Shown here: positions 1 to 64,000 of the stretch, piece after piece
How the letters are laid out: each line of letters begins with the position of its first letter
Position numbering within the stretch: the first letter of the stretch is position 1
NCBI GenBank assembly: GCA_963704905.1
Contig: CAVPHZ010000002.1
Coordinates: forward strand, 428,905 to 492,904
Direction of reading: 5' to 3'
Length of the DNA: 64,000 bases
DNA from: Candidatus Chisholmbacteria bacterium
GTDB lineage: Bacteria > Patescibacteriota > Microgenomatia > UBA1400 > Chisholmbacteraceae
Made by a program: the position numbers and the translations under genes
Notes under the pieces: generated by a model
Told to the model about the DNA's origin: nothing
Seen by the model: the letters and a program-made list of their open reading frames with translations, nothing else
Database searches by the model: none

Positions 1-261
1 AGAACTAAACCCAATCAAACGTGGGATCTTCTCATCTATTCCTCCGGCGAAGCACTAGTTGGAGCTGAACAGAAAGTATTGGGTGGTTTTCCAACATTAA
101 CTGACTGCTACATGAGTGCTTGGAGAAAAACTCCTGTAAACGGCACGTTTAGGTGTGGTTATAATTGCTACAATAGCGCCTCCGAATCAACTAGCTCTGG
201 AAAAAGAGTTAGTCAAAGCCTGTGTAATAACTACCTCTGTGAAGAATTCAATTTAGAATAA
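1..261 (+). CDS. 3' end of a CDS entering from upstream of the window; Cys-rich C-terminus, function unknown
   Basis: Frame 1 is open from nt 1 to the TAA at 259-261 with no stop. The translation is Cys-rich (CGYNCYNSASES...LCNNYLCEEF). The ORF track only lists the Met-initiated part 79..261. Confidence 0.3.
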   Translation, partial: RTKPNQTWDLLIYSSGEALVGAEQKVLGGFPTLTDCYMSAWRKTPVNGTFRCGYNCYNSASESTSSGKRVSQSLCNNYLCEEFNLE

Positions 262-465
262 GAAACTCCCTCCTCCTCAACAACACCTTTTATGGCACCC
301 TCATCCTCTACTTCATCAATCTAAAATTTCTTCAAGAAGAAAAAACTTGATGTTGAACTGAATAGAACAACGTCATTTCAGACTCACGATCGTGAACTCT
401 GGAACACAAACCCCACCATAGTATGTTGTTCTGCTTGATCGCTACTGCTACACTATGGCCAATCT

Positions 466-1152
466 ATGGCTAAAAGTCCGATTCTGAGCCAGCTGAAAAG
501 TGAAGTTGCTACCAGGTTGAACCTCCCGTTTCTCTACAGAAAATCCTCATATTCCCAAGAAGGAGAAGATTTGATACTCCAGAAGCTCTTCAGAGGATTA
601 AAAAAAGGTTTTTACGTCGATGTCGGCGCCTATCACCCCTTTCATTTCAGCAACACTCAGCTCCTTTATGAACAAGGTTGGTGTGGCATCAACATTGAAC
701 CGACTCCAGGGAGAATCGATCTATTCAACCGTGTGAGACAAAGAGACATCAACATCGAAACCGCAATTAGTGCAAGAAAAGAATCGCTTACCTTCCACAT
801 GTTCAAAGATGCTGCATTGAACACCTTTGATACCCAGAGATCTAGTGTAATTCGTAAGTCCAATCAATCCCGATACATCGGTAATATTCAAATAACCACA
901 ACTCCACTCTCAACTATTCTGAAAGATAAAGCGAAGCATAACATCAATTTGCTCAATATCGACGTTGAAGGATTTGAAACTCTGGTGCTTAAGTCAAATG
1001 ACTGGAAACACTTCAGACCAGATGTAATATTGGTTGAAAACTTCCACTATCTCCCCTCATTCTCCTACCTAAGAAAATACGAATACGTCCCTTTCGCTCA
1101 AACCTATTCCACACAATATTTTCGAAAGAAAAACCTAAAGATACAAGTCTAA
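466..1152 (+). CDS. FkbM-family (Methyltransf_21-like) methyltransferase
   Basis: 228-aa ORF with SQEGEDLIL...GFYVDVGAYHPFHFSNT...GWCGINIEP, which resembles the FkbM-family SAM-MT core. The next gene starts 1 nt after its stop (operon). Confidence 0.45.
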   Translation: MAKSPILSQLKSEVATRLNLPFLYRKSSYSQEGEDLILQKLFRGLKKGFYVDVGAYHPFHFSNTQLLYEQGWCGINIEPTPGRIDLFNRVRQRDINIETAISARKESLTFHMFKDAALNTFDTQRSSVIRKSNQSRYIGNIQITTTPLSTILKDKAKHNINLLNIDVEGFETLVLKSNDWKHFRPDVILVENFHYLPSFSYLRKYEYVPFAQTYSTQYFRKKNLKIQV

Positions 1153-1153
1153 T

Positions 1154-2572
1154 ATGCGCAATATAATCCCTCTCATCGGACTATTTATTGTGAGTATAAC
1201 AATTACTCTATACTCAATCTATTGTTCCTTAAATTTTAATCAGCTAGTACATGCAGTTTTTACCGGAAATGAGAACGATGTTGCCTACTCGCATAGGAAT
1301 CTTTCCTACTGCGGCTTTCAGAACCTCCCGCTCTTCTCTCGTCTACCAACACTCTTAGATAACAAAACCTACATCGTTCTACTTCAAAACAATACCGAGC
1401 TTCGGCCAAGTGGAGGATTTATGGGTTCGTATGCAAAACTCAATTTTAAAAATGGAGTACTTGAAAACTGGACCATCAATGATATTTATGTACCAGACGG
1501 ACAACTCAAGGGACATGTAGACTCCATCCCTCCCCTGCAGCAGGCATTTTGGACTGGGGACTGGAGACTCAGAAATAGCAATTGGCATATAGACTTTGCT
1601 AATTCCTCTCAAGACATTGAATGGTTTTTTCAAAAAGGCGGTGAAGAGAATAGTGATGGCATCATCGCCGTCAACCTTGGCCTTATTCAGAAGTGGCTTG
1701 AGATCATAGGTCCGGTAAAACCCTTAGATTTCCCCGAAACAGTGACCACTGAAAACTTCTACGAACTCGCCCAACGCTATGCCGAGGAGGATTTTTTCCC
1801 TGGATCTCAACGGAAAAGCACCTACCTCTCAGCCGTTGGCGACGTGCTTTGGGAAAAAACGCTAAACGTAAATAGCTGGAAAAAAATCAGACTCGCTCAC
1901 CTGCTGCTAACTCAGCTCCAAGAAAAACAAATCCTCATCAGTATAAAAAACCAACCATCTCAAGAAGAAATATCTCGACAAGGCTGGGATGGTACGCTTG
2001 GTGGATATGAGCAGGATTTCCTGTACGCTGTTGAATCGAATCTCGGTGCCAACAAAGCTAACTGCTGCATAAAACGCAAAATCTATCACGACGTTACGAT
2101 GAAAACTGGCATCACAAACACGACCACGTTCAAATGGGAGAACCAGAACGCCTCAAGCATTGCCCAACCTCCACTCAGCTGGGGTGGAGACTATTTAAAC
2201 TACCATAGAGTTGCTCTACCTCGAGATGCATCCGTTGTAAAAGTGACAGTCAATGGAAAAGCACGCACGCAATCAATCAAACAAGACACCATAAAACCAC
2301 CAACCATCAAAAAAGACACGAGCTTTACCATCGAAGAATATGGTGACTTCCAAATCGTCGGATTTTGGGTCATTGTTCCCTCACAGGAAAAATCCGAGGC
2401 CAAAATCACCTACAACCTTCCTGAGCCAGAAAATGCAGATCAGTATAATCTTGTCGTAAAGCGACAACCAGGTATCTACGAACTGCCTTTCGCTCTTACC
2501 GTCAATGGAAAGCCATATGCCAACCAAATCTTGACTAACGATGCCACATTCCATATCAAAGACCTATATTAA
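1154..2572 (+). CDS. DUF4012-domain membrane-anchored protein
   Basis: 472 aa with an N-terminal TM helix (IIPLIGLFIVSITITLYSIY) and the motif LLQNNTELRPSGGFMGSY typical of DUF4012 cell-envelope proteins. Confidence 0.5.
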   Translation: MRNIIPLIGLFIVSITITLYSIYCSLNFNQLVHAVFTGNENDVAYSHRNLSYCGFQNLPLFSRLPTLLDNKTYIVLLQNNTELRPSGGFMGSYAKLNFKNGVLENWTINDIYVPDGQLKGHVDSIPPLQQAFWTGDWRLRNSNWHIDFANSSQDIEWFFQKGGEENSDGIIAVNLGLIQKWLEIIGPVKPLDFPETVTTENFYELAQRYAEEDFFPGSQRKSTYLSAVGDVLWEKTLNVNSWKKIRLAHLLLTQLQEKQILISIKNQPSQEEISRQGWDGTLGGYEQDFLYAVESNLGANKANCCIKRKIYHDVTMKTGITNTTTFKWENQNASSIAQPPLSWGGDYLNYHRVALPRDASVVKVTVNGKARTQSIKQDTIKPPTIKKDTSFTIEEYGDFQIVGFWVIVPSQEKSEAKITYNLPEPENADQYNLVVKRQPGIYELPFALTVNGKPYANQILTNDATFHIKDLY

Positions 2573-2749
2573 TATAGTGAACAGAAGTTCTCGTTCGAGA
2601 AACGTACATCACGTACTAGTGAATAATGCTAGAAGTTATGCAATCCCTACTCATTCATGAGTACAAGAGACTGTGAAGAATATTAACGAAAGACTCATAG
2701 TACATGTAAAATAAAGTAGCAAAACGGAACGCTATTACTATAAGTTTGA

Positions 2750-3535
2750 CTACCCCTTATCTATCTGTTGAAATTTGTACACCATTGAAGTGATTATGCT
2801 CCTGGGCATTAGTCGAACAAACCAGACAATCAATTGATTCGCTATCCCATGCACAGCCACAACTTTCCCATCCTTCATTGCCTGATAGCCATACCGCGCA
2901 ACCTCTTGAGCATCAGGAAACGTTTTGCCCTTAATAAGTTTCGATTCCTCAAGTTCTGAAGCTTTTTGAAAACCTGTAGCAGTCGGTCCTGGACAAAGTG
3001 CAGTCACACTGACTCCCATTCCCTCAACTTCCTTTGCCAACGCTTCACTGAAAGAAAGCACATATGCCTTGGTCGCGTAGTAGACAGCCATAAGTGGCCC
3101 TGGCATGAATGACGCAGTGGAGGCGACATTCACGATCTTGCCGCTCCTGTTCCGTAACATCGATGGAAGGAAAAACTTGGACATTTCCGTCAAGGTAACG
3201 ATATTTAACTGAATCATCGCAGACTCTTTTTTCCAATCGGTTCGAGAAAATTCACCAAACAGTCCAAATCCGGCATTATTGACTAAAACATCAATACTCA
3301 TCTTTTTTCGCTGAAGATGATCATAGATGCTCTTTACAGCTCCTTCCTTTGAAAGGTCCTGCTCAAGAACATAAGCCTGAATAGAAAAACTATTCTCTAG
3401 GTCCTTACTGATCTGCTGGAGTCGTCTTTGACTTCTTGCAACCAACACTACATCATAGCCATCTCTGGCGAGCAGCTTTGAAAATGCAAGCCCAATCCCA
3501 CTTGATGCACCAGTAATCAATGCACGTTTTTTCAT
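2750..3535 (-). CDS. short-chain dehydrogenase/reductase (SDR) family oxidoreductase
   Basis: MKKRALITGASSGIGLAFSKLLARDGYDVVLVARS is a classic TGxxxGIG Rossmann motif; NNAG and YxxxK regions are present. Start is placed at the internal Met (3535) preceding the glycine-rich motif. Confidence 0.85.
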   Translation of the reverse strand: MKKRALITGASSGIGLAFSKLLARDGYDVVLVARSQRRLQQISKDLENSFSIQAYVLEQDLSKEGAVKSIYDHLQRKKMSIDVLVNNAGFGLFGEFSRTDWKKESAMIQLNIVTLTEMSKFFLPSMLRNRSGKIVNVASTASFMPGPLMAVYYATKAYVLSFSEALAKEVEGMGVSVTALCPGPTATGFQKASELEESKLIKGKTFPDAQEVARYGYQAMKDGKVVAVHGIANQLIVWFVRLMPRSIITSMVYKFQQIDKG

Positions 3536-3807
3536 AAATGACCCGAACTGAAGACAAATATCATGAGAGATAACCCAACTCCTTGGCAGCCAAGACAAAC
3601 ATCGCATGCGACCAGAGCAAATTCACCATCTCTTCCCGGCCAAGAATACATGTAGCTTTTGGCATCCTTGGGAAAATACGGAGCCTGCACTGGCGCTGCC
3701 ACCAATGCTCCAATAGCCAGCAAACTATTTTCATATATCCGCTTCGTGGTTGAGATAACTCTCGCTATTTTCGCTTGTTCATTCATAATCAGGACTATAT
3801 CATGCAC
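3532..3807 (-). CDS. hypothetical small protein (91 aa)
   Basis: ORF only; no recognisable motif. It sits in the 350-bp gap upstream of the SDR gene. Confidence 0.15.
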   Translation of the reverse strand: MHDIVLIMNEQAKIARVISTTKRIYENSLLAIGALVAAPVQAPYFPKDAKSYMYSWPGRDGEFALVACDVCLGCQGVGLSLMIFVFSSGHL

Positions 3808-3884
3808 AAACAGGAGATCAAAGTAATCCGGCTCAAATACCTCAATAATGGAGTTGCCGTAATCATCATGTATAATCCCAGCTC

Positions 3885-4667
3885 ATGGGAATAAAAGAAG
3901 CTATTTCACATGTTAGCGATGATCCGGAGACAAACTGTGAATCTACAGTTGTTCACGCACTCCTTCCTCATCTTCCTCTCTGGGAAACCATCCAATCATC
4001 CTTGTTTAACCGATCACTGCTCCCAGACGTTGAGCATACCCTCAGGTATGAGTTTTCCCGAAATGGATATGCGCTCATTGCACTGCATTTACCTGATGAT
4101 GCAAAGCCATCTGAATTACTGTCAACCATAAAAACCATCATAAAAGGTCTTCGGGTTGATCATCCAAGTGTATATTCACCCGGCACAATGATGTATACAA
4201 AAGACGAATCCACGGACGGCGGAATTCCTGTCTATCATACGATTGGAATAGTGAAAACTCATGCTGGGAGAAAGGCAACAATCATAGATACCATACAAAG
4301 AAACGGCAAGCAAAGAAAACAGCCATTACTGAGAAAAGTACGTTGGTCAGCTTTGGATAGGCGGATTGTAGATCCAAATGTTCACAGATCAAGATTTACT
4401 GTTGACAATCCTAGAGCGATCGGATTTATCGCCAGTTCTTTTGAAGAAGCGTTAGTTACTGAACCCATGAATCAAGCGCTCTTCCAGACTCTTGTAGAGG
4501 AGTATCATGAGATACACCAGCAAATTTTTCTTCGAAGCTTCAGAAATTGGAATGTAGTCAAGAAATTACAGCAAACCAGACTATATAATGGCCGGTCTAA
4601 GAAAAGAGGCAAGAGGGAAAATCGGCTTCATGTAACACAAAACTCCAATACAAGACAATCAACTTGA
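3885..4667 (+). CDS. hypothetical protein with a basic C-terminal tail
   Basis: 260-aa ORF with a Lys/Arg-rich C-terminus (RSKKRGKRENRLH). No family recognised. Confidence 0.3.
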   Translation: MGIKEAISHVSDDPETNCESTVVHALLPHLPLWETIQSSLFNRSLLPDVEHTLRYEFSRNGYALIALHLPDDAKPSELLSTIKTIIKGLRVDHPSVYSPGTMMYTKDESTDGGIPVYHTIGIVKTHAGRKATIIDTIQRNGKQRKQPLLRKVRWSALDRRIVDPNVHRSRFTVDNPRAIGFIASSFEEALVTEPMNQALFQTLVEEYHEIHQQIFLRSFRNWNVVKKLQQTRLYNGRSKKRGKRENRLHVTQNSNTRQST

Positions 4668-4750
4668 CAATTTGAATATCTACGCTATAATTAGCACTCA
4701 ATATCAATGAATGCTAGTATTTTCCTCTGAAAATACAGCAGAAAGATAAC

Positions 4751-5386
4751 ATGAAATCGCTGAAAATTCTCACCAGCGCTTTTTTTATAGGCTTAAGCCT
4801 CCTCCTTACTGCAGGAAAGGTTCAAGCTTCTGAGGGAACTGTTGAACTTACAGGAACAACTGATGCCCGCTGCTTTGCATCCTCCATCTTGACTAAAAAC
4901 TTTCAGTACAAGGTGATAATCTCTTGTCAGAATCTCATTTACCCGGCTGGCGAAGGAAAGTTTGCCTACATTCTCTGGTCAGTTCCAAATTCCGGTGGAT
5001 CGCTAAAACTGGGAGCGCTAAGTGTTGGTAAGGCTGAATTTACGACCAAGTCAGCCTATTCACAACTCTTCGTCACTGCAGAATCCAACACTAAAGTACG
5101 AAATCCGTCCAACGATGTAATCATGCGTGGATCTGTTCAACCCATTCCATTGTTAACCTCAGGGCAAGCACAAGTACCAGAAACTCAAGTGACTTCACCG
5201 GAAGCTACGGGCCCTGCTGAAAATTTTGGCGAAATTCTCGAGGAAGCAGAACCAATACCTGCTCCAGCTGTTGAAGAAAGCACTGCAGGTATCTTAGGCT
5301 TTCTGCGAAAAGGCGGAGTCGTCTTAGCCGTCGGTATATTTGTCATCCTTCTCATCCTGGCAATCCTCACCCGAGCCAGAGGCTAG
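4751..5386 (+). CDS. secreted protein with C-terminal membrane anchor
   Basis: N-terminal signal peptide (MKSLKILTSAFFIGLSLLLTAGKVQA) and a C-terminal hydrophobic helix (VVLAVGIFVILLILAILT) followed by RARG. Confidence 0.45.
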   Translation: MKSLKILTSAFFIGLSLLLTAGKVQASEGTVELTGTTDARCFASSILTKNFQYKVIISCQNLIYPAGEGKFAYILWSVPNSGGSLKLGALSVGKAEFTTKSAYSQLFVTAESNTKVRNPSNDVIMRGSVQPIPLLTSGQAQVPETQVTSPEATGPAENFGEILEEAEPIPAPAVEESTAGILGFLRKGGVVLAVGIFVILLILAILTRARG

Positions 5387-5673
5387 TTTCCCATCCCTGA
5401 TAACCTCAACCGTAGAACGTTTTTATCCAGAGTAAGAAAAGTAAGTTCCACTAAAAAGTCATCGCCTGTTCACGGCCTACCCGCCATCACTGCGCTCAAG
5501 CGCTAACAGATGGAAGTATTTATCACGAGAAGTTTGATGTCATGAATTGAACGAGCGCCATACTCATTTGTTCTTGAGATACCCTTTTCTCTATCTATTC
5601 TTTTGTTTCCCTGAAAATATATGTTAGGGCGAGCAGTAGAATGGAGAATGATGAAAAAAATCAGAAACGTTAC

Positions 5674-7005
5674 TCAGGAATGGGTATGGGAAAGATCCCA
5701 CACCTTCTCCGTCCGCAGCCAGTCAAACGCCGTAAACACAATATCCTGATAGAGCCGTAGCGCCTCGGCTGCAGGTCCAGCAATGATCTTCTTATTCTCA
5801 ACTTCTCGTATCCCACCCTTAAATCCTTGTGCCTGTGCGACAACGTCCGCTAAGGCTCGCGCCCCACGTTCGATAAGCTCAACACTCCACCAGGGCCGAG
5901 CAGACGCCCACCAATAATGACACGAGTACAACGACTCATCCAGAAGGGTACGCGCTACACCATTAACAGCCTGTGAACCCTCATCGACCGACTGAATGGC
6001 AAGCTCGGTCAGTGCCCATTGTTTATCATGAATAACATTGTCAATATGGTGCCAGCGGGCGTAGTAGTTTTTTTCAGCCACCTCACTCTCACTCGTTCCC
6101 CAGGTACTGGGAAGAGGAACAACCTCCTCAGTAACTGGAAAATGCTCTGTCAGCTCGGAAAGCGTGATCATATCAAACGCTTTTTTGTGATACAGTTGCC
6201 CCAAAATATGATCGAGACCCTTCTGGTGATGTCCGTACGCCTCACCGTCTGTTCCGGTAAGAAGATACCGATCATGACGCGATTCAGGTCGTAAAATGTC
6301 CAAGAATTGCTCTGCCGAAGTGATCTGACCCGATGCAAGTGCATCTGAAATCACTCGTTCACGAAAATGAACCAGAAACCCATTGAGTCCTTTTATTGTG
6401 TAGAGCTGAGTGTAGTCAACGGTTCGTGTAGGATCCTCCTGCTGAGGAGATTCTCCGCCTGTAACTTTTCCAACAATGTTCCGCAGATCTGAACCACCGC
6501 TATAAAAGCCAGGGGTATGAGAGTAGTCATATTCTCGCTGTGCCAAATACCCGGAATAAGAGATTTCATCGACAATCATCCAGTAATAGCCAAGATCGGA
6601 AGCAATCTCCGCCACCCGATACTCATACCCTGCTTCAGGGCTATAAAATCCACGCGGTTGATAAGCACTACCAAAGTATGAGTGATGAACATCATTATTA
6701 AGATTGATTTGACGGATTATTTCACTATCAGGTATTTTTGGTAAAAAAGGATGATACATTGTCCCTGCTGTTAACTCTATCTGTCCTCGAGATACCAATG
6801 CTCTCAAACCATCAATCACGTCATGGTAGCCCTCATCATCCATGGTAACCAGCAAACAGCCAACCACCGACATGGTAATCCTCGCATGGGGATTTTCGTT
6901 TAAAATTGAAATGACAGCCCGATACGACTCCTGCACGACTTTCTCAAGAATAAATGACTTTTGATCTGGAGGTTGATAGATGTGAAGAAAATTTGCCCAT
7001 TTCAT
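5674..7005 (-). CDS. glycoside hydrolase family 57 protein
   Basis: GH57 conserved regions: HIYQPP (I), GQIELT (II), DGEAYGHH (IV, catalytic Glu region), CHYWWASARPWW (V). It is a paralog of the adjacent gene. Confidence 0.65.
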   Translation of the reverse strand: MKWANFLHIYQPPDQKSFILEKVVQESYRAVISILNENPHARITMSVVGCLLVTMDDEGYHDVIDGLRALVSRGQIELTAGTMYHPFLPKIPDSEIIRQINLNNDVHHSYFGSAYQPRGFYSPEAGYEYRVAEIASDLGYYWMIVDEISYSGYLAQREYDYSHTPGFYSGGSDLRNIVGKVTGGESPQQEDPTRTVDYTQLYTIKGLNGFLVHFRERVISDALASGQITSAEQFLDILRPESRHDRYLLTGTDGEAYGHHQKGLDHILGQLYHKKAFDMITLSELTEHFPVTEEVVPLPSTWGTSESEVAEKNYYARWHHIDNVIHDKQWALTELAIQSVDEGSQAVNGVARTLLDESLYSCHYWWASARPWWSVELIERGARALADVVAQAQGFKGGIREVENKKIIAGPAAEALRLYQDIVFTAFDWLRTEKVWDLSHTHS

Positions 7006-7006
7006 G

Positions 7007-8194
7007 TCATGTCCTTCCTTTCCCGCCCAAGATTCGCTCCCGTTGCTTTTTCATTCGCAGTCTGTTCATCACCTGTCTCAAAGTATGTTGACAAAGGTAC
7101 CGAATCCGGCGTTTCTGTTTTTCAGTTGCGCTATCCGAATACTTGACCGCGTCACAAAACATTTCCGCTCCGCGATACACCATCCCCGGATGCCAATATG
7201 GTTTTCCCGATGACCACCAATAGGTGTCAGAGTTAAGGGCTTTATCAAGAAGTTCTCGGGACGTATCATCCTCAACATGAACTTCATGCAGTGCCAATGA
7301 CCGGATTTCATTTAATACAGAGTGAACAGGATTTTCAGGATTTCTCCAGCGCACCCAGACGCGTTGGCCATCAACAAACTCTGTATATCCCCAGGTTGAA
7401 GACAGAAGTTCTGTTTGTACCCGCTTCGGATAAAGAGAGTCAAGCTCAGATATCGTCGTCAGCTGTACCCGCTTATCATCCCTATTTGCTTTGAAAAGAT
7501 CACGCAGTAGAACTAGCTGCTTTGGCTGATGATGGCCAAATGTCTCACCATCCATGGCAAAAATGACATACTGCCGCTTACGACATTCCTTATCAGTCAT
7601 AAAACGGAGTAGACCAAGCATGGTTCGAACTCTCCCAAAAGCTATTCGGTAGCTAAGCTCATCTTCTCGAGGAAATGCGAGTAACCGTCCGGAAGAACTA
7701 CGATAAATATGACTGAGATATTTCTCCCACGTAGCTACTGCTGTACCGTCGACAATGATCCACTCAAAGCCGTGCTTCTCGACCACCTCACCGACTCGAT
7801 AATCATAAGCCATTTCTGGAGGAAAAAAACCACGGGGTTGATAAGCACTACCAAAGTATGACTGATTGATACTTGTATTCAGATTGATTTGACGGGATAT
7901 TTCTCTTTTCGGTAAATCAGGTAGTATTGGATGATACGCAGCTGATCCAGTAAATTCGATCTGACCGCCATATGCTAAATGTGCCATTCGCTCAAGCAAT
8001 CGCTCCTCTCCCACTTCATAAAGTTGCTGTGTAAGTGAAGCATTGATATTTAGTGTAATCTTAGCCATTGGAAACTCTTCAAGAAGCGAAATAATCTTTT
8101 CATACGACTCCCCCGCAATCTTCTTGGTCATCTTCCGATCTTGCGTGGGAGGTTGGTAAATATGTAAGAAAAGACAGAAATGCATACCGATCAC
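7007..8194 (-). CDS. glycoside hydrolase family 57 protein (tandem paralog)
   Basis: Same GH57 regions: LHIYQPP, GGQIEFTG, AMDGETFGHH, DTYWWSSGKPYW. It shares FGSAYQPRGF with the neighbour. Confidence 0.65.
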   Translation of the reverse strand: MIGMHFCLFLHIYQPPTQDRKMTKKIAGESYEKIISLLEEFPMAKITLNINASLTQQLYEVGEERLLERMAHLAYGGQIEFTGSAAYHPILPDLPKREISRQINLNTSINQSYFGSAYQPRGFFPPEMAYDYRVGEVVEKHGFEWIIVDGTAVATWEKYLSHIYRSSSGRLLAFPREDELSYRIAFGRVRTMLGLLRFMTDKECRKRQYVIFAMDGETFGHHQPKQLVLLRDLFKANRDDKRVQLTTISELDSLYPKRVQTELLSSTWGYTEFVDGQRVWVRWRNPENPVHSVLNEIRSLALHEVHVEDDTSRELLDKALNSDTYWWSSGKPYWHPGMVYRGAEMFCDAVKYSDSATEKQKRRIRYLCQHTLRQVMNRLRMKKQRERILGGKGRT

Positions 8195-8200
8195 GACCTT

Positions 8201-9721
8201 TTAATAATTGACTCTGTATGCCTGGTGAGGGTTTTCTTTAAGCTGCTGTTTTCGAAAATCCATCGCCCGGCTGTACACATCCTCATATCGCATAGCTGCT
8301 TTATCCCAGGAAAAATCTTGCCGCATACAATTTCGAACCAGCTTTCTCCAGGAATTTGGTTGTTGGTAGACCATCAAAGCTCGAGTAATAGCCCCCATAA
8401 AAGCCAAGGAGTGATATTTTTCAAATGCAAATCCAGTTCCGCTCCCATTAAGTAGATCATACTCAGAAACACTGTCTGCCAGCCCTCCGGTTGCCCGAAC
8501 TACTGGAACCGCTCCATACCGCATGCCTTCAATCGCCACAATTCCTCCTGGTTCCCATCGGCTGGGAAGCAGCAATATATCAGTCCCAGCAAATATCTTC
8601 CGAGGTAAAGTAAAGTTTGGCATCAGATGAGTTCCAACCCGCTTCGGGTAGCGTTTCTCCAGCTTCTGGAAAAAATCTCGGTACTGGGGATCTCCTCCGC
8701 CCATAGCGATAAATTGGATATTGTACTCCTTGAGTACAAAAGGCAGCACATCTTGAACAAGATCAAGACCTTTTTGAGTATCTAATCGACCTATCATCGA
8801 GAAAAGAGGAATCTGTGGATCTACTTCTAAGTTAAACTCCTTTTGCAGGTCAAGCTTGTTCTCAACTCGCAGATCAAGTGTTGCCAATGAGAATGGTTTT
8901 TTGATAAGAGAATCAAATTTTGGATCAAATTCCTTATAGTCCAATCCGTTGAGAATGCCATAGGTCTTGGTCCGCACTTCTTTGAGCAGGTTATGCAATC
9001 CGGCTCCGAATTCCTTCGTCATGATCTCGCGGGCATGGGTTTCGGAAACCGTATTGATTGCGTCAGCATAGATAATCCCCCGCTTGAGGGAATTCTGCTT
9101 GTACAATCGCGGCGAAAACATGGGTGCCAATGGCCCCTTTCCATCATCAAAGTCTAAGTCCGATGCGTTACCAAAATCAAACACACCCTGGTGCAGATTG
9201 TGAATAGATAACAGTGTTGCAGTTTTTCGCAGAACTTTATCAGTGGCATAGCGGGTTCTCAGATCATTTACCAGATAAGAAGTATGCCAGTCATTGACAT
9301 GAATGATATCTGGAATCCAACCTTTTTTCCGCAGTGTTTCAATCGCCCCCCGGGATAACAATGCGAACCGGATCTGGTCATCATCGTAACCATATACATT
9401 ACTGCGCTTCTCAAAGTATTCTTGGTTCTCAAGAAAACAGACCTGCGGATCTTTCGCTCCCCCCTTATAGCTTTTTACATTACAAATCAGCTTTCGTGCC
9501 CCCTGCTTCTCTCCTGTTGGCACGGCCAATCCGGCTACATTCATCTTGAGTTTAAAGCCTTTTTCATCAAGTGTTCCGTACTTTGGCGTGAACATTCGCA
9601 CATCATGTCCAAGTTTGATCAGCGCTCTGGGGAGAAAGTACATTACCTGAGAAAGACCGCCAACAGATGAGAAAGGCGCAACTTCGGCAGCTGCGATGAA
9701 TATTTTCAATTTCTTCTCCAT
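8201..9721 (-). CDS. glgA: glycogen/starch synthase (GT5)
   Basis: The N-terminus KIFIAAAEVAPFSSVGGLSQVMYFLPRALIKLGHDVRMFTPKYG matches the GlgA ADP-glucose-binding signature. 506 aa. Confidence 0.8.
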   Translation of the reverse strand: MEKKLKIFIAAAEVAPFSSVGGLSQVMYFLPRALIKLGHDVRMFTPKYGTLDEKGFKLKMNVAGLAVPTGEKQGARKLICNVKSYKGGAKDPQVCFLENQEYFEKRSNVYGYDDDQIRFALLSRGAIETLRKKGWIPDIIHVNDWHTSYLVNDLRTRYATDKVLRKTATLLSIHNLHQGVFDFGNASDLDFDDGKGPLAPMFSPRLYKQNSLKRGIIYADAINTVSETHAREIMTKEFGAGLHNLLKEVRTKTYGILNGLDYKEFDPKFDSLIKKPFSLATLDLRVENKLDLQKEFNLEVDPQIPLFSMIGRLDTQKGLDLVQDVLPFVLKEYNIQFIAMGGGDPQYRDFFQKLEKRYPKRVGTHLMPNFTLPRKIFAGTDILLLPSRWEPGGIVAIEGMRYGAVPVVRATGGLADSVSEYDLLNGSGTGFAFEKYHSLAFMGAITRALMVYQQPNSWRKLVRNCMRQDFSWDKAAMRYEDVYSRAMDFRKQQLKENPHQAYRVNY

Positions 9722-9809
9722 ATTGCTGCCAAGTATAGCACACCCTCATGGGGGGAAAAAGCACACTGGATACGCACTGATTCAATTAAATAAGTTAGGA
9801 GTCAAAGAC

Positions 9810-12800
9810 TTACGGTGCCACTTCTCTCCAGGTGTACAGCGACCGTCTGAAGAAGGCGGGAAGCCGTGTGATAAATTCAGGGACATACGTAAATACCTCT
9901 CCGGGTGTATCATTATTCCTTACCCAGAGATCTCTCTGAAGGTCCACATTACCCCAGGCGACAACGGTACCATTCACCCGGAGCTGAGTGGTGACCGGCG
10001 GATCAACGGTCACGTCAAATCCGCAGTCATCAATATCTCCGCAGGTTCTGAACACCTGATCTGTCATGTACACTCCTTCAAGCAGGGTTACGGGTTCTTC
10101 AACTCTCATGCTCCCATTGGTAAGCAGTACCAGGAGCCCATTGCCAACCATGGTGATCTCTCCCCCACTCGGATTCAAGTAAAGGATATTGTCACTCGGG
10201 TCACCATCAGTAAAGTTAACAAAAATAGTTTTCACCTCATCAATATTCGCCCAGCTTCCAGAGAGAGTAATGTTCCCGGCCGGAACTTGAATCTCCCATA
10301 CATTATTAGGCGAAGCAGGAACCGGAGGCTGGTCAACAAGATCAGGTAATGGTGTAAGGGATTCCGCCTCATCTCTCCAGAAGTTGAATAAAAACTGGTC
10401 GCCCGCATACAGGCTCGTTGCCTCCCAATCACTCGAGGAAACAACACCAATGTCTCCACCGGCGCCGTGAGTCAGCACTCCGTCGCTCCCCGTTGTGCTC
10501 AGCATCAGCCAAGGAGTACAGGTTAGGGGCATGCAGGTTCCCGGTATGGTTACGCCGACATTGGCATCCGCATGCACATCCCCATCCACAACCTGCCACC
10601 AGGAAGCTTGAATATCAGAAACAAAGAAGTTCACATCTGCCTCAGGATTTGTAACTGAATATGAACCGCAGAACGACGGAGGATTCGACCCGTCAAATGG
10701 ACAGGTACACGCCCAACCGAGCGCTGGATCCGGATCGACAGATAAACTTAAGGTATACGGTCCACCTGCAGGTGCATCGATTGAATACTGCCCGTTCCCG
10801 GGATCAATGGTGTCATCAAAGTATCCCCCCGGATTGAGATTGACAATCGAATTCGGCCCAGGCTGGACACCGGGATATGGAGGGCTCGGTGCTTCGCTGC
10901 ATCGTCCGCCAATCAAGGTTGCATCACCGTAGTCGTCCTGTCGTACCTGCCCATCGATGGAACACTGGTCATAGAAGAAGCTGACACCAGCACTGGCTGG
11001 GCCGGTTCCGCACGCATTTGTCACAGCCACTCTCCAGGTATAATCAAGGTCAACATCGAGCGTATCTTGGATAGATGACGTAAGTCCTGCATCTGCAAGT
11101 TTCGTCAAACAATGGTCACCGGGATCAAATGGACCGGCACAGCTAAAGGTCGCATCAATAGGCCATTGGTCAACTTGGACTTGATATGAAGTCACTCCTG
11201 CAACTGAGCCGGGAACATTATTCCAAGTAAATGTCACATTGTTCGGGGAAGGTCCATAATCACAATTATCGGGAGGATTGAGCATAGTCGTAACTAAGTT
11301 TGTTGGGGCAACTGAAGGTGTATCCATCACCGTCATCGTCGTTCCTGCCAACGGACTCCAAGCGCAGGCATTGCGGTAGTGCACCCACCAGTTATAGCTG
11401 TTCCCAGCCGTAACCGGCAGATTAAATGAGGTTCCCCCGACATTATTGATGCATGTATCATCGGGATTTGGAGGCAACGGATTATTGCACTGTCCGTTCC
11501 ATCCATTCGCCGTCGTATTATCTACACGCAGCGCATACAGCTCATTACAATTCGCACCCGCATTCCATGAAAGAGTCACACTCCCCCCGGCATCACAGAT
11601 CAGACCTGATGGATTCAGGCCGGTAGGCGGATTCACAGGGGAATTTGAGGTGTTAAATGTCTGCCACGAAGAAAATGGGCCATTCCCGCAAGCACTCTCA
11701 GCTCTCACTCGAACTCCATAGTTGTAACATGACTGGACCGGGACAGTCTGATTACTAGCAGCCGGATAATAGCAATTGTCTCCCGGGTTCAATGCGCTGC
11801 AATTGTTCCAAGAGGAATACCCTCGGTCAACATTCAGGCGATAACTACTCGCTCCAGTCACATCATTCCAATCAACAGCAACGTTGACAGCATCACATAT
11901 CAGTCCTGAGGGAGTAAGATTTCCTGGAGCAGGAAATGTACTGCCGTCAATGACGTCAACTGTTAATAAATCATTCGCAGTGCAGTCGCTCCAGCTCGGA
12001 CCGCAGGTTTGAGTATTGGGAGGGTTCGGAGACCATTCACACCAGGGGTTCCCGGAGCATGCATGTCCGTTTACTGCACCTTGAAGCGGATCATAAGCAT
12101 TGCATGTAAGATAATACGACCCGGCAGTATTAAACGTTGTTGCTCCGCTCCCATCACAACCGTTGCCTGTACATCCTCCAGGGCTGGAAAAAATATTGGT
12201 CCAGGTCTGTAAACTCGTCGGGGATCTCCAAACCTCAGCTATACGGAGATTTGTATCAGCACCGTCTACTGCATAGGTTCCGCTCCCTCCCACACAGACA
12301 CTTGTCGGGCCGGATACAGAGCAGGTTGGGGATGCCGTATCAACAGTAGTCAATGCACCGCAAAAGGCGCTGTCACCAGAAGCATTCCGAAATTGTACGC
12401 ACACTTTTCTGTCACCATCTCCTCCTGATAGCGTCCAGTTGTATGGTGAGGTATAACCCACCCAGCCGGACCAGCCTGCCTCCCCGCCTGTTAGAGTGGA
12501 ACAAACTGTGGCTGAGGCGGTATTAAGAAACCGCATCTGTGTTGCAGATGTATTATTTAAAAATAGAGCAACTGTATTATTTCCGCTGTAGCACTGCGCA
12601 TCTCTGGGAGAACCGTTCCACTCGTTTAAGTCACACGTCCCAACTTTGATATCTTGAAATGATGTACACGACGGAACACCCCCAGCCACTGAATATGGAA
12701 TGCTGTCCTGCCGCGCACAGCAATCATCAGCCGTTCCGGTAACCAGCGAACAGATATGGTTATAGGAGCCTGAAGTACCTGGAGCCGTGCAATTAAACTG

Positions 12801-13466
12801 CGCTGAAGTTCCATTCCAGCCAGTCCAAGCGCATCCGCTGTAGGCACCGGTGGGCTGAATACAATCAATGACAGCACCATAATCACAGCTCACGGTGATG
12901 GCTCCGTTTGCTGAAGCAGGATCAGGATTAACGCTTGCGCCGAAAAATCCATGATTGTTGCATCCCCCTGGAGGAGAGGTAGGCGTCGGTCCCCCAGTAG
13001 GAGTGGGCGTCCCCGAACCTGGTCCGCAGCATCCTTGAGTGTAATCCTCCCAATCCTCATTACAAGTTTCATTAACAACATTAACCTGACACGTCATTCT
13101 CCGCCCTTCATAACGGCAAGTGCTACCGCCTTGATTACAAACTACATATGAATTCCACACACTGCAATATGGACGGGGGAAGGTTCCCCCACATACTCGA
13201 ATACAGGACCCCCCTCCGTATACTCCGCAATCATCATCGTCACGGCAAGTTTGACTTGTAGCTCCTTGACAAACATAAACTCGAGTACAGTCATTGCATG
13301 CATGCTGATTGATTTGCGTAGTCGGCCAGCATGCCCCGCCAGGGCAAGCAGGATGAGGCTCTATGAGTTGCGCATTGACGAAACTCGATGCAGCAAAAAG
13401 CGCAAATAATATAATGATCGATCCGGTGATGCTGATGATAAAATTTCTGAATGACTTCATTATCAT
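9810..13466 (-). CDS. giant Cys-rich secreted protein with FN3-like repeats (1218 aa), function unknown
   Basis: Signal peptide (IISITGSIIILFALFAASSFVNA); very high Cys content with CxxC/CxC patterns; repeated ~90-aa modules (PSGLICDA...W/SYRL/SYQV) resembling fibronectin-III/Ig-like folds; Pro/Thr linkers. Confidence 0.55.
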   Translation of the reverse strand: MIMKSFRNFIISITGSIIILFALFAASSFVNAQLIEPHPACPGGACWPTTQINQHACNDCTRVYVCQGATSQTCRDDDDCGVYGGGSCIRVCGGTFPRPYCSVWNSYVVCNQGGSTCRYEGRRMTCQVNVVNETCNEDWEDYTQGCCGPGSGTPTPTGGPTPTSPPGGCNNHGFFGASVNPDPASANGAITVSCDYGAVIDCIQPTGAYSGCAWTGWNGTSAQFNCTAPGTSGSYNHICSLVTGTADDCCARQDSIPYSVAGGVPSCTSFQDIKVGTCDLNEWNGSPRDAQCYSGNNTVALFLNNTSATQMRFLNTASATVCSTLTGGEAGWSGWVGYTSPYNWTLSGGDGDRKVCVQFRNASGDSAFCGALTTVDTASPTCSVSGPTSVCVGGSGTYAVDGADTNLRIAEVWRSPTSLQTWTNIFSSPGGCTGNGCDGSGATTFNTAGSYYLTCNAYDPLQGAVNGHACSGNPWCEWSPNPPNTQTCGPSWSDCTANDLLTVDVIDGSTFPAPGNLTPSGLICDAVNVAVDWNDVTGASSYRLNVDRGYSSWNNCSALNPGDNCYYPAASNQTVPVQSCYNYGVRVRAESACGNGPFSSWQTFNTSNSPVNPPTGLNPSGLICDAGGSVTLSWNAGANCNELYALRVDNTTANGWNGQCNNPLPPNPDDTCINNVGGTSFNLPVTAGNSYNWWVHYRNACAWSPLAGTTMTVMDTPSVAPTNLVTTMLNPPDNCDYGPSPNNVTFTWNNVPGSVAGVTSYQVQVDQWPIDATFSCAGPFDPGDHCLTKLADAGLTSSIQDTLDVDLDYTWRVAVTNACGTGPASAGVSFFYDQCSIDGQVRQDDYGDATLIGGRCSEAPSPPYPGVQPGPNSIVNLNPGGYFDDTIDPGNGQYSIDAPAGGPYTLSLSVDPDPALGWACTCPFDGSNPPSFCGSYSVTNPEADVNFFVSDIQASWWQVVDGDVHADANVGVTIPGTCMPLTCTPWLMLSTTGSDGVLTHGAGGDIGVVSSSDWEATSLYAGDQFLFNFWRDEAESLTPLPDLVDQPPVPASPNNVWEIQVPAGNITLSGSWANIDEVKTIFVNFTDGDPSDNILYLNPSGGEITMVGNGLLVLLTNGSMRVEEPVTLLEGVYMTDQVFRTCGDIDDCGFDVTVDPPVTTQLRVNGTVVAWGNVDLQRDLWVRNNDTPGEVFTYVPEFITRLPAFFRRSLYTWREVAP

Positions 13467-14086
13467 CGTATGATTCCGATACGGTCAGGGATAAGGATAA
13501 AATCATCAGGAATTCTTCCCTCTTCCGATTGACCTTTAAATTCTAAATGTAAACCGTTCAGTGTCGCGTCAATCAACCGGTTATACTCAGCCTCAAACTC
13601 CTGTTGACTGGATAACTCGATTTCAATCCGCAACAACACATCTTCCCCTTTCTGCAGTACATCCACAGCTTCGCTCGTGGGAGTAGCACTCCAGGATGAT
13701 TCTCGGTAAAAAGATCCATCATATTTTCCTAGAAAAACGTTACCTGCTAAACTTCCGGCAAGAACCGGAATACTGCGCTCCTTTGAATCTCCCTTGATGA
13801 CAAAACTCCCGGCAAGCAGTCCATCATCCCTGCGTTCTAATCCATTAGGAAACGATCCCTCAAGTTCATAAGCTACCGATTGAAGATCTAGGCTGATTTG
13901 TTTGCGGATGACATCGCCGAACTCGTATGGCGGAGGGGTGATTTGAAGTGATGGTGGAACTTGATCTTGTGGCTGGCTCTGCTGTTCTGTCTTCAAATAT
14001 AGATAACCAATAAGAACAACAAGTAAAACGGCAAAAAACACAGTGACTGAGTATGGCAGTACTTTCTTCATAAAGAAGGCCTGCAT
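13463..14086 (-). CDS. N-terminally membrane-anchored protein (207 aa), co-operonic with the giant protein
   Basis: TM helix VLPYSVTVFFAVLLVVLIGYLYL. Its stop overlaps the start of the downstream 1218-aa gene by 4 nt (ATGA). Confidence 0.45.
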   Translation of the reverse strand: MQAFFMKKVLPYSVTVFFAVLLVVLIGYLYLKTEQQSQPQDQVPPSLQITPPPYEFGDVIRKQISLDLQSVAYELEGSFPNGLERRDDGLLAGSFVIKGDSKERSIPVLAGSLAGNVFLGKYDGSFYRESSWSATPTSEAVDVLQKGEDVLLRIEIELSSQQEFEAEYNRLIDATLNGLHLEFKGQSEEGRIPDDFILIPDRIGIIR

Positions 14087-14162
14087 TCAGAGTACAAAAT
14101 TGTGAGACTATTTGCAATAGACGGGAAAAGCAGAGACTGCAATATTCCTAAGGCAAAACCTG

Positions 14163-16667
14163 CTACTTGCGATACCGATCAGGAAAGTAAATCTGATCCC
14201 AATCTAGAAAATACCCCTTAAAATCAACGAGTTTACCATTTTCGATTGAATTAAAAACTTGCCTTCTTTGATTAACTATATCTGAGGGAAGATCAGGGTT
14301 GTCAATTTGCAGTCCCACAAAAAGCTGTTGATTTCTCATGTCCGGATTCCAAAACCAGTCGATGACATCTTGATTGGTAATGATTGTTCTGTTTCCAATC
14401 GGCTGAGAGATATCATTATCTTTAAAAAATCCGATTCCATGCGAACTTCCGGGTTGATCGGGCATGATCAGTGAGAAAAAGTATGAATCACCTCCGGGAG
14501 TTACCGTTTCACAGAGGACTTTGATGGTATTCTCATATGCCATACGATCCCATCCAGCAACATCCCTGACAATACATGATAGCGTTCGAATTCGAATAAA
14601 GCCGGTTTTACCACTGAGCCCACTTGTAGTTTCATGATCAACATCATACTCCGGCAATCTTCCCAGCGGTGCAGGAACCATCTCTCCGTCTTCGTTCTGT
14701 GTAAACATGGGTTTTATTTGAGCCTCGTCTATAGGAACAAAAGACGAAGCAAGGAAAACATCACAATCATTGACTAATACACCTGAAATCTTAGATGTAA
14801 ACTCTTCGCATACCTTCGCCGCTTTGGGAACAAAAGACTTCAGTTCCCCTGCACCGGTATCATATTCATACACCGGCCGGTATCTGCCTTCTTGAAAGAC
14901 CAGCGTCCTGCCGTTGATTTTCTCAACCCGGTCAGCTTGTTCTTCTGGTGTCTGCCAGGTTCCCATATCTCGATTCCAGAAAGACCATCTGCCGTCTTCA
15001 CCCTCCTCAACAGCCTGCGCCTCCACCCACTGCCCTGGCTCTCCACCAGGTCCGTCAGGGTCAGCAAATCTTGAAATAGGGTTTCCATCCTTATCAAGCC
15101 CCACAAATCCCGCTCCGGGAACATCGACCAGAGTCACTACTCCATCAGGCAAGTCAAGTTGCGGAGGGGCTTCACCCGCAAATACCCATACAGTACTTGG
15201 TTGGTCAACAACTCCGTCAGGATTCAAAATTCCCACAGCTTGCCCATCTTCAACGCCTACAATCGTCCACTCACATCCGTCCACTTTGACTGGAACAAGC
15301 TGGTCAAATATTCCCTGTGCAGACAGTGTCCATACGGTTGCTTGCGTATCCCGAGGGACTCGATCGGGTAAAACAGACAAACTGGCATCACCACCGGGAG
15401 CCAGCCACAGCCAAGTGTTACCCTCTTTTAAACTTAAGAAATAACCTCCATAGGCACTGGCATGCATCTCAATCAGAGCCGTATTCTCAGCATTTGGATT
15501 GGCTTCTGCCTGACCTTCGACAAACACCTGTGCCCCATCAACTTCAGTTACAATTGTATTCACAGCCTCTTGGGCATACTCAGGAACCACCACAGCTCTT
15601 CCGCTTCGTGCAGCATGTATTCCCATTGCCGTGACTGAGGTTACTACTTCTTGATTGATCGCCTGGGACATATCGCCTGGTTCAACGCCAAAAACACTCT
15701 GGAACCCTTCTTTTGACTTAACCAGCACACCAACTTCGGGATTAACGCTGGAATCCATAACAAAATCCGGGGAAAAGATCACCGCATTGGAATCAATCCC
15801 GCAAAACAGCGGATCCTCTGGAGAAGGCGTTGGAGCTATAGTCGCTGTTTCTGACGGATCTGGTTTAGCTGTCTCCGATGAGACAAGAGGAGATGCTGGA
15901 GTCGGGCTCAAAGCAGGGATTGTTGGAGGAATATCTATCTGCTCAATCCCCGCACATGCAGCAGCAGATAATGCCATAGTTGCATACACACCTACCTTCA
16001 AAACTGTCTTGCCATACGCTTTCCGGCTTTCAGCCCTGGCAATTGCTTGCTGATGATCGAATATCGGTTGCAGGTCAACCATCCTGCGAGATCGCTCCCC
16101 GTTTACCCGCTGATCAGGGAGAGACAAAAACCGTTCCCGATACAACAGAACACCCTCAGGTTCTTTGGCAGTTCGCTGACTATCCCATGCGGTGCGGGAA
16201 ACCGCCAGCCAATAGCCAGCCTCTTCTGCTGAAACGCCGAATTGTTGCTCAAAATCATCCCGAGTAAACTTGACCTGACTTCCATTTGGAGCGATATACC
16301 CTTCTGGTTTGCTCAATGCGGAAAGCCCGGCTGCAAACCAAAGTGCCTGCTCCAAACCGGAAGTAGGCATATCCTCATGTTGTCCATTGTGCTGACCTCG
16401 CGTAGCCTGTCTGCTTCGCACATCAGGAACCGCACCGGCAACCACCACGTTCAAACCGTCTTCACTCGGACCCACAAAAAACAGAGACTGTCTTGCCAGC
16501 TGATGCAAAAGGTCTGAGCTGGTTCGCAGTCCTCCGTATTCTCCATCAATAAGTATAGTACCTTGTTGGTTCACCCACCGACCGGCAGACTCAGCGGGAT
16601 AAGAAACCCTAGATTTGGGACGGATGGTCTCTCCGCCTCCGTAAAATGTTTGTTGATTAAAAGCCAT
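14163..16667 (-). CDS. paralog-array membrane protein 1 (834 aa); unique N-terminal domain, TM, S/P/T linker, shared extracellular modules
   Basis: Single internal TM (VGVYATMALSAAACAGI) after a ~220-aa N-terminal domain, then a Pro/Ser/Thr-rich linker. The C-terminal ~330 aa is near-identical to paralogs 2 and 3 (ADPDGPGGEPGQWVEAQAVEEGEDGRWSFWNRDMGTWQTPEEQ...MRNQQ). Confidence 0.6.
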   Translation of the reverse strand: MAFNQQTFYGGGETIRPKSRVSYPAESAGRWVNQQGTILIDGEYGGLRTSSDLLHQLARQSLFFVGPSEDGLNVVVAGAVPDVRSRQATRGQHNGQHEDMPTSGLEQALWFAAGLSALSKPEGYIAPNGSQVKFTRDDFEQQFGVSAEEAGYWLAVSRTAWDSQRTAKEPEGVLLYRERFLSLPDQRVNGERSRRMVDLQPIFDHQQAIARAESRKAYGKTVLKVGVYATMALSAAACAGIEQIDIPPTIPALSPTPASPLVSSETAKPDPSETATIAPTPSPEDPLFCGIDSNAVIFSPDFVMDSSVNPEVGVLVKSKEGFQSVFGVEPGDMSQAINQEVVTSVTAMGIHAARSGRAVVVPEYAQEAVNTIVTEVDGAQVFVEGQAEANPNAENTALIEMHASAYGGYFLSLKEGNTWLWLAPGGDASLSVLPDRVPRDTQATVWTLSAQGIFDQLVPVKVDGCEWTIVGVEDGQAVGILNPDGVVDQPSTVWVFAGEAPPQLDLPDGVVTLVDVPGAGFVGLDKDGNPISRFADPDGPGGEPGQWVEAQAVEEGEDGRWSFWNRDMGTWQTPEEQADRVEKINGRTLVFQEGRYRPVYEYDTGAGELKSFVPKAAKVCEEFTSKISGVLVNDCDVFLASSFVPIDEAQIKPMFTQNEDGEMVPAPLGRLPEYDVDHETTSGLSGKTGFIRIRTLSCIVRDVAGWDRMAYENTIKVLCETVTPGGDSYFFSLIMPDQPGSSHGIGFFKDNDISQPIGNRTIITNQDVIDWFWNPDMRNQQLFVGLQIDNPDLPSDIVNQRRQVFNSIENGKLVDFKGYFLDWDQIYFPDRYRK
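14335..15075. repeat. near-identical coding block shared with 17175-17910 and, partly, 19320-19900
   Basis: Visual nucleotide alignment shows long runs of identity with a few SNPs. Antisense spurious ORFs with identical translations recur in the ORF track (MLTLTDLVESQGSGWRRRLL... three times). Confidence 0.7.
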
Positions 16668-17005
16668 ACAAATAAACGCTGCGAACAGCGCCCAATCGAC
16701 AGCATGTTCTCACTCATGCTATCGAGTCTCAATATGTAACCAATGCGTAATATGTATAAACAGCATATCAATCCGCATCAGTTAATTTCGCTATTAAACA
16801 GTGGCAGTCTTGGGGCAAGAGGCAGTCGTGGCAGCTAGGCAGAGCTTGTGGCAGGTACACAAAAAAATGAGCTTATGAGATACAGCATCCATCAATAATT
16901 ATTTTCGAAAATAATTATAGCATAATAGATCTTAATACAACAATTTAATCTAGAGCTCTAAGCCTGCTTTCTCAAGCTTTCAATAATTTACAAGAAGAAA
17001 AACAA

Positions 17006-18703
17006 TCACTTTCGATACTGATCAGGCAGGAAAAGAACGTCCCAATCGAGCATGTAAGCTGCATCGTCCTTGAGCTGACCTTGATCAATAGCATTAAATA
17101 CTTTCCAGTTATGAGCAATAAGATGATCAGGAAGGAATGTATTCTCAATCTGAAGGTTAACAAAAATTTGTTGGTTTCTCATGTCCGGATTCCAAAACCA
17201 GTCGATGACATCTTGATTGGTAATGATTGTTCTGTTTCCAATCGGCTGAGAGATATCATTATCTTTAAAAAATCCGATTCCATGCGAACTTCCGGGTTGA
17301 TCGGGCATGATCAGTGAGAAAAAGTATGAATCACCGCCGGGAGTTACCGTTTCACAGAGGACTGTGATGGTATTCTCATATGCCATATAATCCCATCCAG
17401 CAACATCCCTGACAATACATGATAGCGTTCGACTTCGAACAAAGCCTGTTTGTTTTATCTCGCTCAAGTCAAAATCGATGTCATATTCAGGCAATCTTCC
17501 CAGTGGTGCAGGAACCATCTCTCCGTCTTCGTTCTGTGTAAACATGGGTTTTATTTGAGCCTCGTCTATAGGAACAAAAGACGAAGCAAGGAAAACATCA
17601 CAGTCATTGACTAATACACCTGAAATCTTATCTGTAAACTCTTCGCATACCTTCGCCGCTTTGGGAACAAATGGTGTTAGCTCACTAGTCTCAGTATCAT
17701 ATTCATACACCGGCCGGTATCTGCCTTCTTGAAAAACCAGCGTCCTGCCGTTGATTTTCTCAACCCGGTCAGCTTGTTCTTCTGGTGTCTGCCAGGTTCC
17801 CATATCTCGATTCCAGAAAGACCATCTGCCGTCTTCACCCTCCTCAACAGCCTGCGCCTCCACCCACTGCCCTGGCTCTCCACCAGGTCCGTCAGGGTCA
17901 GCAAATCTCATCATTGGGTTGCCATTGGTATCAATCGCCACGTACCCATGGTCTATGGTGAGGATCGCAGTTGCTCCTTCGGGAGTCGGACCATACTCGG
18001 GAGTGACTGTCGGCAACGGCATGAGTGTGGACGTACTCCTGGGTGTGCTGGTAAACCGCTGCACAGGGGTAGTGGTCAATGTGGGAACAACAGCCGGTTT
18101 CGTTGCAATCTCCTCAGGTGTGAGTGCTTGTTGACAAGCCTGCAAAAACGCTGTGAAGGATGCGGTCAAAGGCACCAGCCACTTCCCCCCTCCGGATCCG
18201 TTTCCATTGTCAGGAGTAGGTGATGATCCACTGTCGGGAGAGTGAGTTGGGCCTTCGACAATCTGCTGGACACCTCCCGGTCCTCCGCTTGCTCCGCCGG
18301 CAAGCAGTGAGACAATCAGCAGGGTATTCATCGTCTTGACTGCCCAGCCGGGTAGCTCAATCAGTTCCCCGTTATCTTCTAGCGGAATGCCGGTTGCAGC
18401 ATCACGGATGACCAGCGCATCCCATTCCTGCGGTGAGACTCCGATATACTTGTCATAGGGGGTTCTTTGAGGCAGGTGAAATGGGTGTCCGTTCCCCAGC
18501 CGTTCCTTTGTCCTGGAAGGAAGGGATCCGAAACCCTGATGAGAAAGTGCGTCAGCAAAAGCCATAATTGGTGAATTGGCTGGAATTATACCAGAGTAAC
18601 AATCAGAATGATGAAAACTTTTCAAAAAGAGCACCGCTTCCGCAATACTGCCAGGAAAAACGAAACCAGAGCCATCTGGTGTTTTGTCCTCCAAGGGTGT
18701 CAA
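17006..18703 (-). CDS. paralog-array membrane protein 2 (565 aa)
   Basis: N-terminal ~130-aa domain (MTPLEDKTPDGSGF...), TM (TLLIVSLLAGGASGG), S/P/T/G linker, then the shared C-terminal modules. Large nucleotide blocks are identical to paralogs 1, 3 and 4. Confidence 0.6.
   Translation of the reverse strand: MTPLEDKTPDGSGFVFPGSIAEAVLFLKSFHHSDCYSGIIPANSPIMAFADALSHQGFGSLPSRTKERLGNGHPFHLPQRTPYDKYIGVSPQEWDALVIRDAATGIPLEDNGELIELPGWAVKTMNTLLIVSLLAGGASGGPGGVQQIVEGPTHSPDSGSSPTPDNGNGSGGGKWLVPLTASFTAFLQACQQALTPEEIATKPAVVPTLTTTPVQRFTSTPRSTSTLMPLPTVTPEYGPTPEGATAILTIDHGYVAIDTNGNPMMRFADPDGPGGEPGQWVEAQAVEEGEDGRWSFWNRDMGTWQTPEEQADRVEKINGRTLVFQEGRYRPVYEYDTETSELTPFVPKAAKVCEEFTDKISGVLVNDCDVFLASSFVPIDEAQIKPMFTQNEDGEMVPAPLGRLPEYDIDFDLSEIKQTGFVRSRTLSCIVRDVAGWDYMAYENTITVLCETVTPGGDSYFFSLIMPDQPGSSHGIGFFKDNDISQPIGNRTIITNQDVIDWFWNPDMRNQQIFVNLQIENTFLPDHLIAHNWKVFNAIDQGQLKDDAAYMLDWDVLFLPDQYRK
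17690..18598. repeat. ~0.9-kb direct repeat, near-identical to 19683-20591
   Basis: Covers the N-terminal domain, TM and linker coding region of paralogs 2 and 3. Only isolated mismatches were seen (e.g. gatccActg vs gatccGctg). Confidence 0.75.
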
Positions 18704-18958
18704 AACAACCGATAAAACCTGTCTGGAACGGGTCGGTTCATGAATGATGGAAATCGCAGGGTTAAATCGATGATCATATCAATCGCCCTGCTCACCATCA
18801 GCAGTGCTACATTATTTGTTTGAAAACAAAAAGTCTGTCCCCTGACTCTCCAAGTGGAACTCAAGTGAGGTAAAAAACTGATAGTAGTAAAAAGCGGAAA
18901 GAAGCACCATGCGTTATACCGCTGCATCATTCAATCTGGAATACTCGTGAACCCGTTG
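18045..18958. repeat. ~0.9-kb direct repeat, near-identical to 21568-22476 (5' coding part plus ~255 bp upstream region of paralogs 2 and 4)
   Basis: Identical 76-aa spurious ORFs at 18700..18930 and 22227..22457. The nucleotide runs match with about one SNP (ccaaggg vs ccagggg). Confidence 0.75.
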
Positions 18959-18989
18959 AGCTTTCAATAATATACAAGAAGAAAAACAA

Positions 18990-20780
18990 CTACTTCTTGA
19001 TTCTCGCAGGCAAATAAATAACATCCCATGTCATAGGGTACTTACCGAGAATGTCTTCCATTTTGCCAGCTTCGATCGCTTGAAAAACCTTCCAGTTATG
19101 CTCGATCACATCTGGCAGTGATAAAAGCCCTGGTGTCTCCATCTGTAGTGTCACCATAATCTGTTGATTATTCATCGCCGGATCCAAAAACCAATTGATC
19201 ATATCCTGATACGTAATCGAGCTTCTCCTACCTATTGGTCGCCCAACATCATCATCCTCGAAAAACTGAATCCCATGTGCTTGACCTGGTTGATCCGCCA
19301 TGATCAATGGAAAAAAGAAAGAATCACCGCCGGGAGTTACCGTTTCACAGAGGACTTTGATGGTATTCTCATATGCAAAGTATGGCCAAGAGGCTATACC
19401 CCGAACTACGCACGAAAATCCTTTGTCACGAATATAACCTGTGTCACCTGTCACAATACTCTTCGACTCAAAATTCATATCATAATCAGCAAACCTCCCA
19501 AGCGTAGCAGGAACCATCTCTCCGTCTTCGTTCTGTGTAAACATGGGTTTTATTTGAGCCTCGTCTATAGGAACAAAAGACGAAGCAGGGAAAACATCAC
19601 AGTCATTAACCACCTTGCCCTCAAAGGTAAACTCTTGGCATACCTTCGCCGCTTTGGGAACAAAAGACTTCAGTTCCCCTGCACCGGTATCATATTCATA
19701 CACCGGCCGGTATCTGCCTTCTTGAAAGACCAGCGTCCTGCCGTTGATTTTCTCAACCCGGTCAGCTTGTTCTTCTGGTGTCTGCCAGGTTCCCATATCT
19801 CGATTCCAGAAAGACCATCTGCCGTCTTCACCCTCCTCAACAGCCTGCGCCTCCACCCACTGCCCTGGCTCTCCACCAGGTCCGTCAGGGTCAGCAAATC
19901 TCATCATTGGGTTGCCATTGGTATCAATCGCCACGTACCCATGGTCTATGGTGAGGATCGCAGTTGCTCCTTCGGGAGTCGGACCATACTCGGGAGTGAC
20001 TGTCGGCAACGGCATGAGTGTGGACGTACTCCTGGGTGTGCTGGTAAACCGCTGCACAGGGGTAGTGGTCAATGTGGGAACAACAGCCGGTTTCGTTGCA
20101 ATCTCCTCAGGTGTGAGTGCTTGTTGACAAGCCTGCAAAAACGCTGTGAAGGATGCGGTCAAAGGCACCAGCCACTTCCCCCCTCCGGATCCGTTTCCAT
20201 TGTCAGGAGTAGGTGATGATCCGCTGTCGGGAGAGTGAGTTGGGCCTTCGACAATCTGCTGGACACCTCCCGGTCCTCCGCTTGCTCCGCCGGCAAGCAG
20301 TGAGACAATCAGCAGGGTATTCATCGTCTTGACTGCCCAGCCGGGTAGCTCAATCAGTTCCCCGTTATCTTCTAGCGGAATGCCGGTTGCAGCATCACGG
20401 ATGACCAGCGCATCCCATTCCTGCGGTGAGACTCCGATATACTTGTCATAGGGGGTTCTTTGAGGCAGGTGAAATGGGTGTCCGTTCCCCAGCCGTTCCT
20501 TTGTCCTGGAAGGAAGGGATCCGAAACCCTGATGAGAAAGTGCGTCAGCAAAAGCCATAATTGGTGAATTGGCTGGAATTATACCAGAGTACTGGTCAGA
20601 GGAAATCACTACCGCAAATTGAAAAATCCAGACTATTTCGGTACTTGACGATAATCTTGAAAAAAACGGCGTTCTTTGAAACAGTAACCATACAAATCTA
20701 TTGATTTGCATCCATCCAGGCTTGCAGTGCATCTTCGGGGACAAATATCGATTCTGTATGAAAAACATTAGGTGTATCAA
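18990..20780 (-). CDS. paralog-array membrane protein 3; N-terminus diverged/truncated, start uncertain
   Basis: Same architecture as paralog 2 from YSGIIPANSPIMAFADAL onward. Upstream of nt ~20591 the sequence departs from the other copies, and the longest ORF start (20780) overlaps the 3' end of paralog 4; alternative Met starts lie at 20732 and 20711. Confidence 0.5.
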   Translation of the reverse strand: MIHLMFFIQNRYLSPKMHCKPGWMQINRFVWLLFQRTPFFSRLSSSTEIVWIFQFAVVISSDQYSGIIPANSPIMAFADALSHQGFGSLPSRTKERLGNGHPFHLPQRTPYDKYIGVSPQEWDALVIRDAATGIPLEDNGELIELPGWAVKTMNTLLIVSLLAGGASGGPGGVQQIVEGPTHSPDSGSSPTPDNGNGSGGGKWLVPLTASFTAFLQACQQALTPEEIATKPAVVPTLTTTPVQRFTSTPRSTSTLMPLPTVTPEYGPTPEGATAILTIDHGYVAIDTNGNPMMRFADPDGPGGEPGQWVEAQAVEEGEDGRWSFWNRDMGTWQTPEEQADRVEKINGRTLVFQEGRYRPVYEYDTGAGELKSFVPKAAKVCQEFTFEGKVVNDCDVFPASSFVPIDEAQIKPMFTQNEDGEMVPATLGRFADYDMNFESKSIVTGDTGYIRDKGFSCVVRGIASWPYFAYENTIKVLCETVTPGGDSFFFPLIMADQPGQAHGIQFFEDDDVGRPIGRRSSITYQDMINWFLDPAMNNQQIMVTLQMETPGLLSLPDVIEHNWKVFQAIEAGKMEDILGKYPMTWDVIYLPARIKK

Positions 20781-22230
20781 TACTCATTGGAACTCCCTGC
20801 TCCAAAACTTCGAGAAACGGATGAAAATAGTCCATACTGGGATCAACTTCTGCCCTCTGATTATCCTCATCAGACCAGCGCAATGTGATGATAATCTGCT
20901 GATTTCTCATAAACTCTGACTTGAAAAACTCTATCATCTCTAGCGAATTTAATGGAGTGAATTGAGCATTCTCTATAGGAATGGCAGCATGTGGGGAGAG
21001 ATTTTCCTTGATGCTCTCTCTCGGTACAGAAAATATCCACCAGAGAGGGCTTGAGTTTTCTATGGAGTTGAACGCTTCAGGATCACTATCCTCAAGTGAC
21101 CAGTCAAGTTTGGAGTCTGCTATAGTAACAAGAGCTGATTGCAGTCCGCCATCCAAACGCAGCAGACATTCACTCTTGATAGTGTTTGGGCCATCTAAAT
21201 ATTCCCATGGTACCCACTCTCCTGTCACAACACAGGCAACTGATTTGTATACACTTACAATACCTTGGTACTCAATAACCTTGTCCAATTCAGGGATGTG
21301 CCCGTCAGCAAGCGTGACTGACTGCCCGTTTCGCATCATCTGCAGAGTGCTGATAGTGGCGTCATCAAGCGGTTCGCGGAAATCTGGTAAGCCGGCACAA
21401 TCGTCAAGATAGCCAAGTACTGCGTCGTTTCGTTGACACACCCGCTTCACTCCAACCGCATTGGGAACCTCACTGGTCATCACAGATACAGGAGTATTCT
21501 TGGGTGTTGGCTCAAGAGTAGGCTTAGGGAACAGTGTGGTTATTGGAGTAAGCCTGGGAGTAATCCGTGGTGTGCTGGTAAACCGCTGCACAGGGGTAGT
21601 GGTCAATGTGGGAACAACAGCCGGTTTCGTTGCAATCTCCTCAGGTGTGAGTGCTTGTTGACAAGCCTGCAAAAACGCTGTGAAGGATGCGGTCAAAGGC
21701 ACCAGCCACTTCCCCCCTCCGGATCCGTTTCCATTGTCAGGAGTAGGTGATGATCCACTGTCGGGAGAGTGAGTTGGGCCTTCGACAATCTGCTGGACAC
21801 CTCCCGGTCCTCCGCTTGCTCCGCCGGCAAGCAGTGAGACAATCAGCAGGGTATTCATCGTCTTGACTGCCCAGCCGGGTAGCTCAATCAGTTCCCCGTT
21901 ATCTTCTAGCGGAATGCCGGTTGCAGCATCACGGATGACCAGCGCATCCCATTCCTGCGGTGAGACTCCGATATACTTGTCATAGGGGGTTCTTTGAGGC
22001 AGGTGAAATGGGTGTCCGTTCCCCAGCCGTTCCTTTGTCCTGGAAGGAAGGGATCCGAAACCCTGATGAGAAAGTGCGTCAGCAAAAGCCATAATTGGTG
22101 AATTGGCTGGAATTATACCAGAGTAACAATCAGAATGATGAAAACTTTTCAAAAAGAGCACCGCTTCCGCAATACTGCCAGGAAAAACGAAACCAGAGCC
22201 ATCTGGTGTTTTGTCCTCCAGGGGTGTCAA
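20698..22230 (-). CDS. paralog-array membrane protein 4 (510 aa) with divergent C-terminal domain
   Basis: N-terminal 215 aa are identical to paralog 2, including TM and linker. The C-terminal domain is diverged but keeps the MRNQQI motif. Its upstream region is a copy of that of paralog 2. Confidence 0.6.
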   Translation of the reverse strand: MTPLEDKTPDGSGFVFPGSIAEAVLFLKSFHHSDCYSGIIPANSPIMAFADALSHQGFGSLPSRTKERLGNGHPFHLPQRTPYDKYIGVSPQEWDALVIRDAATGIPLEDNGELIELPGWAVKTMNTLLIVSLLAGGASGGPGGVQQIVEGPTHSPDSGSSPTPDNGNGSGGGKWLVPLTASFTAFLQACQQALTPEEIATKPAVVPTLTTTPVQRFTSTPRITPRLTPITTLFPKPTLEPTPKNTPVSVMTSEVPNAVGVKRVCQRNDAVLGYLDDCAGLPDFREPLDDATISTLQMMRNGQSVTLADGHIPELDKVIEYQGIVSVYKSVACVVTGEWVPWEYLDGPNTIKSECLLRLDGGLQSALVTIADSKLDWSLEDSDPEAFNSIENSSPLWWIFSVPRESIKENLSPHAAIPIENAQFTPLNSLEMIEFFKSEFMRNQQIIITLRWSDEDNQRAEVDPSMDYFHPFLEVLEQGVPMSIDTPNVFHTESIFVPEDALQAWMDANQ

Positions 22231-22751
22231 AACAACCGATAAAACCTGTCTGGAACGGGTCGGTTCATGAATGATGGAAATCGCAGGGTTAAATCGATGA
22301 TCATATCAATCGCCCTGCTCACCATCAGCAGTGCTACATTATTTGTTTGAAAACAAAAAGTCTGTCCCCTGACTCTCCAAGTGGAACTCAAGTGAGGTAA
22401 AAAACTGATAGTAGTAAAAAGCGGAAAGAAGCACCATGCGTTATACCGCTGCATCATTCAATCTGGAATACTCGTGAACCCGTTGAATCAGCCAAATGAA
22501 GTTATCCTGCGGTAGTGTCTGGCTCTTCTTTGGAGGAGTCTTGCTCCCCAGCCAAAAAAGAAACTCCTTGACGAAGATGTCATCAACCTTCCAACCGGTC
22601 TCTCGCTTGAAGAGTCTAACCAAGTCTGCCTTTGATTGCCATGCTAAAAAGGACGCGGCTCTTCCCATGTGCAGTCTATGTACCACAGAAACTTGACCGT
22701 TTGCAATGCATACTTGATATGAACAGATGACCATAATGGTAAAATCGAAAA

Positions 22752-23742
22752 ATGAGGAAAAATCAACCGGCGGATTTTCCAAACCGAATTCAAAGAGCTG
22801 ATCCTCTCGGAATTCGCAGTACAACATCCAAAGCTGTCAAAAACCTAACGCTCGTGGATTTTGATCAGGACAAAATCGTGCAATTGGCAGCGGAACTGAA
22901 ATCACGGATTGATAAAAAATTGCTCCTCACCGATAGTCAGTTCGGATCCGGAGAAATAACACCCCAGCATATCTTCGTCCTGGATGTCGTCAACCATTGC
23001 TTCTGGGCAAAAAAAGGAGAAAAAAAATGGCAGGTTGAATATCCGAAAGAGGTTATCACCGACGGATGGGAAGCGCTTATATCGTAGTTTTACAAGAGCA
23101 ATTCATGAAAAAGTGCCTATCCTCAATGCAGCGTATCTCGAAACAATAACTACAAGAGACGTGCGTCACCTGTTCCTAAGCGCCAATCACACCTCTATAC
23201 CCCTCCTTAATGAACGAGTGAAAAACCTCAGAGAAGCAGGATATATCTTAAAAACTCGATTCGATGCTGACATCATCAACCTGCTAAAACTATCAAAGTT
23301 CGATGCCGCCCAAATTATCAAAAATATTGTCAAGAACTTCCCTTCTTTTCAGGATGTTTCCAAGCTAAACGGCAAATCGGTGAATTTCTATAAACGGGCA
23401 CAAATATTTGCCTATGACGTATCTATGCTCAAGCGGATAAGCATAACAAATCTGGAAGTGCTTACCGTGTTCGCAGACTACAAGGTGCCCCAGCTGCTGC
23501 GAGCACTTGGAGCAATACGGTACGCCTCATCGCTTGCCGATAAGGTTGACAGCTACCAGCTACTTCCGAAAGGAAGCCGCGAAGAAACGGAAATCCGCGT
23601 GGCCACCGTCGTTGTCGGGGAACGCCTTTCCGAAATCCTCGGTGTCTCCGCCTCGCTCGTGGATAATGCACTATGGAAACTTGCAAAAGATCTGAAAGAG
23701 AATAATCAGCCCTACCACCGGACCCTTACGACAAGTTACTAA
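22752..23742 (+). pseudogene. queuosine-salvage protein Qng1/DUF2419 homolog interrupted by a frameshift
   Basis: Two overlapping ORFs (22752..23087 frame 0; 22984..23742 frame 1) together carry Qng1 hallmarks: VVNHCFW...GWEAL (first frame) then TRAIHEKVPILNAAYLETIT, NFYKRAQIFAYDV and VFADYKVPQLLRALGAIRY (second frame). The frame switch lies around 23075-23090. An A-rich run (gggcaaaaaaaggagaaaaaaaatgg, 23005-23030) lies just upstream. Confidence 0.55.
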
Positions 23743-24296
23743 TCCTCTTCTTGCATCTCTCCCTCGATAAGAATTCGGATAAACTCTGATCGGGAAAGAC
23801 CCTTCTTCTTGACTACCTGAGTAAGATATTCATCAATCTCAGGTGAAATAAAGAAGGTAAACCGCCGATTTGAAATACTTTCCACTTCATCAAGAGTCCA
23901 ATCAAGCACCTCGGGAAGACTCTGCAGGTCATACTCACTCTTGATAAGTCTCTTCGAGTGAAATGGATTAATAAAAATCGGATCATAGCCGTGTTGGTGT
24001 AAAAGCACAACCGGCTTTCCCCTGCTAAGAAGAAGCCCTGCTTCAAATCCGACATGCAGGCTGGAGGGATGCGAGCCTTCAACGAACACCGCATCACACT
24101 CTCGAGTGAACACGGTCCACTCTTTGTACCAATCGGTAAGTTTTTTTTGAGAAACATCATGGTTCTCAGGAAGGTGGCGCGAAAGGACGGTCGTAAATAC
24201 CTCGTGACCTTGCTTCTCCAAATGGTCAACAATCGTTCGATAGACCTTCCCGAACTGATCAAAATGGGTTATTGAAGCGGTAAAATAGATCTTCAT
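23739..24296 (-). CDS. nucleoside 2-deoxyribosyltransferase-like (SLOG/Rossmann) domain fused to a C-terminal ribbon-helix-helix DNA-binding domain
   Basis: N-terminus MKIYFTASITHF...GHEVF and ECDAVFVEGSHPSSLHVGFEAGLLLSRGKPVVLL fit the NDT-like family pattern. C-terminus FTFFISPEIDEYLTQVVKKKGLSRSEFIRILIE is a CopG/Arc-type RHH. Confidence 0.5.
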   Translation of the reverse strand: MKIYFTASITHFDQFGKVYRTIVDHLEKQGHEVFTTVLSRHLPENHDVSQKKLTDWYKEWTVFTRECDAVFVEGSHPSSLHVGFEAGLLLSRGKPVVLLHQHGYDPIFINPFHSKRLIKSEYDLQSLPEVLDWTLDEVESISNRRFTFFISPEIDEYLTQVVKKKGLSRSEFIRILIEGEMQEED

Positions 24297-24356
24297 ATCG
24301 TAGCAATGATCTCTTCTGGAAAAGTGATGTTACCATGAGATAAGCATGCTCATAAT

Positions 24357-25022
24357 TTATTTCTCTGCAACCAGGCTAAACCATTTCGGCAAACGTGCCT
24401 CAGTATGTGGACTGGTTTCCGACCAGACGAGATGAAACCCCGCTGCTTCAACCATAGTAACGATTTCCTGCTTACGAAAAAGCGTCAAATACCGTGGACC
24501 GCCGATGTCCTGTACAACATAGACCCGTTTTTTCCCAAGCTTAAGTGAAAGATAAAGAACCCCTCCGGGCTTTAAAAATATCCGGAAATCTCGAAGAGCA
24601 CCTGGAAGATCTGAACGGGGAATATAGGTCAATGCATCGGCATAGACCGCATCAAAGCTTTCCGGTAGGAATGGTAATGAACGCGGGTCAAGGTGAACGA
24701 ACATGCCGTTAGGAACCCGTTTTAGTGCCTCGGTAAGCAAACCGTAAGAAAAGCTGGTTCCCAGGCAGCGAAAACCTTCTTCGGTAAGCAACGTATAATC
24801 CCGTCCGCTTTGACAACCGACAATGAGTACCTTACATCCTTTTTGGGCATACTTGGTAAATGGCTTGATATTATACTTTTTTACCTCTTGCACAGTCTTT
24901 GCACGCCACTCCCATTTCTCTGCATACGTATCGGCAAACCGGTCATAGGTCTGCATCGTGACAAACACCTGGGTCTCGGACAGATCATTCTCTGAAAGCA
25001 AGCGGTACGGCGTCTTTCTCAT
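24357..25022 (-). CDS. class I SAM-dependent methyltransferase
   Basis: KVLIVGCQSGRDYTLL (motif I) ... DAVYADALTYIP ... LKPGGVLYL (post-I/II motifs). Start is placed at the internal Met (MRKTPYRLL). Confidence 0.65.
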   Translation of the reverse strand: MRKTPYRLLSENDLSETQVFVTMQTYDRFADTYAEKWEWRAKTVQEVKKYNIKPFTKYAQKGCKVLIVGCQSGRDYTLLTEEGFRCLGTSFSYGLLTEALKRVPNGMFVHLDPRSLPFLPESFDAVYADALTYIPRSDLPGALRDFRIFLKPGGVLYLSLKLGKKRVYVVQDIGGPRYLTLFRKQEIVTMVEAAGFHLVWSETSPHTEARLPKWFSLVAEK

Positions 25023-25106
25023 TTCTATTAGCTGCCTAATATTGATAAATAGCACCGGAAGTATAACAAATCCCCCCGAACACTCAAGACATATCAGATT
25101 CATACA

Positions 25107-25904
25107 TCAGTGCAAAGTCAACCGGGAACGGAAGATTAGAAACCCAAAACGAAGAAGATCTAACTGACGCTTCAATCTCCATGGCTGCCTGACTAACCGA
25201 TACATCCAATCCAGTCCTAGCCTGGTCATAAATTGAGGAGGCTTGAGGCTTGGATCAACGATCATATCAATCGCCCCGCCCACAACCATGCCAACCTTGA
25301 TATCCAGCTGTTTGAGATTGTCATAAAGCCACTTCTCCTGCCATGGAGCCCCATAGCCGACAAATAAAAGATCCGGCTTAAATCGATTAATCTGGCGAAC
25401 TATCCTCTCATTCTCCTCTTCAGAGTAATCGCGAATATCCCAATGCCCCTCAATTCCTTTTATTTGAGCCATAATTCTTAAAGGTTCCGAACCTTTAAGA
25501 TCATACTGTAATTTTTTTGCTGCTTCCTGAGCAACACCCACTTTTCCCCCAACCAACATCACTCTCCAACCATTCTCTTTAGCACTGTCTATCAAGCTAT
25601 TCATGATTTCTTCGCCCGTCACTCTACCTAAAATGACAGGACCGGACCCTGTCAGTAAACGGCTCGCCCACACTAAGCCCACGCCATCGCAGAGTGCTAA
25701 CGATGCCTCATTCAAAATCGTGCGGAAACGCTCGTCCTTTTGCGCCATCATCACCTGTTCAGGATTCGGAGTCACTATCATCCGTTTCGCCTTTTGTTCG
25801 ATAAATTGCTCAATCGTCGCTAAAACTTCCCGCCTGGTAATCGCGGAGATATGGACACCGAGAATGGAAATAGATGGTTGAATCGAATGGTTTAATGTTG
25901 ACAT
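25107..25904 (-). CDS. WecB/TagA/CpsF-family glycosyltransferase (GT26)
   Basis: ILGVHISAIT...RMIVTPNPEQVMMAQKDERF...LALCDGVGLVWASRLL...FVGYGAPWQEKWLYDN...RLGLDWMYRLVRQPWRL matches the GT26 family signature. Confidence 0.7.
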   Translation of the reverse strand: MSTLNHSIQPSISILGVHISAITRREVLATIEQFIEQKAKRMIVTPNPEQVMMAQKDERFRTILNEASLALCDGVGLVWASRLLTGSGPVILGRVTGEEIMNSLIDSAKENGWRVMLVGGKVGVAQEAAKKLQYDLKGSEPLRIMAQIKGIEGHWDIRDYSEEENERIVRQINRFKPDLLFVGYGAPWQEKWLYDNLKQLDIKVGMVVGGAIDMIVDPSLKPPQFMTRLGLDWMYRLVRQPWRLKRQLDLLRFGFLIFRSRLTLH

Positions 25905-26092
25905 ACAAAACTGCTGACAAGAACCGAGAGTATATTATTATATAGTATAGATATATCTTATATTCTACGTAGTATTCTAAATTGAATAGCTTTACTACTC
26001 AAATCTAATCAGGTTCATAAGCCTGGTAAATCAAGTTGGGTAGGCAACTGATATGAGAGATATAACAAACTTATCCAGGATAGCAAAAAAAA
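25905..26092 (-). promoter_or_regulatory. AT-rich intergenic region, probable promoter for the GT26 gene
   Basis: 188-bp, very AT-rich spacer (tatattattatatagtatagatatatct...) between the GT4 and GT26 genes. No specific -35/-10 assignment attempted. Confidence 0.2.
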
Positions 26093-27286
26093 TCACTTCT
26101 CCTGACGAACAGCCGATTCAAATACCGAGAGTGTCGCTCTCGCCGTCCTCTCCCACGTGAACTGTTTCACTCGTCTCAGTCCTTTTTCAACCAAACCTTC
26201 TCTCAGCTCTTGGCTTGATAATACCAGTTTCATCGCTTCTGAAAGTTCATCAACCGACGTAGGTTCTACCAACAATCCCGCATTGCCAACAACCTCAGCC
26301 AAAGCTCCAGCTCTTGATGAAACAACCGGCGTTCTGGCTGCCATCGCCTCAAGGACAGGTAACCCGAATCCTTCTGTCAAACTAGGTTGAACATAGAGCT
26401 CAGCTTCTTGAAAAAGCACTGGTAGGTGTTCATCCTCAACAAATCCAATGAACTTAACCTGATCCGCAACCCCAAGTTTTCCAGGCATTCGTAACACATC
26501 GTCATACATCCACCCCAACTTCCCGGCAATCACCAGCGCTAGTGAGTCCAAATCGTCATGTTGAGTTTCCGATCGTGAACCTAAGTTCACGTTCCCGATA
26601 TCGGTCTTCGTTTCATGCTTCTTAAGCCGAGCAAATGCCTCAATCAGCCGAACCAAGTTCTTTCTCGGCTGAATCACCCCAACAAACAGCACATAAGGCG
26701 AAGTAATACCCAGGTCCTTATGCATTTTTCCTTTTTCCGCATGTGAAAGTTTCTTTCCAAATCGCTTGGCATCCACACCTTCGGAAACAACAGTAATTTT
26801 TTCAGACTCAGCACCAAGTCTTCGGATAAGATCATCCTTTGTAAACTGAGACACGGCAATCAGCTGGGAGGAATGATTCACCGCATACCGGGTTGAAGAG
26901 GTTAAATAATACTTCTGCGGCACTTTATAGTGCTCAGGCAGATACTCATACTCGAGTCCATGAATTGTTACAACGGTTGGCAAACCGCTTCTTCTCAACA
27001 CTGGCAACGTATGCGCCGGGACAAACAGCAAATCAAGATTATCCTTCCACGTGGCCAGTGCCAAACCGCCCTGCGTCCACAACCTCGGCCATCGAAGCTG
27101 TTTGACCCAAACATTCGGCCGACCTTTAAAGGTCTCACCCTGCAAGATAGGCTGTCTACGCACATAGACAATATATTTATTCTTCCGATCAATCTTGAGA
27201 AGCGCTCGAAGAAGTTGATACGAATAATTCTCTGTTCCGCTCCTCTTTTCTTCAAACGCCCTTGATGCATCAAAACCGATGGTCAT
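26093..27286 (-). CDS. glycosyltransferase family 4 (GT-B, group 1)
   Basis: C-terminal EGFGLPVLEAMAARTPVVSS is the GT4 E-X7-E region. 397 aa. Confidence 0.7.
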   Translation of the reverse strand: MTIGFDASRAFEEKRSGTENYSYQLLRALLKIDRKNKYIVYVRRQPILQGETFKGRPNVWVKQLRWPRLWTQGGLALATWKDNLDLLFVPAHTLPVLRRSGLPTVVTIHGLEYEYLPEHYKVPQKYYLTSSTRYAVNHSSQLIAVSQFTKDDLIRRLGAESEKITVVSEGVDAKRFGKKLSHAEKGKMHKDLGITSPYVLFVGVIQPRKNLVRLIEAFARLKKHETKTDIGNVNLGSRSETQHDDLDSLALVIAGKLGWMYDDVLRMPGKLGVADQVKFIGFVEDEHLPVLFQEAELYVQPSLTEGFGLPVLEAMAARTPVVSSRAGALAEVVGNAGLLVEPTSVDELSEAMKLVLSSQELREGLVEKGLRRVKQFTWERTARATLSVFESAVRQEK

Positions 27287-27312
27287 ACGCCAACTATATC
27301 AGGTAAGTAAAA

Positions 27313-28341
27313 TCATCTTGGTAACTCCAAAAGATATCCTCGCTTACGCATCGTCTGTAATGTCTCGTTTGGTAGGCCAAACGACACCAGCTTATATCGC
27401 ACCCGCTGAACCGCTTTATTCAAAGCCCAAAGCGAAACAAGCTCTCCCTCACCCCAGAGAAAATCAGCCACTTCATCAAAGGGTACAATATCCCCCTCCT
27501 TTGATAAAAACAATTTCAGCAGACCCATCTCTTGTCTAGACCATGTTGCTTCAACTTTCTTCCCTTTAACATACACCGCATCCTTAACTACCTCGAGAAT
27601 TTTATCTTCATAAACAACTTCCAGCTTCTTCAGATAGGCTGTAGACTGTCTTCGCAGCTTCGGATCAACTCGTGTCAAAGCCTGGAGAGTCCTTTTGTAT
27701 TGAGGAAATAGTCTTTTCATCTCCCGATTTGTCATCAAAAAATCAACAATCGCTTCTGCCTCACTCCAGCGCAATTTATGTTCTTTCCGGTGTTGAAAAA
27801 GCAATGCGCTCATAACTACCTCCGCCAGATTTCCCAGATCAGCATCGCTTCTCAGATAACAGATTAACTTCTGTCCATACGATGAACCTAAAACCGAAAA
27901 CGAAGAAATCGTTCCGTATCTGGTAAGGCGCACTTCGACCGCATCAATGACTCGTAATACATCTGGAAAAGCTCGCTCAACAGTAAGCCAAATAACCGAT
28001 TCTCTTTGACTCCACAACCTTTTCCGCGCTGACAGTTGTGCAGTATGCAGACCCTGTCTATTCCCAAAAAGCTCCCTCATTTCTTCCCGTAATCGATGAG
28101 GCGACCGTATCGGAAAGTTTAGTTGTAACTTCACCACTCTTCCCCAATAATCCTCAATATCAGAATACGCAAGTTGCGGTAAAACCACCTCCTGTGGACT
28201 ACCTCTGTGCTGAAGTGTGGGTAAAATCACAAATCCCTTGCGTTTATAAAAACCATTCGCAATAGACAGTGAAGTAAACAAAATCCGTTCGATTTCAGTA
28301 TTTGGACTTGATACAAACTCTATCCTGGGTAAATTGTCCAT
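27313..28341 (-). CDS. transcriptional regulator with C-terminal OmpR/PhoB-type winged-helix domain and an unknown N-terminal domain (no receiver)
   Basis: C-terminal ~95 aa (ATWSRQEMGLLKLFLSKEGDIVPFDEVADFLWGEG...LNKAVQRVRYKL...TMRKRGYLLE) fit the Trans_reg_C pattern. The N-terminal 240 aa have no CheY-like D-D-K motifs. Confidence 0.5.
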   Translation of the reverse strand: MDNLPRIEFVSSPNTEIERILFTSLSIANGFYKRKGFVILPTLQHRGSPQEVVLPQLAYSDIEDYWGRVVKLQLNFPIRSPHRLREEMRELFGNRQGLHTAQLSARKRLWSQRESVIWLTVERAFPDVLRVIDAVEVRLTRYGTISSFSVLGSSYGQKLICYLRSDADLGNLAEVVMSALLFQHRKEHKLRWSEAEAIVDFLMTNREMKRLFPQYKRTLQALTRVDPKLRRQSTAYLKKLEVVYEDKILEVVKDAVYVKGKKVEATWSRQEMGLLKLFLSKEGDIVPFDEVADFLWGEGELVSLWALNKAVQRVRYKLVSFGLPNETLQTMRKRGYLLELPR

Positions 28342-28420
28342 TTCTTGTCCAGATTATAATCTACCTTAACCTATAATAGCAACTTGGTCTTATGTTCATG
28401 GTCGATAAAGGAGAGTTAAT

Positions 28421-28636
28421 ATGTGCGAGAAATCAAAACCAAATCAAACGGACATCTATCTCTCATTAGTCAGAGATATTCATCTGGCAATGAGCAGTGG
28501 CGACGATACGCTTAGAATCGATATCCCGCGTATGTATCTGAAAAAACTTGAACTAGAAGAACAAATGGGAATATCTGGCGAGCAAATGACTAGCCTCTGG
28601 GAAATCGCCACTCAAGATTCACCGTATCGTGTTTAG
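28421..28636 (+). CDS. hypothetical small protein (71 aa)
   Basis: ORF only. Confidence 0.2.
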   Translation: MCEKSKPNQTDIYLSLVRDIHLAMSSGDDTLRIDIPRMYLKKLELEEQMGISGEQMTSLWEIATQDSPYRV

Positions 28637-28655
28637 AAGAAATTAAAGGAGAGTT

Positions 28656-29099
28656 ATGTCAGTAAAAGAAAAACAACCGCAAACACCCACCTTTGAAACT
28701 GAAATCCAGACAACGATGAATACTCAGGGTATCCCTGAACCTCTTACCAGGGATTTCATTGAAATATCCCTCCTCCATGCTGGCCGTATGATAAACAGAT
28801 TAACTGGCTACTCCCAATATGCAGCTCTCTACGACTATTTCTCGCCAGAGTACCAACAAGCAGTAGAGAATGAAAACAGTTTAATTCGCAGACTTCGTCA
28901 AGGCATGGAATCAACAGAGACCGGAAGAACTTTTCTTCATGAACACTCCATCCCAGCCGATACAATTCCAGTGCCGATTCTTGTCTTTGAGTCTGGAGAA
29001 ATAGATCCCATTTTAACAACTCAAATTACAACTGACGATGGTCTTGAAGAAACGCGTCAATGGTACGTTGATCAAATCGGAAATGTAACAAAGCAATAA
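28656..29099 (+). CDS. hypothetical protein (147 aa)
   Basis: ORF preceded by aaaggagag (RBS-like) at 28640-28648. No family recognised. Confidence 0.35.
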   Translation: MSVKEKQPQTPTFETEIQTTMNTQGIPEPLTRDFIEISLLHAGRMINRLTGYSQYAALYDYFSPEYQQAVENENSLIRRLRQGMESTETGRTFLHEHSIPADTIPVPILVFESGEIDPILTTQITTDDGLEETRQWYVDQIGNVTKQ

Positions 29100-29140
29100 T
29101 CAGTAATTCGTTATGTGAGAGGTCAATATCAGCAATGATA

Positions 29141-30145
29141 TCATCGCTTTACAATATTCCGCTTATACAAATGTAAATTCTCCAACGCGATACCTGTTCC
29201 CTTGACAACTGCCAGCATTGGTTCTTCTGCTACATGACAAGGAACCCCGGTCTCCTCGGTCATGAGCACATCAAAATTTCTGAGTATACTCGTTCCTCCA
29301 GTCATGACAATACCTTTGTCGATGATGTCACTCGCCAACTCTGGAGGCACCTGTTCCAAAACTCCTTTCACAGCCCCAATAATAAGCGAAAGTGGACGCT
29401 GTATCGCTTGCGTTATCTCAGTGCTAGTAACAGTAATTGTCTTTGGTAGACCAGTAAAATGATCACGTCCTTTAACTTTCATTTCCTCTTTTTCTTTCAG
29501 TTCAGTAGCCGATCCTATCTTGATTTTTATCATCTCCGCTGTCTGGTCGCCAACCACCAAGTTGTGTTTACGTCTGGTATATGTAGCGATTGCTTCATCG
29601 ATTTTATTCCCAGCCACTCGCACACTTTTATGAGTTACCACACCTCCCAAAGAAATAACGGCTGCCTCTGCAGCTCCGCCTCCGATATCAAGGACCATAT
29701 TCCCAGATGCTTGAGAAATTGGAACTTGGGCTCCAATCGCCGCTGCCAATGGCTCATCAATCAAATATGCATGTCGAGCACCTGCCGACAGTGTTGCATC
29801 AAGCACCGCCCGTCGTTCAACTTGAGTACAACCGGCCGGAACACAGATCATCACCTCAGGTCGAAAAAGAAATGACCGCCCGACAACCCTTTGAATAAAA
29901 AATCGAAGCATCGCCTCCGTTACAGCGTAATCGGCAATCACGCCATCACGCATCGGCCTACTTGCCGTGATGTTTCCGGGAGTTCTCCCCAACATCTCAC
30001 GTGCTTCATTGCCAACTGCAACGACTCGATTATCTTCAATAGAAACCGCCACAACAGTCGGCTCATTGAGCATGATGCCTTTTCCAACCAGCCATACAAG
30101 TGAATTAGCAGTTCCAAGATCAATCCCCAGACGTTTTGCAAACAT
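29141..30145 (-). CDS. mreB: rod-shape-determining actin homolog MreB
   Basis: MFAKRLGIDLGTANSLVWLVGKGIMLNEPTVVAV...DIGGGAAEAAVISLGGVV are the canonical MreB phosphate-1 and phosphate-2 motifs. Confidence 0.85.
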   Translation of the reverse strand: MFAKRLGIDLGTANSLVWLVGKGIMLNEPTVVAVSIEDNRVVAVGNEAREMLGRTPGNITASRPMRDGVIADYAVTEAMLRFFIQRVVGRSFLFRPEVMICVPAGCTQVERRAVLDATLSAGARHAYLIDEPLAAAIGAQVPISQASGNMVLDIGGGAAEAAVISLGGVVTHKSVRVAGNKIDEAIATYTRRKHNLVVGDQTAEMIKIKIGSATELKEKEEMKVKGRDHFTGLPKTITVTSTEITQAIQRPLSLIIGAVKGVLEQVPPELASDIIDKGIVMTGGTSILRNFDVLMTEETGVPCHVAEEPMLAVVKGTGIALENLHLYKRNIVKR

Positions 30146-30231
30146 ACGCAAGCCCTCAATCTACAACGAAAATCGTGGCAAGTATAACATATCTCTTCCT
30201 CCTAAAAACTCGCTTCTTTGGCAATGTTATA

Positions 30232-31611
30232 ATGCCTACTACGATAGCTATGAACAGACGTCTCCTGATTACCATTTCAATATTAATCTTCCTTATACTC
30301 GGGACATACGCTGCTATACAATTTGCCAAGGGGTATCGCCCAGATCTCAGTTCAAGAGAGATTAAAGGCACAGGTCTCCTGGTTGCCAATTCCCTTCCGG
30401 AAGGAGCACAAGTGTTCATCGATGGCAAACTAACCACTGCAACCGACGATACATTAAATCTTCCTCCGGGAAATTTTGAAATTGAAATTAAAAAAGATGG
30501 TTATATTCCCTGGAAAAAAATGATGGTTATCGAGGCAGAGCTGGTCACCCAAGCTAACGCCAGATTGTTTCCCGCTGTCACCAGTCTGAGCCCTCTCACA
30601 TTTACAGGAGCAATCAATGTAGTCCCCAGTCCGAATGGACAAAAAATCGTGTATGCCGTCACCGAATCAAGCGAAGATTCCAATAAAGGTTTATGGATTT
30701 TAGATCTTGTTCAACGGCCACTCTCACTTTCAAGAGATCCAAGACAGGTTGTTCGCAACACTGCCAATCTCGACTTCTCCCAGGCGGTTCTCGGTTGGTC
30801 TCCAAATTCATCACAAATTCTAGCCCACTTCCCAGGAGATCCTGATATCCTTCGAAGCACAGAAACCAACATTCTTCTCGATGCAAACGATTTAAATAAA
30901 GTGGAATCACTGCGAGACGTCACCGCTCAATTACCGGTCATTTTTTCCCAGTGGGAGGAAGAGCTGGCAGTAAAACAAAATGACCAGCTTCTCAACCTGC
31001 CATCGCAAATGCAGGAAATAGCCACAGCCTCTGCTACAAATATCTACTTCTCTCCAGACGAAAAGAAAGTTCTCTATACCGCCACCCAACAAGTTCATAT
31101 TCCTGAAGAGCTCATTCCCCCCCTCTTCTCGACAAACACGCAACCTGAAAACCGTGATCTCCAGCCCGGAAACGTATACGTGTATGACATTGAGGAGGAT
31201 AAAAACTTCTTGATTACTAAACAGCCCGCAGAAGCTGAAAGAACCAGGGTATTACTCTTTGACAAGCTCACTCCAAGAACCTTGCTCGCTCAAGAGTCGT
31301 CTCCAAGTTCTCACAGAAAGCTTCAGAGAGAATCAACGCAGGATACAATCGCCGCTTTCCGCGCACAGTACACACCGATTACGCTTCAAAATGTACAGTG
31401 GTTTCCAGACAGCAAGCATCTCATCATCACCGAGCCTGAGAAAATCACGATCGCTGAGTATGATGGAACCAACAAGTCCATTGTGCATTCCGGTAGTTTT
31501 GAAGATACATTCACCTATCCATGGCCAGACGGATCAAAGCTGCTCATCCTCACTAGCCTAAACACCGAGTCAGACATTCCCTCAAACCTGTATGCAATTA
31601 GCTTGGAGTAA
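30232..31611 (+). CDS. membrane-anchored PEGA-domain protein with C-terminal beta-rich (TolB/propeller-like) region
   Basis: TM (LLITISILIFLILGTYAAI) then LLVANSLPEGAQVFIDGKLTTATDDTLNLPPGNFEIEIKKDGYIPW (PEGA-like). Start chosen at the Met at 30232 to avoid overlap with mreB. Confidence 0.5.
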   Translation: MPTTIAMNRRLLITISILIFLILGTYAAIQFAKGYRPDLSSREIKGTGLLVANSLPEGAQVFIDGKLTTATDDTLNLPPGNFEIEIKKDGYIPWKKMMVIEAELVTQANARLFPAVTSLSPLTFTGAINVVPSPNGQKIVYAVTESSEDSNKGLWILDLVQRPLSLSRDPRQVVRNTANLDFSQAVLGWSPNSSQILAHFPGDPDILRSTETNILLDANDLNKVESLRDVTAQLPVIFSQWEEELAVKQNDQLLNLPSQMQEIATASATNIYFSPDEKKVLYTATQQVHIPEELIPPLFSTNTQPENRDLQPGNVYVYDIEEDKNFLITKQPAEAERTRVLLFDKLTPRTLLAQESSPSSHRKLQRESTQDTIAAFRAQYTPITLQNVQWFPDSKHLIITEPEKITIAEYDGTNKSIVHSGSFEDTFTYPWPDGSKLLILTSLNTESDIPSNLYAISLE

Positions 31612-31662
31612 AAGAACAAAATCGGATAGCAAACCTTTGATGTTTTTGCTAAAATCTTGGGT

Positions 31663-32745
31663 ATGAAAGCCATTATCGCTGCCGGAGGCAGAGGGAGTAG
31701 ACTCTACCCCTTAACCTTTACCAACAACAAACACCTCATCCCGATTGCGAATAAACCGCTTCTTTTTTATCCTATTGAAGACATCGCAGAAGTAGGCATT
31801 AAACAGGTCGGCATCATTGTCAATGAAACCCGATCCTCTATCGAAAACGCTGTTGGAAGCGGAAAAAAGTGGGGCTTGAAAATCACGTATATCGACCAGC
31901 CTGAACCTCTGGGCATCGGTCATGTGGTAAAAATATCAGAAAACTTTCTCCAGGGTGAACCATTCGTCTACCATCTGGGAGATAACATCTTTACCAACGG
32001 AATCAAGAAACCTTTTGATCATTTTGCCACAAAAAAACCGGATGCGGTACTCACCATCATCCAACACGATGAGAACTTCAGACTCGGTGTTCCCTACTTC
32101 GACAAATCAGGAAAACTGGAAAAAGTTGTTGAAAAACCAAAAAATCCACCCAATTCCTATGGAGTTCCCGGATTGTACTTCTTTAACCATCATGTGTTTG
32201 AAGCCTTCCATGGTAAAGAACAGGTTCAACCATCTATTCGTGGTGAGTACGAAGTACCGGACTTGTATTCATACCTCATTGAACACGGATATCAGGTCGA
32301 CACCGCCGAAATTGACGGACAGTGGATCGATCCAGGGAAATTTGATGATAGCCTCGAAGCAAATCGAATTCTTCTCGACATCCGAGGGATCAATGATATC
32401 AAAGGAATCGTTGATAAAAGCTCAACTATCCAAGGAAAAGTTGCCATTGGCAAAGGCTCAAACATTGTTAACAGTCGGATTTATGGACCCGCAACAATCG
32501 GCGAACATGTCCACATCGAAAACGCCTATATTGGTCCGTACACATCAATTGCCAATGGCTGCGAAATCAGAAGTGCAACCATCGAAGATAGCATCCTCAT
32601 GGAGCGGGTTGATATCACTGACGTCAAAGGTAAAATCGTAGCCAGCATGATTGGTAAAGATGCAACCGTCATTGGTCTCTCAGCAGCCAAACCCATCCAC
32701 AAACTCACCATCTCCGACATGAGCGTCGTCGAATTGTCTCGATGA
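31663..32745 (+). CDS. sugar-1-phosphate nucleotidyltransferase (long RmlA/GlmU-like form with C-terminal left-handed beta-helix)
   Basis: MKAIIAAGGRGSRLYPLTFTNNKHLIPIANKPLLFYPIE is the GxGxR nucleotidyltransferase motif. The C-terminus carries hexapeptide-like repeats (IGKGSNIVNSRIYGPATIGEHVHIENAYIGP). Confidence 0.7.
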   Translation: MKAIIAAGGRGSRLYPLTFTNNKHLIPIANKPLLFYPIEDIAEVGIKQVGIIVNETRSSIENAVGSGKKWGLKITYIDQPEPLGIGHVVKISENFLQGEPFVYHLGDNIFTNGIKKPFDHFATKKPDAVLTIIQHDENFRLGVPYFDKSGKLEKVVEKPKNPPNSYGVPGLYFFNHHVFEAFHGKEQVQPSIRGEYEVPDLYSYLIEHGYQVDTAEIDGQWIDPGKFDDSLEANRILLDIRGINDIKGIVDKSSTIQGKVAIGKGSNIVNSRIYGPATIGEHVHIENAYIGPYTSIANGCEIRSATIEDSILMERVDITDVKGKIVASMIGKDATVIGLSAAKPIHKLTISDMSVVELSR

Positions 32746-32772
32746 CCAAACCACTCCCTTGACTCGATCCTC

Positions 32773-34140
32773 ATGATACCTGTTATACTAAAAGAAATGA
32801 AACTGCCTCTGCTATTGCGCCGCTCTTCAAAGGGCCAAAGTCTTATCGAAGCTCTCCTTGGTCTTGGTATTCTTCTCATCCTCTTTCACGCCCTTGGCAG
32901 TCTTCTCATCGCGGCCTACGATCTCCTGGGAAATACCCGTACCAGAACGACAGCCCGATACCTCGCAACCGAAAGAATAGAAGAAATGAGAAACCTTCCC
33001 TATGCGAATATTGGTGTTCAAGGCGGAATTCCTTCTGGAGTTCTTCCTCAATTGGCGTCAATAAATCGCAACGGCCTCGACTACACAACCAGAACCGCAG
33101 TCGTATTTATCGATGACCCCTTCGACAATCTTGCCCCGACCGACCCATTCCCAACCGATTACAAAAGGGTCCGCATCGATGTTTCTTGGACAGGCAGGTT
33201 TATCGCCGGTGAATCAGTCACCATGATCTCTGATATTGCTTCAGATCAGATCACCGGAGGCGGCACACTCTCAATTCTTGTCTTTGACTCCCAGACCTCG
33301 CCGGTTGCCCAGGCTTCTGTCCACATCGTCAACAACGACGCTGTTCCGGCTATCGATCTTGACCTTCTCACAGACGACGATGGGAGAATTATTTTACCAG
33401 GGGCTCCTACTTGTACCAATAATTGCTATGAAATCACCGTCACCAAAACCGGGTACACCACTGACAGAACCTATGGTACTGCAGAGATTGAAAACCCAAA
33501 CAAAGAACACGCAAATGTCACCGAAGGAGACCTGACAGAAATCAGCTTTGAAATCGATGTTTTCTCAATCCTAAACGTGTACTCGTTCAATGATCGTGAA
33601 TCAAGTTTCTCGGCTATTCCTAACAAACCATTCCGGCTATGGAGTAGTAAAATAATCGGTACGAATACCCTAGGCGAGGATGTATACAAATACGACCAAA
33701 TTATCGCAACTGGAAATGATTCCAAGCTTACCATTACGGATTTTGAATATGGTCAATATTCTATTGAATTTGAAACCGGGGATGCATATGACCTTGCCGG
33801 AACCAATCCACTGCGAATGTTCTACCTTCCAGCTGGTGATCCGCTTGATGTTAAGTTCGCGTCATCACTACATCAGCTTAACACGCTGCTTCTGGAAGTA
33901 CGAGATGCGTCACAATCGGCTATTGCCAGCGCCAGCGCCCATCTCACCGGTCCGGCGTCCTATGACGAAACCATCTTCACTGGGCCACCCGACGCTCCTG
34001 ACTTCGGCCAATCATTCTTCTCTCCGCTTACGGCTGGTAGTTATAACCTCCAGGTTTCAAAGCCAGGTTACGAACCGGCCTCTGACACTATCAATGTTTC
34101 TGGAAATACTGAACGAAGAATCTACTTAGACAAACTCTAA
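32773..34140 (+). CDS. pseudopilin-like protein with prepilin-type N-terminus and large beta-rich body
   Basis: N-terminus MKLPLLLRRSSKGQSLIEALLGLGILLILF resembles a class III signal (G|QSLIE with Glu at +5). An alternative start lies at 32797. Confidence 0.45.
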   Translation: MIPVILKEMKLPLLLRRSSKGQSLIEALLGLGILLILFHALGSLLIAAYDLLGNTRTRTTARYLATERIEEMRNLPYANIGVQGGIPSGVLPQLASINRNGLDYTTRTAVVFIDDPFDNLAPTDPFPTDYKRVRIDVSWTGRFIAGESVTMISDIASDQITGGGTLSILVFDSQTSPVAQASVHIVNNDAVPAIDLDLLTDDDGRIILPGAPTCTNNCYEITVTKTGYTTDRTYGTAEIENPNKEHANVTEGDLTEISFEIDVFSILNVYSFNDRESSFSAIPNKPFRLWSSKIIGTNTLGEDVYKYDQIIATGNDSKLTITDFEYGQYSIEFETGDAYDLAGTNPLRMFYLPAGDPLDVKFASSLHQLNTLLLEVRDASQSAIASASAHLTGPASYDETIFTGPPDAPDFGQSFFSPLTAGSYNLQVSKPGYEPASDTINVSGNTERRIYLDKL

Positions 34141-34142
34141 TC

Positions 34143-34781
34143 ATGCCAAATACAAATAATACTATTAAAAGATATACTAATGAATCAGGTTTCTCTCTCA
34201 TTGAGCTTCTTATGGGTATGGCGATCTTCTCTTTTCTTCTCTTGGGTGTTTTTGGTCTTCAGCAACTCTTGATGCAAGGCGAAGAATTTGGCATCAGCAC
34301 AGCTTTCACCATCGAGAACGCCCAAAGTTCCCTTCAAAATCTGGTTCAAGAATTACGCAACGCCAGGCAATCGGATGGTGGAGCCTACCCCCTGGAATTG
34401 GCCGATGATCAAGAAATTATCTTCTATAGCAACGCCGACCAGGACAATCAGATAGAACGGATTCGCTATTTCCTTCAAGGTTCAGATCTTCAAAAAGGCA
34501 CAATTGATCCGGTAGGATTTCCAGTCACCTATCCTCCTGGCAACGAAGTTGTAACAACCATTGCCAATTTTGTTCAAAATGACACGGATCCAGTGTTCTT
34601 CTACTACAACCAGGACTGGCCTGCCGACATCATCAACAACCCACTCACAACACCTGCCCAACTAAATGATGTTTCACTTGTTAAAATAAATGTGAGAGTA
34701 AACGCAGATCCCGAAAATCCATCGAGCGAATTTGTCCTCGAACCGTTTGTTCAGATCCGCATGTTAAAAGATAATTTATGA
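34143..34781 (+). CDS. type IV pilin/pseudopilin
   Basis: NESGFSLIELLMGMAIFSFLLLGVFGL is a canonical prepilin peptidase motif (G|FSLIEL). The gene begins 2 nt after the previous stop. Confidence 0.6.
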   Translation: MPNTNNTIKRYTNESGFSLIELLMGMAIFSFLLLGVFGLQQLLMQGEEFGISTAFTIENAQSSLQNLVQELRNARQSDGGAYPLELADDQEIIFYSNADQDNQIERIRYFLQGSDLQKGTIDPVGFPVTYPPGNEVVTTIANFVQNDTDPVFFYYNQDWPADIINNPLTTPAQLNDVSLVKINVRVNADPENPSSEFVLEPFVQIRMLKDNL

Positions 34782-36181
34782 ACGGACCTAGTAAAAAATT
34801 AAAGAGAGATTTCAACAGTCAACAAGGTTCTGTGCTGGTTGCCCTACTCATCTCTGCAGCGACTTTTTCAATAATTATCTATTCTCTGCTTGCCATCCTC
34901 GCTTCCCAATTCGACTTCTCATTCCGCCGGGAGAGCCACGATCAAGCCTTAAATATCGCCGAAGCTGGAATCAACTATTATCGCTGGCATCTCCTTCAAG
35001 CTCCAGATGATTTTCAGGATGGTACAGGTGGACCAGGACCGTATATCCATGACTATCGCGATCCTCAAGGCAACATTATCGGCGAGTACAGCCTTGAAAT
35101 TACTCCACCATCAGAAGGCTCAACCATCGTGACAGTCAAATCAACCGGACACACAAACGACTATCCCCTTGTAAAACGTGCGATCACCGCTCAACTCGGC
35201 CAAACATCCTATGCCCAATATGCATTCTTAACTGGGGCTAGCTCTTGGTTTGGATCTGGAATTACAGTCTTCGGTCCAATCCACAGCAACAATGGTATTC
35301 GCCAAGACGGTGTCAACATATCGACCGTAACCAGCGCCCAAACAACCTACACCTGCGGTTCAGAAACCGGCTGCAGTCCATCACAGACGATGCCTGGTGT
35401 TTGGGGGTCGGGCGGTGACTCGGGACTCTGGGACTTTCCTGTTCCTGCAATCGATTTTGATGCCATATCATTCGATTTTGGCGAGATGCGCACCGAAGCT
35501 CAGGCCAACGGAGTCTACCTCGGACCGTCAGGTTCATGGGGATACCATGTTATCTTTTTCCCCGACAGCACAGTCGATATTTACACAGTAACCAACACCA
35601 GCAGGCCGTACGGTTATGCGGTTGAAGACGGCTGTCAGCGCCGGAGAGAAATCATCAACACACAGAATTTTCTTGGCAGATGGGATATTTCCGACGCACC
35701 GATCATATTTCTCGAAGACAGAACTTGGGTAAACGGCACGGTAAACGGACGAACGACAGTCGTCGCAGCCCGCTTCCCGATCGGAAGTTTTGACACAAAT
35801 ATTTGGATTCCAAGCAGCCTTACCTATCTGGCTAAAGACGGAAATCACTCCTTAGGTTTGATTGCTCAAAACGACATCTACTTCACTCGAGATATTCCAA
35901 CAGACTTTGAAGTCGATGCCGCACTCATGGCACAACAGGGTCACATCATCAGACATGGATACCTCTGGTTCTGCGGAAACCACAGTAATGCGGTTCGCAA
36001 CAGTCTCACCCTATACGGCTCACACATCAGCAACCTCAAATCGTATTGGAATTTTGGCAGTTCTCCCTCTTCAGGATTTATCACCCGAACCTCAAACTAC
36101 GACGCAAATCTACTTTACGACCCGCCACCCTACTACCCATCAACGGGTCTCTTCGACCTCATCTCCTGGGAAGAAGAGTAG
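34778..36181 (+). CDS. minor pilin-like protein (PilX-like hydrophobic N-terminus)
   Basis: QQGSVLVALLISAATFSIIIYSLLAILA N-terminal segment; 4-nt overlap with the upstream pilin gene; 467 aa. Confidence 0.4.
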   Translation: MNGPSKKLKRDFNSQQGSVLVALLISAATFSIIIYSLLAILASQFDFSFRRESHDQALNIAEAGINYYRWHLLQAPDDFQDGTGGPGPYIHDYRDPQGNIIGEYSLEITPPSEGSTIVTVKSTGHTNDYPLVKRAITAQLGQTSYAQYAFLTGASSWFGSGITVFGPIHSNNGIRQDGVNISTVTSAQTTYTCGSETGCSPSQTMPGVWGSGGDSGLWDFPVPAIDFDAISFDFGEMRTEAQANGVYLGPSGSWGYHVIFFPDSTVDIYTVTNTSRPYGYAVEDGCQRRREIINTQNFLGRWDISDAPIIFLEDRTWVNGTVNGRTTVVAARFPIGSFDTNIWIPSSLTYLAKDGNHSLGLIAQNDIYFTRDIPTDFEVDAALMAQQGHIIRHGYLWFCGNHSNAVRNSLTLYGSHISNLKSYWNFGSSPSSGFITRTSNYDANLLYDPPPYYPSTGLFDLISWEEE

Positions 36182-36354
36182 TATTCAATACACTCAAAGC
36201 ATGAGAAATGTGTAGTTTTTACCGCGTAGGAAAATTTCCTCAAGGGTGAAAGATCGAATCCATTGATATGCGATCTGTGTTGATAATAGCCAACACGTTT
36301 TTTAAATGATCAAAAGAAGGTTTGCAGACCCATGAGACAAGAAGTAACCACCGC

Positions 36355-37029
36355 TTAGGGAGTACACAACGTTTCAGAAAGTATGTTCGGTTTGATGTTT
36401 GGGTCAAGAAAGTCACAAATAAAAGGTATTGAATAGTCTGGGGGGCCATCTCCATCTTCATCGCCATCACCATCACCGTCTCCCCCACCTCCAGCGCTTC
36501 CTATTGGAGTTGGTGTTGGGTTTGGAGTAGGTGTTGGACTTGACCCGAATGGAGGTGTTGGATCTGGAGAAACACTCACTTCAGGCGTGGGTGTCGGAGA
36601 TGGAATAACATCATCCAGCTCCTCAAGAGTTTCAATAAGCTCCTCAATAACGTCAGGAAGACTCCCGTCATCAAACGGAATATAGTAGGTAACTTCACTC
36701 CCGTCAGCCAGCGTAACCGTTAAACAGTATCCGTCAATTTCACACTGCTGGGATAAAGACGATAAATTAGTCTTCCCAAATCTCGAGAAAAAATCTTCAA
36801 CTCGATCCTCATCCCACTGCTGCTGAAATAAACCATACTTATTCCTCACGATCAGCGTCCCCTCCTTGTTGAGGGTAATACTGGCATTCTCTTTTGTCAT
36901 GGTAATCTCTGATATACCTGGATCGACAATCGGTTTTTCTCTTAAAAAGGCGTACCAGATTCCAACCAAAAGGAAAACAATTGCTACAAGAGTAATGATA
37001 ATCACAAGAGGCTTTCGTGACTCATCCAT
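36355..37029 (-). CDS. membrane-anchored protein with Pro/Thr linker and Gly-Asp repeat tail
   Basis: TM (LVIIITLVAIVFLLVGIWYAF); PTPTPEVSVSPDPTPPFGSSPTPTPNPTPTP; GGGGDGDGDGDEDGDG. Confidence 0.4.
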   Translation of the reverse strand: MDESRKPLVIIITLVAIVFLLVGIWYAFLREKPIVDPGISEITMTKENASITLNKEGTLIVRNKYGLFQQQWDEDRVEDFFSRFGKTNLSSLSQQCEIDGYCLTVTLADGSEVTYYIPFDDGSLPDVIEELIETLEELDDVIPSPTPTPEVSVSPDPTPPFGSSPTPTPNPTPTPIGSAGGGGDGDGDGDEDGDGPPDYSIPFICDFLDPNIKPNILSETLCTP

Positions 37030-37346
37030 ACATTCATTTTACCTACAAAAACTATGCACTGTCCACACAACAAGTAGAATGAAATATTTACTCCATCAGA
37101 TAAGCGATAATAAATACATATTAATATAACAATAGTATAATTACTGATCAGTGTAAACAAGAGTCGTGGCATCTCACAATATTCATCATCAGCTTACATG
37201 CTCCTCGAAGATAACCTATTAAACCTATCATCAATCAGAGACAAACCAACTTGGTATGCTACAATTTCATCAATTCAGAGTGTGGCGCAGTTGGTTCCTG
37301 TAAATCTCCGCTTTGAATAAAGAACAATGCCTTTACATTGATATAT

Positions 37347-37418
37347 CGGGGACTGGCTCAACGGTAGAGCGCTCGGTTCGGGATCGAGAGATTCCGGGTT
37401 CGATTCCCGGGTCCCCGA
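37347..37418 (+). tRNA. tRNA-Pro (anticodon CGG)
   Basis: Hand-folded cloverleaf: acceptor CGGGGAC/GTCCCCG, D-arm GCTC-AACGGTA-GAGC, anticodon arm CTCGG-TTCGGGA-TCGAG (anticodon CGG), T-arm CCGGG-TTCGATT-CCCGG, discriminator A. CCA is not encoded. Confidence 0.8.
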
Positions 37419-37478
37419 CATTTAGTGTTTTGTGGGAGATGATAAGAACTCCTATTTGATCTCTGGCACTCAGACACA

Positions 37479-38804
37479 ATGAAACGGATAAAGCGAACGG
37501 CAAAGAACATATCTCCTTTCAAATTTTCTCCTCAGACGAAATTATTAGTGAGCATGACGATCCTATTATTCTTGGGGTGGTTCTATCTGAGTGGTTTAAA
37601 ACAACAAAGCTTCCACGTCGATGAACATGAGTTTGTTCGCAAAAGCTATTACTATGATTTATTTTTTCTTAAGAACGATTTAAAAGACGCGCGTTGGTAT
37701 ACAGAAGATGCGCCATTTCAACCAAAGTTCGGTCCATACATCTATGGGCTAACCCTGCATCTATCCGGAATTCATGATATTGAAGAAAAAATGAATCAGA
37801 TAGACTTTGGAAATATCTACAAAAAAGATATTTCAGCCCAATGGACTTGGTGGAGAAATCCTCCAACATCACCCTCACAAGCCGTAAAAGAGAGATACCA
37901 GCTTGTCTGGATATCCAGAAAAACAGGAATCCTCTTTAGTCTTGCAACATTTATTGTGCTCTTGACATTTCTTAAACAAAAGAGCTTCTCATTGGCTATT
38001 CTCTCTACCTCGCTGCTCGGTACCAATTCATTAATGCAAGCCTTTGGAAAACGAGCGATGACTGACAGCATGCAGCTTTTTGCATTTTTTTCAAACCTAT
38101 TGATAATCTGGATGTTCTTGAAGTCTCAGCAGAACAATCAGATCCGTAGAAGGAATATGCTCAGCCTGGCTATGGGACTGAACCTTGCTTTTGCGGTCGG
38201 TGTAAAAGTTAGCGGAATCATAATCTTACCGTTCATAGGAATAATATTTCTGTTGTTGTATCTCAATAGTCAAAATAGAAAAACTACTGGCTCAGCGGTG
38301 GTATCAAGTTTAGGAATCATCACATCAGTTTTTCTCATTGTATTTGTGTTGTTTCATCCATATTTGTACGAAGATACTCCATATCGGTTTGTGAATATGT
38401 TTATCGATCGGATGGATCAAGCTGAACTCCACCGCCTGGATACACCATTTTTTGCAGTTAATACAAGATGGCAGGCATTCAAATTAATTGTCCAACGATC
38501 GTTCTCTGCACCAGGGACGGCCAATTTTAGGTTTTTTGGTATGGAATTTGATCTGCTCTTCTTTATCAGCGGGGTTTGGCTCATGATCCAGGAGGCATAT
38601 GAAAAGTTAAAAAAACAAAAGGTTATGACAATAGAATTTCTGCTCCTCACTTGGACGGCTGTTTCCGCTGCAAGTCTTGTTTTCTATTTGAAAAACGACT
38701 TTCCCAGATATTATCTTCCTACCATCGCTAATCTCACTATCATTGAAGCCTATGCCTTACACAGGCTCCTAAAAATAACGCTGGACCGAATCAGAAAATC
38801 ATAG
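37479..38804 (+). CDS. polytopic membrane protein, possible GT-C fold (ArnT/PMT-like) glycosyltransferase
   Basis: At least 9 predicted TM helices. The first extracytoplasmic loop has an acidic DE motif (FHVDEHEFVRKSYYYD), as in GT39/GT83 enzymes. Confidence 0.4.
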   Translation: MKRIKRTAKNISPFKFSPQTKLLVSMTILLFLGWFYLSGLKQQSFHVDEHEFVRKSYYYDLFFLKNDLKDARWYTEDAPFQPKFGPYIYGLTLHLSGIHDIEEKMNQIDFGNIYKKDISAQWTWWRNPPTSPSQAVKERYQLVWISRKTGILFSLATFIVLLTFLKQKSFSLAILSTSLLGTNSLMQAFGKRAMTDSMQLFAFFSNLLIIWMFLKSQQNNQIRRRNMLSLAMGLNLAFAVGVKVSGIIILPFIGIIFLLLYLNSQNRKTTGSAVVSSLGIITSVFLIVFVLFHPYLYEDTPYRFVNMFIDRMDQAELHRLDTPFFAVNTRWQAFKLIVQRSFSAPGTANFRFFGMEFDLLFFISGVWLMIQEAYEKLKKQKVMTIEFLLLTWTAVSAASLVFYLKNDFPRYYLPTIANLTIIEAYALHRLLKITLDRIRKS

Positions 38805-38831
38805 CCATGTGCTAAAATTATTGCCGAACAT

Positions 38832-38903
38832 GCCCCTATAGTTCAACGGATAGAACAGAGGTTTCCTAAACCTCCGATCCAGGTTCGATTCCTGGTAGGG
38901 GCA
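38832..38903 (+). tRNA. tRNA-Arg (anticodon CCT)
   Basis: Hand-folded: acceptor GCCCCTA/TAGGGGC, D-arm GTTC-AACGGATA-GAAC, anticodon arm GAGGT-TTCCTAA-ACCTC (anticodon CCT), T-arm CCAGG-TTCGATT-CCTGG, discriminator A. Confidence 0.8.
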
Positions 38904-38987
38904 CAGATCTAAATATTCAAGTACAAAACCGAATCATAGCATCTATTTCCTGATCTATTCGCACATCTGTGCTATTATAAAAACATC

Positions 38988-41165
38988 ATGGAAAACCGCG
39001 TAATCCTCGAGTTAAGAAATCCTCGTGATAGTGAAGAAACACCGGAGGCTGCCGCGCAGTTCATAGCCGCCCTACCTGAACTTCGCACCTCTTTGTGGCA
39101 ACGAATAGCTGGAACACCAAAACCGATCACCTTTGAAATCGCCACCATTAATCAAACCATTTATTTCCTGGCAGTCATTCCGGAAGAAGTGGAATCATAC
39201 ATTCAATCCCAGCTCTCTGCCTCCTACCCGCGTATCATTATCAGCAAAATCCGGGAGTATATACCCCCATCTGAACAGCTCAAACACCCGGCATTTGGCC
39301 AGCTTGTCCTCTCTGCTGCAGCCTATTTTCCTCTGAAAACCTACAAGGAGTTCAAAGATGTCGACCCGCTTGCTACCGTCCTTGGAACAATGGCCAAAGC
39401 TCAACCCGGTGATTTCCTCTTAGCCCAGATCCACATCACCCCTGCCCCCAGCAGCTGGCGGAGAAAAGGTGAAAGCGCTGTCGAACGCGGAATGCCAAAA
39501 GTGAGCAGAGAGACTGATGACTCAACGGAGACAAAGTCTCACCCCCAGGCAGACCTCATCAACCGGAAGCTGGAAGAGCAGGGGTTTCGCGCAGGAATCA
39601 AGCTCCTTACTGATGCCGAGTCATCTCACCGTTCTCAGGACCTTCTCAGAAATCTAGCCGGATCATTCGGATCGTTCACCATCGGTGAAGGCAATAGTTT
39701 CAGGCTAAAAACCCCAAGCATTGGGAAAAAAAGGTTCCTGACTTCAATCCACTCGCGCACATTAAGCGGTGCACCCAAAGCCAACTATCTTAACATTTCT
39801 GAAGTCGCCACGCTGTTTCATTTACCCAATGAAAAATTAAGTAAAATTCGCAACATCGCCTGGGGATCAACGCTTCTCGGCGAACCACCCGAGAACCTTC
39901 CGGTATCCGAATACTTACCCGAAGATGAAAAAAAAGAGATCAACTTCATCGCCCGCACCGAGTACAAAAACCGCATGCAGACCTTTGGAATTAAACGTGC
40001 AGACCGTCGCAGGCATATCTACATCATCGGAAAAACTGGTGTAGGAAAATCAACCCTCATCGCCAATCAAGCCATCGCTGATATGCGAAATGATGAAGGA
40101 ATCGCTATCATTGACCCGCACGGAGACTTGTGCGAAACTGCACTGGATTATATCCCCAGTAGCCGTATCAACGATGTCATCTACTTTGATCCTTCAGACG
40201 ACAAAAGCGTTGTCCGTATAAATCCTCTTGAGGTTAAAGACCCGACCCACGCTGAGTTGGTAGCCTCAGGGATTGTTGCCATCTTTCACAAGCTCTACCA
40301 CTATTCTTGGGGTCCCAGACTTGAGTATATTCTACGAAATACGCTCTTAACCTTGGTACAAAAACCCAACAGTACGCTCGCGGACGTTCCCCGCATGCTC
40401 ACCGATGAGCGATTCCGTCAGTCATTTATCGATAAACTGCCCGAGGATGCCTTGAAAACCTTCTGGACAGGTGAATACAATAGGATGAATGAAAAACTGC
40501 GTACCGAATCCATCTCCCCCATCCTCAACAAGGTTGGACAGTTCGTCACCAGCCCAACCATTCGAGGTGTCATCAGCAATCCTCACTCCTCCGTCGATTT
40601 AGAAGACATCATGAACGAAGGAAAAATCCTCTTAGTGAATTTATCTCAGGGAAGGCTCGGCGAAGACAATGCCGCACTCCTTGGCGCCATGCTTATCACC
40701 AGGCTGCAGCTCGCCGCAATGAACCGCATTAATGTACCGGAATCACAGCGGAAAGACTATTATCTCTATGTTGATGAATTCCAAAACTTCGCCACCACCA
40801 GTTTCATTAAAATCCTCTCAGAAGCCCGTAAATACCGTCTAAATCTCATTCTTGCCAATCAATATATGGCACAGCTCCCCGAAGAATTGGAAAAGGCTAT
40901 ATTCGGCAACGCAGGCACCATCATCACTTTCTTGGTTGGAGCCGATGATGCAGCCAAACTGATGAAAGAATTCGGCAGCGTCTACACCCAAGATGATCTG
41001 GTCAGTCTGGACAAATACCAGATTGTCACCAAATTAAGCATCGATAACGCAACATCAAGACCGTTCCCTGCTCTCACCCTTCCCTTGCCCAGAAGTAAAA
41101 ACAAAAACCGCGAGAAAGTATTGCGCGTATCTCGGGAGCGCTACGCCAAACCAGTGAATCAATAA
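38988..41165 (+). CDS. FtsK/HerA/TraD-superfamily P-loop ATPase (DUF87/T4CP-like) with unknown 330-aa N-terminal domain
   Basis: Walker A IIGKTGVGKSTLIANQAI followed by IIDPHGDL; Walker B/arginine-finger region LYVDEFQNFATTSFIKILSEARKYRLNLILANQYMAQL. No TM segments. Confidence 0.55.
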   Translation: MENRVILELRNPRDSEETPEAAAQFIAALPELRTSLWQRIAGTPKPITFEIATINQTIYFLAVIPEEVESYIQSQLSASYPRIIISKIREYIPPSEQLKHPAFGQLVLSAAAYFPLKTYKEFKDVDPLATVLGTMAKAQPGDFLLAQIHITPAPSSWRRKGESAVERGMPKVSRETDDSTETKSHPQADLINRKLEEQGFRAGIKLLTDAESSHRSQDLLRNLAGSFGSFTIGEGNSFRLKTPSIGKKRFLTSIHSRTLSGAPKANYLNISEVATLFHLPNEKLSKIRNIAWGSTLLGEPPENLPVSEYLPEDEKKEINFIARTEYKNRMQTFGIKRADRRRHIYIIGKTGVGKSTLIANQAIADMRNDEGIAIIDPHGDLCETALDYIPSSRINDVIYFDPSDDKSVVRINPLEVKDPTHAELVASGIVAIFHKLYHYSWGPRLEYILRNTLLTLVQKPNSTLADVPRMLTDERFRQSFIDKLPEDALKTFWTGEYNRMNEKLRTESISPILNKVGQFVTSPTIRGVISNPHSSVDLEDIMNEGKILLVNLSQGRLGEDNAALLGAMLITRLQLAAMNRINVPESQRKDYYLYVDEFQNFATTSFIKILSEARKYRLNLILANQYMAQLPEELEKAIFGNAGTIITFLVGADDAAKLMKEFGSVYTQDDLVSLDKYQIVTKLSIDNATSRPFPALTLPLPRSKNKNREKVLRVSRERYAKPVNQ

Positions 41166-41238
41166 AATAAGTAAACGTTTGAAATCCATTAAAGTAATTC
41201 TCTATCACCTCGCAAGGTCTCACCTTTGAAGGTCAGCT

Positions 41239-42051
41239 ATGAACAAACCACAGGAACTGAAAGTAATTCAGACAATCATCCCTCAACTCATACAAATTAC
41301 CGATAACGATTTCAAATCAGCCTCCCTCAAAAAAGAGCAAAAAGCAGATCAATCAATGCTCACCGTAACAGACTTAAAGCTCAACAACCTTCTCCAAACA
41401 ACCATAAAAAAACACTTCCCAAACGATGCGATCCTCTCTGAAGAGGGTGAGCAAAATAATCAATACCAATCTGGAAGAATGTGGATCCTCGATCCAATTT
41501 GCGGCACCTACAACTTCGCCGTTGGCATCCCGCTCTTTACCACCAATATCACTGTAGTTGAAAACAATAAGCCACTATTTAGTCTGGTAGTTGATTATCC
41601 GAAGCAAACCTACTATTGGACATCAGCCGAACTACAAGGCGTGTACGAAGAAGACGTTCGAGTGAAGAAACCTCTCGACCTAACTGGAAATGGTATTGTC
41701 CTCATTGACACCGGATATCTAATGGTGCCTAATGGCTCCAAGCAAAACCAAAATGCATTTGCAAACATCATTAAAGATATCTTGATGGACCAACATGAAA
41801 TCACCTGCCTCTACACATCATTGGCATTTGCTTATGCAGCCCTAGGAAAATACGCTGCTTTTCTGATCACCACTACAACACCTTGGGATATTTCAGCGAG
41901 CAGTCATCTGATGGATAAGAACGGGGGGATAGCAACTGATTTCAATGGAGATCCTTGGAAACCCCAATCAACAGAAATCATTGCCAGCCTGGATAAAAAA
42001 CTTCACCACAAACTCCTCAAAATAATCCAAACCCACTGGCCAAAGAAATAG
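41239..42051 (+). CDS. inositol monophosphatase family protein (SuhB-like)
   Basis: WILDPICGTYNFAVGIPLFTTNI matches the IMPase WxxDPxDGT motif; a DAILSEEGE metal-binding region lies upstream. Confidence 0.65.
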   Translation: MNKPQELKVIQTIIPQLIQITDNDFKSASLKKEQKADQSMLTVTDLKLNNLLQTTIKKHFPNDAILSEEGEQNNQYQSGRMWILDPICGTYNFAVGIPLFTTNITVVENNKPLFSLVVDYPKQTYYWTSAELQGVYEEDVRVKKPLDLTGNGIVLIDTGYLMVPNGSKQNQNAFANIIKDILMDQHEITCLYTSLAFAYAALGKYAAFLITTTTPWDISASSHLMDKNGGIATDFNGDPWKPQSTEIIASLDKKLHHKLLKIIQTHWPKK

Positions 42052-42091
42052 ATCAATAGATAAAGAAGTATAAACTTCTGATCAGAGAACT

Positions 42092-42556
42092 CTACTCTCT
42101 CTCCTCATCAGAGTAGATCAAGTGGTATCCGCCGTGTTTATAATCAAAAATTTCCTCTTGAGAAAAGATCAAATCCCGCTCCTTTTTCGCGTTCTCAATG
42201 CTGTCAGACGCATGCACTAGATTTTGCTGCTGACTCATTCCCAGGTCTCCGCGGATGCTTCCCGCTTCAGCCGTTCGGCTTTTTGTCACTCCACATAAAA
42301 TCCGAACCGATTCGACTGCCTCCATACCCTCAATCAGAACAGCCACAATCGGTGAGCTCTTCATGAATTTCTTTAAGTTGCTGAAAAATGGCTTTCCTTT
42401 ATGATGCGCATACCACTCATCGAGCAGCTCGTCTGTCAGCTCCATCATCTTTATACCAACAACTTTTAACCCCTTCTTCTCAAATCTCCTGATGATTTCC
42501 CCGACTAAGCCTCTTGATACGGCATCTGGTTTGATTAAAACGATTGTTTGTTCCAT
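42092..42556 (-). CDS. ndk: nucleoside diphosphate kinase
   Basis: MEQTIVLIKPDAVSRGLVGEIIRRFEKKGLKVVGIKMM...NLVHASDS (active-site His region). Confidence 0.85.
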   Translation of the reverse strand: MEQTIVLIKPDAVSRGLVGEIIRRFEKKGLKVVGIKMMELTDELLDEWYAHHKGKPFFSNLKKFMKSSPIVAVLIEGMEAVESVRILCGVTKSRTAEAGSIRGDLGMSQQQNLVHASDSIENAKKERDLIFSQEEIFDYKHGGYHLIYSDEERE

Positions 42557-42585
42557 ACATTCCTCCTTCCTAATGTCTACTTACC

Positions 42586-43902
42586 CTAGTGTAACAACTT
42601 CAAATATTTCTGTCTATCTTTCTCCTGATATGGTCCAAGAACCGACAAGTGGAGTTTCTTTCTATCAAAAAGCTCTTCAGCCACTCGTACAACGTCCTCA
42701 AGACTCACTGCAGAAACCTCATCCAAAAGCTCTTTTGGTGTCATCACGTTCCGTTCAAGCAAATAGCGCCGGACGTAAAGATCGGCTATTTCTTGACTAT
42801 CTTCAAGCTCTAAGATCAATCTTCCTTTCAAGTTTTCTTTTGCTCGTTTAACTTCTTTATCATCAAGTTTTCCATCGCGAAGCTGCCAAAACTGCTCCAA
42901 GACCACCCGCAAAGCCTCATCCAACTGGCTCTTTTCAACTCCGGCGTGCACGGTAAAACTTCCTGTTTCATAATACACATCCAGGTCGGTTTTGATGTAA
43001 TACGCAAGTCCCCGTTTCTCTCGAACTTCAGTAAACAACCTCGAGCTCATGTTTCCGCCTAAAAGCGTGGTCAATACAGATAACACAAACCGATCTTTAT
43101 GACCTCGGGCAAAACTTGGAAGACCTAAAACAAAATGTGCCTGGTCTGTCTTTTTAGGAAACAGAAGTACTTTCGGATTTACAACTTTATCAAGTTTTAC
43201 CTCCTCCCATCCGGTATCTTTTCCGGAAGGCAGACCCGAAAAACCTTCTAATACACGCTTCTGTACACTCTTTCTCTCAGCTTCAGTGCTCCCCATTCCG
43301 CCCACAACTCCAACTACAAAGTGCTCCCGAGTATACCGCTCTCTCAGATAGCCAAGCAGATCTGCTCGCGTAAATGAACGCACATGCTCAGGAGTACCGA
43401 TGGTTTCTCGTCCCAGACTATTTTTCCCGTAAAGGAGTTCGTCAAACAGCACCGAGACCTTCCGCGTTGGCAAATCCTCATACATGTTAATCTCTTCAAC
43501 GATTACACCTTTTTCTCGTTCCATCGCCTCTTCTTCAAGCAGCGGTTTTGTAAGCATCTGACTTAATACATTGACCGATGTCTTAAAATGCTCAACCGCC
43601 GACTTGACATAAAACCCAGTGAACTCTTTGCTGGTAAACGCATTGAATTCTCCTCCAAACGAGTCAATCGTAGAGCTTATCGAGAGTGGTGTGGGATATT
43701 TTTCCGTTCCCTTAAACACCATATGCTCGAGAAAATGCGAAATTCCAGACAGTTTCTCAGGTTCGTCCCGGCTTCCTGTTCGCACCATAACCAACGTGGT
43801 AACGCTTTGAACATGCTTCATGGGAACCATCAGCAATGTAAGTCCCCCGTCCAATGTTTCGAGATGGAAATGGTTATTCATATGAGCTATTGTAACACGC
43901 AA
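42586..43902 (-). CDS. M16-family zinc peptidase (pitrilysin/insulinase-like)
   Basis: GISHFLEHMVFKGTEKYP is the inverted HxxEH zinc motif. 438 aa, the typical single-chain M16B size. Confidence 0.8.
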   Translation of the reverse strand: MRVTIAHMNNHFHLETLDGGLTLLMVPMKHVQSVTTLVMVRTGSRDEPEKLSGISHFLEHMVFKGTEKYPTPLSISSTIDSFGGEFNAFTSKEFTGFYVKSAVEHFKTSVNVLSQMLTKPLLEEEAMEREKGVIVEEINMYEDLPTRKVSVLFDELLYGKNSLGRETIGTPEHVRSFTRADLLGYLRERYTREHFVVGVVGGMGSTEAERKSVQKRVLEGFSGLPSGKDTGWEEVKLDKVVNPKVLLFPKKTDQAHFVLGLPSFARGHKDRFVLSVLTTLLGGNMSSRLFTEVREKRGLAYYIKTDLDVYYETGSFTVHAGVEKSQLDEALRVVLEQFWQLRDGKLDDKEVKRAKENLKGRLILELEDSQEIADLYVRRYLLERNVMTPKELLDEVSAVSLEDVVRVAEELFDRKKLHLSVLGPYQEKDRQKYLKLLH

Positions 43903-43999
43903 GACGAGATCTCTACCAGATCATGATAGACAAATGAATAAACTAGTAACCTATAGTATAATACGCGTTTATGTGGGAAAAGAGGATCAGCGTCCGTGT

Positions 44000-45247
44000 C
44001 TAGAGGATCTTCGCAAGCGCAATCTGACCTGTGGCTGTTGCGCCAAAGAACATAAAGAATGCTTCTTCACCCTGCTTGAACCTGGGTATATGCCGTGCCA
44101 TCTCTAAGCCAAAGGTGACAGCCGGAGCATTGACATGTGTGGGGCACCACTCGGTAAGTCCGGGTGGAAGACCGATCTCCTCAAGTCTCTCACCGGTTTT
44201 TTCATAGATTTTCCTACTTGCAGGATGAATCAACGCATGACAAACATTGGAAAGCTGATGGTTACCATCAGAAAGTGAATCTTGAAACAAAGCTATCATT
44301 TGCCTGGTAAACGTGCTGAATAACTTCGTAGTTCCCGGCGGATATAAAAAAGCACCCTGACTCTTATCAGGATCTGGCATGTCACTTACAAACCCATACT
44401 CATTCCTCTTCAGAAGCCCGCCGTAACCAGCAACATCCTCGCCAACAAACTCCAATGTCCTAACTGCCCCTAAATGCGGTCCGCCTCTAAAATCTTTATT
44501 ATCGGGAAGCGAATGAGTAATCCTCCGAAGAAGCTGTAATCGACTCGGTTGATACATTACTACCGCAGTCTGATCAGAAAACATCGAAAGGATCTCGGGT
44601 TTAGTAATACCTCGCCTCCAAATCGCTGCTTCAGATCTTGGATCACTAACGGGATGTCTCAGAGAGAGTGCTGTTTCCAAACCAACAATAACATGAAACT
44701 TGTCATCGGTTTGAGGTTCTAAAAGAGACTGGTCAAACAATATCGCGGAAGAGTTACAAGCAGCGGCAGACACAAGTGCTTCCACTTTCTCGCCAAGCCC
44801 GAGCGATTCACGAACTTGTAGAGCTAATCGATTTGAGAAAGGTATCGTAGAAGCAACACCAATCCTAGAGATTTGATCAATTCCAACATCGAGAGCACCC
44901 GCAGCTTGCAGGATAGCCTGACGTGCAATCTCCATTTGAAATGGAGCTATCTCACGATAAGCGAGCGCACCTCCCCACCAACTCCGTTCAAATCCACTAT
45001 CCCCAGCGAAGTTTCTCCCTATAGCAACCGGTCCAATATGCTCTTCCACTGCATCACGAAGCTGATCCACATCCAATTCTTGTCCCCAATATCCAGTGAC
45101 TGCTGCCATTCCAAGATCTTGCCTTGCCACTGCATCGCGGAATGTCAACTCTTCACGCCCAGCAACCTCGGCACCAACTTCTAATAGCTCTTGAATCGGA
45201 CGAGAATCTAAACCTTCATCCCCTCCTGTTTGATCCTGCTCTTTCAT
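44000..45247 (-). CDS. thiolase-fold condensing enzyme, FabH/KAS-III-like (atypical)
   Basis: Putative active-site Cys in VSAAACNSSAILFD. His region CHALIHPASRKIYEKTGERLEEIGLP (cf. HQAN in FabH). THVNAPAVTFGLEMA region (cf. GNTSAAS). C-terminal FFMFFGATATGQIALAKIL (cf. GFGGGLTWG). Longer than FabH, with a ~100-aa N-terminal extension. Confidence 0.35.
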   Translation of the reverse strand: MKEQDQTGGDEGLDSRPIQELLEVGAEVAGREELTFRDAVARQDLGMAAVTGYWGQELDVDQLRDAVEEHIGPVAIGRNFAGDSGFERSWWGGALAYREIAPFQMEIARQAILQAAGALDVGIDQISRIGVASTIPFSNRLALQVRESLGLGEKVEALVSAAACNSSAILFDQSLLEPQTDDKFHVIVGLETALSLRHPVSDPRSEAAIWRRGITKPEILSMFSDQTAVVMYQPSRLQLLRRITHSLPDNKDFRGGPHLGAVRTLEFVGEDVAGYGGLLKRNEYGFVSDMPDPDKSQGAFLYPPGTTKLFSTFTRQMIALFQDSLSDGNHQLSNVCHALIHPASRKIYEKTGERLEEIGLPPGLTEWCPTHVNAPAVTFGLEMARHIPRFKQGEEAFFMFFGATATGQIALAKIL

Positions 45248-45511
45248 AATGAATGACTCCGTATTCTACACACTTTTCAGTATTGTTCAAATGAGATAGA
45301 TCACCTATGTTCAGTCGTGTTGAAGTTTACATTTTATCGAAACTGACTCTAGAACAACTGAGAATACCAACAAGTATATTCCAATCACACTTTTTCAGGC
45401 AATGTACTAGATACCGCCATTTAAACAGTGGTCAGAAACAACTGATCTTAATACACACCTCCGCCTCATTGCATTTATCAAATAGAAACATATGATGGCA
45501 CTGCAAAAAAT

Positions 45512-46210
45512 ATGCCTCAATCTCCAGATAAAGACAGGAAATCTACAACTGAAATTGCTCAGGACCTTCGTCAAAAAGTGATCCGATTCACCAGAGATAA
45601 GATCTATGATGAGGTGGATTTTACCGTTCCTCAATTCAATCAAGCCTGGGCGACTAATCAGCAGTTAATCGATGGAATGAGAGCAAACGATATGGGAATC
45701 ATGATCATCCCAAATGAGGGTAAAGTATTAATCAAGACATTTAAAAGAAATATCGGTGAGATCGACTTGCTCTACGTAGTCGGCAATCCAGATGCACAAG
45801 TGAGAATCCTCTCTGCATGGTACGAAGAGCTGTATCGATCTTCCCAGGCAGGAGAATTCGAACAGAGCAGCCTCACATTTGCAAAAATGACTGCCCCTCT
45901 TGGCATCACTGACGAGGACCTTGATCAAGTCCCTCCAGACATATTTCTGGATTATCCTGAACACCATTCTGTCCGCCAATCAGCAACAATTCTAAGAAAA
46001 ACTCTTGAAAGAATACTAACGAACTCAGGTTCTGGAAGCATTGATCAAGTGAGTCTTGGATACCAAGAAACAGAGAGACTTCTATTGAATATCTGGAACC
46101 TGATCGGGGAAATAAATCCAAATGCACAACAACGCTTAAACGCAACAGCCCCATATGTAACCCACGCTTCAGCTTCCGCCGTAGAACATCACCTAGACAT
46201 CCAGCCATAG
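45512..46210 (+). CDS. hypothetical protein (232 aa)
   Basis: ORF only; no recognisable motifs. Confidence 0.3.
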   Translation: MPQSPDKDRKSTTEIAQDLRQKVIRFTRDKIYDEVDFTVPQFNQAWATNQQLIDGMRANDMGIMIIPNEGKVLIKTFKRNIGEIDLLYVVGNPDAQVRILSAWYEELYRSSQAGEFEQSSLTFAKMTAPLGITDEDLDQVPPDIFLDYPEHHSVRQSATILRKTLERILTNSGSGSIDQVSLGYQETERLLLNIWNLIGEINPNAQQRLNATAPYVTHASASAVEHHLDIQP

Positions 46211-46221
46211 TGAAAAAGTAG

Positions 46222-48009
46222 TTACATCTTCTTCGGAGCTTTTATCCCCAGCAGGTAAAGCCCATTGTAGAGAATCTGCGCAACTGAAGCAGAGAGTGCT
46301 AAACGAAATTCTACTTGATCACTGCTATCAGCCCTCAATATCGAGTGCTTGTTGTAAAACGTATTGAACCGCTGGGCTAATTCAAACAAGTACGTACAAA
46401 CAACGCTCGGTGCATACTCCTTCGCCGCCTGCTTTACCACCTCAGGATACCGGTATAACCATCTCAAAATCGCCTGCTCTTCTCGAGCAAATTTCATACC
46501 TTTAAAGGTTGAACCCTTAAAGGTGCTCGTTTTCACCTTTCCAAGCACACTTCGTGCTCGAGCATAGGTATATTGAAGATACGGTCCGCTGTTCCCTTCA
46601 AAACTCACCGACTCGTCAAAATCAAATGCAATATCTTTGACAGGTGAAACTTTAAGCATCGCATACTTTACTGCCGCAACCGCCACCATCTCCGACACCT
46701 CATCCTTCTTTTTCCCTTCCAAATCCGAGTCCTTCATAATCTGCAAGACCCGTTTTTTCGCCTCATCCAAAAGCCATTCACCCGTAACCACATTCCCTTT
46801 CCGCGAACTCATCTTTCCGCTCTTCAGCTGCACGTACCCATAGGCAAAATGTTCCTGTTTCCCTTTGAATTTCTCAGGATCTAATAATTCCTCAACCTTA
46901 AAAGTTACCGAAAAAAAGCTCTTCTGTTCAGGTCCCACCACATGGATGCACTGGTCAATCTCTCCAAACTCACTGAACTCCAAACTCGCCAGACCCAACT
47001 CCTTCCCCTCATATGTAGGTAAATCTTCTTTGGTTAAAAACACCCGGGTATGCAAACCGTACGGCTCTCCATCAAACACCACAGCACCTTGACTCTTCTT
47101 GAGAATACCTTTCTTGAGCGCTTCTACTGCTTTTTTCTTCCCTGGTTCTGCCACTTCGCTCTCGAAAAATAATCGATCGTAATGCGTATAGACCCTCGCG
47201 TATATCGAAGTAAAATACGCCAGACTCCACGCCCGTGTCTTTTTCCAAAGCGGTATAATCGATGGATCCATCAAATAAATCTTTTTATTCAGCTCTTGAA
47301 TCTGCTTTTTACTTTTCTCATCCTCTTCATATGCATCATTTCCAGCCACATATGCTTTACCTAAAAACTTCATTTGCTCTGCAGGTTTCATCTTAGATTT
47401 TGGCAATCCGAGTTTTTGCACTCCCCATAAAGCCTTGGCTACATGAAGCCCCACATCCCCTTGATAATTTGTCCGTATGACTTTTGCTCCCTGAGACTCA
47501 AGCAACCGAACTAAAGATTCACCCAAACTAATATTCCTCAAGTGACCAATATGAAATTGTTTATGAGTATTCGGATGAGCAAACTCGACCATGAGTTTTT
47601 TCTTCAACAGCGATTTTCCCAGACCAGCTGAATTCTTAGAAGTGTAAACCCTGTTCATTTCTTCCAGAAGAAAATCATCCGATAATGTAAAATTAATAAA
47701 CCCCGGCCCAGCAACCTCTACTTTCTTGACAAGCTTGCTAAACTCTTCCAGAGCAAGCTTGTCATCCTGAGCACGCTTGGCGGCATGTGAGCCGCCAGGC
47801 AAACGAAGGACTTTTTTTAATTGCTCAGCAATTCTCTTCGCTAATTCTCCGGGATTCTTCTGTGCTTTTTTGGCCAAAAGCAATGCAACATTGCTTGCAA
47901 AATCACCGTGAGATTCATCAGCAGGATGCTCGAGATCCACACCATCATCCGGCAGTTTCATTACCTTCAAAATTTCTTTAAGTTGGTTTTTTATCTTTTG
48001 CTCAATCAT
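46222..48009 (-). CDS. argS: arginyl-tRNA synthetase
   Basis: Class I HIGH motif in FAHPNTHKQFHIGHLRNISLGESL. 595 aa. The C-terminal DALR-type anticodon-binding region is plausible. Confidence 0.85.
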   Translation of the reverse strand: MIEQKIKNQLKEILKVMKLPDDGVDLEHPADESHGDFASNVALLLAKKAQKNPGELAKRIAEQLKKVLRLPGGSHAAKRAQDDKLALEEFSKLVKKVEVAGPGFINFTLSDDFLLEEMNRVYTSKNSAGLGKSLLKKKLMVEFAHPNTHKQFHIGHLRNISLGESLVRLLESQGAKVIRTNYQGDVGLHVAKALWGVQKLGLPKSKMKPAEQMKFLGKAYVAGNDAYEEDEKSKKQIQELNKKIYLMDPSIIPLWKKTRAWSLAYFTSIYARVYTHYDRLFFESEVAEPGKKKAVEALKKGILKKSQGAVVFDGEPYGLHTRVFLTKEDLPTYEGKELGLASLEFSEFGEIDQCIHVVGPEQKSFFSVTFKVEELLDPEKFKGKQEHFAYGYVQLKSGKMSSRKGNVVTGEWLLDEAKKRVLQIMKDSDLEGKKKDEVSEMVAVAAVKYAMLKVSPVKDIAFDFDESVSFEGNSGPYLQYTYARARSVLGKVKTSTFKGSTFKGMKFAREEQAILRWLYRYPEVVKQAAKEYAPSVVCTYLFELAQRFNTFYNKHSILRADSSDQVEFRLALSASVAQILYNGLYLLGIKAPKKM

Positions 48010-48320
48010 AGGTTCTCAATCTTGCAAGATGTCACCTTCAAAGATATTTTACTCCACAACCGCAACCGCCAACCTTACTTCTCCAAAGTGTGAATTTGCG
48101 TAATCTCCACCTCCGGATCTCCAGGATACACCGGCATCCCCGAATACAATGGTTGCGACAAATCAATCACTTTCATAGATCACCATAGTTTATCAGGGAA
48201 AAAAACGCTTGCCTAGTACTCTGAAGTAAATCCTCATGATGAAGTCTCCTATGCATGCAAAACGTCTTCACTCGCTAATCAGATTGACAATTAATAGTTC
48301 TCTGCTACCATTTCTCGACT

Positions 48321-49151
48321 ATGCCAAGACGGGTTGAAAACCACGAAATAGATAGATCAATAGCAGTCGAACTAATAAACAACGCATCAGACTTTATGCT
48401 TGACCATCCAGATTTATCAAGAAGAGGTTTTATGGCATTGCTTGCTGCGGCTCTTGGTATTCCCGCGTATTTGGCTCTTAATAAACTCCTCTCCACACTC
48501 CCTAGTGAGCTCGAAAGAGCTTGTTATGAAGCCGAACGAGAGTTTCCAGAAATTATCAGTTTCGAAATGGTTGACGCCCGCAATCTGCTTATTAATGGCA
48601 CTTCCGCTGCACAGTCCATCCACCAATCTGATCAGAATTCATGGAAGCAGTTATGGAAATTATTTCCGCATGATTTTGTAGAGAGCAATGCTTTTGTACA
48701 TACCTTTCTTGATTTCCGCCACAGCAAAGAGTATGAACAGCATGTTGTTGATATCAACAGAACTTGCCTTATCACTCCCTCTGAAAATCAGCAGGTGCAC
48801 TCCTGGACTACCCGCTTTCCCGAGTTTCCTCTCAACTTCCAAACCCTGCCAATCGAGGAAAAACAGCGCTTCATCGCAGATCTTGAGTTTGGGCTAAGTG
48901 GAAATTTGTATGCCATCTACGATGTCATCCTCCCCACAAACCTCCCGCCAACTGCCGAAATTGAATTTGATCAGGAATTTCTCGATGGTTACAGAAAAAA
49001 AGTAGGAAATGGATCTCTCCCCAATCTCCTCAAGGTTGAACTCAGAGATCCATTACCAAGCCTCACCCCTCAGGCAAAACTGGAACTGGTTCAAACAACC
49101 GATACCTGGATTCATCCAGTTCCATGCATTCAGGCACCAATCCGTGCCTAA
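48321..49151 (+). CDS. hypothetical protein with Tat-like signal peptide
   Basis: From the alternative start at 48396: MLDHPDLSRRGFMALLAAALGIPAYLA (S-RR-x-F + hydrophobic core + A-x-A-like). Confidence 0.35.
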   Translation: MPRRVENHEIDRSIAVELINNASDFMLDHPDLSRRGFMALLAAALGIPAYLALNKLLSTLPSELERACYEAEREFPEIISFEMVDARNLLINGTSAAQSIHQSDQNSWKQLWKLFPHDFVESNAFVHTFLDFRHSKEYEQHVVDINRTCLITPSENQQVHSWTTRFPEFPLNFQTLPIEEKQRFIADLEFGLSGNLYAIYDVILPTNLPPTAEIEFDQEFLDGYRKKVGNGSLPNLLKVELRDPLPSLTPQAKLELVQTTDTWIHPVPCIQAPIRA

Positions 49152-49178
49152 AAAGTCATTGAATTAATCAACCTAGTC

Positions 49179-50762
49179 TTACCATTGAAGCTTGTTCTGT
49201 CGATAGACTTTCCCACCTTCTCGAGGTCCTCCGCCGTAAATTTGCACAATAACATGACCATCATCACTATATGAAATACCTGCCAATATTCGTTGTTTTC
49301 TCGTCGGCTTAAACCGATGCGTGATCAGTACCCCTTCTCGTTCGATTGGGTGTGGTAATGAAAACAGCATAGAAACATGAGGCTCACGAGTCGCAAAAAT
49401 ATGCATCAGCATACGCAGGTGCTCTGCATAAAGATGTCGTAATCCCCTAGGAATGATCTGCATTCCCAAATCATCTTCCCCAAAGCTTGCATCTTCAATC
49501 AGTGTACCATCTGGAAGATGGAGAATGACAAGCCGCTCATCGGCTATCTCATCTGTCAATTGAATGTCAAACTCTTCAGGAATTGGATCGCCTCGGCCTA
49601 CAAAGGGCAAGTCTAAATGTTGTACACTGAGCCGTTTTATTGATCCATACGCTTGCCACTCACGCAATAACTCCCTGCGGTGGAACCACAGCACATGATC
49701 TCTAAATGGAGAAGCAGTCCGATTCTGAGTGCCCCAATCCTGAATGATTTGACTACTGACCTCCTCTAGATGAGATGAATATGAAGAGTTATTCTCTTCA
49801 TCGCCAGTATCAAAAGATTGCAGTAAACGTTGAGCCAGATCAACAGTAAACCAAGGGGTATCTCCCAGCCATAACGCAAGATCATCTTGCGCGTCCCTGG
49901 ATGTCGCTTCCTCAACTATCCAATCGAGGTACCGGTGAATCTCATCAATATGAGGTTCTCCTCGTATCCGTTTGGTATACATCGCCATGAAATGGTCAAT
50001 ATGGGCAGGAAAGAGTAATCCAAAGGCTAGAGCTAATTGTGAGTCCTTTACAGCCCATGCCGCATGTTCATTCTGCAATCGATTTTCAAATTTGGTTCGT
50101 TCTTGACCAAGCTGTTGTCGTTCTGCGCTCAACTGCGTTCGCTGTCCTTCAATTTCCGCTAACCGTTGGCGTGTCTCATCAACCTGCTGCCTTTCTAACT
50201 CAACGGTCATTTCCAGCAATGGAAATTTGATATTCGCATTATCTCGCTGTAAAACTGCTTTTTCAAAAGCAAATTTTAGTCTGGCAAATGCTTCATTGAT
50301 ATCTTCAGGACCACCACGCTGAATAACTCTGCGTTGCTTTTTCTTTAAACTGCGTTGTACCTCATGAAACGCTCGTGTTTGTTCTCGTTCTAGAGTACGC
50401 AATGCATCAAAATCCTCTTGGATCTCCCCTAGTTGGCCAGTAATATCTTTGTCTTGGAACCAATTAAATGCCTCTATTACAAGCCCATCCTCAGTATGCA
50501 ATAAATCTTGTGTTGCTTCAAAAAACTTCTGTTCAAACGGTTGTAATACTCCCTGAAGCTCAGGAATTTCAAACAGCAAACCTGCCATCCTCTCCCCAAC
50601 CAGAGTTTGGGTCAGCTGGTTGCTTAATGATGCAATCTCCTCAGTTGGAAACCCCTCACCTGACCTGGATTCCAGTAAAGAAGCTGGTTCTGATTCAACC
50701 GTCATAAATGGCCCATAGATATATCGCGCTGTACTATAACCCAAATAAATACTCTTGAGCAA
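49179..50762 (-). CDS. hypothetical protein with central coiled-coil (527 aa)
   Basis: Central region has a heptad-like charged pattern (LERQQVDETRQRLAEIEGQRTQLSAERQQLGQERTKFENRLQ). No enzyme motifs recognised. Confidence 0.35.
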   Translation of the reverse strand: MLKSIYLGYSTARYIYGPFMTVESEPASLLESRSGEGFPTEEIASLSNQLTQTLVGERMAGLLFEIPELQGVLQPFEQKFFEATQDLLHTEDGLVIEAFNWFQDKDITGQLGEIQEDFDALRTLEREQTRAFHEVQRSLKKKQRRVIQRGGPEDINEAFARLKFAFEKAVLQRDNANIKFPLLEMTVELERQQVDETRQRLAEIEGQRTQLSAERQQLGQERTKFENRLQNEHAAWAVKDSQLALAFGLLFPAHIDHFMAMYTKRIRGEPHIDEIHRYLDWIVEEATSRDAQDDLALWLGDTPWFTVDLAQRLLQSFDTGDEENNSSYSSHLEEVSSQIIQDWGTQNRTASPFRDHVLWFHRRELLREWQAYGSIKRLSVQHLDLPFVGRGDPIPEEFDIQLTDEIADERLVILHLPDGTLIEDASFGEDDLGMQIIPRGLRHLYAEHLRMLMHIFATREPHVSMLFSLPHPIEREGVLITHRFKPTRKQRILAGISYSDDGHVIVQIYGGGPREGGKVYRQNKLQW

Positions 50763-50796
50763 TATGAAATTGAAAGAGAGTCAAAACGAAAAACGC

Positions 50797-51342
50797 CTAT
50801 GGATCAACACAAATAGTATCACCAAAGTGAACCAGATCTGGTAAGCGTTGAAGGGTATGCTTTACTCCGTCCCAATCAATATGAAGATATGGTGGTTGCT
50901 CGAGCACACCAGGTTTACCGGCAGCCAAAGCGGCTCGAAATGCATTTGGAACCTCACGAGTTATTGTTTGACAGCTCCAACCTCCATCTGGAACCGGCGT
51001 CGCTGGTGGGGAAGGTGTCAACGTAACCGCTTGGGTAATTATATCTGCAAACCGCTGTACGGACTCGCTCGGAGAAGCAGTCTGTGTTGCAACTGCCTGA
51101 GTCGCTAGCTGAGCATCCTTTATCAGATCAATGCCATAGCGGGCCAGCTGGTCATCGGCCCAATGAACCGCTAAGCTGGCACCAGCAACTGGAATACCCA
51201 GGGCAATTCCCCAAGTAACAAAGTAAGAAAACATTCCTCCTTCTACCCAGCCCAATTTACGTTCTATTGGTTGTGTTACAAGTCTAGCGCCAAAATTACA
51301 CGCACCTAGATATGCACCTGCAGCTTCTTTGAGCACTCCCAT
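50797..51342 (-). CDS. hypothetical membrane-associated protein (181 aa)
   Basis: Hydrophobic helix (MFSYFVTWGIALGIPVAGASLAV). Confidence 0.3.
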   Translation of the reverse strand: MGVLKEAAGAYLGACNFGARLVTQPIERKLGWVEGGMFSYFVTWGIALGIPVAGASLAVHWADDQLARYGIDLIKDAQLATQAVATQTASPSESVQRFADIITQAVTLTPSPPATPVPDGGWSCQTITREVPNAFRAALAAGKPGVLEQPPYLHIDWDGVKHTLQRLPDLVHFGDTICVDP

Positions 51343-51469
51343 GATTTCTCTCCTATCTGGTAAGATATCTAAACTAGCTGCACATCATACTATTTCTCGA
51401 GAGAAAGTCAAATAAAAACATCAACCTTCACGAAAAAATGACTACAGTGAGAGTGGTATGTAGGAAATA

Positions 51470-52168
51470 TTATTGACTTCCCACTGTGGTAAAACCTTGA
51501 TCTTGAAGTCTGGAAATATCCTCATTCATTGCAGATTTGAACGATTCCCCAAGTGTTACCTGATCAAAATACGTTTGAAAGATTTGCTCAACACATGGGA
51601 AGGGTTGTGATTTTACCTTTTCAGTTCTACTAGGTTCGCCAATATCACACATAGAGATCACCACAGTTTTTTCTCCCTGCAACTCACCAATTGACGCGAC
51701 TAGATATCGTTCGGGTTTCCCATTTCCCAACTCAATTAACTGCACAGGTTGAAGTTGATGTTCTGTGAATCGCTTTCCTAGACTCTGCGTAAGTCCCAGA
51801 ACAGTAATTCTCTCTCCAGCGCAGTTTGTACGTTTATCAAGCTCATCTGCTCGGCTACGTGTAAATAATCTATTCCGCTTACCAGTTTCTTTGGGTCTGG
51901 GAGAGTCAGAGAGTGCGAGACATTCAACGAGAACTGCTCCAAACATTCTTGAAAGCTCATCTAACTGTGCTTGATCTAAAGATTGAGGATTAACACTAAC
52001 CTCCGGCTGAACCCGTTGAGTCATTGATGCCACTGGCCGCTTCTTTTCAGGTTCATCTTTTGGCCGTAGTAGATGACCTCGTAAATAATCTTCATAGTAG
52101 GAATCCGTCATGGTAAAACCGATTGTAGCATGTCGATATTTAAGACTGATCTTATCTTGAAGACGCAA
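51470..52168 (-). CDS. hypothetical protein (232 aa)
   Basis: ORF only. Confidence 0.3.
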   Translation of the reverse strand: MRLQDKISLKYRHATIGFTMTDSYYEDYLRGHLLRPKDEPEKKRPVASMTQRVQPEVSVNPQSLDQAQLDELSRMFGAVLVECLALSDSPRPKETGKRNRLFTRSRADELDKRTNCAGERITVLGLTQSLGKRFTEHQLQPVQLIELGNGKPERYLVASIGELQGEKTVVISMCDIGEPSRTEKVKSQPFPCVEQIFQTYFDQVTLGESFKSAMNEDISRLQDQGFTTVGSQ

Positions 52169-52235
52169 TGCTTGTCCAAGTACACTGATAAACTAATGCT
52201 CATCATCCATACACTTTTCCTTGAGCTCACCTCGG

Positions 52236-53120
52236 CTAATGACTCCACATCTTATCTCCATCACTCACCACCTCAACATCTCCACGTAGATCAGTGCGCA
52301 GAATACGCGCTCCAACAGCCTCCAATCGTCCTAGAACTTCTTTCGTAGGATGGCCGTGTGAATTGTTCCTTCCCACAGAAATGATCGAAATCTCTGGCTT
52401 TACCGCCTGGAGAAATTCATCTGAGCTCGAATTTTTAGATCCATGATGTGCTACCTTGAGAACATCGATATCTTCAAGGTAGTCACTGCTGAGTAATTGG
52501 TTTTCTGCATTAAACCCAATATCACCGGTAAATATCGCGTCGAACTCTCCATACTGAAGTTGAAGAACCACAGAAGTTTCATTCAAATCATCCTGAATAC
52601 CTTCAGTTGCTTGCAAGTCTGCACCGTCGCCACTTGAACTCATCCTCTCCCTCGGCCATAGGACAGTGAATGTCAATGAACCAATACGAATCACATCTCC
52701 ATGGCGTGGAACAAGCATATCTGATGAGGCAGACTGAAGAACTTCTTGAAATGCATAGTACTCTGCAGTTTCATTCTTCAAACCTGTTCCAACAAACTCC
52801 TCAATCGTATAGCGAGACAGTACCGAAATTAACCCAGTCATATGATCTGCCTGAGGATGAGAAAGTACCACCAGATCTATGGAACGATCCCAAAATGGCA
52901 TATGTCGAGATAGGCATTCAAGCACTGAATCATCTGGTCCTCCATCAATCAAAATTTGAGTCTGCTGATAGGTAATCAGAAACGCGTCTCCTTGACCGAC
53001 ATCACAGGCGATGATGTGAAGATATTCATCGGGAAGAGAGTAAACAATCGCCCAGACCAACCCAGTACCCAGAAAAAATCCTATCAACAGCCAGCGCATT
53101 AACCATCGCTGTTCCAACAT
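52236..53120 (-). CDS. ComEC-type metallo-beta-lactamase domain protein (stand-alone, N-terminal TM anchor)
   Basis: N-terminal TM; CDVGQGDAFLI...ILIDGGP...DLVVLSHPQADHMTGL...AHHGSKNSS are the MBL-fold motifs in the arrangement seen at ComEC C-termini. Confidence 0.65.
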   Translation of the reverse strand: MLEQRWLMRWLLIGFFLGTGLVWAIVYSLPDEYLHIIACDVGQGDAFLITYQQTQILIDGGPDDSVLECLSRHMPFWDRSIDLVVLSHPQADHMTGLISVLSRYTIEEFVGTGLKNETAEYYAFQEVLQSASSDMLVPRHGDVIRIGSLTFTVLWPRERMSSSGDGADLQATEGIQDDLNETSVVLQLQYGEFDAIFTGDIGFNAENQLLSSDYLEDIDVLKVAHHGSKNSSSDEFLQAVKPEISIISVGRNNSHGHPTKEVLGRLEAVGARILRTDLRGDVEVVSDGDKMWSH

Positions 53121-53233
53121 ATTCTCCGCCCGACTAATCGGATACTATCTCCTACACACAATGCTTCTCAATAATATGGATAGTCTGTATCTTCTGTAAG
53201 AATATACATTAACCTAACTTCACGTACGTATAC

Positions 53234-53977
53234 TCATAACGACGATTCTCGTTCCAATAAAGAATTATAAGATAATATTACTTGCTTTCTGCCAAAATTT
53301 TCGGGAACTAATTCGTCCGGTAGACAAGGATCATCAAGGATGAGCCGTTCAAAAGTCTCCTTCAATTTTTGGTCCGCCCGGACAACTTCTCGACATCGAC
53401 TCGAAAATTCATGATATCGCTGTTGAAGAGAGCTCAACTTCCAAACTTTCTCTGCCAGATCATGATCTCCAAATCCACTAATCGTCTTCGCTTCAACGAC
53501 TACCACAGCCTGTGATAAGCGACTCTCTTGGAGATATTTCTCAAGAACTTCTTCTACAGGATAAGGAGTAATCCAAATAGACTTCTGGAGCTGTCCAAAG
53601 TGGATCGACTTCAGGAAAAAACGCAATCGATCACGTATCCGCCGTTCTGCTTCTTCAATGTCAAACACAACCAATCTCCACATTCCATCCCAAGAACGCG
53701 TAGTAGCATAGACTTCTCCCATGCGTTTTCTGATGCGTTGTTGTCCTCGGGTAGTTAAGTGATAAGATGCATGCTTTCCTCTCCCATCACGTAACAAGTA
53801 ACCTACTCTCACCAAACGCCGAACTGAACTCTCCACCGACCCCTCTGCATACGGCAATCCTGCAGAATATCGGTAAGGATTAGTCAGAATGGTATCAATT
53901 TCACCCAAAGTATCAATGCTCAAAGCGAAAACTTGCAGAAGCAAATCACCTAGTCTGATTCGATTTTCTTTGGGCAT
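53234..53977 (-). CDS. winged-helix transcriptional regulator, PaaX-like (tentative)
   Basis: N-terminal wHTH-like region (RLGDLLLQVFALS...VRRLVRVGYLLRDGRGKHASYHLTTRGQQRI) with a C-terminal helical domain. The family assignment is weak. Confidence 0.3.
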   Translation of the reverse strand: MPKENRIRLGDLLLQVFALSIDTLGEIDTILTNPYRYSAGLPYAEGSVESSVRRLVRVGYLLRDGRGKHASYHLTTRGQQRIRKRMGEVYATTRSWDGMWRLVVFDIEEAERRIRDRLRFFLKSIHFGQLQKSIWITPYPVEEVLEKYLQESRLSQAVVVVEAKTISGFGDHDLAEKVWKLSSLQQRYHEFSSRCREVVRADQKLKETFERLILDDPCLPDELVPENFGRKQVILSYNSLLERESSL

Positions 53978-54103
53978 ATTAATATGAGAATACCACAATA
54001 TTGAGCAATATAAATATATTATATATCGTTAATTAAAATACACGATCGCGTAGACAGAGTAACATATGCAACATAATAATCACAATTGTCATCATTATTG
54101 CAG

Positions 54104-55381
54104 TTATCTCGCTGAACTGTGTTTCTGAAACACAATGTTAGTTCGAAAGATCAAATAAATAATCACGTAATACACGACGATCAATAACCATGAGGTACCC
54201 GATATTTGCAGTTGAGCAAATGGGATCGATCCAAAAAAATTAACAATCCAAATAAAAATCGCCAAAGGAACCCAAACAAACAGCGCAACCAATTGTGCAA
54301 AAGGTAAAGATACAAATGATGCAAGTATGAGGAACCCTCCCATTCCCATTATCAGAGGTATAAGTGGGACAATAAGAATATTCACCAGTGGAGATATCCA
54401 ACTGATTCGCTCAAAGTGGTAAAGCAGAAGCGGTAAAACCATGATTTGCGCTCCTAAGGTTACGCTCAGCTCTTCAATCAATCCACCACCTACATGCTGC
54501 CGAAATCTTGATAAAAAAGTAACCAATTGGGGTGTAAGCACCAATATTCCCAGAGTTGCAGCCACAGAAAGCTGAAAACCGATATCAAAAACAATCAAGG
54601 GGGAAAAGAGAGCCATAGCAAGGCTCGTAACAAAAAGAACCCAAATACCATGATATTGCTTGCCATAATAGTGACCAAAGAGAGCATACATTCCCATTAA
54701 ACCAGCCCGAACTACGGGAGGATCCGCTCCAGCCAGAATAACATACAAAATGACACCGAAAATAACGAAAACAATAGAAGTCCGTCTCGAAAAGAAGTGT
54801 AAAAAGAGATATGACAACACACCTGCAATGACACTGACGTTATATCCAGAAGCAACAACCACATGAAGTGTTCCTGTTTGTTGTAATGCAGTCGAAAATG
54901 TCTCCGGCAACGAACGTCGTTGTCCCAGGAGAACGCCGCTGAGGAGCGATGCGTGTGGCTCGGGTAATAAACGACCAATATTCTGCATAAGTTTGCTTCT
55001 AAACTGAAGCAGCATTGATACAACCTGATATTGAAGAGCTGAAACCATTTCTTGCTTCTGAGTTAACACGCGAATAGAAGGATCTATCAAAATGAAATTG
55101 ACATCTCCAAATTTTGTCAGCTGATGAATAACTTTGCCAGATACTTCTAATCGGTCTCCATAAACATAGGTAGGAAATTGAGGTGCAATAACTGTAACCG
55201 TTCCAATTCGGATGATCTGTTTAGTATCCTTATGATATGGTTGAGAAGTTACTCTTGCTCGTAAAGATACTCTCTGTCCTTCTTGCAGGCGAGAATAGAC
55301 TGCAACCGCCCTGTGATATCGTATATTCCATAATAGAACAATTAATATTAAAATAGATAAATATATAATAGTACGCATCAA
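54104..55381 (-). CDS. comEC: ComEC/Rec2 DNA-internalisation channel protein (DUF4131 + competence membrane domain; lacks the MBL domain)
   Basis: N-terminal TM plus OB-like region (RVSLRARVTSQP...TVIAPQFPTYVYGDRLEVSGKV), then a polytopic membrane domain with FLILASFVSLPFAQLVALFVWVPLAIFIWIV-type helices typical of the ComEC 'Competence' domain. Confidence 0.6.
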   Translation of the reverse strand: MMRTIIYLSILILIVLLWNIRYHRAVAVYSRLQEGQRVSLRARVTSQPYHKDTKQIIRIGTVTVIAPQFPTYVYGDRLEVSGKVIHQLTKFGDVNFILIDPSIRVLTQKQEMVSALQYQVVSMLLQFRSKLMQNIGRLLPEPHASLLSGVLLGQRRSLPETFSTALQQTGTLHVVVASGYNVSVIAGVLSYLFLHFFSRRTSIVFVIFGVILYVILAGADPPVVRAGLMGMYALFGHYYGKQYHGIWVLFVTSLAMALFSPLIVFDIGFQLSVAATLGILVLTPQLVTFLSRFRQHVGGGLIEELSVTLGAQIMVLPLLLYHFERISWISPLVNILIVPLIPLIMGMGGFLILASFVSLPFAQLVALFVWVPLAIFIWIVNFFGSIPFAQLQISGTSWLLIVVYYVIIYLIFRTNIVFQKHSSAR

Positions 55382-55524
55382 TTATTATCTAACAACTACA
55401 ACTGAGATATGTTATTCAAAACTACGGTTATTTCATTGAGATATTTGTCTGAATATTATAATTACTAAAAGATCGATAATAATATGTAATAGTATGCAGA
55501 AAAAAGAAGAATAACCGAACTATT

Positions 55525-56154
55525 TCAGAATACTGAGAGCTCATGTTTAATCCGATCATAAATATTAGCTGGAATAACATTTTTTTCTCGTAACTGCTCC
55601 ACAGATTCATAAGGCCGGTGATCAATAATGTCCTGAGCTCGTTTCTCGCCAATTCCCCAAAGAGTATCCAAATCAGAAATAGTTGCGGTATTGATGTTCA
55701 TCTTTGCTGATGCATCCAATCCAAGAACATCACTTTGATCTTGATTGCTTTGAGTCTGCTGCTCCTGCTGATTCATTTGCTCACCAAGAAACGGAATGTA
55801 GATTTTGACTCCATCAGAAACCTTTTGAGCTAAATTGATATATTTACTGACCCAGTTTTGATCAGCATCGTCAGATACTCCACCTGCCATCTGTAGAACA
55901 TCAGCAACACGAACATCTCCTTCTAAACGATACACACCTGGGGTTTGAACCGCTCCCTCAACATCAACAAACACATAGTCATCCTTCTCATCTGATTCAT
56001 TGGTGCGAATAATCTCTACGTCCTGACTCGTATTCCCACGACTCAAAACAACTGCCGAAAGCACGCCAACACCCAATAAAAAAAGGCCCATAAGACCTAT
56101 TAGTAGTGTCGATCGATGCTCTTCAAAAAGTTCAGGAAGATTCATTAACCTCAA
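55525..56154 (-). CDS. comEA: competence protein ComEA (TM + SLBB + helix-hairpin-helix DNA-binding)
   Basis: TM; SLBB-like VFVDVEGAVQTPGVYRLEGDVRVADVLQMAGGV; C-terminal HhH NINTATISDLDTLWGIGEKRAQDIIDHR. Confidence 0.8.
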   Translation of the reverse strand: MRLMNLPELFEEHRSTLLIGLMGLFLLGVGVLSAVVLSRGNTSQDVEIIRTNESDEKDDYVFVDVEGAVQTPGVYRLEGDVRVADVLQMAGGVSDDADQNWVSKYINLAQKVSDGVKIYIPFLGEQMNQQEQQTQSNQDQSDVLGLDASAKMNINTATISDLDTLWGIGEKRAQDIIDHRPYESVEQLREKNVIPANIYDRIKHELSVF

Positions 56155-56183
56155 AATTACAAAACTTCCACAGTGCTGTCAAA

Positions 56184-58817
56184 TCAATTCACTACAAAAT
56201 TAACCAGTTTCCCTGGCACCCAAACAATGTTCTTGATCGGTTTTTTTTCAAGATAGCGTTTCACTCCCGGTAACTGCTTTGCTAAACCGATTATAGTTGT
56301 TCTCTTTCTAGCTTTTGCAGATGAAACGACCACCCGATCCCGGAGCTTGCCATTCACTTGAATAACGATCTCCACATTATGCTCGCGTAGGAGTGAGCGA
56401 TTATGTGTAGGCCAAGATTCAACATGAATTGAACGAAAACGCACAGATTTCTGAGAAGAAAGTTCTGCTCGCTTCAACGCTTGCCAGAGCTCTTCAGACA
56501 TATGAGGTGCAAATGGAGCCATAATTTTCAAAAACAAACCAGCATCATCATAAGAAATCGCCTCACCGAGCTCCCAAGAATTCACAAACTCCATCATGGC
56601 CGCAATAGCAGTGTTATATTTTAGTTTATCAAGATCTTCGCCAATTTTTTTAGTGGTACGGTGCAACTGTTCTTCAAGATTCTTATCACTTCTCCTACCG
56701 ATTTTCCCTTTACTCTCTTGATATAAACGCCACACCCTTCTCAAAAACCTACTCATTCCGTGAATACCAGAGTCCCTGAAATCTCCACCCCTGTCATATG
56801 GTCCTATAAACATAAGATACATTCGAAGCGTGTCCGCCCCATACTTCTTGATATAGTCATCAGGAACAACAATATTACCTCTGCTCTTGCTCATCTTTGC
56901 CCCTTCTTTAATGATCAATCCATGGCTGTATAAGAAAGGGAACGGCTCCTCAAATTCAAGCAAACCCCAATCATGCATCGCCATAGTTACAAAACGACTG
57001 TAAAGCAAGTGAAGCACCGCATGTTCGGCTCCGCCAATATACACATCAACCGGAAACCACTTCTTGGTAATGCGGGCATTCAATGGCTTCTCATGTCCTT
57101 TCCATTGATTCGTCTGCAAATTGGGATATGCCAGGAAATACCAAGCGCTATCCAAAAACGTATCAGATACATCAGTTTCTCGTTTAGCTCGTTCTCCACA
57201 CTTCGGACAATTCGTATACACCCACGAATCCGGAGCCTTCTCTAATGGTGCTTTCCCATCACCTGTCGGTTGAACATCTGCGTTTGACATTTCAGGTAAC
57301 TCAATCGGTAAGTTTTTCTCAGGTACCGGATACCACCCTGCCATCGTTTTGGAAACCTTTGCATTAAACGTTCTCCCTTTCTCAGCGCAAGAACCGCAAA
57401 AAACCATCGGAATAGGCGGTCCCCAATATCGCTGTCGACTTATAAGCCAATCTCGTAAGTGATATGAAAATGTGCGCTCTCCCCAACCGTTCTCTTCAAG
57501 ATGTTTCATTACCTTTTCCGTAGCAGTATGAATATCCATTCCATTCAGAAACCTTGAGTTCACCATAAATCCATCATCCTCTTGCACTTGATCCACCTTC
57601 TCAATTTCAGATGCATCCCCATCGCTCGCCACAACTACACGCTTCACCTCGAGATCAAATACCTTTGCAAACTCAAAATCGCGCCTATCGTGACCAGGGA
57701 CACCAACAACAGCTCCCGTTCCAACTTCCATCAACACAAAATCAGAAATCCAGATAGGCATCTCATAACCATTAAGCTGGTTGACTGCATATAGACCCGT
57801 AAATACTCCTGTTTTCTTCCGCTCTTCCTTCTTGCGCTGCTGCTCAGTCTTACGAAGTGCGGTACCAACATACGCCTTGATCTTCGAAATCATCTTAGTA
57901 TCAAGATCAAATTTTCCCTGAAGAATCTCCTCAATCAATGGATGCTCCGGAGCCAGCACCACAAAAGTGGCACCAAAATTCGTATCCGGGCGGGTAGTAA
58001 AACATCGGACGGTTCTCTTATGACCTTTTATTGGATAGACAATATCGATCCCTTGCTTGCGACCAATCCACTGCCGTTGTGCGATCTTAATTTTCTCTGG
58101 CCAACGCAACCCCTCGAGCTGTGGTTCATAATCCTTCCCTACCGGTCTATAGTACTTATTTTTGACTGTTGAGTTTCGAGTTAAATTATTTTGACCATCA
58201 ATATTGTTTAAAAGACGATCAGCATACTTAGTAATCTTAAAAAACCATTGCTCAGCTTCTTTTCGAGTTGTCTCAGTCTTGCAACGTTCACATACACCAC
58301 CTTCAACCTGCTCATCAGCGAGAACCGTTTTACAATGCGGACACCAATTCACCCAAGAGCTTTTTTGGACTGCTAATCCATTCTTGAACATCTGGATGAA
58401 CAGCCACTGCGTCCACTTGTAGTAGGCTGGATCATACGTCTCTAGCGAATGATCCCAAGAAAAACCATTCCCAATATCTCGAAGCTGCTGATAAAACCGC
58501 TTCTGACTAACATTTGCCTGCTCTGCTGGATGTTTTCCTATCTTGATCGCATAATTTTCGGAATGAATACCAAAGCCATCCAAACCAATCGGCTCAAAAA
58601 CGTTATATCCCTGCATCCGCTTATACCGCCCGTAAATATCTGCACCTGTAAAGGCGTACATATTCCCAACATGTAATCCTTCAGCAGATGGATAAGGAAA
58701 CATCATCAGGTTATAAAATGGTTTACCAGCCCGTGTCAGATTTGGCTGATAAATACCAGCCTTCTCCCACCGCTCTCGCCATTTCTTTTCGATTGCTTGA
58801 TGGTCGTATTCGCTCAT
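56184..58817 (-). CDS. leuS: leucyl-tRNA synthetase
   Basis: MSEYDHQAIEKKWRERWEKAGIYQ; HIGH-class motif (PYPSAEGLHVGNMYAFTGADIYGRYKRMQGYNV); KMSKS (GAKMSKSRGN). 877 aa. Confidence 0.9.
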   Translation of the reverse strand: MSEYDHQAIEKKWRERWEKAGIYQPNLTRAGKPFYNLMMFPYPSAEGLHVGNMYAFTGADIYGRYKRMQGYNVFEPIGLDGFGIHSENYAIKIGKHPAEQANVSQKRFYQQLRDIGNGFSWDHSLETYDPAYYKWTQWLFIQMFKNGLAVQKSSWVNWCPHCKTVLADEQVEGGVCERCKTETTRKEAEQWFFKITKYADRLLNNIDGQNNLTRNSTVKNKYYRPVGKDYEPQLEGLRWPEKIKIAQRQWIGRKQGIDIVYPIKGHKRTVRCFTTRPDTNFGATFVVLAPEHPLIEEILQGKFDLDTKMISKIKAYVGTALRKTEQQRKKEERKKTGVFTGLYAVNQLNGYEMPIWISDFVLMEVGTGAVVGVPGHDRRDFEFAKVFDLEVKRVVVASDGDASEIEKVDQVQEDDGFMVNSRFLNGMDIHTATEKVMKHLEENGWGERTFSYHLRDWLISRQRYWGPPIPMVFCGSCAEKGRTFNAKVSKTMAGWYPVPEKNLPIELPEMSNADVQPTGDGKAPLEKAPDSWVYTNCPKCGERAKRETDVSDTFLDSAWYFLAYPNLQTNQWKGHEKPLNARITKKWFPVDVYIGGAEHAVLHLLYSRFVTMAMHDWGLLEFEEPFPFLYSHGLIIKEGAKMSKSRGNIVVPDDYIKKYGADTLRMYLMFIGPYDRGGDFRDSGIHGMSRFLRRVWRLYQESKGKIGRRSDKNLEEQLHRTTKKIGEDLDKLKYNTAIAAMMEFVNSWELGEAISYDDAGLFLKIMAPFAPHMSEELWQALKRAELSSQKSVRFRSIHVESWPTHNRSLLREHNVEIVIQVNGKLRDRVVVSSAKARKRTTIIGLAKQLPGVKRYLEKKPIKNIVWVPGKLVNFVVN

Positions 58818-59128
58818 AGCCCGTATTTTACACGCACTTATATTCTCTATCTAGTGTAAACAGGGAGGGAAAAATGCTTAGAATCTACCAATTCGGGAAT
58901 GATATTGAGCACGTACTTTGGAATAACTACCGACTATTCGACGAGGTGTGTATCACGAAAAGTGAGATGAGATGATATGGACGAAGCGAAATCCTGAGAA
59001 AGTATAAAAAATCAGGCTTTCTTGATTACTTCTTTGTTTAGCCTGAGAAAAATCTTTTTGAAACCTGAACAAAGATGGAACATGCATTCTAGCACTCTCC
59101 CACAAGAAGCGTTCATTGAAAAAGTCTG

Positions 59129-61656
<2,528 letters not shown>

Positions 61657-61660
<4 letters not shown>

Positions 61661-63156
61661 GATTGTTGACCTCCTTCACTAGGCACAGCAACTTGCTGCT
61701 GGGCTTGACGAGGAATTAGTCGATCACGCTGATGTTTAACGTTCTCAATAAGTTCTGCAAATGTAGCTGACGATGTAACAAGAGTATGAATAACTGAGCG
61801 GTATTGTTGATCCGTGTTATAGAGTTGCAATACGGAGAGCGTCTGCTCTTTCATTTGTTGGAGATCGGAGTTTGACCAAACACCTGCCCACAGACCGGCA
61901 ATCAAAAGTGCACTCACTTCAAGGGGAACAATTCTATCCGGTGGTTGATCAAACAAAGCCAGAACCTGATTTCCGAGATCAATGGTTCGTTTAACTTGCT
62001 CACTCACTTCCCCACCAAAATGCATGAACTGGCGCATCTTATCATGACTAACTAAGAATATAGAGAGCTCTCGGGAAAGATCGCGCATAAGCGGGGTTTG
62101 TGTCTGGTGACCAACCCGGGTAACAGAAAGAAATGGATTAATAGGCGGTCTTCGACCCAAGTTGGCAAGTTCTCGATCAAAATACAGGTGTCCATCAGTC
62201 ATTGCCATGAGATTAGTCTGAATGTACCCCGACAAATCACCAAACACCGCTTCAGCTATCGGCAAACAAGTGATTGATCCAGTGTTAAAATTTCCAGCTC
62301 GCTCCATGAGTCTTGAGTGGATATAAAAAATATCACCCGGGTAAGAACTCCGACCTGGAAAACGTTTTGCCAGCAGTGAAATCTCTCGATAGGCCTTGGC
62401 ATGAATACTGAGATCATCAAGAATAATCAAAACATCTCTGCCTTGATCGCGAAAATACTCAGCCATAGTCATTGCCGAGTACGGGGTCAAAAAGATAAGA
62501 CCACTTGGGTCAGACGATGTTGAAGCGACAATAATGATCTTTTCTAAAATACCATTTCGTTGAAAAAAGTCTCTCAGACCGAGAACATCAACCTGACGTT
62601 TTGCGATGGCGCCATAAATGCAAACATATCCCTTCTTTGCCAATGCCAAGACCGACTGCATGACAAATTGGGTTTTGGAAGTTTTCCGATCACCAATCAC
62701 CAACTCACGCTGTCCAACGCCAAGCGGAACCACGGTGTCCACAAGCATCACACCAGTCTCAAGCGCCTCCCGCACATTCTCGCGTGCCATCATAGGTAAT
62801 GGCTGAATATCAATCGATCGCCGCTCGACCATGGATGAATCTCCGCTAAATTCTTCTATCCCCAAGGCAAGCGGATCCACAATCTTCCCCAACAAAACAT
62901 CGCTGACTGGAATCTGAAGCTGCTCATTCGTCCGTGTCACCCGTGTGCCCACTCGAAGCCGCTTCTTTGAAAAAAGAAGCACTTCAACGTGTCGTTTGGT
63001 AAGAGAGATCACCTCTCCCAATTCTCCAGTCTCAAACAAGACAACTTCCCTTGGCTTGGCATCCGGAAGTCCCTCAACATAGACGATTGATTGAAACACT
63101 TGCTCAACAGTTCCAATTTCTTGAGTTGTCTCGAGGTAATGCTGAAAATCTTTCAT
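61657..63156 (-). CDS. atpA: F1 ATP synthase alpha subunit
   Basis: P-loop GDRKTSKTQFVMQSVLA; 499 aa. Confidence 0.9.
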
Positions 63157-63174
63157 GGGAAGTCCTACGATTTC

Positions 63175-63648
63175 TTATTGGTTAAGTAGTTGTGCAATTT
63201 GCCCTTGTTCTTCATTGATGATGCGCTCAAGTTGCCTTCGCACCGAATAATCACGATATTCTCCCTCATGTATCATGATGACACCACCCAGAATTGATCG
63301 ATCATACTTGAGCTGAAAGACAACCTTTGCACCAACATTGGTCTTCACCCAAGTGGAAAGTCGTTGAAGCGAGGTCTCTGTAGGTTCAAAGGCAAGGGTT
63401 AATTCCATAACCGGAAGGTCTAAAACTGTTTCTTGAAGCTTCTCAAGAATTGCGTGCTTCTCTCCCGACTCTTTACGCAATATCTCCTCTATCTTCTGTG
63501 CAATGCGTGATCGAACTTGCGTTCGCAGAACATCCTCAAACGATTGCGCTGATTTCTTGTAAAGACTATGCAAAAGCAGCTCAATTTCATCAAGTAGCAT
63601 CTGTTTCTCATCAATAGTTTTTACGCTTGAAACAATCTCATCAAACAT
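63175..63648 (-). CDS. atpH: F1 ATP synthase delta (OSCP) subunit
   Basis: 157 aa; position between atpF and atpA; C-terminal ILGGVIMIHEGEYRDYSVRRQL OSCP-like end. Confidence 0.65.
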   Translation of the reverse strand: MFDEIVSSVKTIDEKQMLLDEIELLLHSLYKKSAQSFEDVLRTQVRSRIAQKIEEILRKESGEKHAILEKLQETVLDLPVMELTLAFEPTETSLQRLSTWVKTNVGAKVVFQLKYDRSILGGVIMIHEGEYRDYSVRRQLERIINEEQGQIAQLLNQ

Positions 63649-63676
63649 AATTCCAACACATGTTGATCATTGATCA

Positions 63677-64000
63677 TTAAAAAATATTCTCTTTCTTGGC
63701 CTCTTCAAGAGCCGCTATAACCTGATCCTCATGTTCTTCTCTGCTAAGAGCACGTCCGAGAACCTTCGCGCTGACATGCCGAACAATGTTCCCGATGGAA
63801 GCATCGACTCGTTTGTACTGCTGCTTGCGATACTCTTCCACCGCTTCTGCCACTTTCTTTCTCTCTGCCTCAACCGCACTCGCAGCCGAGCTCTGCAACG
63901 CTGCCAGTTGCTCCTGAAATGCGATCCGAAACGTCTGAATTTCCTCTGTGGTCGTACTAGAAAATTGCACCAACTCTGCTTTTACAGCCTCTTGATACGA
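63677..64000 (-). CDS. atpF: Fo ATP synthase b subunit, C-terminal part (gene continues past the window end)
   Basis: Open frame to the window edge; charged coiled-coil (AAEVAEEARKK-like, EAERKKVAEAVEEYRKQQYKRVDASIG). It sits directly upstream of atpH. Confidence 0.5.
   Translation of the reverse strand, partial: SYQEAVKAELVQFSSTTTEEIQTFRIAFQEQLAALQSSAASAVEAERKKVAEAVEEYRKQQYKRVDASIGNIVRHVSAKVLGRALSREEHEDQVIAALEEAKKENIF

Follow-up and report, generated by a model that had tools for sequence, protein, structure and literature searches.

Among described systems, the adhesins of Gram-positive bacteria (MSCRAMM-like and SasG/Rib-type) come close to the gene pair reported here, the large protein of which shares with them a Sec signal, a tandem stalk of Ig/FN3-type domains and a linker rich in Pro and Thr, and is likewise extracellular and presumed to function in binding. 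In contrast to these adhesins, the large protein is devoid of an LPXTG/sortase signal and of SLH, LysM and choline-binding anchors and ends in WREVAP; it is very rich in cysteine (62 residues), carries an unannotated conserved C-terminal domain of predicted beta-solenoid fold, and comes with a dedicated, co-varying gene for a membrane-anchored partner. Polymorphic toxin/immunity systems (CdiA-CT/CdiI, Rhs, LXG) offer a second parallel, in that a conserved scaffold has its terminal domain exchanged along with the small cognate gene beside it, related genomes are hypervariable at the locus, and HINT-type domains are found in some family members. Here, however, the variable domain is N-terminal, the cognate gene lies upstream and encodes a membrane-anchored protein with an ectodomain, export of the large protein relies on Sec only, and neither a toxin nor an immunity family was recognised.

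With regard to fold, the C-terminal domain yielded its best partial Foldseek matches (E 0.05-0.08) with beta-solenoids of the ice-binding-like (DUF3494) and ComZ types (7ddb, prob 0.99 over 151 columns; 6qvi, E = 0.08), but none reached E <= 1e-3, TM-scores were 0.2-0.3, there was no Pfam PF11999 match, and the large protein lacks a prepilin (class III) signal and has signature motifs and a W-x-E-V-A-P tail of its own. Type IV pili, finally, are host-attachment organelles of Patescibacteria (Saccharibacteria; PMC12206443) and bear on the same question, that of host recognition by ultrasmall episymbionts. The large protein is not a pilin, however; with its Sec signal and no N-methylation motif, it would belong to a separate, non-pilus surface system.

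Results

In the window, i.e. the whole stretch of 64,000 nucleotides of Candidatus Chisholmbacteria DNA that was analysed, the 1218-aa and 207-aa frames proposed in an earlier note on this DNA are both present, as is the ATGA overlap that it had described between them [Table 1]. The public annotation starts the partner at Met6 (14071), yielding the 202-aa form found in NCBI/ENA (P0156). The GC-rich codon usage claimed for the pair is real (GC 0.49-0.505 vs about 0.44-0.45 across most of the window), if modest in size, and fits a composition rich in Gly, Pro, Ala, Thr and Cys. The large protein, on the other hand, does not merit the label 'giant': it is large within its family, yet not giant. 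Searches of Pfam, NCBIfam, PHROG, PADLOC and PDB sequences returned no match naming either protein, word-index searches with both returned just the queries themselves, and the sole close database match of the large protein was itself.

Table 1 Features of the gene pair and its upstream neighbours (positions in the window)
Feature	Position	Strand	Remarks
X array, four tandem membrane-anchored paralogues	14163..22230	-	834, 565, 596, 510 aa; upstream of partner
Partner gene	13463..14086	-	207 aa; ORF and translation; directly upstream of large-protein gene
Partner transmembrane anchor, residues 12-31	13994..14053	-	Lys-Lys precedes; predicted N-in, C-out
Partner ectodomain	13466..13924	-	predicted OB-fold-like beta-barrel, long helix, C-terminal strand
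ATGA stop/start overlap	13463..13466	-	partner stop and large-protein start; sequence
Large-protein gene	9810..13466	-	1218 aa, 62 Cys, 5 Lys, strongly acidic
Sec signal peptide (putative), residues 1-32	13371..13466	-	cleavage VNA|Q; read from sequence
Type-1 Cys-rich head, residues 33-147	13026..13370	-	16 Cys; IEPHPACPGGACWPT ... CCGPG; head HMM
Pro/Thr/Gly-rich linker, residues 148-168	12963..13025	-	sequence; also after head in homologues
Module A, residues 169-262	12681..12962	-	~94-aa Cys-rich 'CDYG' module
Module B, residues 263-393	12288..12680	-	Cys-containing module
Module C, residues 375-510	11937..12344	-	Cys-rich extension NPWCEW
Three tandem FN3 domains, residues 513-612, 613-718, 720-836	10959..11930	-	extra Cys in each
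Transthyretin-like / CarboxypepD_reg-like beta-sandwich, residues 836-950	10617..10961	-	AF2, Foldseek
Conserved C-terminal domain, residues 951-1210	9837..10616	-	WWQ..GDVH ... TNGN ... DLQRDL ... TPGE.FTY.PEF
C-terminal tail YTWREVAP	9813..9836	-	motif W-x-E-[VIL]-x-P at/near C-terminus

The large protein begins with the features expected of the signal peptide that had been claimed, namely Lys/Arg residues, a hydrophobic core at residues 10-27 and a putative cleavage site; an A|Q junction directly N-terminal of the head is common to homologues, and no further transmembrane segment was found in the protein beyond this signal. Cysteine makes up 5.1% of the protein, with 27 of the 62 residues falling within the first 300, in agreement with the Cys-dense N-terminus noted earlier, and the window-type head displays the motif PHPxCP..CW..CCGPG. 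The Pro/Thr linker is likewise where it was expected, and the rest of the N-terminal half is made up of three modules that differ from one another and all contain Cys. Module A, common to 9 other proteins, matched no known family and gave nothing significant in a PDB profile search. The core of module B (residues about 315-385) is repeated up to 19 times in proteins of 1300-3400 aa, and Pfam placed Big_13, Big_7 or Big_3 Ig-like domains in the three module-B-rich proteins scanned (P0007, P0013, P0015); its own PDB profile match, to beta-2-microglobulin, was marginal (E = 0.065). Module C, which bears a Cys-rich extension, probably belongs to the PKD/Ig-like domains, its PDB profile matches being weak (4xed, E = 0.0018; a bacterial Ig domain, E = 0.02). 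Entry 4xed, which bears the deposited name 'Peptidase M14, carboxypeptidase A', was taken here as PKD/Ig-like.

Of the 'at least four' FN3/Ig-type repeats of about 90 aa previously read in the protein, the FN3 type stands, the repeat profile matching titin FN3 (E = 3e-8) and FN3con (E = 3.5e-7) in the PDB, but the count is three. Self-BLAST related the repeats to one another with E-values down to 8e-9, the repeat HMM found exactly three domains (E about 1e-45 each), and a fourth, sought in the large protein by both methods, yielded nothing better than E = 0.06. At the profile level all three match FN3 (PF00041) structures with E = 3e-8 to 1e-5; they are divergent and Cys-containing, however, and a single repeat stays under the Pfam threshold, the direct fn3 match of repeat 3 being no better than E = 0.022.

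An exhaustive HMMER search retrieved 987 distant relatives of the large protein, the family-defining part of which is a C-terminal region of roughly 385 aa. The AF2 model of this region (pLDDT 87, pTM 0.83) consists of a transthyretin-like sandwich and a beta-solenoid, the rungs of which, going by the strand pattern, would span about residues 1056-1176 of the conserved C-terminal domain; a beta-rich C-terminal domain had been claimed. The sandwich was matched by Foldseek to 5aq0 (prob 0.99, TM (target) 0.65, yet E = 0.1), and CarboxypepD_reg was detected by Pfam in one family member. Kept in many relatives and C-terminal in every member examined, the conserved domain had no match in Pfam, NCBIfam or PDB sequences, and its invariant residues are mainly Gly, Trp, Pro and aromatic, the polar ones being Q, R and E only. 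The tail motif is present in 106/139 family members, mostly as the final residues, and is unstructured in the model (pLDDT < 50 over the last 7 residues). No LPXTG, lipobox, SLH or LysM anchoring motif was seen at the C-terminus, and no adhesin domain of known ligand was found.

The N-terminal membrane anchor attributed to the small protein corresponds to a single hydrophobic helix in the 207-aa reading, where hydropathy peaks at 2.5. AF2 modelling of the 202-aa form drew on an alignment of 3 sequences and gave 2 confident models out of 5, with a helix at residues 7-31, a disordered Pro/Gln linker at 29-49 and an ectodomain pLDDT of about 90. The best Foldseek matches were OB-fold proteins, none at E <= 1e-3. 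The ectodomain is devoid of Cys and terminates in an invariant G-[IV]-[IVA]-R. With the frames, overlap, signal, cysteines, linker and beta-rich end in place and the repeat count amiss, the observation of the earlier note is partly confirmed; its interpretation is supported, all of its testable parts having held up.

Among 57 further family loci, roughly 40 of them evaluable for an upstream small gene, a small N-terminally anchored gene overlaps or abuts the start of the family gene in about 21. Six other independent loci (L001/2, L003, L012, L025, L063 and L065) have a homologue of the window's partner immediately upstream of the family gene, with the 4-nt overlap, which bears out the co-conservation of the pair; every one of the seven loci that carry the window-type pair shows this -4 overlap, and the partners of the first four listed are homologous at 29-35% identity (E 1e-17 to 1e-30). 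Head HMM matches were confined to the window and these six, exactly the loci with window-type partners, such that type-1 head and family-1 partner occur together in 7/7 independent loci and neither was found without the other. For L063 and L065, the head served to predict the partner ahead of retrieval of the loci, and both predictions held. Head cluster 2 goes with partner family 2, and L036-38 with a pair of their own. C-domain identity to the window, meanwhile, ranges from 24% to 41% in the loci with the window-type pair (in L001, 24%, with 43% for the head and 31% for the partner), and L004, L013 and L006 have C-domains 42-44% identical, but another head and partner, unalignable to those of the window. 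Head-partner pairing is independent of C-domain similarity, and the partner tracks the variable N-terminal head specifically. Inheritance of a linked 5' block from a common ancestor could explain part of the co-variation across seven loci. Partner families 1 and 2 were related by hhalign with 72% probability only, partly driven by the transmembrane segment; as partner homology is undetectable past close relatives, the small upstream genes elsewhere may be analogues rather than homologues.

The pair adjoins an upstream array of four X paralogues, and the link to this array proposed earlier is backed by synteny: an X-homologous membrane-anchored protein of about 480-620 aa is encoded upstream of the partner in 6/6 other window-type loci (L001, L003, L012, L025, L063, L065). 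Homology to X is weak (E = 2e-6 for the gene upstream of the L003 partner; 3e-13 for a 696-aa gene of L013), and the module probably includes the X proteins as a third component. Downstream, glgA and two GH57 genes are found at the window, L003, L004, L011, L012 and L013; at these six loci glgA is 75-78% identical and the large protein, even in its domain of highest conservation, just 39-44%, and head and partner types have been exchanged between loci at this orthologous position. In more distant loci glgA and GH57 do not adjoin the family gene. Next to a family member in L065/L066 lie pilin genes, and the window, too, contains a pilin-like gene.

Discussion

We interpret the pair as a hypervariable cell-surface cassette in which the partner ectodomain would bind the cognate head and the assembly would make contact with a cell or surface, a reading that we consider evenly balanced between right and wrong. 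Exported by Sec, the large protein would form, outside the cell, a disulfide-stabilised modular fibre that runs from the N-terminal Cys-rich head through the Pro/Thr linker, modules A-B-C, three FN3 domains and the transthyretin-like sandwich to the beta-solenoid with its W-x-E-V-A-P tail. The partner would be made from the same mRNA with translation coupled via the ATGA overlap, be held in the membrane by its single N-terminal helix and display its OB-like ectodomain at the end of a short, flexible linker, and by binding the head may tether the large protein to the surface, or keep the head there; the X proteins are probably in the same complex. The outward-facing end of the fibre and its adhesive role are, like the binding and the tethering, what we infer. 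Speaking against tethering via the head, a hypervariable anchoring interface would be unusual, the conserved C-domain and tail look more like the parts that meet conserved cell machinery, and Cys-rich heads are also present at 11 family loci that lack a small partner.

It is less probable, though worth weighing, that the locus is a polymorphic effector/immunity-like or lock-and-key cassette, with the head, delivered or released, as effector, toxin or recognition determinant, the conserved rest as display or delivery scaffold, and the partner as protector of the producer or cognate receptor. The swapping of a terminal domain with the adjoining small gene on a conserved scaffold, at an orthologous and fast-evolving locus, is what such a cassette would show, as is the strict head-partner co-variation; moreover, Hint, intein-like or pretoxin-HINT domains in several family members, which in L029 and L042 directly follow a short Cys-rich N-terminus, could free an upstream peptide. 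However, the polarity is reversed relative to known polymorphic toxins, Pfam, NCBIfam and PADLOC revealed no toxin or immunity family, the window holds no orphan head/partner cassettes, and its large protein has no Hint domain.

More doubtful still is that the partner acts solely as a dedicated chaperone, tethered to the membrane, that helps the head to fold or to be exported, in which case the C-domain and tail would hold the protein on the cell and the head would be a distal ligand-binding tip. The head is disulfide-rich and the first portion to leave SecYEG, adhesins as a rule have variable tips, and translational coupling with head-specific co-variation would suit a cognate chaperone; the C-domain and tail, which are best conserved and sit at the terminus in every member examined, would suit parts that touch conserved envelope components, and 11 family loci have Cys-rich heads, yet no small partner, which on this argument would make the partner dispensable for anchoring. 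The partner, on the other hand, has neither Cys nor a thioredoxin or chaperone family signature, the Pro/Thr linker adjoins the head, the usual site of wall-spanning linkers in anchored proteins, and the C-terminus is without known anchoring motif.

We regard it as very unlikely that the large protein works as a secreted carbohydrate-active enzyme of the beta-helix kind (lyase, hydrolase or epimerase), equipped with binding modules and tied in function to the downstream glycogen genes. Its C-domain is predicted to be beta-solenoid-like, and six loci have glgA and GH57 downstream in the same orientation, but these genes serve cytoplasmic glycogen metabolism and are absent as neighbours in more distant loci. 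Pfam, NCBIfam, PDB sequence and fold searches for an enzyme family found none, and neither sequences nor profiles linked it to a CAZyme or lyase family; the very weak fold matches to AlgG, YbhC and rhamnogalacturonan lyase had E > 0.7 and TM < 0.2, and the invariant C-domain residues are mostly of the Gly, Trp, Pro and aromatic kinds. That two independent proteins are encoded side by side with an incidental overlap is hardly credible, for although four-base overlaps are frequent in compact genomes and partner homology drops off fast with distance, pairing and overlap are the same in all seven independent loci, two of them prospectively predicted, a small anchored gene takes the same position at about 21 loci, and partner type goes with head type rather than with genome relatedness.

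Our best reading of the pair is that of a lineage-specific, unannotated and fast-evolving surface cassette of CPR/Patescibacteria, the nearest named genomes being those of Candidatus Woesebacteria, which would most likely mediate contact with another cell or a surface.

A secreted, cysteine-rich modular protein and its co-translated partner

ORF calling and translation returned both genes of the earlier note, a 1218-aa product and, directly upstream, a 207-aa product (202 aa in public record P0156, where the start is at Met6), the TGA stop of the small ORF and the ATG start of the large one forming the ATGA overlap that had been claimed. The large protein opens with a signal peptide of classical Sec type (K/R, hydrophobic core, VNA|Q) and contains 62 Cys, 27 of them within the first 300 residues. 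It is strongly acidic, with only 5 Lys in 1218 residues and 111 Asp+Glu versus 39 Lys+Arg, and harbors 19 N-x-S/T sequons. A PMT-like protein mannosyltransferase gene and several glycosyltransferase genes are present in the window, and glycosylation of the Pro/Thr linker is conceivable. The partner displays one hydrophobic helix near its N-terminus, with Lys-Lys just before it, in agreement with the proposed N-terminal anchoring. As to the GC-rich codon usage ascribed to this locus, GC is indeed raised to 0.49-0.505 at window positions 10001-14000 versus ~0.44-0.45 in most of the window; the rise over the large-protein gene matches its Gly/Pro/Ala/Cys-rich composition and does not require a foreign origin.

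At least four FN3/Ig-type repeats had been anticipated; self-BLAST and a repeat HMM delineated three, and a fourth, searched for in the large protein with the repeat HMM, was not found. Their FN3 type was confirmed by a profile built from the three window repeats and 15 homologous segments, which matched titin A77-A78 (E = 3.1e-8) and FN3con (3.5e-7), as well as PTPRF/S, contactin and fibronectin (E 1e-5 to 1e-6), while a single repeat compared directly with Pfam reached E = 0.022 only. Sequence-profile searches yielded no convincing structural relatives of Modules A and B; Big_13/Big_7/Big_3 domains occur in three Pfam-scanned proteins that share the Module B core.

The predicted beta-rich C-terminal domain was recovered in an AF2 model computed from a 47-sequence alignment, which consists of a beta-sandwich, a run of short strands and an unstructured tail. 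By Foldseek, the beta-sandwich (residues 836-950) resembles carboxypeptidase D in its transthyretin-like domain (5aq0; prob 0.99, TM (target) 0.65, E = 0.1); one of 47 family members contains Pfam CarboxypepD_reg (PF13620), which is absent from the window protein. The short-strand run found its best partial fold matches in beta-solenoids of ice-binding type and in that of the pilin ComZ. The ice-binding-type structures 7ddb and 6a8k matched the C-terminal domain with prob 0.96-0.99, and 3uyu with 0.41, at E values of 0.05-2 and TM of 0.2-0.3 over ~150 columns, and Pfam detected DUF3494 (PF11999) neither in the window protein nor in any of the 47 family members scanned. Since nothing reached E <= 1e-3 in the fold search of PDB and BFVD, these fold labels denote resemblances, not memberships.

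Features of the large protein, of the window and of related loci (L numbers denote further loci encoding family members)
Feature	Position	Strand	Remark
Large-protein gene	9810..13466	-	1218 aa
Partner gene	13463..14086	-	207 aa
Signal peptide	residues 1-32		basis: sequence
Cys-rich head (IEPHPACPGGACWPT ... CCGPG)	residues 33-147		common to a handful of proteins only
Pro/Thr linker (Pro/Thr/Gly)	residues 148-168		claimed earlier and found; basis: sequence
Module A, 'CDYG' Cys module	residues 169-262		without known relatives
Module B	residues 263-393		core in up to 19 copies in proteins of 1300-3400 aa
Module C	residues 375-510		weak PKD/Ig-like profile matches
Three FN3 domains	residues 513-836		513-612, 613-718, 720-836; profile match to titin FN3, FN3con
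C-terminal region	residues 836-1218		AF2 model pLDDT 87, pTM 0.83
Array of four paralogues	14163..22230	-	upstream of partner
Near-identical 300-nt array segments	18028-18327 = 20021-20320, and 21555-21854		98-100% identical between copies
Array ORF with aberrant N-terminus	18990-20780		overlaps ORF 20698-22230
Several glycosyltransferases	25107-27286		
PEGA/CarboxypepD_reg proteins	30136-34140		
Pilin-like gene	34143-34781		
tRNA-Pro	37347-37419		
PMT-like protein mannosyltransferase	37479-38804		
tRNA-Arg	38832-38904		
VirD4/TraG-like coupling protein	38988-41165		
174-aa anchored protein, type-2 loci	L004:4745-5269, L005:3003-3527, L013:7291-7815		between family gene and glgA
Members with Hint domain after short Cys-rich N-terminus	L029:3265-6777, L042:813-3188		
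Pilin-like (N_methyl) genes	L065:6539-8966, L066:3750-5138	opposite to family gene	3-5 genes
7TM_transglut + ATP-grasp genes	L001:11955-15061, L002:2694-5719, L067:8170-10340, L068:6091-8261		downstream of family members

The C-terminal domain defines a family

Pfam, NCBIfam, PHROGs, PADLOC and PDB sequences contained no match to the large protein, its partner or the proteins of the array, and word-index homology searches returned essentially only the queries themselves. Exhaustive HMMER searching of 1.8 billion representatives retrieved 987 relatives of the large protein at E <= 1e-3, 293 of these at <= 1e-10, with modular matches. The family-defining part corresponds to the last ~385 residues and is C-terminal in the members examined, which are ~340-1360 aa long; the window protein scored 366 bits against the profile of this domain. 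The tail motif W-x-E-[VIL]-x-P lies at the end of the protein or at most 6 residues from it in 106 of 139 members, the window protein itself terminating in ...SLYTWREVAP. A Pfam domain covered the family core in none of 47 members, and the core profile matched, among PDB sequences, only the FN3 domain preceding the core. A single-protein search of genome contigs matched only two weak loci, both in Candidatus Woesebacteria MAGs. The protein is assembled from familiar building blocks, namely a signal peptide, an FN3/Ig stalk and a beta-solenoid. For the heads, the partners and the core C-terminal domain there is no family model, and no published description of them was found in the literature searched.

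A Hint/intein-like (bacterial intein-like or pretoxin-HINT) domain is present in 4 of the 47 aligned members. In the members from L029 and L042, it directly follows a short Cys-rich N-terminus and could splice out or free the N-terminal peptide.

The type of partner follows the type of head

Context look-ups and a metagenome scan provided 57 further loci with a family member. The co-conservation of the two genes, on which the earlier note had made its proposal depend, was borne out by partner genes of the window type (family 1) in L001/2, L003, L012 and L025 (29-35% identity, E 1e-17 to 1e-30), where they directly precede the family gene and overlap it by the same 4 nt. Among ~40 distinct loci whose 5' end is intact, ~21 have an upstream small gene (139-233 aa) with an N-terminal transmembrane anchor, mostly -41 to +37 nt from the family gene (two at +180 and +223); the upstream protein is of ~430-540 aa, membrane-anchored or lipobox-bearing and endowed with a Pro/Thr linker in 11, and some other gene occupies this position in 5. 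Similarity between the small genes is confined to clusters, namely family 1, family 2 (L004, L009, L013, L023) and the pair formed by L036 and L038, the rest being singletons. Compared by hhalign, families 1 and 2 matched only marginally, with 72% probability and partly via the transmembrane segment, and the small genes found upstream in the remaining loci showed no homology to family 1. The notion that loci without a small partner also lack a Cys-rich head was tested across loci and rejected.

An HMM of the window (type-1) head matched exactly the loci with a family-1 partner and none besides, and clusters of the N-terminal regions mirrored those of the partners: type-1 heads go with family-1 partners and type-2 heads with family-2 partners, and L036-38 have a partner of their own. 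This pairing is independent of overall relatedness. Relative to the window, L001 shares 43% identity in the head, 31% in the partner and 24% in the C-terminal domain, and L025 35%, 31% and 26%, respectively; L004, L013 and L006 are 42-44% identical in the C-terminal domain, their heads and partners not being alignable. In a prospective test, three family members outside the initial set were looked up. Two of them, P0043 and P0071, have type-1 heads, and each is preceded by a family-1 partner gene (E = 1e-58 and 1e-41, overlap -4). The third, P0153, has a different head, and the gene abutting it encodes a 200-aa anchored protein outside family 1. A type-1 head is thus accompanied by a family-1 partner in 7/7 loci, with no exceptions among ~34 other loci, a score that is not a formal probability because the loci are not phylogenetically independent.

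AF2 modeling of the partner from a 3-sequence alignment (best pLDDT 81, ectodomain ~90; two of five models confident) predicted a transmembrane helix followed by a ~20-residue disordered Pro/Gln linker, a beta-barrel, a long helix and a C-terminal strand. Nearly all of the best Foldseek matches of the ectodomain in PDB, obtained with this 3-sequence model, were OB-folds (SSB, the LysRS anticodon-binding domain, OBody); they were weak, with prob 0.96 and TM 0.48 for SSB 1z9f and a best E overall of 2.8e-3.

An orthologous hotspot near glgA

The window locus, L003, L004/5, L011, L012 and L013 share one position on the chromosome, with glgA and two GH57 genes directly downstream. Identity between these genomes amounts to 75-78% for glgA and 56-73% for the GH57 genes, versus only 39-44% for the best-conserved domain of the large protein, indicating that the cassette evolves much faster than its neighbors. 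Head and partner are of type 1 in the window, L003 and L012 and of type 2 in L004 and L013; the cassette has thus been exchanged in place. The type-2 loci L004, L005 and L013 further encode a 174-aa N-terminally anchored protein, with an RskA_C (anti-sigma-factor C-terminal) domain in L004 and L005; the L013 copy was recognized by N-terminal similarity only.

Upstream array and other neighbors

The earlier suggestion that array and pair are parts of a single surface module is supported by homologous anchored proteins encoded upstream of the partner in type-1 loci. All six other type-1 loci have a ~480-620-aa protein in this position; these proteins are mutually homologous, with lipobox-type N-termini in L001, L003 and L012. 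In each of the four window proteins (834, 565, 596 and 510 aa), a cytoplasmic N-terminal region is followed by a transmembrane segment, then by a Pro/Thr linker and finally by an ectodomain. Their homology to the copy in L003 (E = 2e-6) and to an L013 protein of 696 aa (3e-13) is weak. The near-identical segments of the array and its aberrant, overlapping ORF suggest duplication or gene conversion in the recent past, and one copy may be broken.

Pilin-like genes lie just downstream of the type-1 family gene in L065 and L066, and the pilin-like gene of the window adjoins PEGA/CarboxypepD_reg proteins. At unrelated loci, family members are repeatedly followed by a gene for a 7TM_transglut membrane protein together with one or two ATP-grasp (RimK-like) genes. 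In the window, the VirD4/TraG-like gene directly follows tRNA-Arg, and tRNA-Pro lies upstream of the PMT-like gene that separates the two tRNA genes; the region 37347-41165 may be the remnant of an integrated conjugative element. The window also carries DUF4012, ComEC/ComEA, ATP synthase and aminoacyl-tRNA synthetase genes and looks like a small-genome CPR chromosome, which we infer to be of Woesebacteria/Microgenomates.

Discussion

The large protein encoded at this locus is modular, disulfide-rich and exported, and combines a variable head with a conserved C-terminal domain; its partner is co-translated with it and tethered to the membrane. Head and partner co-vary strictly, and the cassette is subject to exchange. 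In what we consider the best reading, with about an even chance of being correct, the partner ectodomain would bind the head of the large protein, and both would form, together with the anchored proteins encoded upstream, a complex at the cell surface that serves to contact other cells or surfaces. The variable part of such proteins is, as a general rule, the tip; this variability of tips, together with the conserved C-terminal domain and tail, argues for a head distal to the cell, whereas the Pro/Thr linker beside the head and the co-varying anchor argue for a proximal one.

Polymorphic toxin-immunity systems combine a variable C-terminal toxin domain with an immunity gene immediately downstream. 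As in these systems, a terminal domain and an adjacent small gene co-vary here on a conserved scaffold (three clusters; type 1 in 7/7), but with the variable domain at the N-terminus and the cognate gene upstream. An effector/immunity-like or recognition cassette, in favor of which speak the Hint/BIL domains of some family members, appears rather unlikely, and no toxin or immunity family was found in the window cassette in Pfam, NCBIfam or PADLOC. We are similarly doubtful of a CPR polymorphic lock-and-key, in which allelic Cys-rich heads on a conserved fiber would be recognized by cognate membrane-tethered partners only, amounting to an effector/immunity system of N-terminal polarity or to a self/partner-cell code exchanged between strains at a fixed hotspot. 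The partner is devoid of Cys and is therefore not a thiol oxidoreductase; that it serves as a chaperone only, the large protein being anchored through its own C-terminus, is unlikely. It is improbable that the large protein is a beta-helix enzyme: its C-terminal domain matched the folds of AlgG, YbhC and rhamnogalacturonan lyase with E values of 0.7-3.7 and TM <= 0.17, and a polysaccharide lyase, the earlier note's own alternative, or any other CAZyme was not matched in Pfam, NCBIfam or PDB sequences. A merely coincidental pairing of the two genes is hardly credible.

Other known systems were considered. LPXTG adhesins end in an LPXTG-type motif followed by a hydrophobic segment and a positively charged tail; a sortase substrate was rejected, the C-terminus of the large protein having neither the motif nor the hydrophobic segment and the whole family sharing the same kind of C-terminal end. 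Type IV pilins possess a class III signal peptide and the G|F/M-x-x-x-E N-methylation motif (PF07963); with its classical Sec signal (VNA|Q) and no N_methyl match, the large protein is not a pilin, and the fold match of its C-terminal domain to ComZ is weak (E = 0.08, rmsd 20). In two-partner secretion, the exoprotein carries a TPS domain and its partner is an outer-membrane protein of the Omp85/POTRA type; a TpsA/TpsB pair was rejected, no such Pfam domains being found and the partner being a 207-aa single-pass protein. A defense system and a phage tail fiber or depolymerase were also rejected. A conserved scaffold whose variable head is N-terminal and whose cognate membrane partner is encoded upstream could not be matched to any described system.

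To our knowledge, little is known, apart from the role of type IV pili, of how ultrasmall CPR/Patescibacteria recognize other cells and attach to them. The present family, with ~1000 detectable relatives and a core domain without a Pfam or NCBIfam model, offers a testable molecular hypothesis, that of a variable disulfide-rich head always swapped together with its cognate membrane-tethered partner at a locus evolving much faster than its housekeeping neighbors. If head-partner pairs are specificity determinants, be it in adhesion, immunity or recognition, they would provide host-range or strain-identity markers in uncultivated bacteria and represent a cassette polymorphism of polarity opposite to that of classical polymorphic toxins. 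Should the lock-and-key reading be true, the cassette would be a host-range or kin-discrimination determinant of ultrasmall episymbionts.

What the first reader, a model, noticed from the sequence alone, without database searches (positions are those of the whole stretch)
14163..22480. Tandem array of four mosaic paralogous single-pass membrane proteins with near-identical nucleotide cassettes
Four consecutive minus-strand genes (834, 565, ~590 and 510 aa) share one architecture: a cytoplasmic N-terminal domain, one TM helix, a Ser/Pro/Thr/Gly linker, and a ~330-aa extracellular region that ends in related but diversified C-terminal tails after an MRNQQ motif. At nucleotide level they are mosaics of blocks that are virtually identical: 14335-15075 ~ 17175-17910 ~ 19320-19900; 17690-18598 ~ 19683-20591; 18045-18958 ~ 21568-22476. 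Paralog 1 has a completely different N-terminal cytoplasmic domain. Paralog 4 has a different extracellular C-terminal domain spliced onto the same N-terminal half as paralog 2. Identity over hundreds of bp among diverged paralogs argues for recent or ongoing gene conversion or cassette exchange, as in surface-antigen or contingency-locus variation. It is not old duplication. No family name could be attached to any module, so this may be an undescribed variable surface or host-interaction system. NDCDVF...SSHGIGFF might hint at a Cys/His hydrolase core, but that is speculative. Caveat: near-identical repeats of this size are also where assemblies collapse, so copy number and junctions need read-level confirmation.
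Basis: seen in the sequence. Interest (0 to 1): 0.8.

Follow-up and report, generated by a model that had tools for sequence, protein, structure and literature searches.

The report
Mosaic array of orphan envelope proteins
Four neighbouring genes for an undescribed membrane-anchored surface protein family in a small, CPR-like bacterial genome are old duplicates that have recently overwritten parts of one another, a known way of shuffling surface proteins seen here in a family with no name, no known fold and no known function.

Summary
Four minus-strand ORFs (834, 565, 596 and 510 aa) form a tandem array. Stretches of 100% nucleotide identity up to 918 bp alternate sharply with stretches of 46-75% identity. 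Column shuffles never reproduce these run lengths (0/2000).

Gene conversion is well supported, but the duplications are old. Diverged blocks have saturated synonymous change (pS 0.5-1.0) with pN/pS below 1, while identical blocks have pS = 0.

I found no programmed-variation machinery:
- no recombinase or reverse transcriptase among the 41 larger window ORFs scanned with Pfam
- no inverted repeats and no repeat tracts
- no A-biased mismatches
- no room for immunity genes between the paralogs

The Cys/His hydrolase idea fails because the His is not conserved.

A decayed wecG 3' fragment lies across the annotated starts of paralogs 2 and 4.

Function is inferred only.

The parts
14163..16667 (-). 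Paralog 1 (834 aa), the ancestral-type member. It has cytoplasmic N-terminal domain A (aa 1-220), a hydrophobic segment ending in the lipobox-like LSAAAC (aa ~221-238), a Pro/Thr linker, extracellular module X (aa ~290-500), a beta-hairpin module and the C-terminal alpha/beta domain (aa 502-834).
   Evidence: ORF. Each module has its own distant homologues. It is the paralog adjacent to the conserved partner genes.
17006..18703 (-). Paralog 2 (565 aa from the TTG at 18703; the alternative start is the ATG at 18565, 'MAFADAL'). It has a short N-terminal region B, weak hydrophobic segments at aa 120-139 and 176-192 (LQAC), a Pro/Thr linker and the core at aa 235-565.
   Evidence: The AlphaFold model of aa 235-565 has pLDDT 84.4 and pTM 0.79.
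18990..20780 (-). Paralog 3 (596-aa ORF). Homology to paralog 2 starts only at 20591. The 63 codons upstream of that point score as non-coding, so the likely start is the ATG at 20558. It has no upstream region of its own and lies 138 nt after the stop of paralog 4.
   Evidence: codon score -0.07, against a 5% quantile of 0.036 for real genes.
20698..22230 (-). Paralog 4 (510 aa; the alternative start is the ATG at 22092). Its 5' half is identical to paralog 2. It has no beta-hairpin module, and its C-terminal domain is a divergent (25% identical) version of the shared one.
21569..22486 (-). Conversion or duplication tract shared with 18042-18959 (paralog 2). It spans 918 bp with perfect runs of 652 and 265 bp. 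It covers 256 bp of upstream DNA plus codons 1 to about 220 and ends inside the Pro/Thr linker.
19729..20591 (-). Conversion tract shared with 17736-18598 (paralog 2). It spans 863 bp with one mismatch.
14808..15071 (-). Perfect 264-bp tract shared with paralog 3 (19638-19901). The sub-tract 14899-15071 is also identical in paralog 2 (17736-17908). Further paralog 1/2 tracts are 14332-14492 = 17175-17335 and 14668-14765 = 17505-17602.
22152..22328 (-). Decayed 3' fragment of a wecG/tagA-type glycosyltransferase gene. It covers 59 codons, is 42% identical to the intact gene at 25107-25904 and has an in-frame stop. It overlaps the annotated TTG start of paralog 4 in another reading frame.
18625..18801 (-). 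Second copy of the wecG 3' remnant. It overlaps the annotated TTG start of paralog 2.
13463..14086 (-). Conserved partner 1, a 207-aa bitopic protein with a strong N-terminal TM segment. Homologues lie directly downstream of family genes in L003 and L001.
   Evidence: (E 1e-14 to 1e-21).
9810..13466 (-). Conserved partner 2, a 1218-aa secreted Cys-rich protein with a signal peptide, a CxxC-rich head, a Pro/Thr linker and a weak fn3 signal. Its start overlaps the stop of partner 1. Related proteins follow the family gene in L003, L008, L010 and L001 (truncated there).
25107..25904 (-). Intact WecG/TagA glycosyltransferase gene. It is the ancestral upstream neighbour of the family gene, and that adjacency is still seen in L003 and L004.
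16895..16930 (-). Promoter-like extended -10 element (TGCTATAAT) followed by a perfect 24-bp palindrome (ATAATTATTTTCGAAAATAATTAT), about 230-260 nt upstream of the paralog 1 start.
   Evidence: from sequence inspection only.

Best explanation
What it is. This is a lineage-specific, modular cell-envelope protein family in a small-genome, CPR/Patescibacteria-like bacterium.

Architecture. Each protein is held in the membrane by a hydrophobic segment that usually ends in a lipobox-like Cys. In short relatives this segment is a plain N-terminal Tat or lipoprotein signal. In long relatives a ~200-aa cytoplasmic domain precedes it. A Pro/Thr-rich stalk then carries disulfide-stabilised extracytoplasmic modules. 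The shared core is a beta-hairpin module followed by an alpha/beta domain with no recognisable fold relative.

Gene context. The gene belongs to a conserved cluster: wecG, family gene, small bitopic protein, giant Cys-rich secreted protein. I infer that the three act together at the cell surface in attachment or wall association.

History in this genome. The ancestral gene is paralog 1. It was joined long ago by duplicates that carried a piece of wecG with them (paralogs 2-4). Ordinary homologous recombination between the same-orientation copies then overwrote patches (gene conversion) and swapped whole halves at the low-complexity Pro/Thr linker. The result is proteins that combine a few alternative loops and C-terminal tails on a constant scaffold.

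Shown: the mosaic, its age structure, the modularity, the synteny and the extracytoplasmic location.
Inferred: the surface or adhesive role and any benefit of the shuffling.
For: Mosaic and conversion:
- Sliding-window identity shows sharp switches between 100% and 46-75%.
- pS is 0 in identical blocks and 0.5-1.0 in diverged blocks, where pN/pS is below 1.
- Run-length permutation gives 0/2000.
- The three paralogs group differently in adjacent segments.

Family and modularity:
- Exhaustive HMMER search found 17 hits, and these split into three independent modules.
- All-against-all BLASTP shows the modules recombined in different proteins.

Location outside the cell:
- P0010 carries a Tat signal.
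- The pattern 'hydrophobic segment, [AGS][AGS]C, Pro/Thr linker' occurs in 9 members by motif scan, with P0010 carrying an LPGC variant the scan missed. It sits at the N-terminus in P0006, P0010 and P0017.
- Cysteines are present or absent in pairs.

Synteny:
- w207 homologues lie downstream of P0009 and P0006, and a w1218-like protein follows.
- The same three-gene layout occurs in L008, although its small middle protein shows no detectable similarity to w207.
- One relative lies inside a type IV pilus cluster.
- L009 shares MreB, WecG and M16 peptidase with the window.
- WecG C-termini lie directly upstream in L003 and L004, and wecG remnants lie upstream of paralogs 2 and 4.

Other support:
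- L005 has at least three tandem paralogs.
- The core model has pLDDT 84.4 and no structural neighbour.
Against: - No experiment or annotation ties any module to a function.
- The hydrophobic anchors of paralogs 2-4 are weak, and there are two candidate segments, so their topology is not settled.
- Start codons of paralogs 2-4 are ambiguous.
- Only one genome carries this array. No strain variants were found in any collection, so ongoing exchange in a population is not shown.
- Perfect repeats of 0.5-0.9 kb could owe some of their identity to assembly or polishing.
- The pilus association rests on one locus.
Confidence: 0.6

Rival explanations
1. This is a programmed antigenic or phase-variation locus. 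One or two copies are expressed (paralogs 2 and 4, which have upstream regions), the others act as donor cassettes (paralog 3 has no promoter), and frequent directed gene conversion changes the displayed surface, as with pilE/pilS, vlsE or msp2.
For: Paralog 3 lacks the upstream region and the first 35 codons. Conversion tracts are recent, with pS = 0. The variable segments are concentrated in a few loops and the C-terminal tail.
Against: All four copies keep complete, intact reading frames under purifying selection. If the ATG at 20558 is the start, paralog 3 is a complete gene that is probably co-transcribed with paralog 4. There are no extra truncated cassettes elsewhere in the window. There are no inverted repeats, recombinase, SSR tracts or tandem repeats. 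No population data show switching.
Confidence: 0.12
2. The near-identical blocks are wholly or partly an assembly or polishing artefact. Paralogous or strain-variant reads were collapsed or mis-polished, which homogenised copies that are really more different or fewer in number.
For: Perfect repeats of 0.5-0.9 kb in tandem are where assemblers fail. The sequence comes from a metagenome-type 508,777-bp contig with no second copy of the organism in any database.
Against: The copies are not fully identical: 4 mismatches in 927 bp, and 1 in 863 bp. Every junction preserves the reading frame. Tract ends fall at biologically sensible places, such as the Pro/Thr linker and 31 nt after the stop codons. 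The wecG remnant is duplicated together with its flanks. Tandem family arrays also exist in an independent assembly, L005.
Confidence: 0.1
3. The proteins are transmembrane receptors or membrane-tethered regulators. The extracellular modules sense ligands, and the cytoplasmic N-terminal domain signals, possibly through a helix-turn-helix-like motif.
For: The N-in topology with a ~200-aa conserved cytoplasmic domain A is seen in several members. There is a weak match of p1 aa 118-152 to the CRP HTH region (E 0.038). A recurring 'DFxxxFGVSxEEA' motif is also present in region B of paralogs 2-4.
Against: The match is far below threshold. The putative recognition helix is acidic (inspection of the alignment). 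Many members have no cytoplasmic domain at all and are plain lipoprotein or Tat precursors. Profile searches against PDB sequences find nothing. No partner regulator is conserved nearby.
Confidence: 0.1
4. This is a polymorphic toxin or contact-dependent inhibition type locus. A conserved motif (MRNQQ) marks the start of swappable C-terminal toxin tips, and the extra copies are orphan modules.
For: The conserved MRNQQ/NQQI motif is followed by the most diverged ~55 residues, and the family forms tandem arrays.
Against: The tails are homologous and alignable across all members, and they form integral secondary-structure elements of the modelled domain. No ORF of more than 66 aa lies in the sampled paralog 2-paralog 1 gap, and the other gaps are 138-286 nt, so there is no room for immunity genes. 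There are no toxin, Rhs, TPS or PADLOC hits.
Confidence: 0.02

Closest known systems
Mycoplasma variable surface lipoprotein loci (vsp, vlp, vpma, vsa)
   Same: These also occur in small-genome, host-dependent bacteria. They are tandem arrays of paralogous surface-protein genes whose 5' ends, including upstream DNA and the membrane-anchor region, are near-identical while the 3' ends differ. Both have lipobox-type anchors and recombination among copies. (Knowledge of these loci is mine and was not tested here.)
   Different: There is no sequence or fold relation. The mycoplasma loci use site-specific recombinases with inversions, or promoter homopolymer slippage, and their products carry in-frame tandem repeats. 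None of these features is present here. In this array the lipobox-like Cys is internal, or missing from the first hydrophobic segment, in paralogs 1-4.
Gene conversion among full-length outer-membrane adhesin paralogs (Helicobacter pylori babA/babB/sabA; Neisseria opa)
   Same: Non-reciprocal homologous recombination between complete, expressed paralogs produces chimeric surface proteins without dedicated machinery. This is the mechanism I favour here.
   Different: Those paralogs are dispersed rather than tandem, they are beta-barrel outer-membrane proteins of diderms, and they often add phase variation through repeat tracts. This family is unrelated and sits in a monoderm-like CPR context.
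Silent-cassette antigenic variation (pilE/pilS, vlsE, msp2)
   Same: Segmental gene conversion gives mosaics made of identical and diverged blocks.
   Different: Those systems have one expression site plus many promoterless, truncated cassettes. Here there are four intact ORFs and no further cassettes in 64 kb.
Choline-binding / cell-wall-binding beta-hairpin repeat domains (LytA C-terminal domain, glucansucrase glucan-binding repeats)
   Same: The first ~125 residues of the modelled core are a run of short beta-hairpins. The only recurring weak Foldseek matches other than beta-propellers are LytA and CbpL choline-binding domains and a dextransucrase. The conserved position next to wecG/tagA would fit wall-polymer binding.
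   Different: The matches are not significant (E at or above 0.02, TM below 0.25). There is no Pfam CW_binding hit. This is a lead only.

Membership tests
Mycoplasma-type variable surface lipoprotein locus | N-terminal lipoprotein signal peptide with a lipobox Cys | tested here: inconclusive
   A lipobox-like [AGS][AGS]C follows a hydrophobic segment in p1 (LSAAAC, aa 235) and in p2-4 (LQAC, aa 187). It is internal rather than N-terminal. It is N-terminal in the homologues P0006, P0010 and P0017.
Mycoplasma-type variable surface lipoprotein locus | Adjacent site-specific recombinase with inverted recombination sites, or a homopolymer-tract promoter switch | tested here: not met
   There are no inverted repeats in 12-25 kb. 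There is no recombinase among the 41 larger window ORFs scanned with Pfam. Only two A7 tracts occur, which is not an enrichment.
Mycoplasma-type variable surface lipoprotein locus | In-frame tandem repeats in the variable C-terminal region | tested here: not met
   Tandem Repeats Finder found nothing in 13-23 kb.
Silent-cassette gene-conversion antigenic variation (pilE/pilS, vlsE, msp2) | A single expression site plus promoterless, truncated donor cassettes | tested here: not met
   There are four intact ORFs. Paralog 3 lacks its own upstream region but keeps a full CDS from the ATG at 20558. tblastn finds no other fragments in the window.
Polymorphic toxin / CDI systems | Unrelated C-terminal toxin domains after a demarcation motif, each followed by a cognate immunity gene | tested here: not met
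   The tails are homologous and part of the fold. No ORF of more than 66 aa lies in the sampled gap, and the other gaps are too short for an immunity gene. There are no toxin or PADLOC hits.
Diversity-generating retroelement target | A reverse transcriptase nearby and TR/VR pairs that differ only at template adenines | tested here: not met
   No RT was found among the 41 ORFs scanned with Pfam. Mismatches are spread over all four bases.
   The His of SSHG is replaced in paralog 4 and in all distant homologues. The cysteines are lost in pairs, as expected of disulfides.
Any curated protein family (Pfam, NCBIfam, PHROGs, PADLOC) or solved structure | A significant profile or fold match | tested here: not met

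The most novel reading that the evidence does not exclude
The array may be the diversification arm of an undescribed attachment system in an ultrasmall, host-dependent bacterium. Stalked surface modules of a new fold would work with the conserved small bitopic protein and the giant Cys-rich protein to set which partner cell or surface is bound. Domain shuffling and gene conversion would supply new specificities, making this a functional counterpart of mycoplasma variable lipoproteins. The long forms may also be unusual lipoprotein precursors: an internal lipobox would be processed, releasing a lipid-anchored ectodomain from a ~200-aa cytoplasmic pro-domain.
Probability: 0.2. Interest if true: 0.75.

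Novelty: new variant of a known kind. Interest (0 to 1): 0.5.

Why it matters
How CPR/Patescibacteria recognise and hold on to their hosts is largely unknown beyond type IV pili. A conserved three-gene envelope cluster would be a concrete candidate for that interface if its first member is modular, sits outside the cell, has a new fold and is actively reshuffled in at least one genome.

The locus is also a clean natural example of gene-conversion age structure. Old paralogs carry patches with zero synonymous divergence. A fossil wecG fragment records how the array was built, and it shows how longest-ORF gene calling can extend a start codon into a pseudogene.

If the array is only a neutral by-product of tandem duplication, the finding is just an orphan family with an unusual repeat structure.

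Tried and rejected
Searches that returned nothing:
- Single-sequence AlphaFold of paralog 2 failed (pLDDT 34).
- Word-indexed protein searches returned only this genome's own proteins, even when I used a 10-sequence profile.
- Both genome-contig scans and both metagenome-contig scans found nothing. One viral scan also found nothing.
- Exact look-ups of window proteins found no record, so the organism could not be named.

Misleading or unusable results:
- P0005, a 44-aa protein listed as the representative of paralog 4's cluster, is unrelated. It is a database artefact and cost one look-up.
- A global MAFFT alignment of full-length or fragment sets scrambled the modules, so a whole-protein alignment for structure prediction was not possible.
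- hhalign of N-terminal domain A against region B found only the hydrophobic segment.
- Literature searches found no description of this family or of such arrays in CPR.

Hypotheses rejected:
- DGR
- polymorphic toxin
- Cys/His hydrolase
- slipped-strand contingency locus
- defence system or phage gene
- horizontal transfer signalled by composition: GC is only slightly raised, as expected for Pro/Thr/Gly-rich coding
Full report
**Observation**

The region holds four consecutive minus-strand ORFs:
- 14163-16667 (834 aa, 'p1')
- 17006-18703 (565 aa, 'p2')
- 18990-20780 (596 aa, 'p3')
- 20698-22230 (510 aa, 'p4')

Self-BLASTN gives four matches:
- 18033-18959 ~ 21560-22486 at 99.6%
- 16975-18598 ~ 18959-20591 at 86.6%
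- 14299-15104 ~ 17142-17941 at 91.4%
- 14302-15104 ~ 19138-19934 at 81.7%

At 60-nt resolution, identity switches abruptly between 100% and 46-75%. Perfect runs reach these lengths:
- p2/p4: 652 and 265 bp
- p2/p3: 494 and 368 bp
- p1/p3: 264 bp
- p1/p2: 173, 161 and 98 bp

For the p1/p2, p2/p3 and p1/p3 pairs, the longest run in 2000 column shuffles was 45-79 bp, and none reached the observed length.

**Age structure**

I computed codon-wise Nei-Gojobori counts in 20-codon blocks. They are bimodal. Identical blocks have pS = 0. Diverged blocks have pS 0.45-1.0 with pN 0.13-0.42, so pN/pS is below 1.

The copies are therefore old and under purifying selection, and the identical patches are recent overwriting. 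Adjacent segments support different groupings: p1 = p3 but not p2 at 14808-14899, and p1 = p2 but not p3 just downstream. This is the signature of gene conversion among three copies.

The p2/p4 tract ends inside the low-complexity Pro/Thr linker (18042/21569). There, a whole 5' half, including 256 bp of upstream DNA, is joined to a very different 3' half.

I see no sign of positive selection.

**No dedicated variation machinery**

- There are no inverted repeats in 12-25 kb.
- There are no tandem repeats.
- Only two A7 tracts occur, against 30 homopolymers of that size in the whole window.
- Mismatches are spread over all four bases, so this is not a DGR.
- No recombinase, integrase or reverse transcriptase was found among the 41 larger window ORFs I scanned with Pfam.
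- tblastn finds no further family fragments in the window.
- No ORF of more than 66 aa lies in the sampled p2-p1 gap, and the other gaps are 138-286 nt, so there is no room for immunity genes.

**The family**

Pfam, NCBIfam, PHROGs and PADLOC give nothing. An exhaustive HMMER search of 1.84 billion representatives with p1 found only 17 proteins. They fall into three independent sets:
- N-terminal domain A (p1 aa 19-283): P0008, P0009, P0013, P0014, P0015, P0016
- Module X (aa 226-496): P0006, P0010, P0018, P0019
- The shared core (aa 505-834): P0007, P0011, P0012, P0017, P0020, and the C-terminus of P0006

All-against-all BLASTP shows that these modules, and others, are combined differently in different proteins. 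Mosaicism by domain shuffling is therefore a property of the whole family, not only of this array.

**Location of the core**

P0010 has a Tat signal. A motif scan finds the pattern 'basic residues, hydrophobic segment, [AGS][AGS]C, Pro/Thr linker' in nine members, and P0010 has an LPGC variant that the scan missed. The pattern sits at the N-terminus in P0006, P0010 and P0017, as in ordinary lipoprotein precursors. In the long forms it sits at residue ~190-250, after a cytoplasmic domain.

In the core alignment the cysteines are present or absent in pairs, as expected of disulfides. The core and module X are therefore extracytoplasmic.

**Structure**

With a 10-sequence alignment, AlphaFold models p2 aa 235-565 at pLDDT 84.4 and pTM 0.79. 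The model is a ~125-residue run of beta-hairpins followed by an alpha/beta domain.

- Foldseek against PDB gives nothing significant (best E 0.012, TM below 0.25). The weak recurring hits are beta-propellers and LytA-type choline-binding repeats.
- BFVD gives nothing.
- AFDB was unavailable.

The fold is either new or too diverged to place with these libraries.

**Genomic context**

The window looks like a CPR/Patescibacteria-type chromosome. It carries GH57 enzymes, glycogen synthase, DUF4012, MreB, pilins, a VirD4-like ATPase, ComEC/ComEA, aminoacyl-tRNA synthetases and ATP synthase. The organism could not be named.

Downstream of p1 lie a 207-aa bitopic protein (13463-14086) and a 1218-aa secreted Cys-rich protein (9810-13466). 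The same order is found elsewhere:
- After P0009 in L003 there is a w207 homologue (E 2e-21), then a protein related to the w1218 head (E 4e-10).
- After P0006 in L001 there is a w207 homologue (E 5e-14), then a truncated w1218-like head.
- After P0019 in L008 there is a 173-aa protein with no detectable similarity to w207, then an 899-aa protein 42% identical to w1218 over 121 residues.
- In L010, P0016 and a w1218-like protein lie inside a type IV pilus cluster, with five pilins upstream and PilM downstream.
- L009 shares MreB, WecG and an M16 peptidase with the window.
- L005 holds at least three tandem family paralogs at ~52-76% identity.

**A fossil that dates the array**

The C-terminal fragments of the genes upstream of P0009 and P0013 (L003, L004) are WecG/TagA glycosyltransferases, 65-71% identical to the window's WecG (25107-25904). 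They also match 22155-22328 and 18628-18801.

A direct search shows a 59-codon wecG 3' remnant at those two places. It is 42% identical to the intact gene and has an in-frame stop. It overlaps the annotated TTG starts of p4 and p2 in another reading frame.

The ancestral arrangement was therefore wecG followed by the family gene. The duplication unit carried the end of wecG with it.

The remnant's stop lies ~57 nt before an ATG (18565 / 22092 / 20558) that opens 'MAFADAL'. Compare p1 MAFNQQ, P0009 MAFMDN and P0020 MAFQTE. I consider this the likelier true start, though codon statistics for codons 1-46 are inconclusive (0.086, within the range of real genes). The 63 extra N-terminal codons of p3 score as non-coding (-0.07).

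With that start, p3 is a complete gene 138 nt behind p4 and probably co-transcribed with it.

p1 has its own promoter-like TGCTATAAT followed by a perfect 24-bp palindrome.

**Interpretation**

The best-supported reading is a lineage-specific envelope-protein cluster. Its first gene has been amplified, and its copies exchange segments by ordinary homologous recombination.

The surface or attachment role is inferred from four things: topology, disulfides, Pro/Thr stalks, and the conserved partners and neighbours (a wall-polymer glycosyltransferase, and pili in one case).

Rivals, in order of weight:
1. A programmed expression-site and cassette system
2. Partial assembly or polishing artefact
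3. Transmembrane signalling proteins
4. Polymorphic toxins (effectively excluded)

**Novelty**

The mechanism, gene conversion among tandem surface-protein paralogs, is well known from mycoplasmas, Neisseria, Helicobacter, Borrelia and Anaplasma. That comparison rests on my own knowledge. Literature searches found no report of it for CPR or for this family.

What is new here:
- the protein family itself
- its apparently unmatched fold
- its internal lipobox architecture
- its conserved three-gene cluster

I rate it a new variant of a known kind, of moderate interest. It is limited by resting on a single genome and by having no functional evidence.

Noticed in passing
window 22152-22328 and 18625-18801 (- strand): There are two copies of a decayed wecG/tagA 3' fragment (59 codons, in-frame stop). 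They lie across the annotated TTG starts of paralogs 4 and 2 in a different frame. The annotated N-termini may therefore be over-extended, and the likelier start is the ATG at 22092 / 18565.
   Followed up: yes
window 16895-16930 and 16673-16694 (- strand): The gap between paralogs 2 and 1 holds an extended -10-like TGCTATAAT followed immediately by a perfect 24-bp palindrome (ATAATTATTTTCGAAAATAATTAT). A GC-rich hairpin ends 6 nt before the ATG of paralog 1. Together these may be an independent, regulated promoter and 5' leader for paralog 1.
   Followed up: partly
L001 9602-9956 and 12864-13197: In the locus of homologue P0006, a ~335-bp stretch that encodes a ~100-aa ORF is repeated 3262 bp downstream (93% DNA identity, 97% protein identity). 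The second copy cuts off the w1218-like gene after its Cys-rich head. This looks like a partial tandem duplication of the whole unit.
   Followed up: partly
L010 629-11618: Homologue P0016 and a 767-aa Cys-rich protein related to w1218 lie inside a type IV pilus gene cluster, with five N_methyl pilins upstream and PilM downstream. In the window, a pilin gene (34143-34781) and a gene related to L010 9191-10021 (34778-36181) lie 12 kb from the array.
   Followed up: partly
L005 1-2900 (and L006): A groundwater contig carries at least three tandem family paralogs with a period of ~1240 bp and 52% protein identity. The start of the third copy is visible at ~2720. Array formation therefore recurs in the family.
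   Followed up: partly
window 37347-41165: A VirD4/TraG-type coupling ATPase gene (38988-41165) lies beside tRNA-Pro (37347-37419) and tRNA-Arg (38832-38904). ComEC (54104-55381) and ComEA (55525-56154) are also present. These are DNA-uptake and transfer genes typical of CPR genomes.
   Followed up: no
window 5674-9721 (- strand): Two adjacent GH57-family paralogs (5674-7005 and 7007-8194) follow a glycogen/starch synthase gene (8201-9721), forming a compact glycogen cluster directly beside the giant Cys-rich protein gene.
   Followed up: no
window 17729-18223, 19164-20216, 14914-15444 (+ strand): Long antisense ORFs of up to 350 aa run opposite the paralogs and are repeated along with them. 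They are most likely artefacts of the Pro/Thr/Gly-rich coding strand and not genes.
   Followed up: no
protein cluster of paralog 4 (P0004/P0005): In the 90%-identity protein collection, paralog 4 is filed under a 44-aa representative (P0005, on a JGI contig of 1223 bp) that has no similarity to it. This is a clustering artefact, and it hid paralog 4 from the homology search.
   Followed up: yes

What the first reader, a model, noticed from the sequence alone, without database searches (positions are those of the whole stretch)
23739..24296. Nucleoside-deoxyribosyltransferase-like (SLOG-type Rossmann) domain fused to a ribbon-helix-helix DNA-binding domain
The N-terminal 140 aa follow the NDT-like family pattern (MKIYFTAS..., acidic EGSHPSSLHVGFEAGLL...GKPVVLL region). 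The last ~45 aa form a textbook RHH (beta-strand FTFFISPEID, helices EYLTQVVKKKGLSRSEFIRILIE). Fusing a nucleotide- or nucleoside-binding SLOG domain to a DNA-binding module predicts a ligand-sensing transcription factor. SLOG/NDT-like domains are also recurrent in nucleotide-signalling and conflict systems. It is a single gene here, adjacent to the frameshifted Qng1 gene and a glycosylation cluster.
Basis: partly seen in the sequence, partly recalled or inferred. Interest (0 to 1): 0.55.

Follow-up and report, generated by a model that had tools for sequence, protein, structure and literature searches.

The report
Nucleotide-sensor-like RHH regulator beside Qng1
A small gene of an uncultivated (CPR/Patescibacteria) bacterium fuses a domain resembling the nucleotide-cleaving enzyme DNPH1 to a DNA-binding ribbon-helix-helix domain; it comes with its own conserved palindromic DNA site beside promoters, and in this lineage sits in a fixed three-gene module with a queuosine-salvage enzyme, so it is most likely an undescribed nucleotide-responsive gene switch.

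Summary
ORF 23739-24296 (-) encodes a 185-aa protein with an N-terminal DNPH1/Rcl-like domain (profile E 6e-15; Foldseek TM 0.7-0.8) and a C-terminal CopG-type ribbon-helix-helix (RHH). The fusion is the standard architecture of a large unnamed family: 575 representatives at 50% clustering, named records Patescibacteria, none in phages or plasmids.

Three findings are new. (1) The gene is not solitary. In its clade (>=46% identity) the module MTase -> NDT-RHH <- Qng1 recurs in 18-19 of 24 unique loci with different outer flanks. (2) A 17-bp palindrome, TKCATAY-N4-TATGMA, tracks the gene family-wide: 18 exact sites against 0.13 expected. It always abuts a TTGNNN-17/18-TANNNT promoter firing in the gene's direction. 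The window's only copy (22707-22723) lies between Qng1 and a conserved small ORF; a direct-repeat variant abuts the MTase-operon promoter. (3) The N-domain keeps DNPH1's Tyr, nucleophile Glu and phosphate Ser but has Trp in place of the acid/base Asp, and 37% of family representatives have lost the Glu.

Best reading: a ligand-responsive RHH regulator with an enzyme-derived nucleotide sensor. 'SLOG-type', 'single gene' and a conflict-system role are not supported. The ligand is unknown.

The parts
23739..24296 (-). NDT-RHH gene, 185 aa (whole ORF including stop)
   Evidence: ORF list and sequence; 45 full-length homologues; 575 family representatives
23874..24296 (-). N-terminal DNPH1/Rcl-like (NDT-superfamily) domain, residues 1-141. 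Y4, S78 and E85 correspond to human DNPH1 Y24, S98 and E104. W56 and W60 occupy the positions of I76 and D80.
   Evidence: Profile vs PDB E 6e-15; Foldseek DNPH1/MilB/BcmB; residue conservation
23739..23873 (-). C-terminal ribbon-helix-helix domain, residues 142-185. Strand R145-F146-T147-F148-F149-I150, helix 152-165, helix 169-184 with the S-R-S-E N-cap.
   Evidence: RHH_1/RepB; RHH_3/RHH_1 in 25 of 41 members; CopG top PDB hit; AF2 secondary structure
24357..25022 (-). Class I SAM-dependent methyltransferase, first gene of the operon. The probable true start is M28 at 25022; the mechanical ORF starts at 25103.
   Evidence: Methyltransf_25/11. Homologues align from residue 25-28 onward. Conserved directly upstream of NDT-RHH in 18 of 24 unique clade-A loci.
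25060..25087 (-). Predicted sigma-70-type promoter of the MTase-NDT/RHH operon: TTGAGT, 16 nt, TATACT, with TG extension
   Evidence: Promoter scan
25088..25104 (-). Direct-repeat operator-like element TATGAAtctgaTATGTC abutting the -35 box (half-sites in 11-bp register)
   Evidence: Only exact hit in the window. The same arrangement TATGAAttcggTATGAC lies upstream of the L022 MTase. Weaker evidence than the palindrome.
22707..22723 (.). Perfect palindromic operator candidate TGCATAC-TTGA-TATGAA, the only copy in the 64-kb window
   Evidence: Family-wide enrichment of 18 exact sites vs 0.13 expected. Fixed orientation and promoter context.
22677..22706 (-). Promoter abutted by the palindrome: -35 TTGCAA (22706-22701), 18-nt spacer with TG, -10 TACATA (22682-22677), reading toward the small ORF
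   Evidence: Read from the sequence. The same geometry holds at 21-25 of 31 sites in other loci. Not called by the consensus scan because the last base of the -10 box is A.
22441..22668 (-). Conserved small ORF (75 aa, no known domain) divergent from Qng1 and downstream of the operator-promoter
   Evidence: 48% identity to the L022 counterpart, E 6e-24; also present in L036; no Pfam hit
22752..23742 (+). Qng1 (Q_salvage, queuosine/Q-5'-monophosphate N-glycosylase), convergent with NDT-RHH with overlapping stop codons. Split here into two ORFs (22752-23087 and 22984-23742). Its -35 region falls inside the palindrome (extended -10 TGgTAAAAT at 22737-22745).
   Evidence: Pfam Q_salvage E 9e-55 and 1e-6; tblastn frame change; conserved neighbour in 19 of 24 clade-A loci; intact 329-aa copy in another assembly

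Best explanation
The gene encodes a one-component transcription regulator. Shown or strongly supported: its C-terminal ribbon-helix-helix is a CopG-type DNA-binding domain, and a specific 17-bp palindrome (arms T[G/T]CATAY and TATG[A/C]A, centres about 11 bp apart) travels with the gene throughout the family and always abuts the -35 box of a promoter. Inferred: two RHH dimers, held together by dimerisation of the DNPH1-like domains, bind the two arms on one face of the DNA. Occupancy of positions about -52 to -36 most likely represses by occluding the -35 box. In this window that would control two places. One is the divergent Qng1 / small-ORF promoters, through the perfect palindrome at 22707-22723. 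The other is its own MTase-NDT/RHH operon, through the direct-repeat variant at 25088-25104. Also inferred: the N-terminal domain is an enzyme-derived sensor that binds a nucleoside 5'-monophosphate-like ligand. The ligand would sit in a pocket next to the subunit interface, as in DNPH1, and so change DNA affinity. The phosphate-binding Ser, the Tyr and the Glu are kept, while the acid/base Asp is replaced by Trp. The conserved linkage to Qng1 makes a queuosine-related or other modified nucleotide from nucleic-acid turnover the most attractive ligand for this clade. That last step is speculation.
For: Fold and family of both domains.

The fusion is the family norm.

Operator:
- 18 exact TKCATAYNNNNTATGMA sites in 498 kb of 81 unique loci, against 0.13 +/- 0.34 (maximum 1) in 100 dinucleotide shuffles. 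All 18 are followed by TTG on the strand of the NDT-RHH gene.
- With a relaxed pattern there are 31 sites. 21 are followed at once by TTG (background 0.025) and 25 by TANNNT 16-18 nt further on (background 0.058). Only 1 of 22 opposite-strand matches is followed by TTG.
- The site sits upstream of Qng1 or of the MTase in clade A. In clade B and in clade-A loci that lack MTase and Qng1, it sits 10-130 nt downstream of the NDT-RHH stop. So NDT-RHH is the only DNA-binding protein constantly linked to it.
- The window has one exact copy, at the Qng1 / small-ORF divergent region.
- The MTase promoter found by an independent scan is abutted by a half-site repeat.

Sensor rather than obligatory enzyme:
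- 46 of 125 family representatives have L/I or another residue at the nucleophile position, usually together with Tyr4->Phe, yet they keep the fold and the RHH.
- The position of DNPH1 D80 is W in clade A and L in clade B.
- The phosphate Ser is invariant in all fetched loci.
- DNPH1 residue roles and its dimeric pocket are taken from PMC10603095 and PMC12751057.

R145 and T147 align with CopG R4 and T6; that these contact bases in CopG is my own knowledge.
Against: No experiment and no multimer or DNA-complex model: DNA binding to this palindrome rests on co-location only. Covariation between strand residues and operator arms is loose. A clade-B subgroup ('DLRFTFFIT') has only a single GATGCAT arm next to the TTGA box. 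In clade-A loci where the palindrome lies upstream of the MTase, no site lies upstream of Qng1, so control of Qng1 is not universal. The window clade retains Tyr, Glu and Ser, so catalysis is not excluded. Both Pfam hits of the window protein alone are below gathering scores. A site centred near -44 could also activate rather than repress. The ligand is unknown.
Confidence: 0.6

Rival explanations
1. Bifunctional enzyme-repressor (PutA/BirA-like logic). The N-domain is an active N-glycosidase that hydrolyses a modified (deoxy)nucleoside 5'-monophosphate, working alongside Qng1 and the methyltransferase in nucleotide salvage or pool sanitation. The RHH autoregulates the module according to substrate load.
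For: The window clade keeps Y4, S78 and E85, the counterparts of DNPH1 Y24, S98 and nucleophile E104. Tyr rather than Phe at position 4 is the deoxyribose-type signature in DNPH1 versus MilB (own knowledge; PMC10603095 discusses the MilB/DNPH1 differences). Two neighbours are enzymes, one of them an N-glycosylase acting on a nucleoside 5'-monophosphate.
Against: The acid/base Asp80 equivalent is Trp, in an alignment with high posterior probability. The second phosphate ligand S128' aligns with the invariant P106. 37% of family representatives lack the nucleophile altogether, so catalysis cannot be the family's common function.
Confidence: 0.2
2. The palindrome is the site of some other factor, or a promoter UP-like element. 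NDT-RHH binds elsewhere, or uses its RHH only to oligomerise an enzyme.
For: The link between protein and site is by co-location only. The site is AT-rich and lies where UP elements lie (-36 to -52). Protein-operator covariation is weak.
Against: The site is rare: one copy in the 64-kb window and 0.13 expected per 498 kb. It follows the NDT-RHH gene into three different gene contexts in which no other DNA-binding protein is constant. The strand residues R145, F146 and T/N147 and helix-2 R174 are 92-98% conserved family-wide, as expected for a conserved DNA target.
Confidence: 0.12
3. Toxin-antitoxin or anti-phage conflict module. The RHH would be an antitoxin-like DNA-binding part fused to a nucleotide-depleting NDT/TIR/SLOG-like effector.
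For: RHH domains are common in antitoxins. NDT-like, SLOG and TIR folds recur in nucleotide-centred conflict systems (own knowledge). Weak sub-threshold hits: SAVED4 at E 1.3e-3, and TIR-like and SLOG-cluster4 hits for P0059.
Against: No significant PADLOC hit. No relatives in viral contigs, phage or plasmid records. Neighbours are housekeeping genes (RNase P/YidC, ribosomal proteins, YchF) and salvage genes. There is no conserved partner toxin, and the HicAB pair in L001 is not conserved elsewhere.
Confidence: 0.03

Closest known systems
DNPH1 / Rcl (2'-deoxynucleoside 5'-phosphate N-hydrolase; NDT superfamily, with MilB and BcmB)
   Same: Same fold and clear sequence homology for residues 3-136. 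The Tyr (Y24/Y4), the nucleophile Glu (E104/E85), the phosphate Ser (S98/S78) and the D-x4-E motif are conserved.
   Different: The acid/base Asp80 is replaced by Trp60, base-stacking I76 by Trp56, and S128' by Pro106. A third of the family lacks the Glu. A DNA-binding domain is fused. Activity is untested.
CopG / Arc / MetJ ribbon-helix-helix repressors
   Same: beta-alpha-alpha pattern with an alternating polar/hydrophobic strand (R-F-T-F-F-I), a G-x-S-R-S-E helix-2 N-cap, and CopG as best PDB hit. The operator has two arms about one helical turn apart at a promoter -35 box, as in Arc and CopG (own knowledge).
   Different: The RHH is C-terminal to a 140-aa globular domain rather than standing alone or being N-terminal. 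The operator sequence is new. Binding has not been demonstrated.
NikR (RHH plus ligand-binding ACT-like domain)
   Same: An RHH regulator whose DNA affinity is set by a ligand-binding oligomerisation domain. NikR sequences are among the C-terminal profile's PDB hits. The E. coli NikR half-site GTATGA/TCATAC (own knowledge) resembles the arms found here.
   Different: The domain order is reversed. The sensor is a nucleotide-enzyme fold, not a metal-binding ACT-like domain. Arm spacing is 4 nt, not 16. The resemblance of half-sites may be coincidence.
Enzyme-derived metabolite-sensing regulators (PutA, BirA, NrtR Nudix-wHTH, B. subtilis PurR PRT-domain)
   Same: The same design logic: a metabolic-enzyme fold recruited as sensor, or sensor plus enzyme, for a DNA-binding domain that controls genes of the related pathway (own knowledge).
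   Different: A different sensor fold and a different DNA-binding fold. I found no description of a DNPH1/NDT-RHH regulator in the searchable literature.

Membership tests
NDT superfamily, DNPH1/Rcl-type NMP N-glycosidase | Flavodoxin-like alpha/beta fold of DNPH1/NDT | tested here: met
   AF2 model at pLDDT 84.9. Foldseek top 50 hits are DNPH1/Rcl, MilB and BcmB, E down to 2e-7, TM on target 0.65-0.81.
NDT superfamily, DNPH1/Rcl-type NMP N-glycosidase | Significant sequence match to the family | tested here: met
   Family profile vs DNPH1/Rcl chains, E 6e-15 to 4e-11 over residues 3-136. The window protein alone is below the Pfam gathering score (22 vs 28.8 bits). 33 of 41 members hit PF05014 at E<=0.01.
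NDT superfamily, DNPH1/Rcl-type NMP N-glycosidase | Catalytic nucleophile Glu (human E104) and Tyr24 | tested here: met
   E85 and Y4 are present in the window and in >=89% of clade A. Family-wide, E/D occurs in only 63% and Y in 69%.
NDT superfamily, DNPH1/Rcl-type NMP N-glycosidase | Acid/base Asp (human D80) | tested here: not met
   It aligns to W60 (W in 94% of clade A, L in 67% of clade B) in a high-posterior alignment. The role of D80 is from PMC10603095.
NDT superfamily, DNPH1/Rcl-type NMP N-glycosidase | 5'-phosphate ligands S98 and S128' (from the partner subunit) | tested here: inconclusive
   S98 corresponds to S78, which is invariant in all fetched loci. S128' aligns with the invariant P106.
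NDT superfamily, DNPH1/Rcl-type NMP N-glycosidase | N-glycosidase activity; homodimer | not testable with these tools
   Needs enzyme assays and SEC-MALS or a structure.
Ribbon-helix-helix (CopG/Arc/MetJ) DNA-binding domain | Sequence match to RHH families | tested here: met
   Window: RHH_1 E 3e-3 (17.9 bits, GA 20.5) and RepB-RCR_reg. Members: RHH_3 in 14 (best 5.5e-8) and RHH_1 in 11 of 41. The C-terminal profile's best PDB hit is CopG at E 0.008, followed by VapB, NikR and ORF56. PHROGs CopG-like hits.
Ribbon-helix-helix (CopG/Arc/MetJ) DNA-binding domain | beta-strand plus two helices forming an intertwined dimer | tested here: inconclusive
   The monomer model has an extended segment at 142-151 and helices 152-165 and 169-184 at high confidence. 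The strand pairing needs a dimer model, which was not available.
Ribbon-helix-helix (CopG/Arc/MetJ) DNA-binding domain | Cognate repeated or palindromic operator at a regulated promoter | tested here: met
   By comparative genomics only. Physical binding was not tested.
   No SLOG-clan family among the window protein's Pfam hits at E<=1. The only hit is a sub-threshold LDcluster4 match in the atypical relative P0059.
Type II toxin-antitoxin / anti-phage defence system | Match to known defence or TA components; a conserved toxin partner; mobile or defence-island context | tested here: not met
   PADLOC noise only. No viral, phage or plasmid relatives. Housekeeping and salvage neighbours.

The most novel reading that the evidence does not exclude
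The Qng1-linked clade is a protein-based (not riboswitch) sensor of a queuosine-derived or other 7-deazapurine / modified nucleoside 5'-monophosphate. It would switch on queuine salvage (Qng1), a partner methyltransferase and a small unknown protein when tRNA- or host-derived modified nucleotides are available. That would make it the first transcription factor for queuosine salvage, and the first use of a DNPH1 fold as a regulatory ligand sensor. The two clade-specific tryptophans (W56, W60) would form the base-stacking part of the pocket.
Probability: 0.2. Interest if true: 0.75.

Novelty: new variant of a known kind. Interest (0 to 1): 0.6.

Why it matters
If the model is right, three things follow.

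1. It defines a large, unnamed family of one-component regulators that appears specific to Patescibacteria. These organisms have few recognisable transcription factors and live on salvaged nucleotides. The predicted operator and promoter can be tested directly in vitro.

2. It shows a DNPH1/NDT nucleotide-hydrolase fold recruited as a regulatory sensor, with the loss of catalytic residues caught in progress across the family.

3. It gives a handle on how bacterial Qng1-type queuine salvage is controlled, and on two unknown partners: a methyltransferase and small proteins. The regulatory mechanism I know of for queuosine-precursor genes is the preQ1 riboswitch (review PMC11625349 listed, not read); no Rfam riboswitch matched this region.

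Databases currently label family members variously as 'CopG family', 'nucleoside 2-deoxyribosyltransferase' or 'hypothetical'.

Tried and rejected
- **NCBIfam:** only noise or sub-threshold RHH-type hits.
- **Single-sequence PDB search:** marginal (E 0.015). The profile search was needed.
- **Viral contigs, phage records and plasmid records:** no relatives.
- **PADLOC:** a 15.8-bit SAVED4 hit and a generic MTase 'mad2' hit, both treated as noise.
- **Rfam scan of 20500-27500 at E<=1:** only a spurious snoRNA hit and no preQ1 or other riboswitch. An RNA-element reading of the palindrome was dropped, also because the palindrome lies upstream of the -35 box of its promoter.
- **Neighbour clustering in the distant clade:** no common metabolic partner, only membrane proteins, a RecR-like protein, a VirD4-like ATPase and an L28-like protein.
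- **Single-arm search in the window (KATGNATTG):** 3 hits vs 7.2 expected, so no sign of a wider regulon within the 64 kb.
- **Strand-residue / operator-arm covariation:** only a loose trend, so not used as evidence.
- **MTase function:** only generic class I SAM-MTase matches and uncharacterised structures.
- **Literature:** no paper describing an NDT/DNPH1-RHH fusion and none on queuosine in Patescibacteria. A QueC-paralogue neighbourhood with a PfkB-NDT fusion is only tangential.
- **Apparent terminator-like leader upstream of the clade-B small ORF:** partly retracted, because in several loci the hairpin lies inside the small protein's own reading frame (my own reading of the sequences printed, not a tool translation).
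- **Dimer or DNA-complex structure prediction:** not possible with the tools.
Full report
**1. The observation**

Taken alone, the protein gives coherent but sub-threshold Pfam hits:
- Nuc_deoxyrib_tr over residues 3-101 (E 1.9e-4, 22 bits, GA 28.8).
- RHH_1 over 145-178 (E 3e-3).
- RepB-RCR_reg over 146-183.

Its best solved relative by sequence is DNPH1/Rcl at E about 0.015.

Homologues settle the matter:
- 45 full-length proteins at 30-60% identity come from Patescibacteria/Microgenomates metagenomes.
- An exhaustive HMMER search finds 575 representatives at 50% clustering (186 at E<=1e-10). Almost all are 180-200 aa and align over residues 1-183.
- A 41-sequence profile (A1) hits rat and human DNPH1/Rcl at E 6e-15 to 5e-12 over residues 3-136.
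- The AlphaFold2 model built on that alignment (pLDDT 84.9, pTM 0.72) retrieves DNPH1/Rcl, MilB and BcmB as its top Foldseek matches (E down to 2e-7, TM 0.65-0.81 on the target).

Evidence for the C-terminus:
- 14 of 41 members hit RHH_3 (best 5.5e-8), 11 hit RHH_1 and 4 hit RepB-RCR_reg.
- A profile of the last ~45 residues from 44 diverse members (A2) has the CopG repressor as best PDB hit (E 0.008). The next hits are almost all RHH proteins: VapB antitoxins, a CopG-family regulator, ORF56 and NikR.
- The model shows an extended segment followed by two confident helices. This is what an RHH monomer looks like before the strand pairs in the dimer.

So both domains and their fusion are real and conserved.

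**2. Which branch of the NDT superfamily, and is it an enzyme?**

The matches are to the nucleoside-5'-monophosphate N-glycosidase branch, not to SLOG families. No SLOG hit appears at E<=1.

In human DNPH1, E104 is the covalent nucleophile and D80 the acid/base. Tyr24 contributes to catalysis. S98 and S128' (from the partner subunit) hold the phosphate, I29 and I76 sandwich the base, and the enzyme is a homodimer (PMC10603095; PMC12751057).

In the high-posterior alignment the correspondences are:
- Y4 = Y24, S78 = S98 and E85 = E104. These are conserved.
- W60 = D80, W56 = I76 and P106 = S128'. These are replaced.

Among the fetched loci, Y4, D68, E73, S75, P77, S78, G83, E85, K94, P95, P106 and Y122 are shared by both clades. 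W56 and W60 are specific to the window's clade; the distant clade has F and L there.

Across 125 family representatives anchored on K94-P95, the nucleophile position is E/D in 79 and mostly L/I in 46. Loss of the acid goes together with Tyr4->Phe: 19 of the 24 Phe-bearing representatives lack it.

A family that keeps the fold, the phosphate Ser and the DNA-binding domain, never has the acid/base, and often loses the nucleophile, looks like an enzyme fold turned into a ligand-binding module. The window's clade could still have residual or altered catalysis.

**3. Genomic context: a conserved module, not a solitary gene**

In Gottesmanbacteria contigs (51% identity) the gene is preceded by a 223-aa class I methyltransferase that overlaps it by 4 nt. 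It is followed by a convergent Q_salvage (Qng1) gene whose stop overlaps its own.

The same trio occurs in a Beckwithbacteria genome with entirely different outer flanks, YchF on one side and S6/SSB/S18 on the other. It also occurs in the window, with WecG/GT4 on one side and an unknown 510-aa protein on the other.

Over 101 fetched loci plus the window:
- 18 of 24 unique loci at >=45% identity have the MTase directly upstream, and 19 have Qng1 (adjacent in most; 1 kb away in L007; on the other side in L030).
- Of 57 unique loci at 27-38% identity, none has Qng1 and one has an MTase.
- The distant clade has no common metabolic neighbour.

The window's MTase most likely starts at M28 (25022), because homologues align from there. 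The glycosyltransferase genes are not conserved neighbours. Qng1 releases queuine from queuosine or its monophosphates (PMC11130926; title of PMC9881137).

**4. A family-wide operator-promoter unit**

Inspection of the regions upstream of Qng1 in clade A showed a recurring gCAA-TKCATAY-N4-TATGMA motif.

Scanning all loci gave these results:
- The exact pattern occurs 18 times in 81 unique loci (498 kb), against 0.13 +/- 0.34 (maximum 1) in dinucleotide shuffles. All 18 copies are followed by TTG on the strand of the NDT-RHH gene.
- With a slightly relaxed pattern there are 31 such sites. 21 are followed at once by TTG (background 2.5%), and 25 have TANNNT 16-18 nt after that hexamer (background 5.8%). 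Of 22 matches read on the opposite strand, only one is followed by TTG.

So the palindrome abuts the -35 box of a sigma-70-type promoter that fires in the same direction as the NDT-RHH gene.

Its location changes with context:
- In clade A it is just beyond Qng1, that is, in the Qng1 upstream region: window, L001, L022, L026, L029, L035, L036, L037.
- Alternatively in clade A it is 77-215 nt upstream of the MTase: L007, L008/L028, L020, L024/25, L027.
- In clade B, and in clade-A loci lacking MTase and Qng1 (L011, L012, L019), it is 10-130 nt after the NDT-RHH stop.

What the promoter drives also varies:
- A conserved ~70-aa protein in the window, L022 and L036.
- A 92-109-aa protein in L001 and L029.
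- A short Trp/Arg-rich ORF followed by the MTase operon in L008, L020, L025 and L027.
- A small membrane protein in clade B.

The only DNA-binding protein constantly next to the site is NDT-RHH. Its strand and helix-2 residues (R145 92%, F146 92%, T/N147 95%, R174 98%) are among the most conserved in the family. This is the main new evidence that the protein is a sequence-specific regulator. It remains evidence by association.

**5. The window in detail**

The only exact palindrome in 64 kb is TGCATACTTGATATGAA at 22707-22723.

On the minus strand it is followed by TTGCAA (22706-22701), an 18-nt spacer containing TG, and TACATA (22682-22677). The ATG of the small conserved ORF (22668-22441) lies 8 nt further on.

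On the plus strand its right arm lies where the -35 region of Qng1's extended -10 promoter (TGgTAAAAT, 22737-22745; ATG at 22752) would be. Occupancy should therefore affect both divergent promoters.

Upstream of the MTase, an independent consensus scan finds TTGAGT-16-TATACT with a TG extension (25087-25060). Abutting its -35 box is TATGAAtctgaTATGTC (25104-25088), two half-sites in direct repeat. This is the only exact match to that pattern in the window, and it is mirrored by TATGAAttcggTATGAC in L022. This second site is weaker evidence, resting on two loci.

No Rfam family, including the preQ1 riboswitches, matches the region.

**6. Mechanism proposed**

Shown: domain identities; conservation of the fusion; conservation of the module; and enrichment, orientation and promoter context of the palindrome.

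Inferred:
- RHH dimers insert their two-stranded sheet (R145, T147 and F149, aligned with CopG R4, T6 and T8) into successive major grooves at the two arms. The arm centres are about 11 bp apart.
- The DNPH1-like domains dimerise and bridge the RHH dimers.
- A nucleoside-5'-monophosphate-like ligand, bound next to the subunit interface as in DNPH1, changes the geometry and hence operator affinity.
- The site's position (about -52 to -36 for the co-directional promoter, and over the -35 region of Qng1) suggests repression relieved, or imposed, by ligand.

Speculative: the ligand in the Qng1-linked clade is a queuosine-derived or other modified nucleotide.

**7. Alternatives**

- A bifunctional enzyme-repressor is the strongest rival, because Tyr, Glu and Ser are retained in this clade.
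- Another factor could bind the palindrome.
- A toxin-antitoxin or defence role is not supported.

**8. Comparison with the known, and novelty**

Ligand-controlled RHH regulators (NikR, MetJ, PutA) and enzyme-fold sensors (NrtR, PurR, BirA) are known from the literature (my own knowledge). DNPH1, MilB and NDT enzymes are well studied.

I found no description of a DNPH1/NDT-RHH regulator or of its operator, and no curated family model covers it. Databases name members inconsistently. A related NDT-HTH(XRE)-NDT protein (P0059) shows that this sensor fold has been joined to DNA-binding domains more than once.

I class it as a new variant of a known kind. Interest is moderate to fairly high, because it gives a concrete, testable regulator-operator pair in Patescibacteria and a possible regulatory link to queuine salvage.

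**9. Caveats**

- The metagenome loci were retrieved with a peptide pattern from the RHH strand (FTF[FY][IV]...), so they under-sample family members with N at position 147.
- The motif was first seen in the same data that were later scanned. The clade-B and MTase-upstream sites are independent of that first observation.
- Some record titles assign contigs to Gammaproteobacteria or Saccharibacteria; I did not verify the taxonomy.
- All regulatory conclusions are computational.

Noticed in passing
window 22752-23742 (+), frame change near 23070-23080: Qng1 (Q_salvage) is split into two overlapping ORFs by a frameshift that is not in a homopolymer run. An independent assembly (Logan ERR12037370) carries the identical NDT-RHH protein next to an intact 329-aa Q_salvage gene. 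The break is therefore strain- or assembly-specific rather than a feature of the lineage.
   Followed up: partly
window 22441-22668 (-): A conserved 75-aa ORF with no known domain, divergent from Qng1 and directly downstream of the operator-promoter. It is 48% identical to its L022 counterpart and is also present in L036. Both it and Qng1 appear leaderless, since their -10 boxes end 6-8 nt before the ATGs.
   Followed up: partly
L008, L020, L025, L027 (between the operator-promoter and the MTase); L026 (after Qng1): A short Trp/Arg-rich ORF (...PLFLRRWRWE...) is conserved in the 130-210-nt leader. It may be a leader peptide or a small protein of unknown role.
   Followed up: no
L016, L055, L076, L077, L079, L080, L086, L092, L094, L096, L099, downstream of NDT-RHH: In the distant clade the operator-promoter drives a small membrane protein of roughly 45-95 aa, depending on the locus and the start codon chosen, with a conserved W..L.L.EK..W..FLN.TIA motif. 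A GC-rich hairpin plus T-run lies in its leader (L055, L092) or, by my reading of the sequence, inside its 5' coding part (L076, L079, L099).
   Followed up: partly
L043, L048, L051, L073, L083: Two NDT-RHH paralogues sit in tandem, mostly in the subgroup with the strand sequence DVRFNFFIS.
   Followed up: no
protein P0059 (401 aa, from the representative search): A related architecture: two NDT-like domains flanking a weakly matching HTH_31 (XRE-type) domain (E 0.03, below the Pfam gathering score). If real, this is a second, independent fusion of this fold to a DNA-binding domain.
   Followed up: no
window 27313-28341 (-): A 342-aa protein whose only recognisable part is a C-terminal OmpR-type winged-helix domain (Trans_reg_C, residues 266-338). 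It has no receiver domain, and the N-terminal 260 aa are unassigned.
   Followed up: no
window 20698-22230 (-): A 510-aa ORF with a Pro/Thr/Gly/Ser-rich central region and no Pfam match, lying downstream of the small conserved ORF on the same strand.
   Followed up: no
window 24357-25103 (-): The mechanical MTase ORF starts at 25103, but homologues align only from residue 25-28. The predicted promoter (25087-25060) lies inside that N-terminal extension, so the real start is probably ATG 25022.
   Followed up: yes
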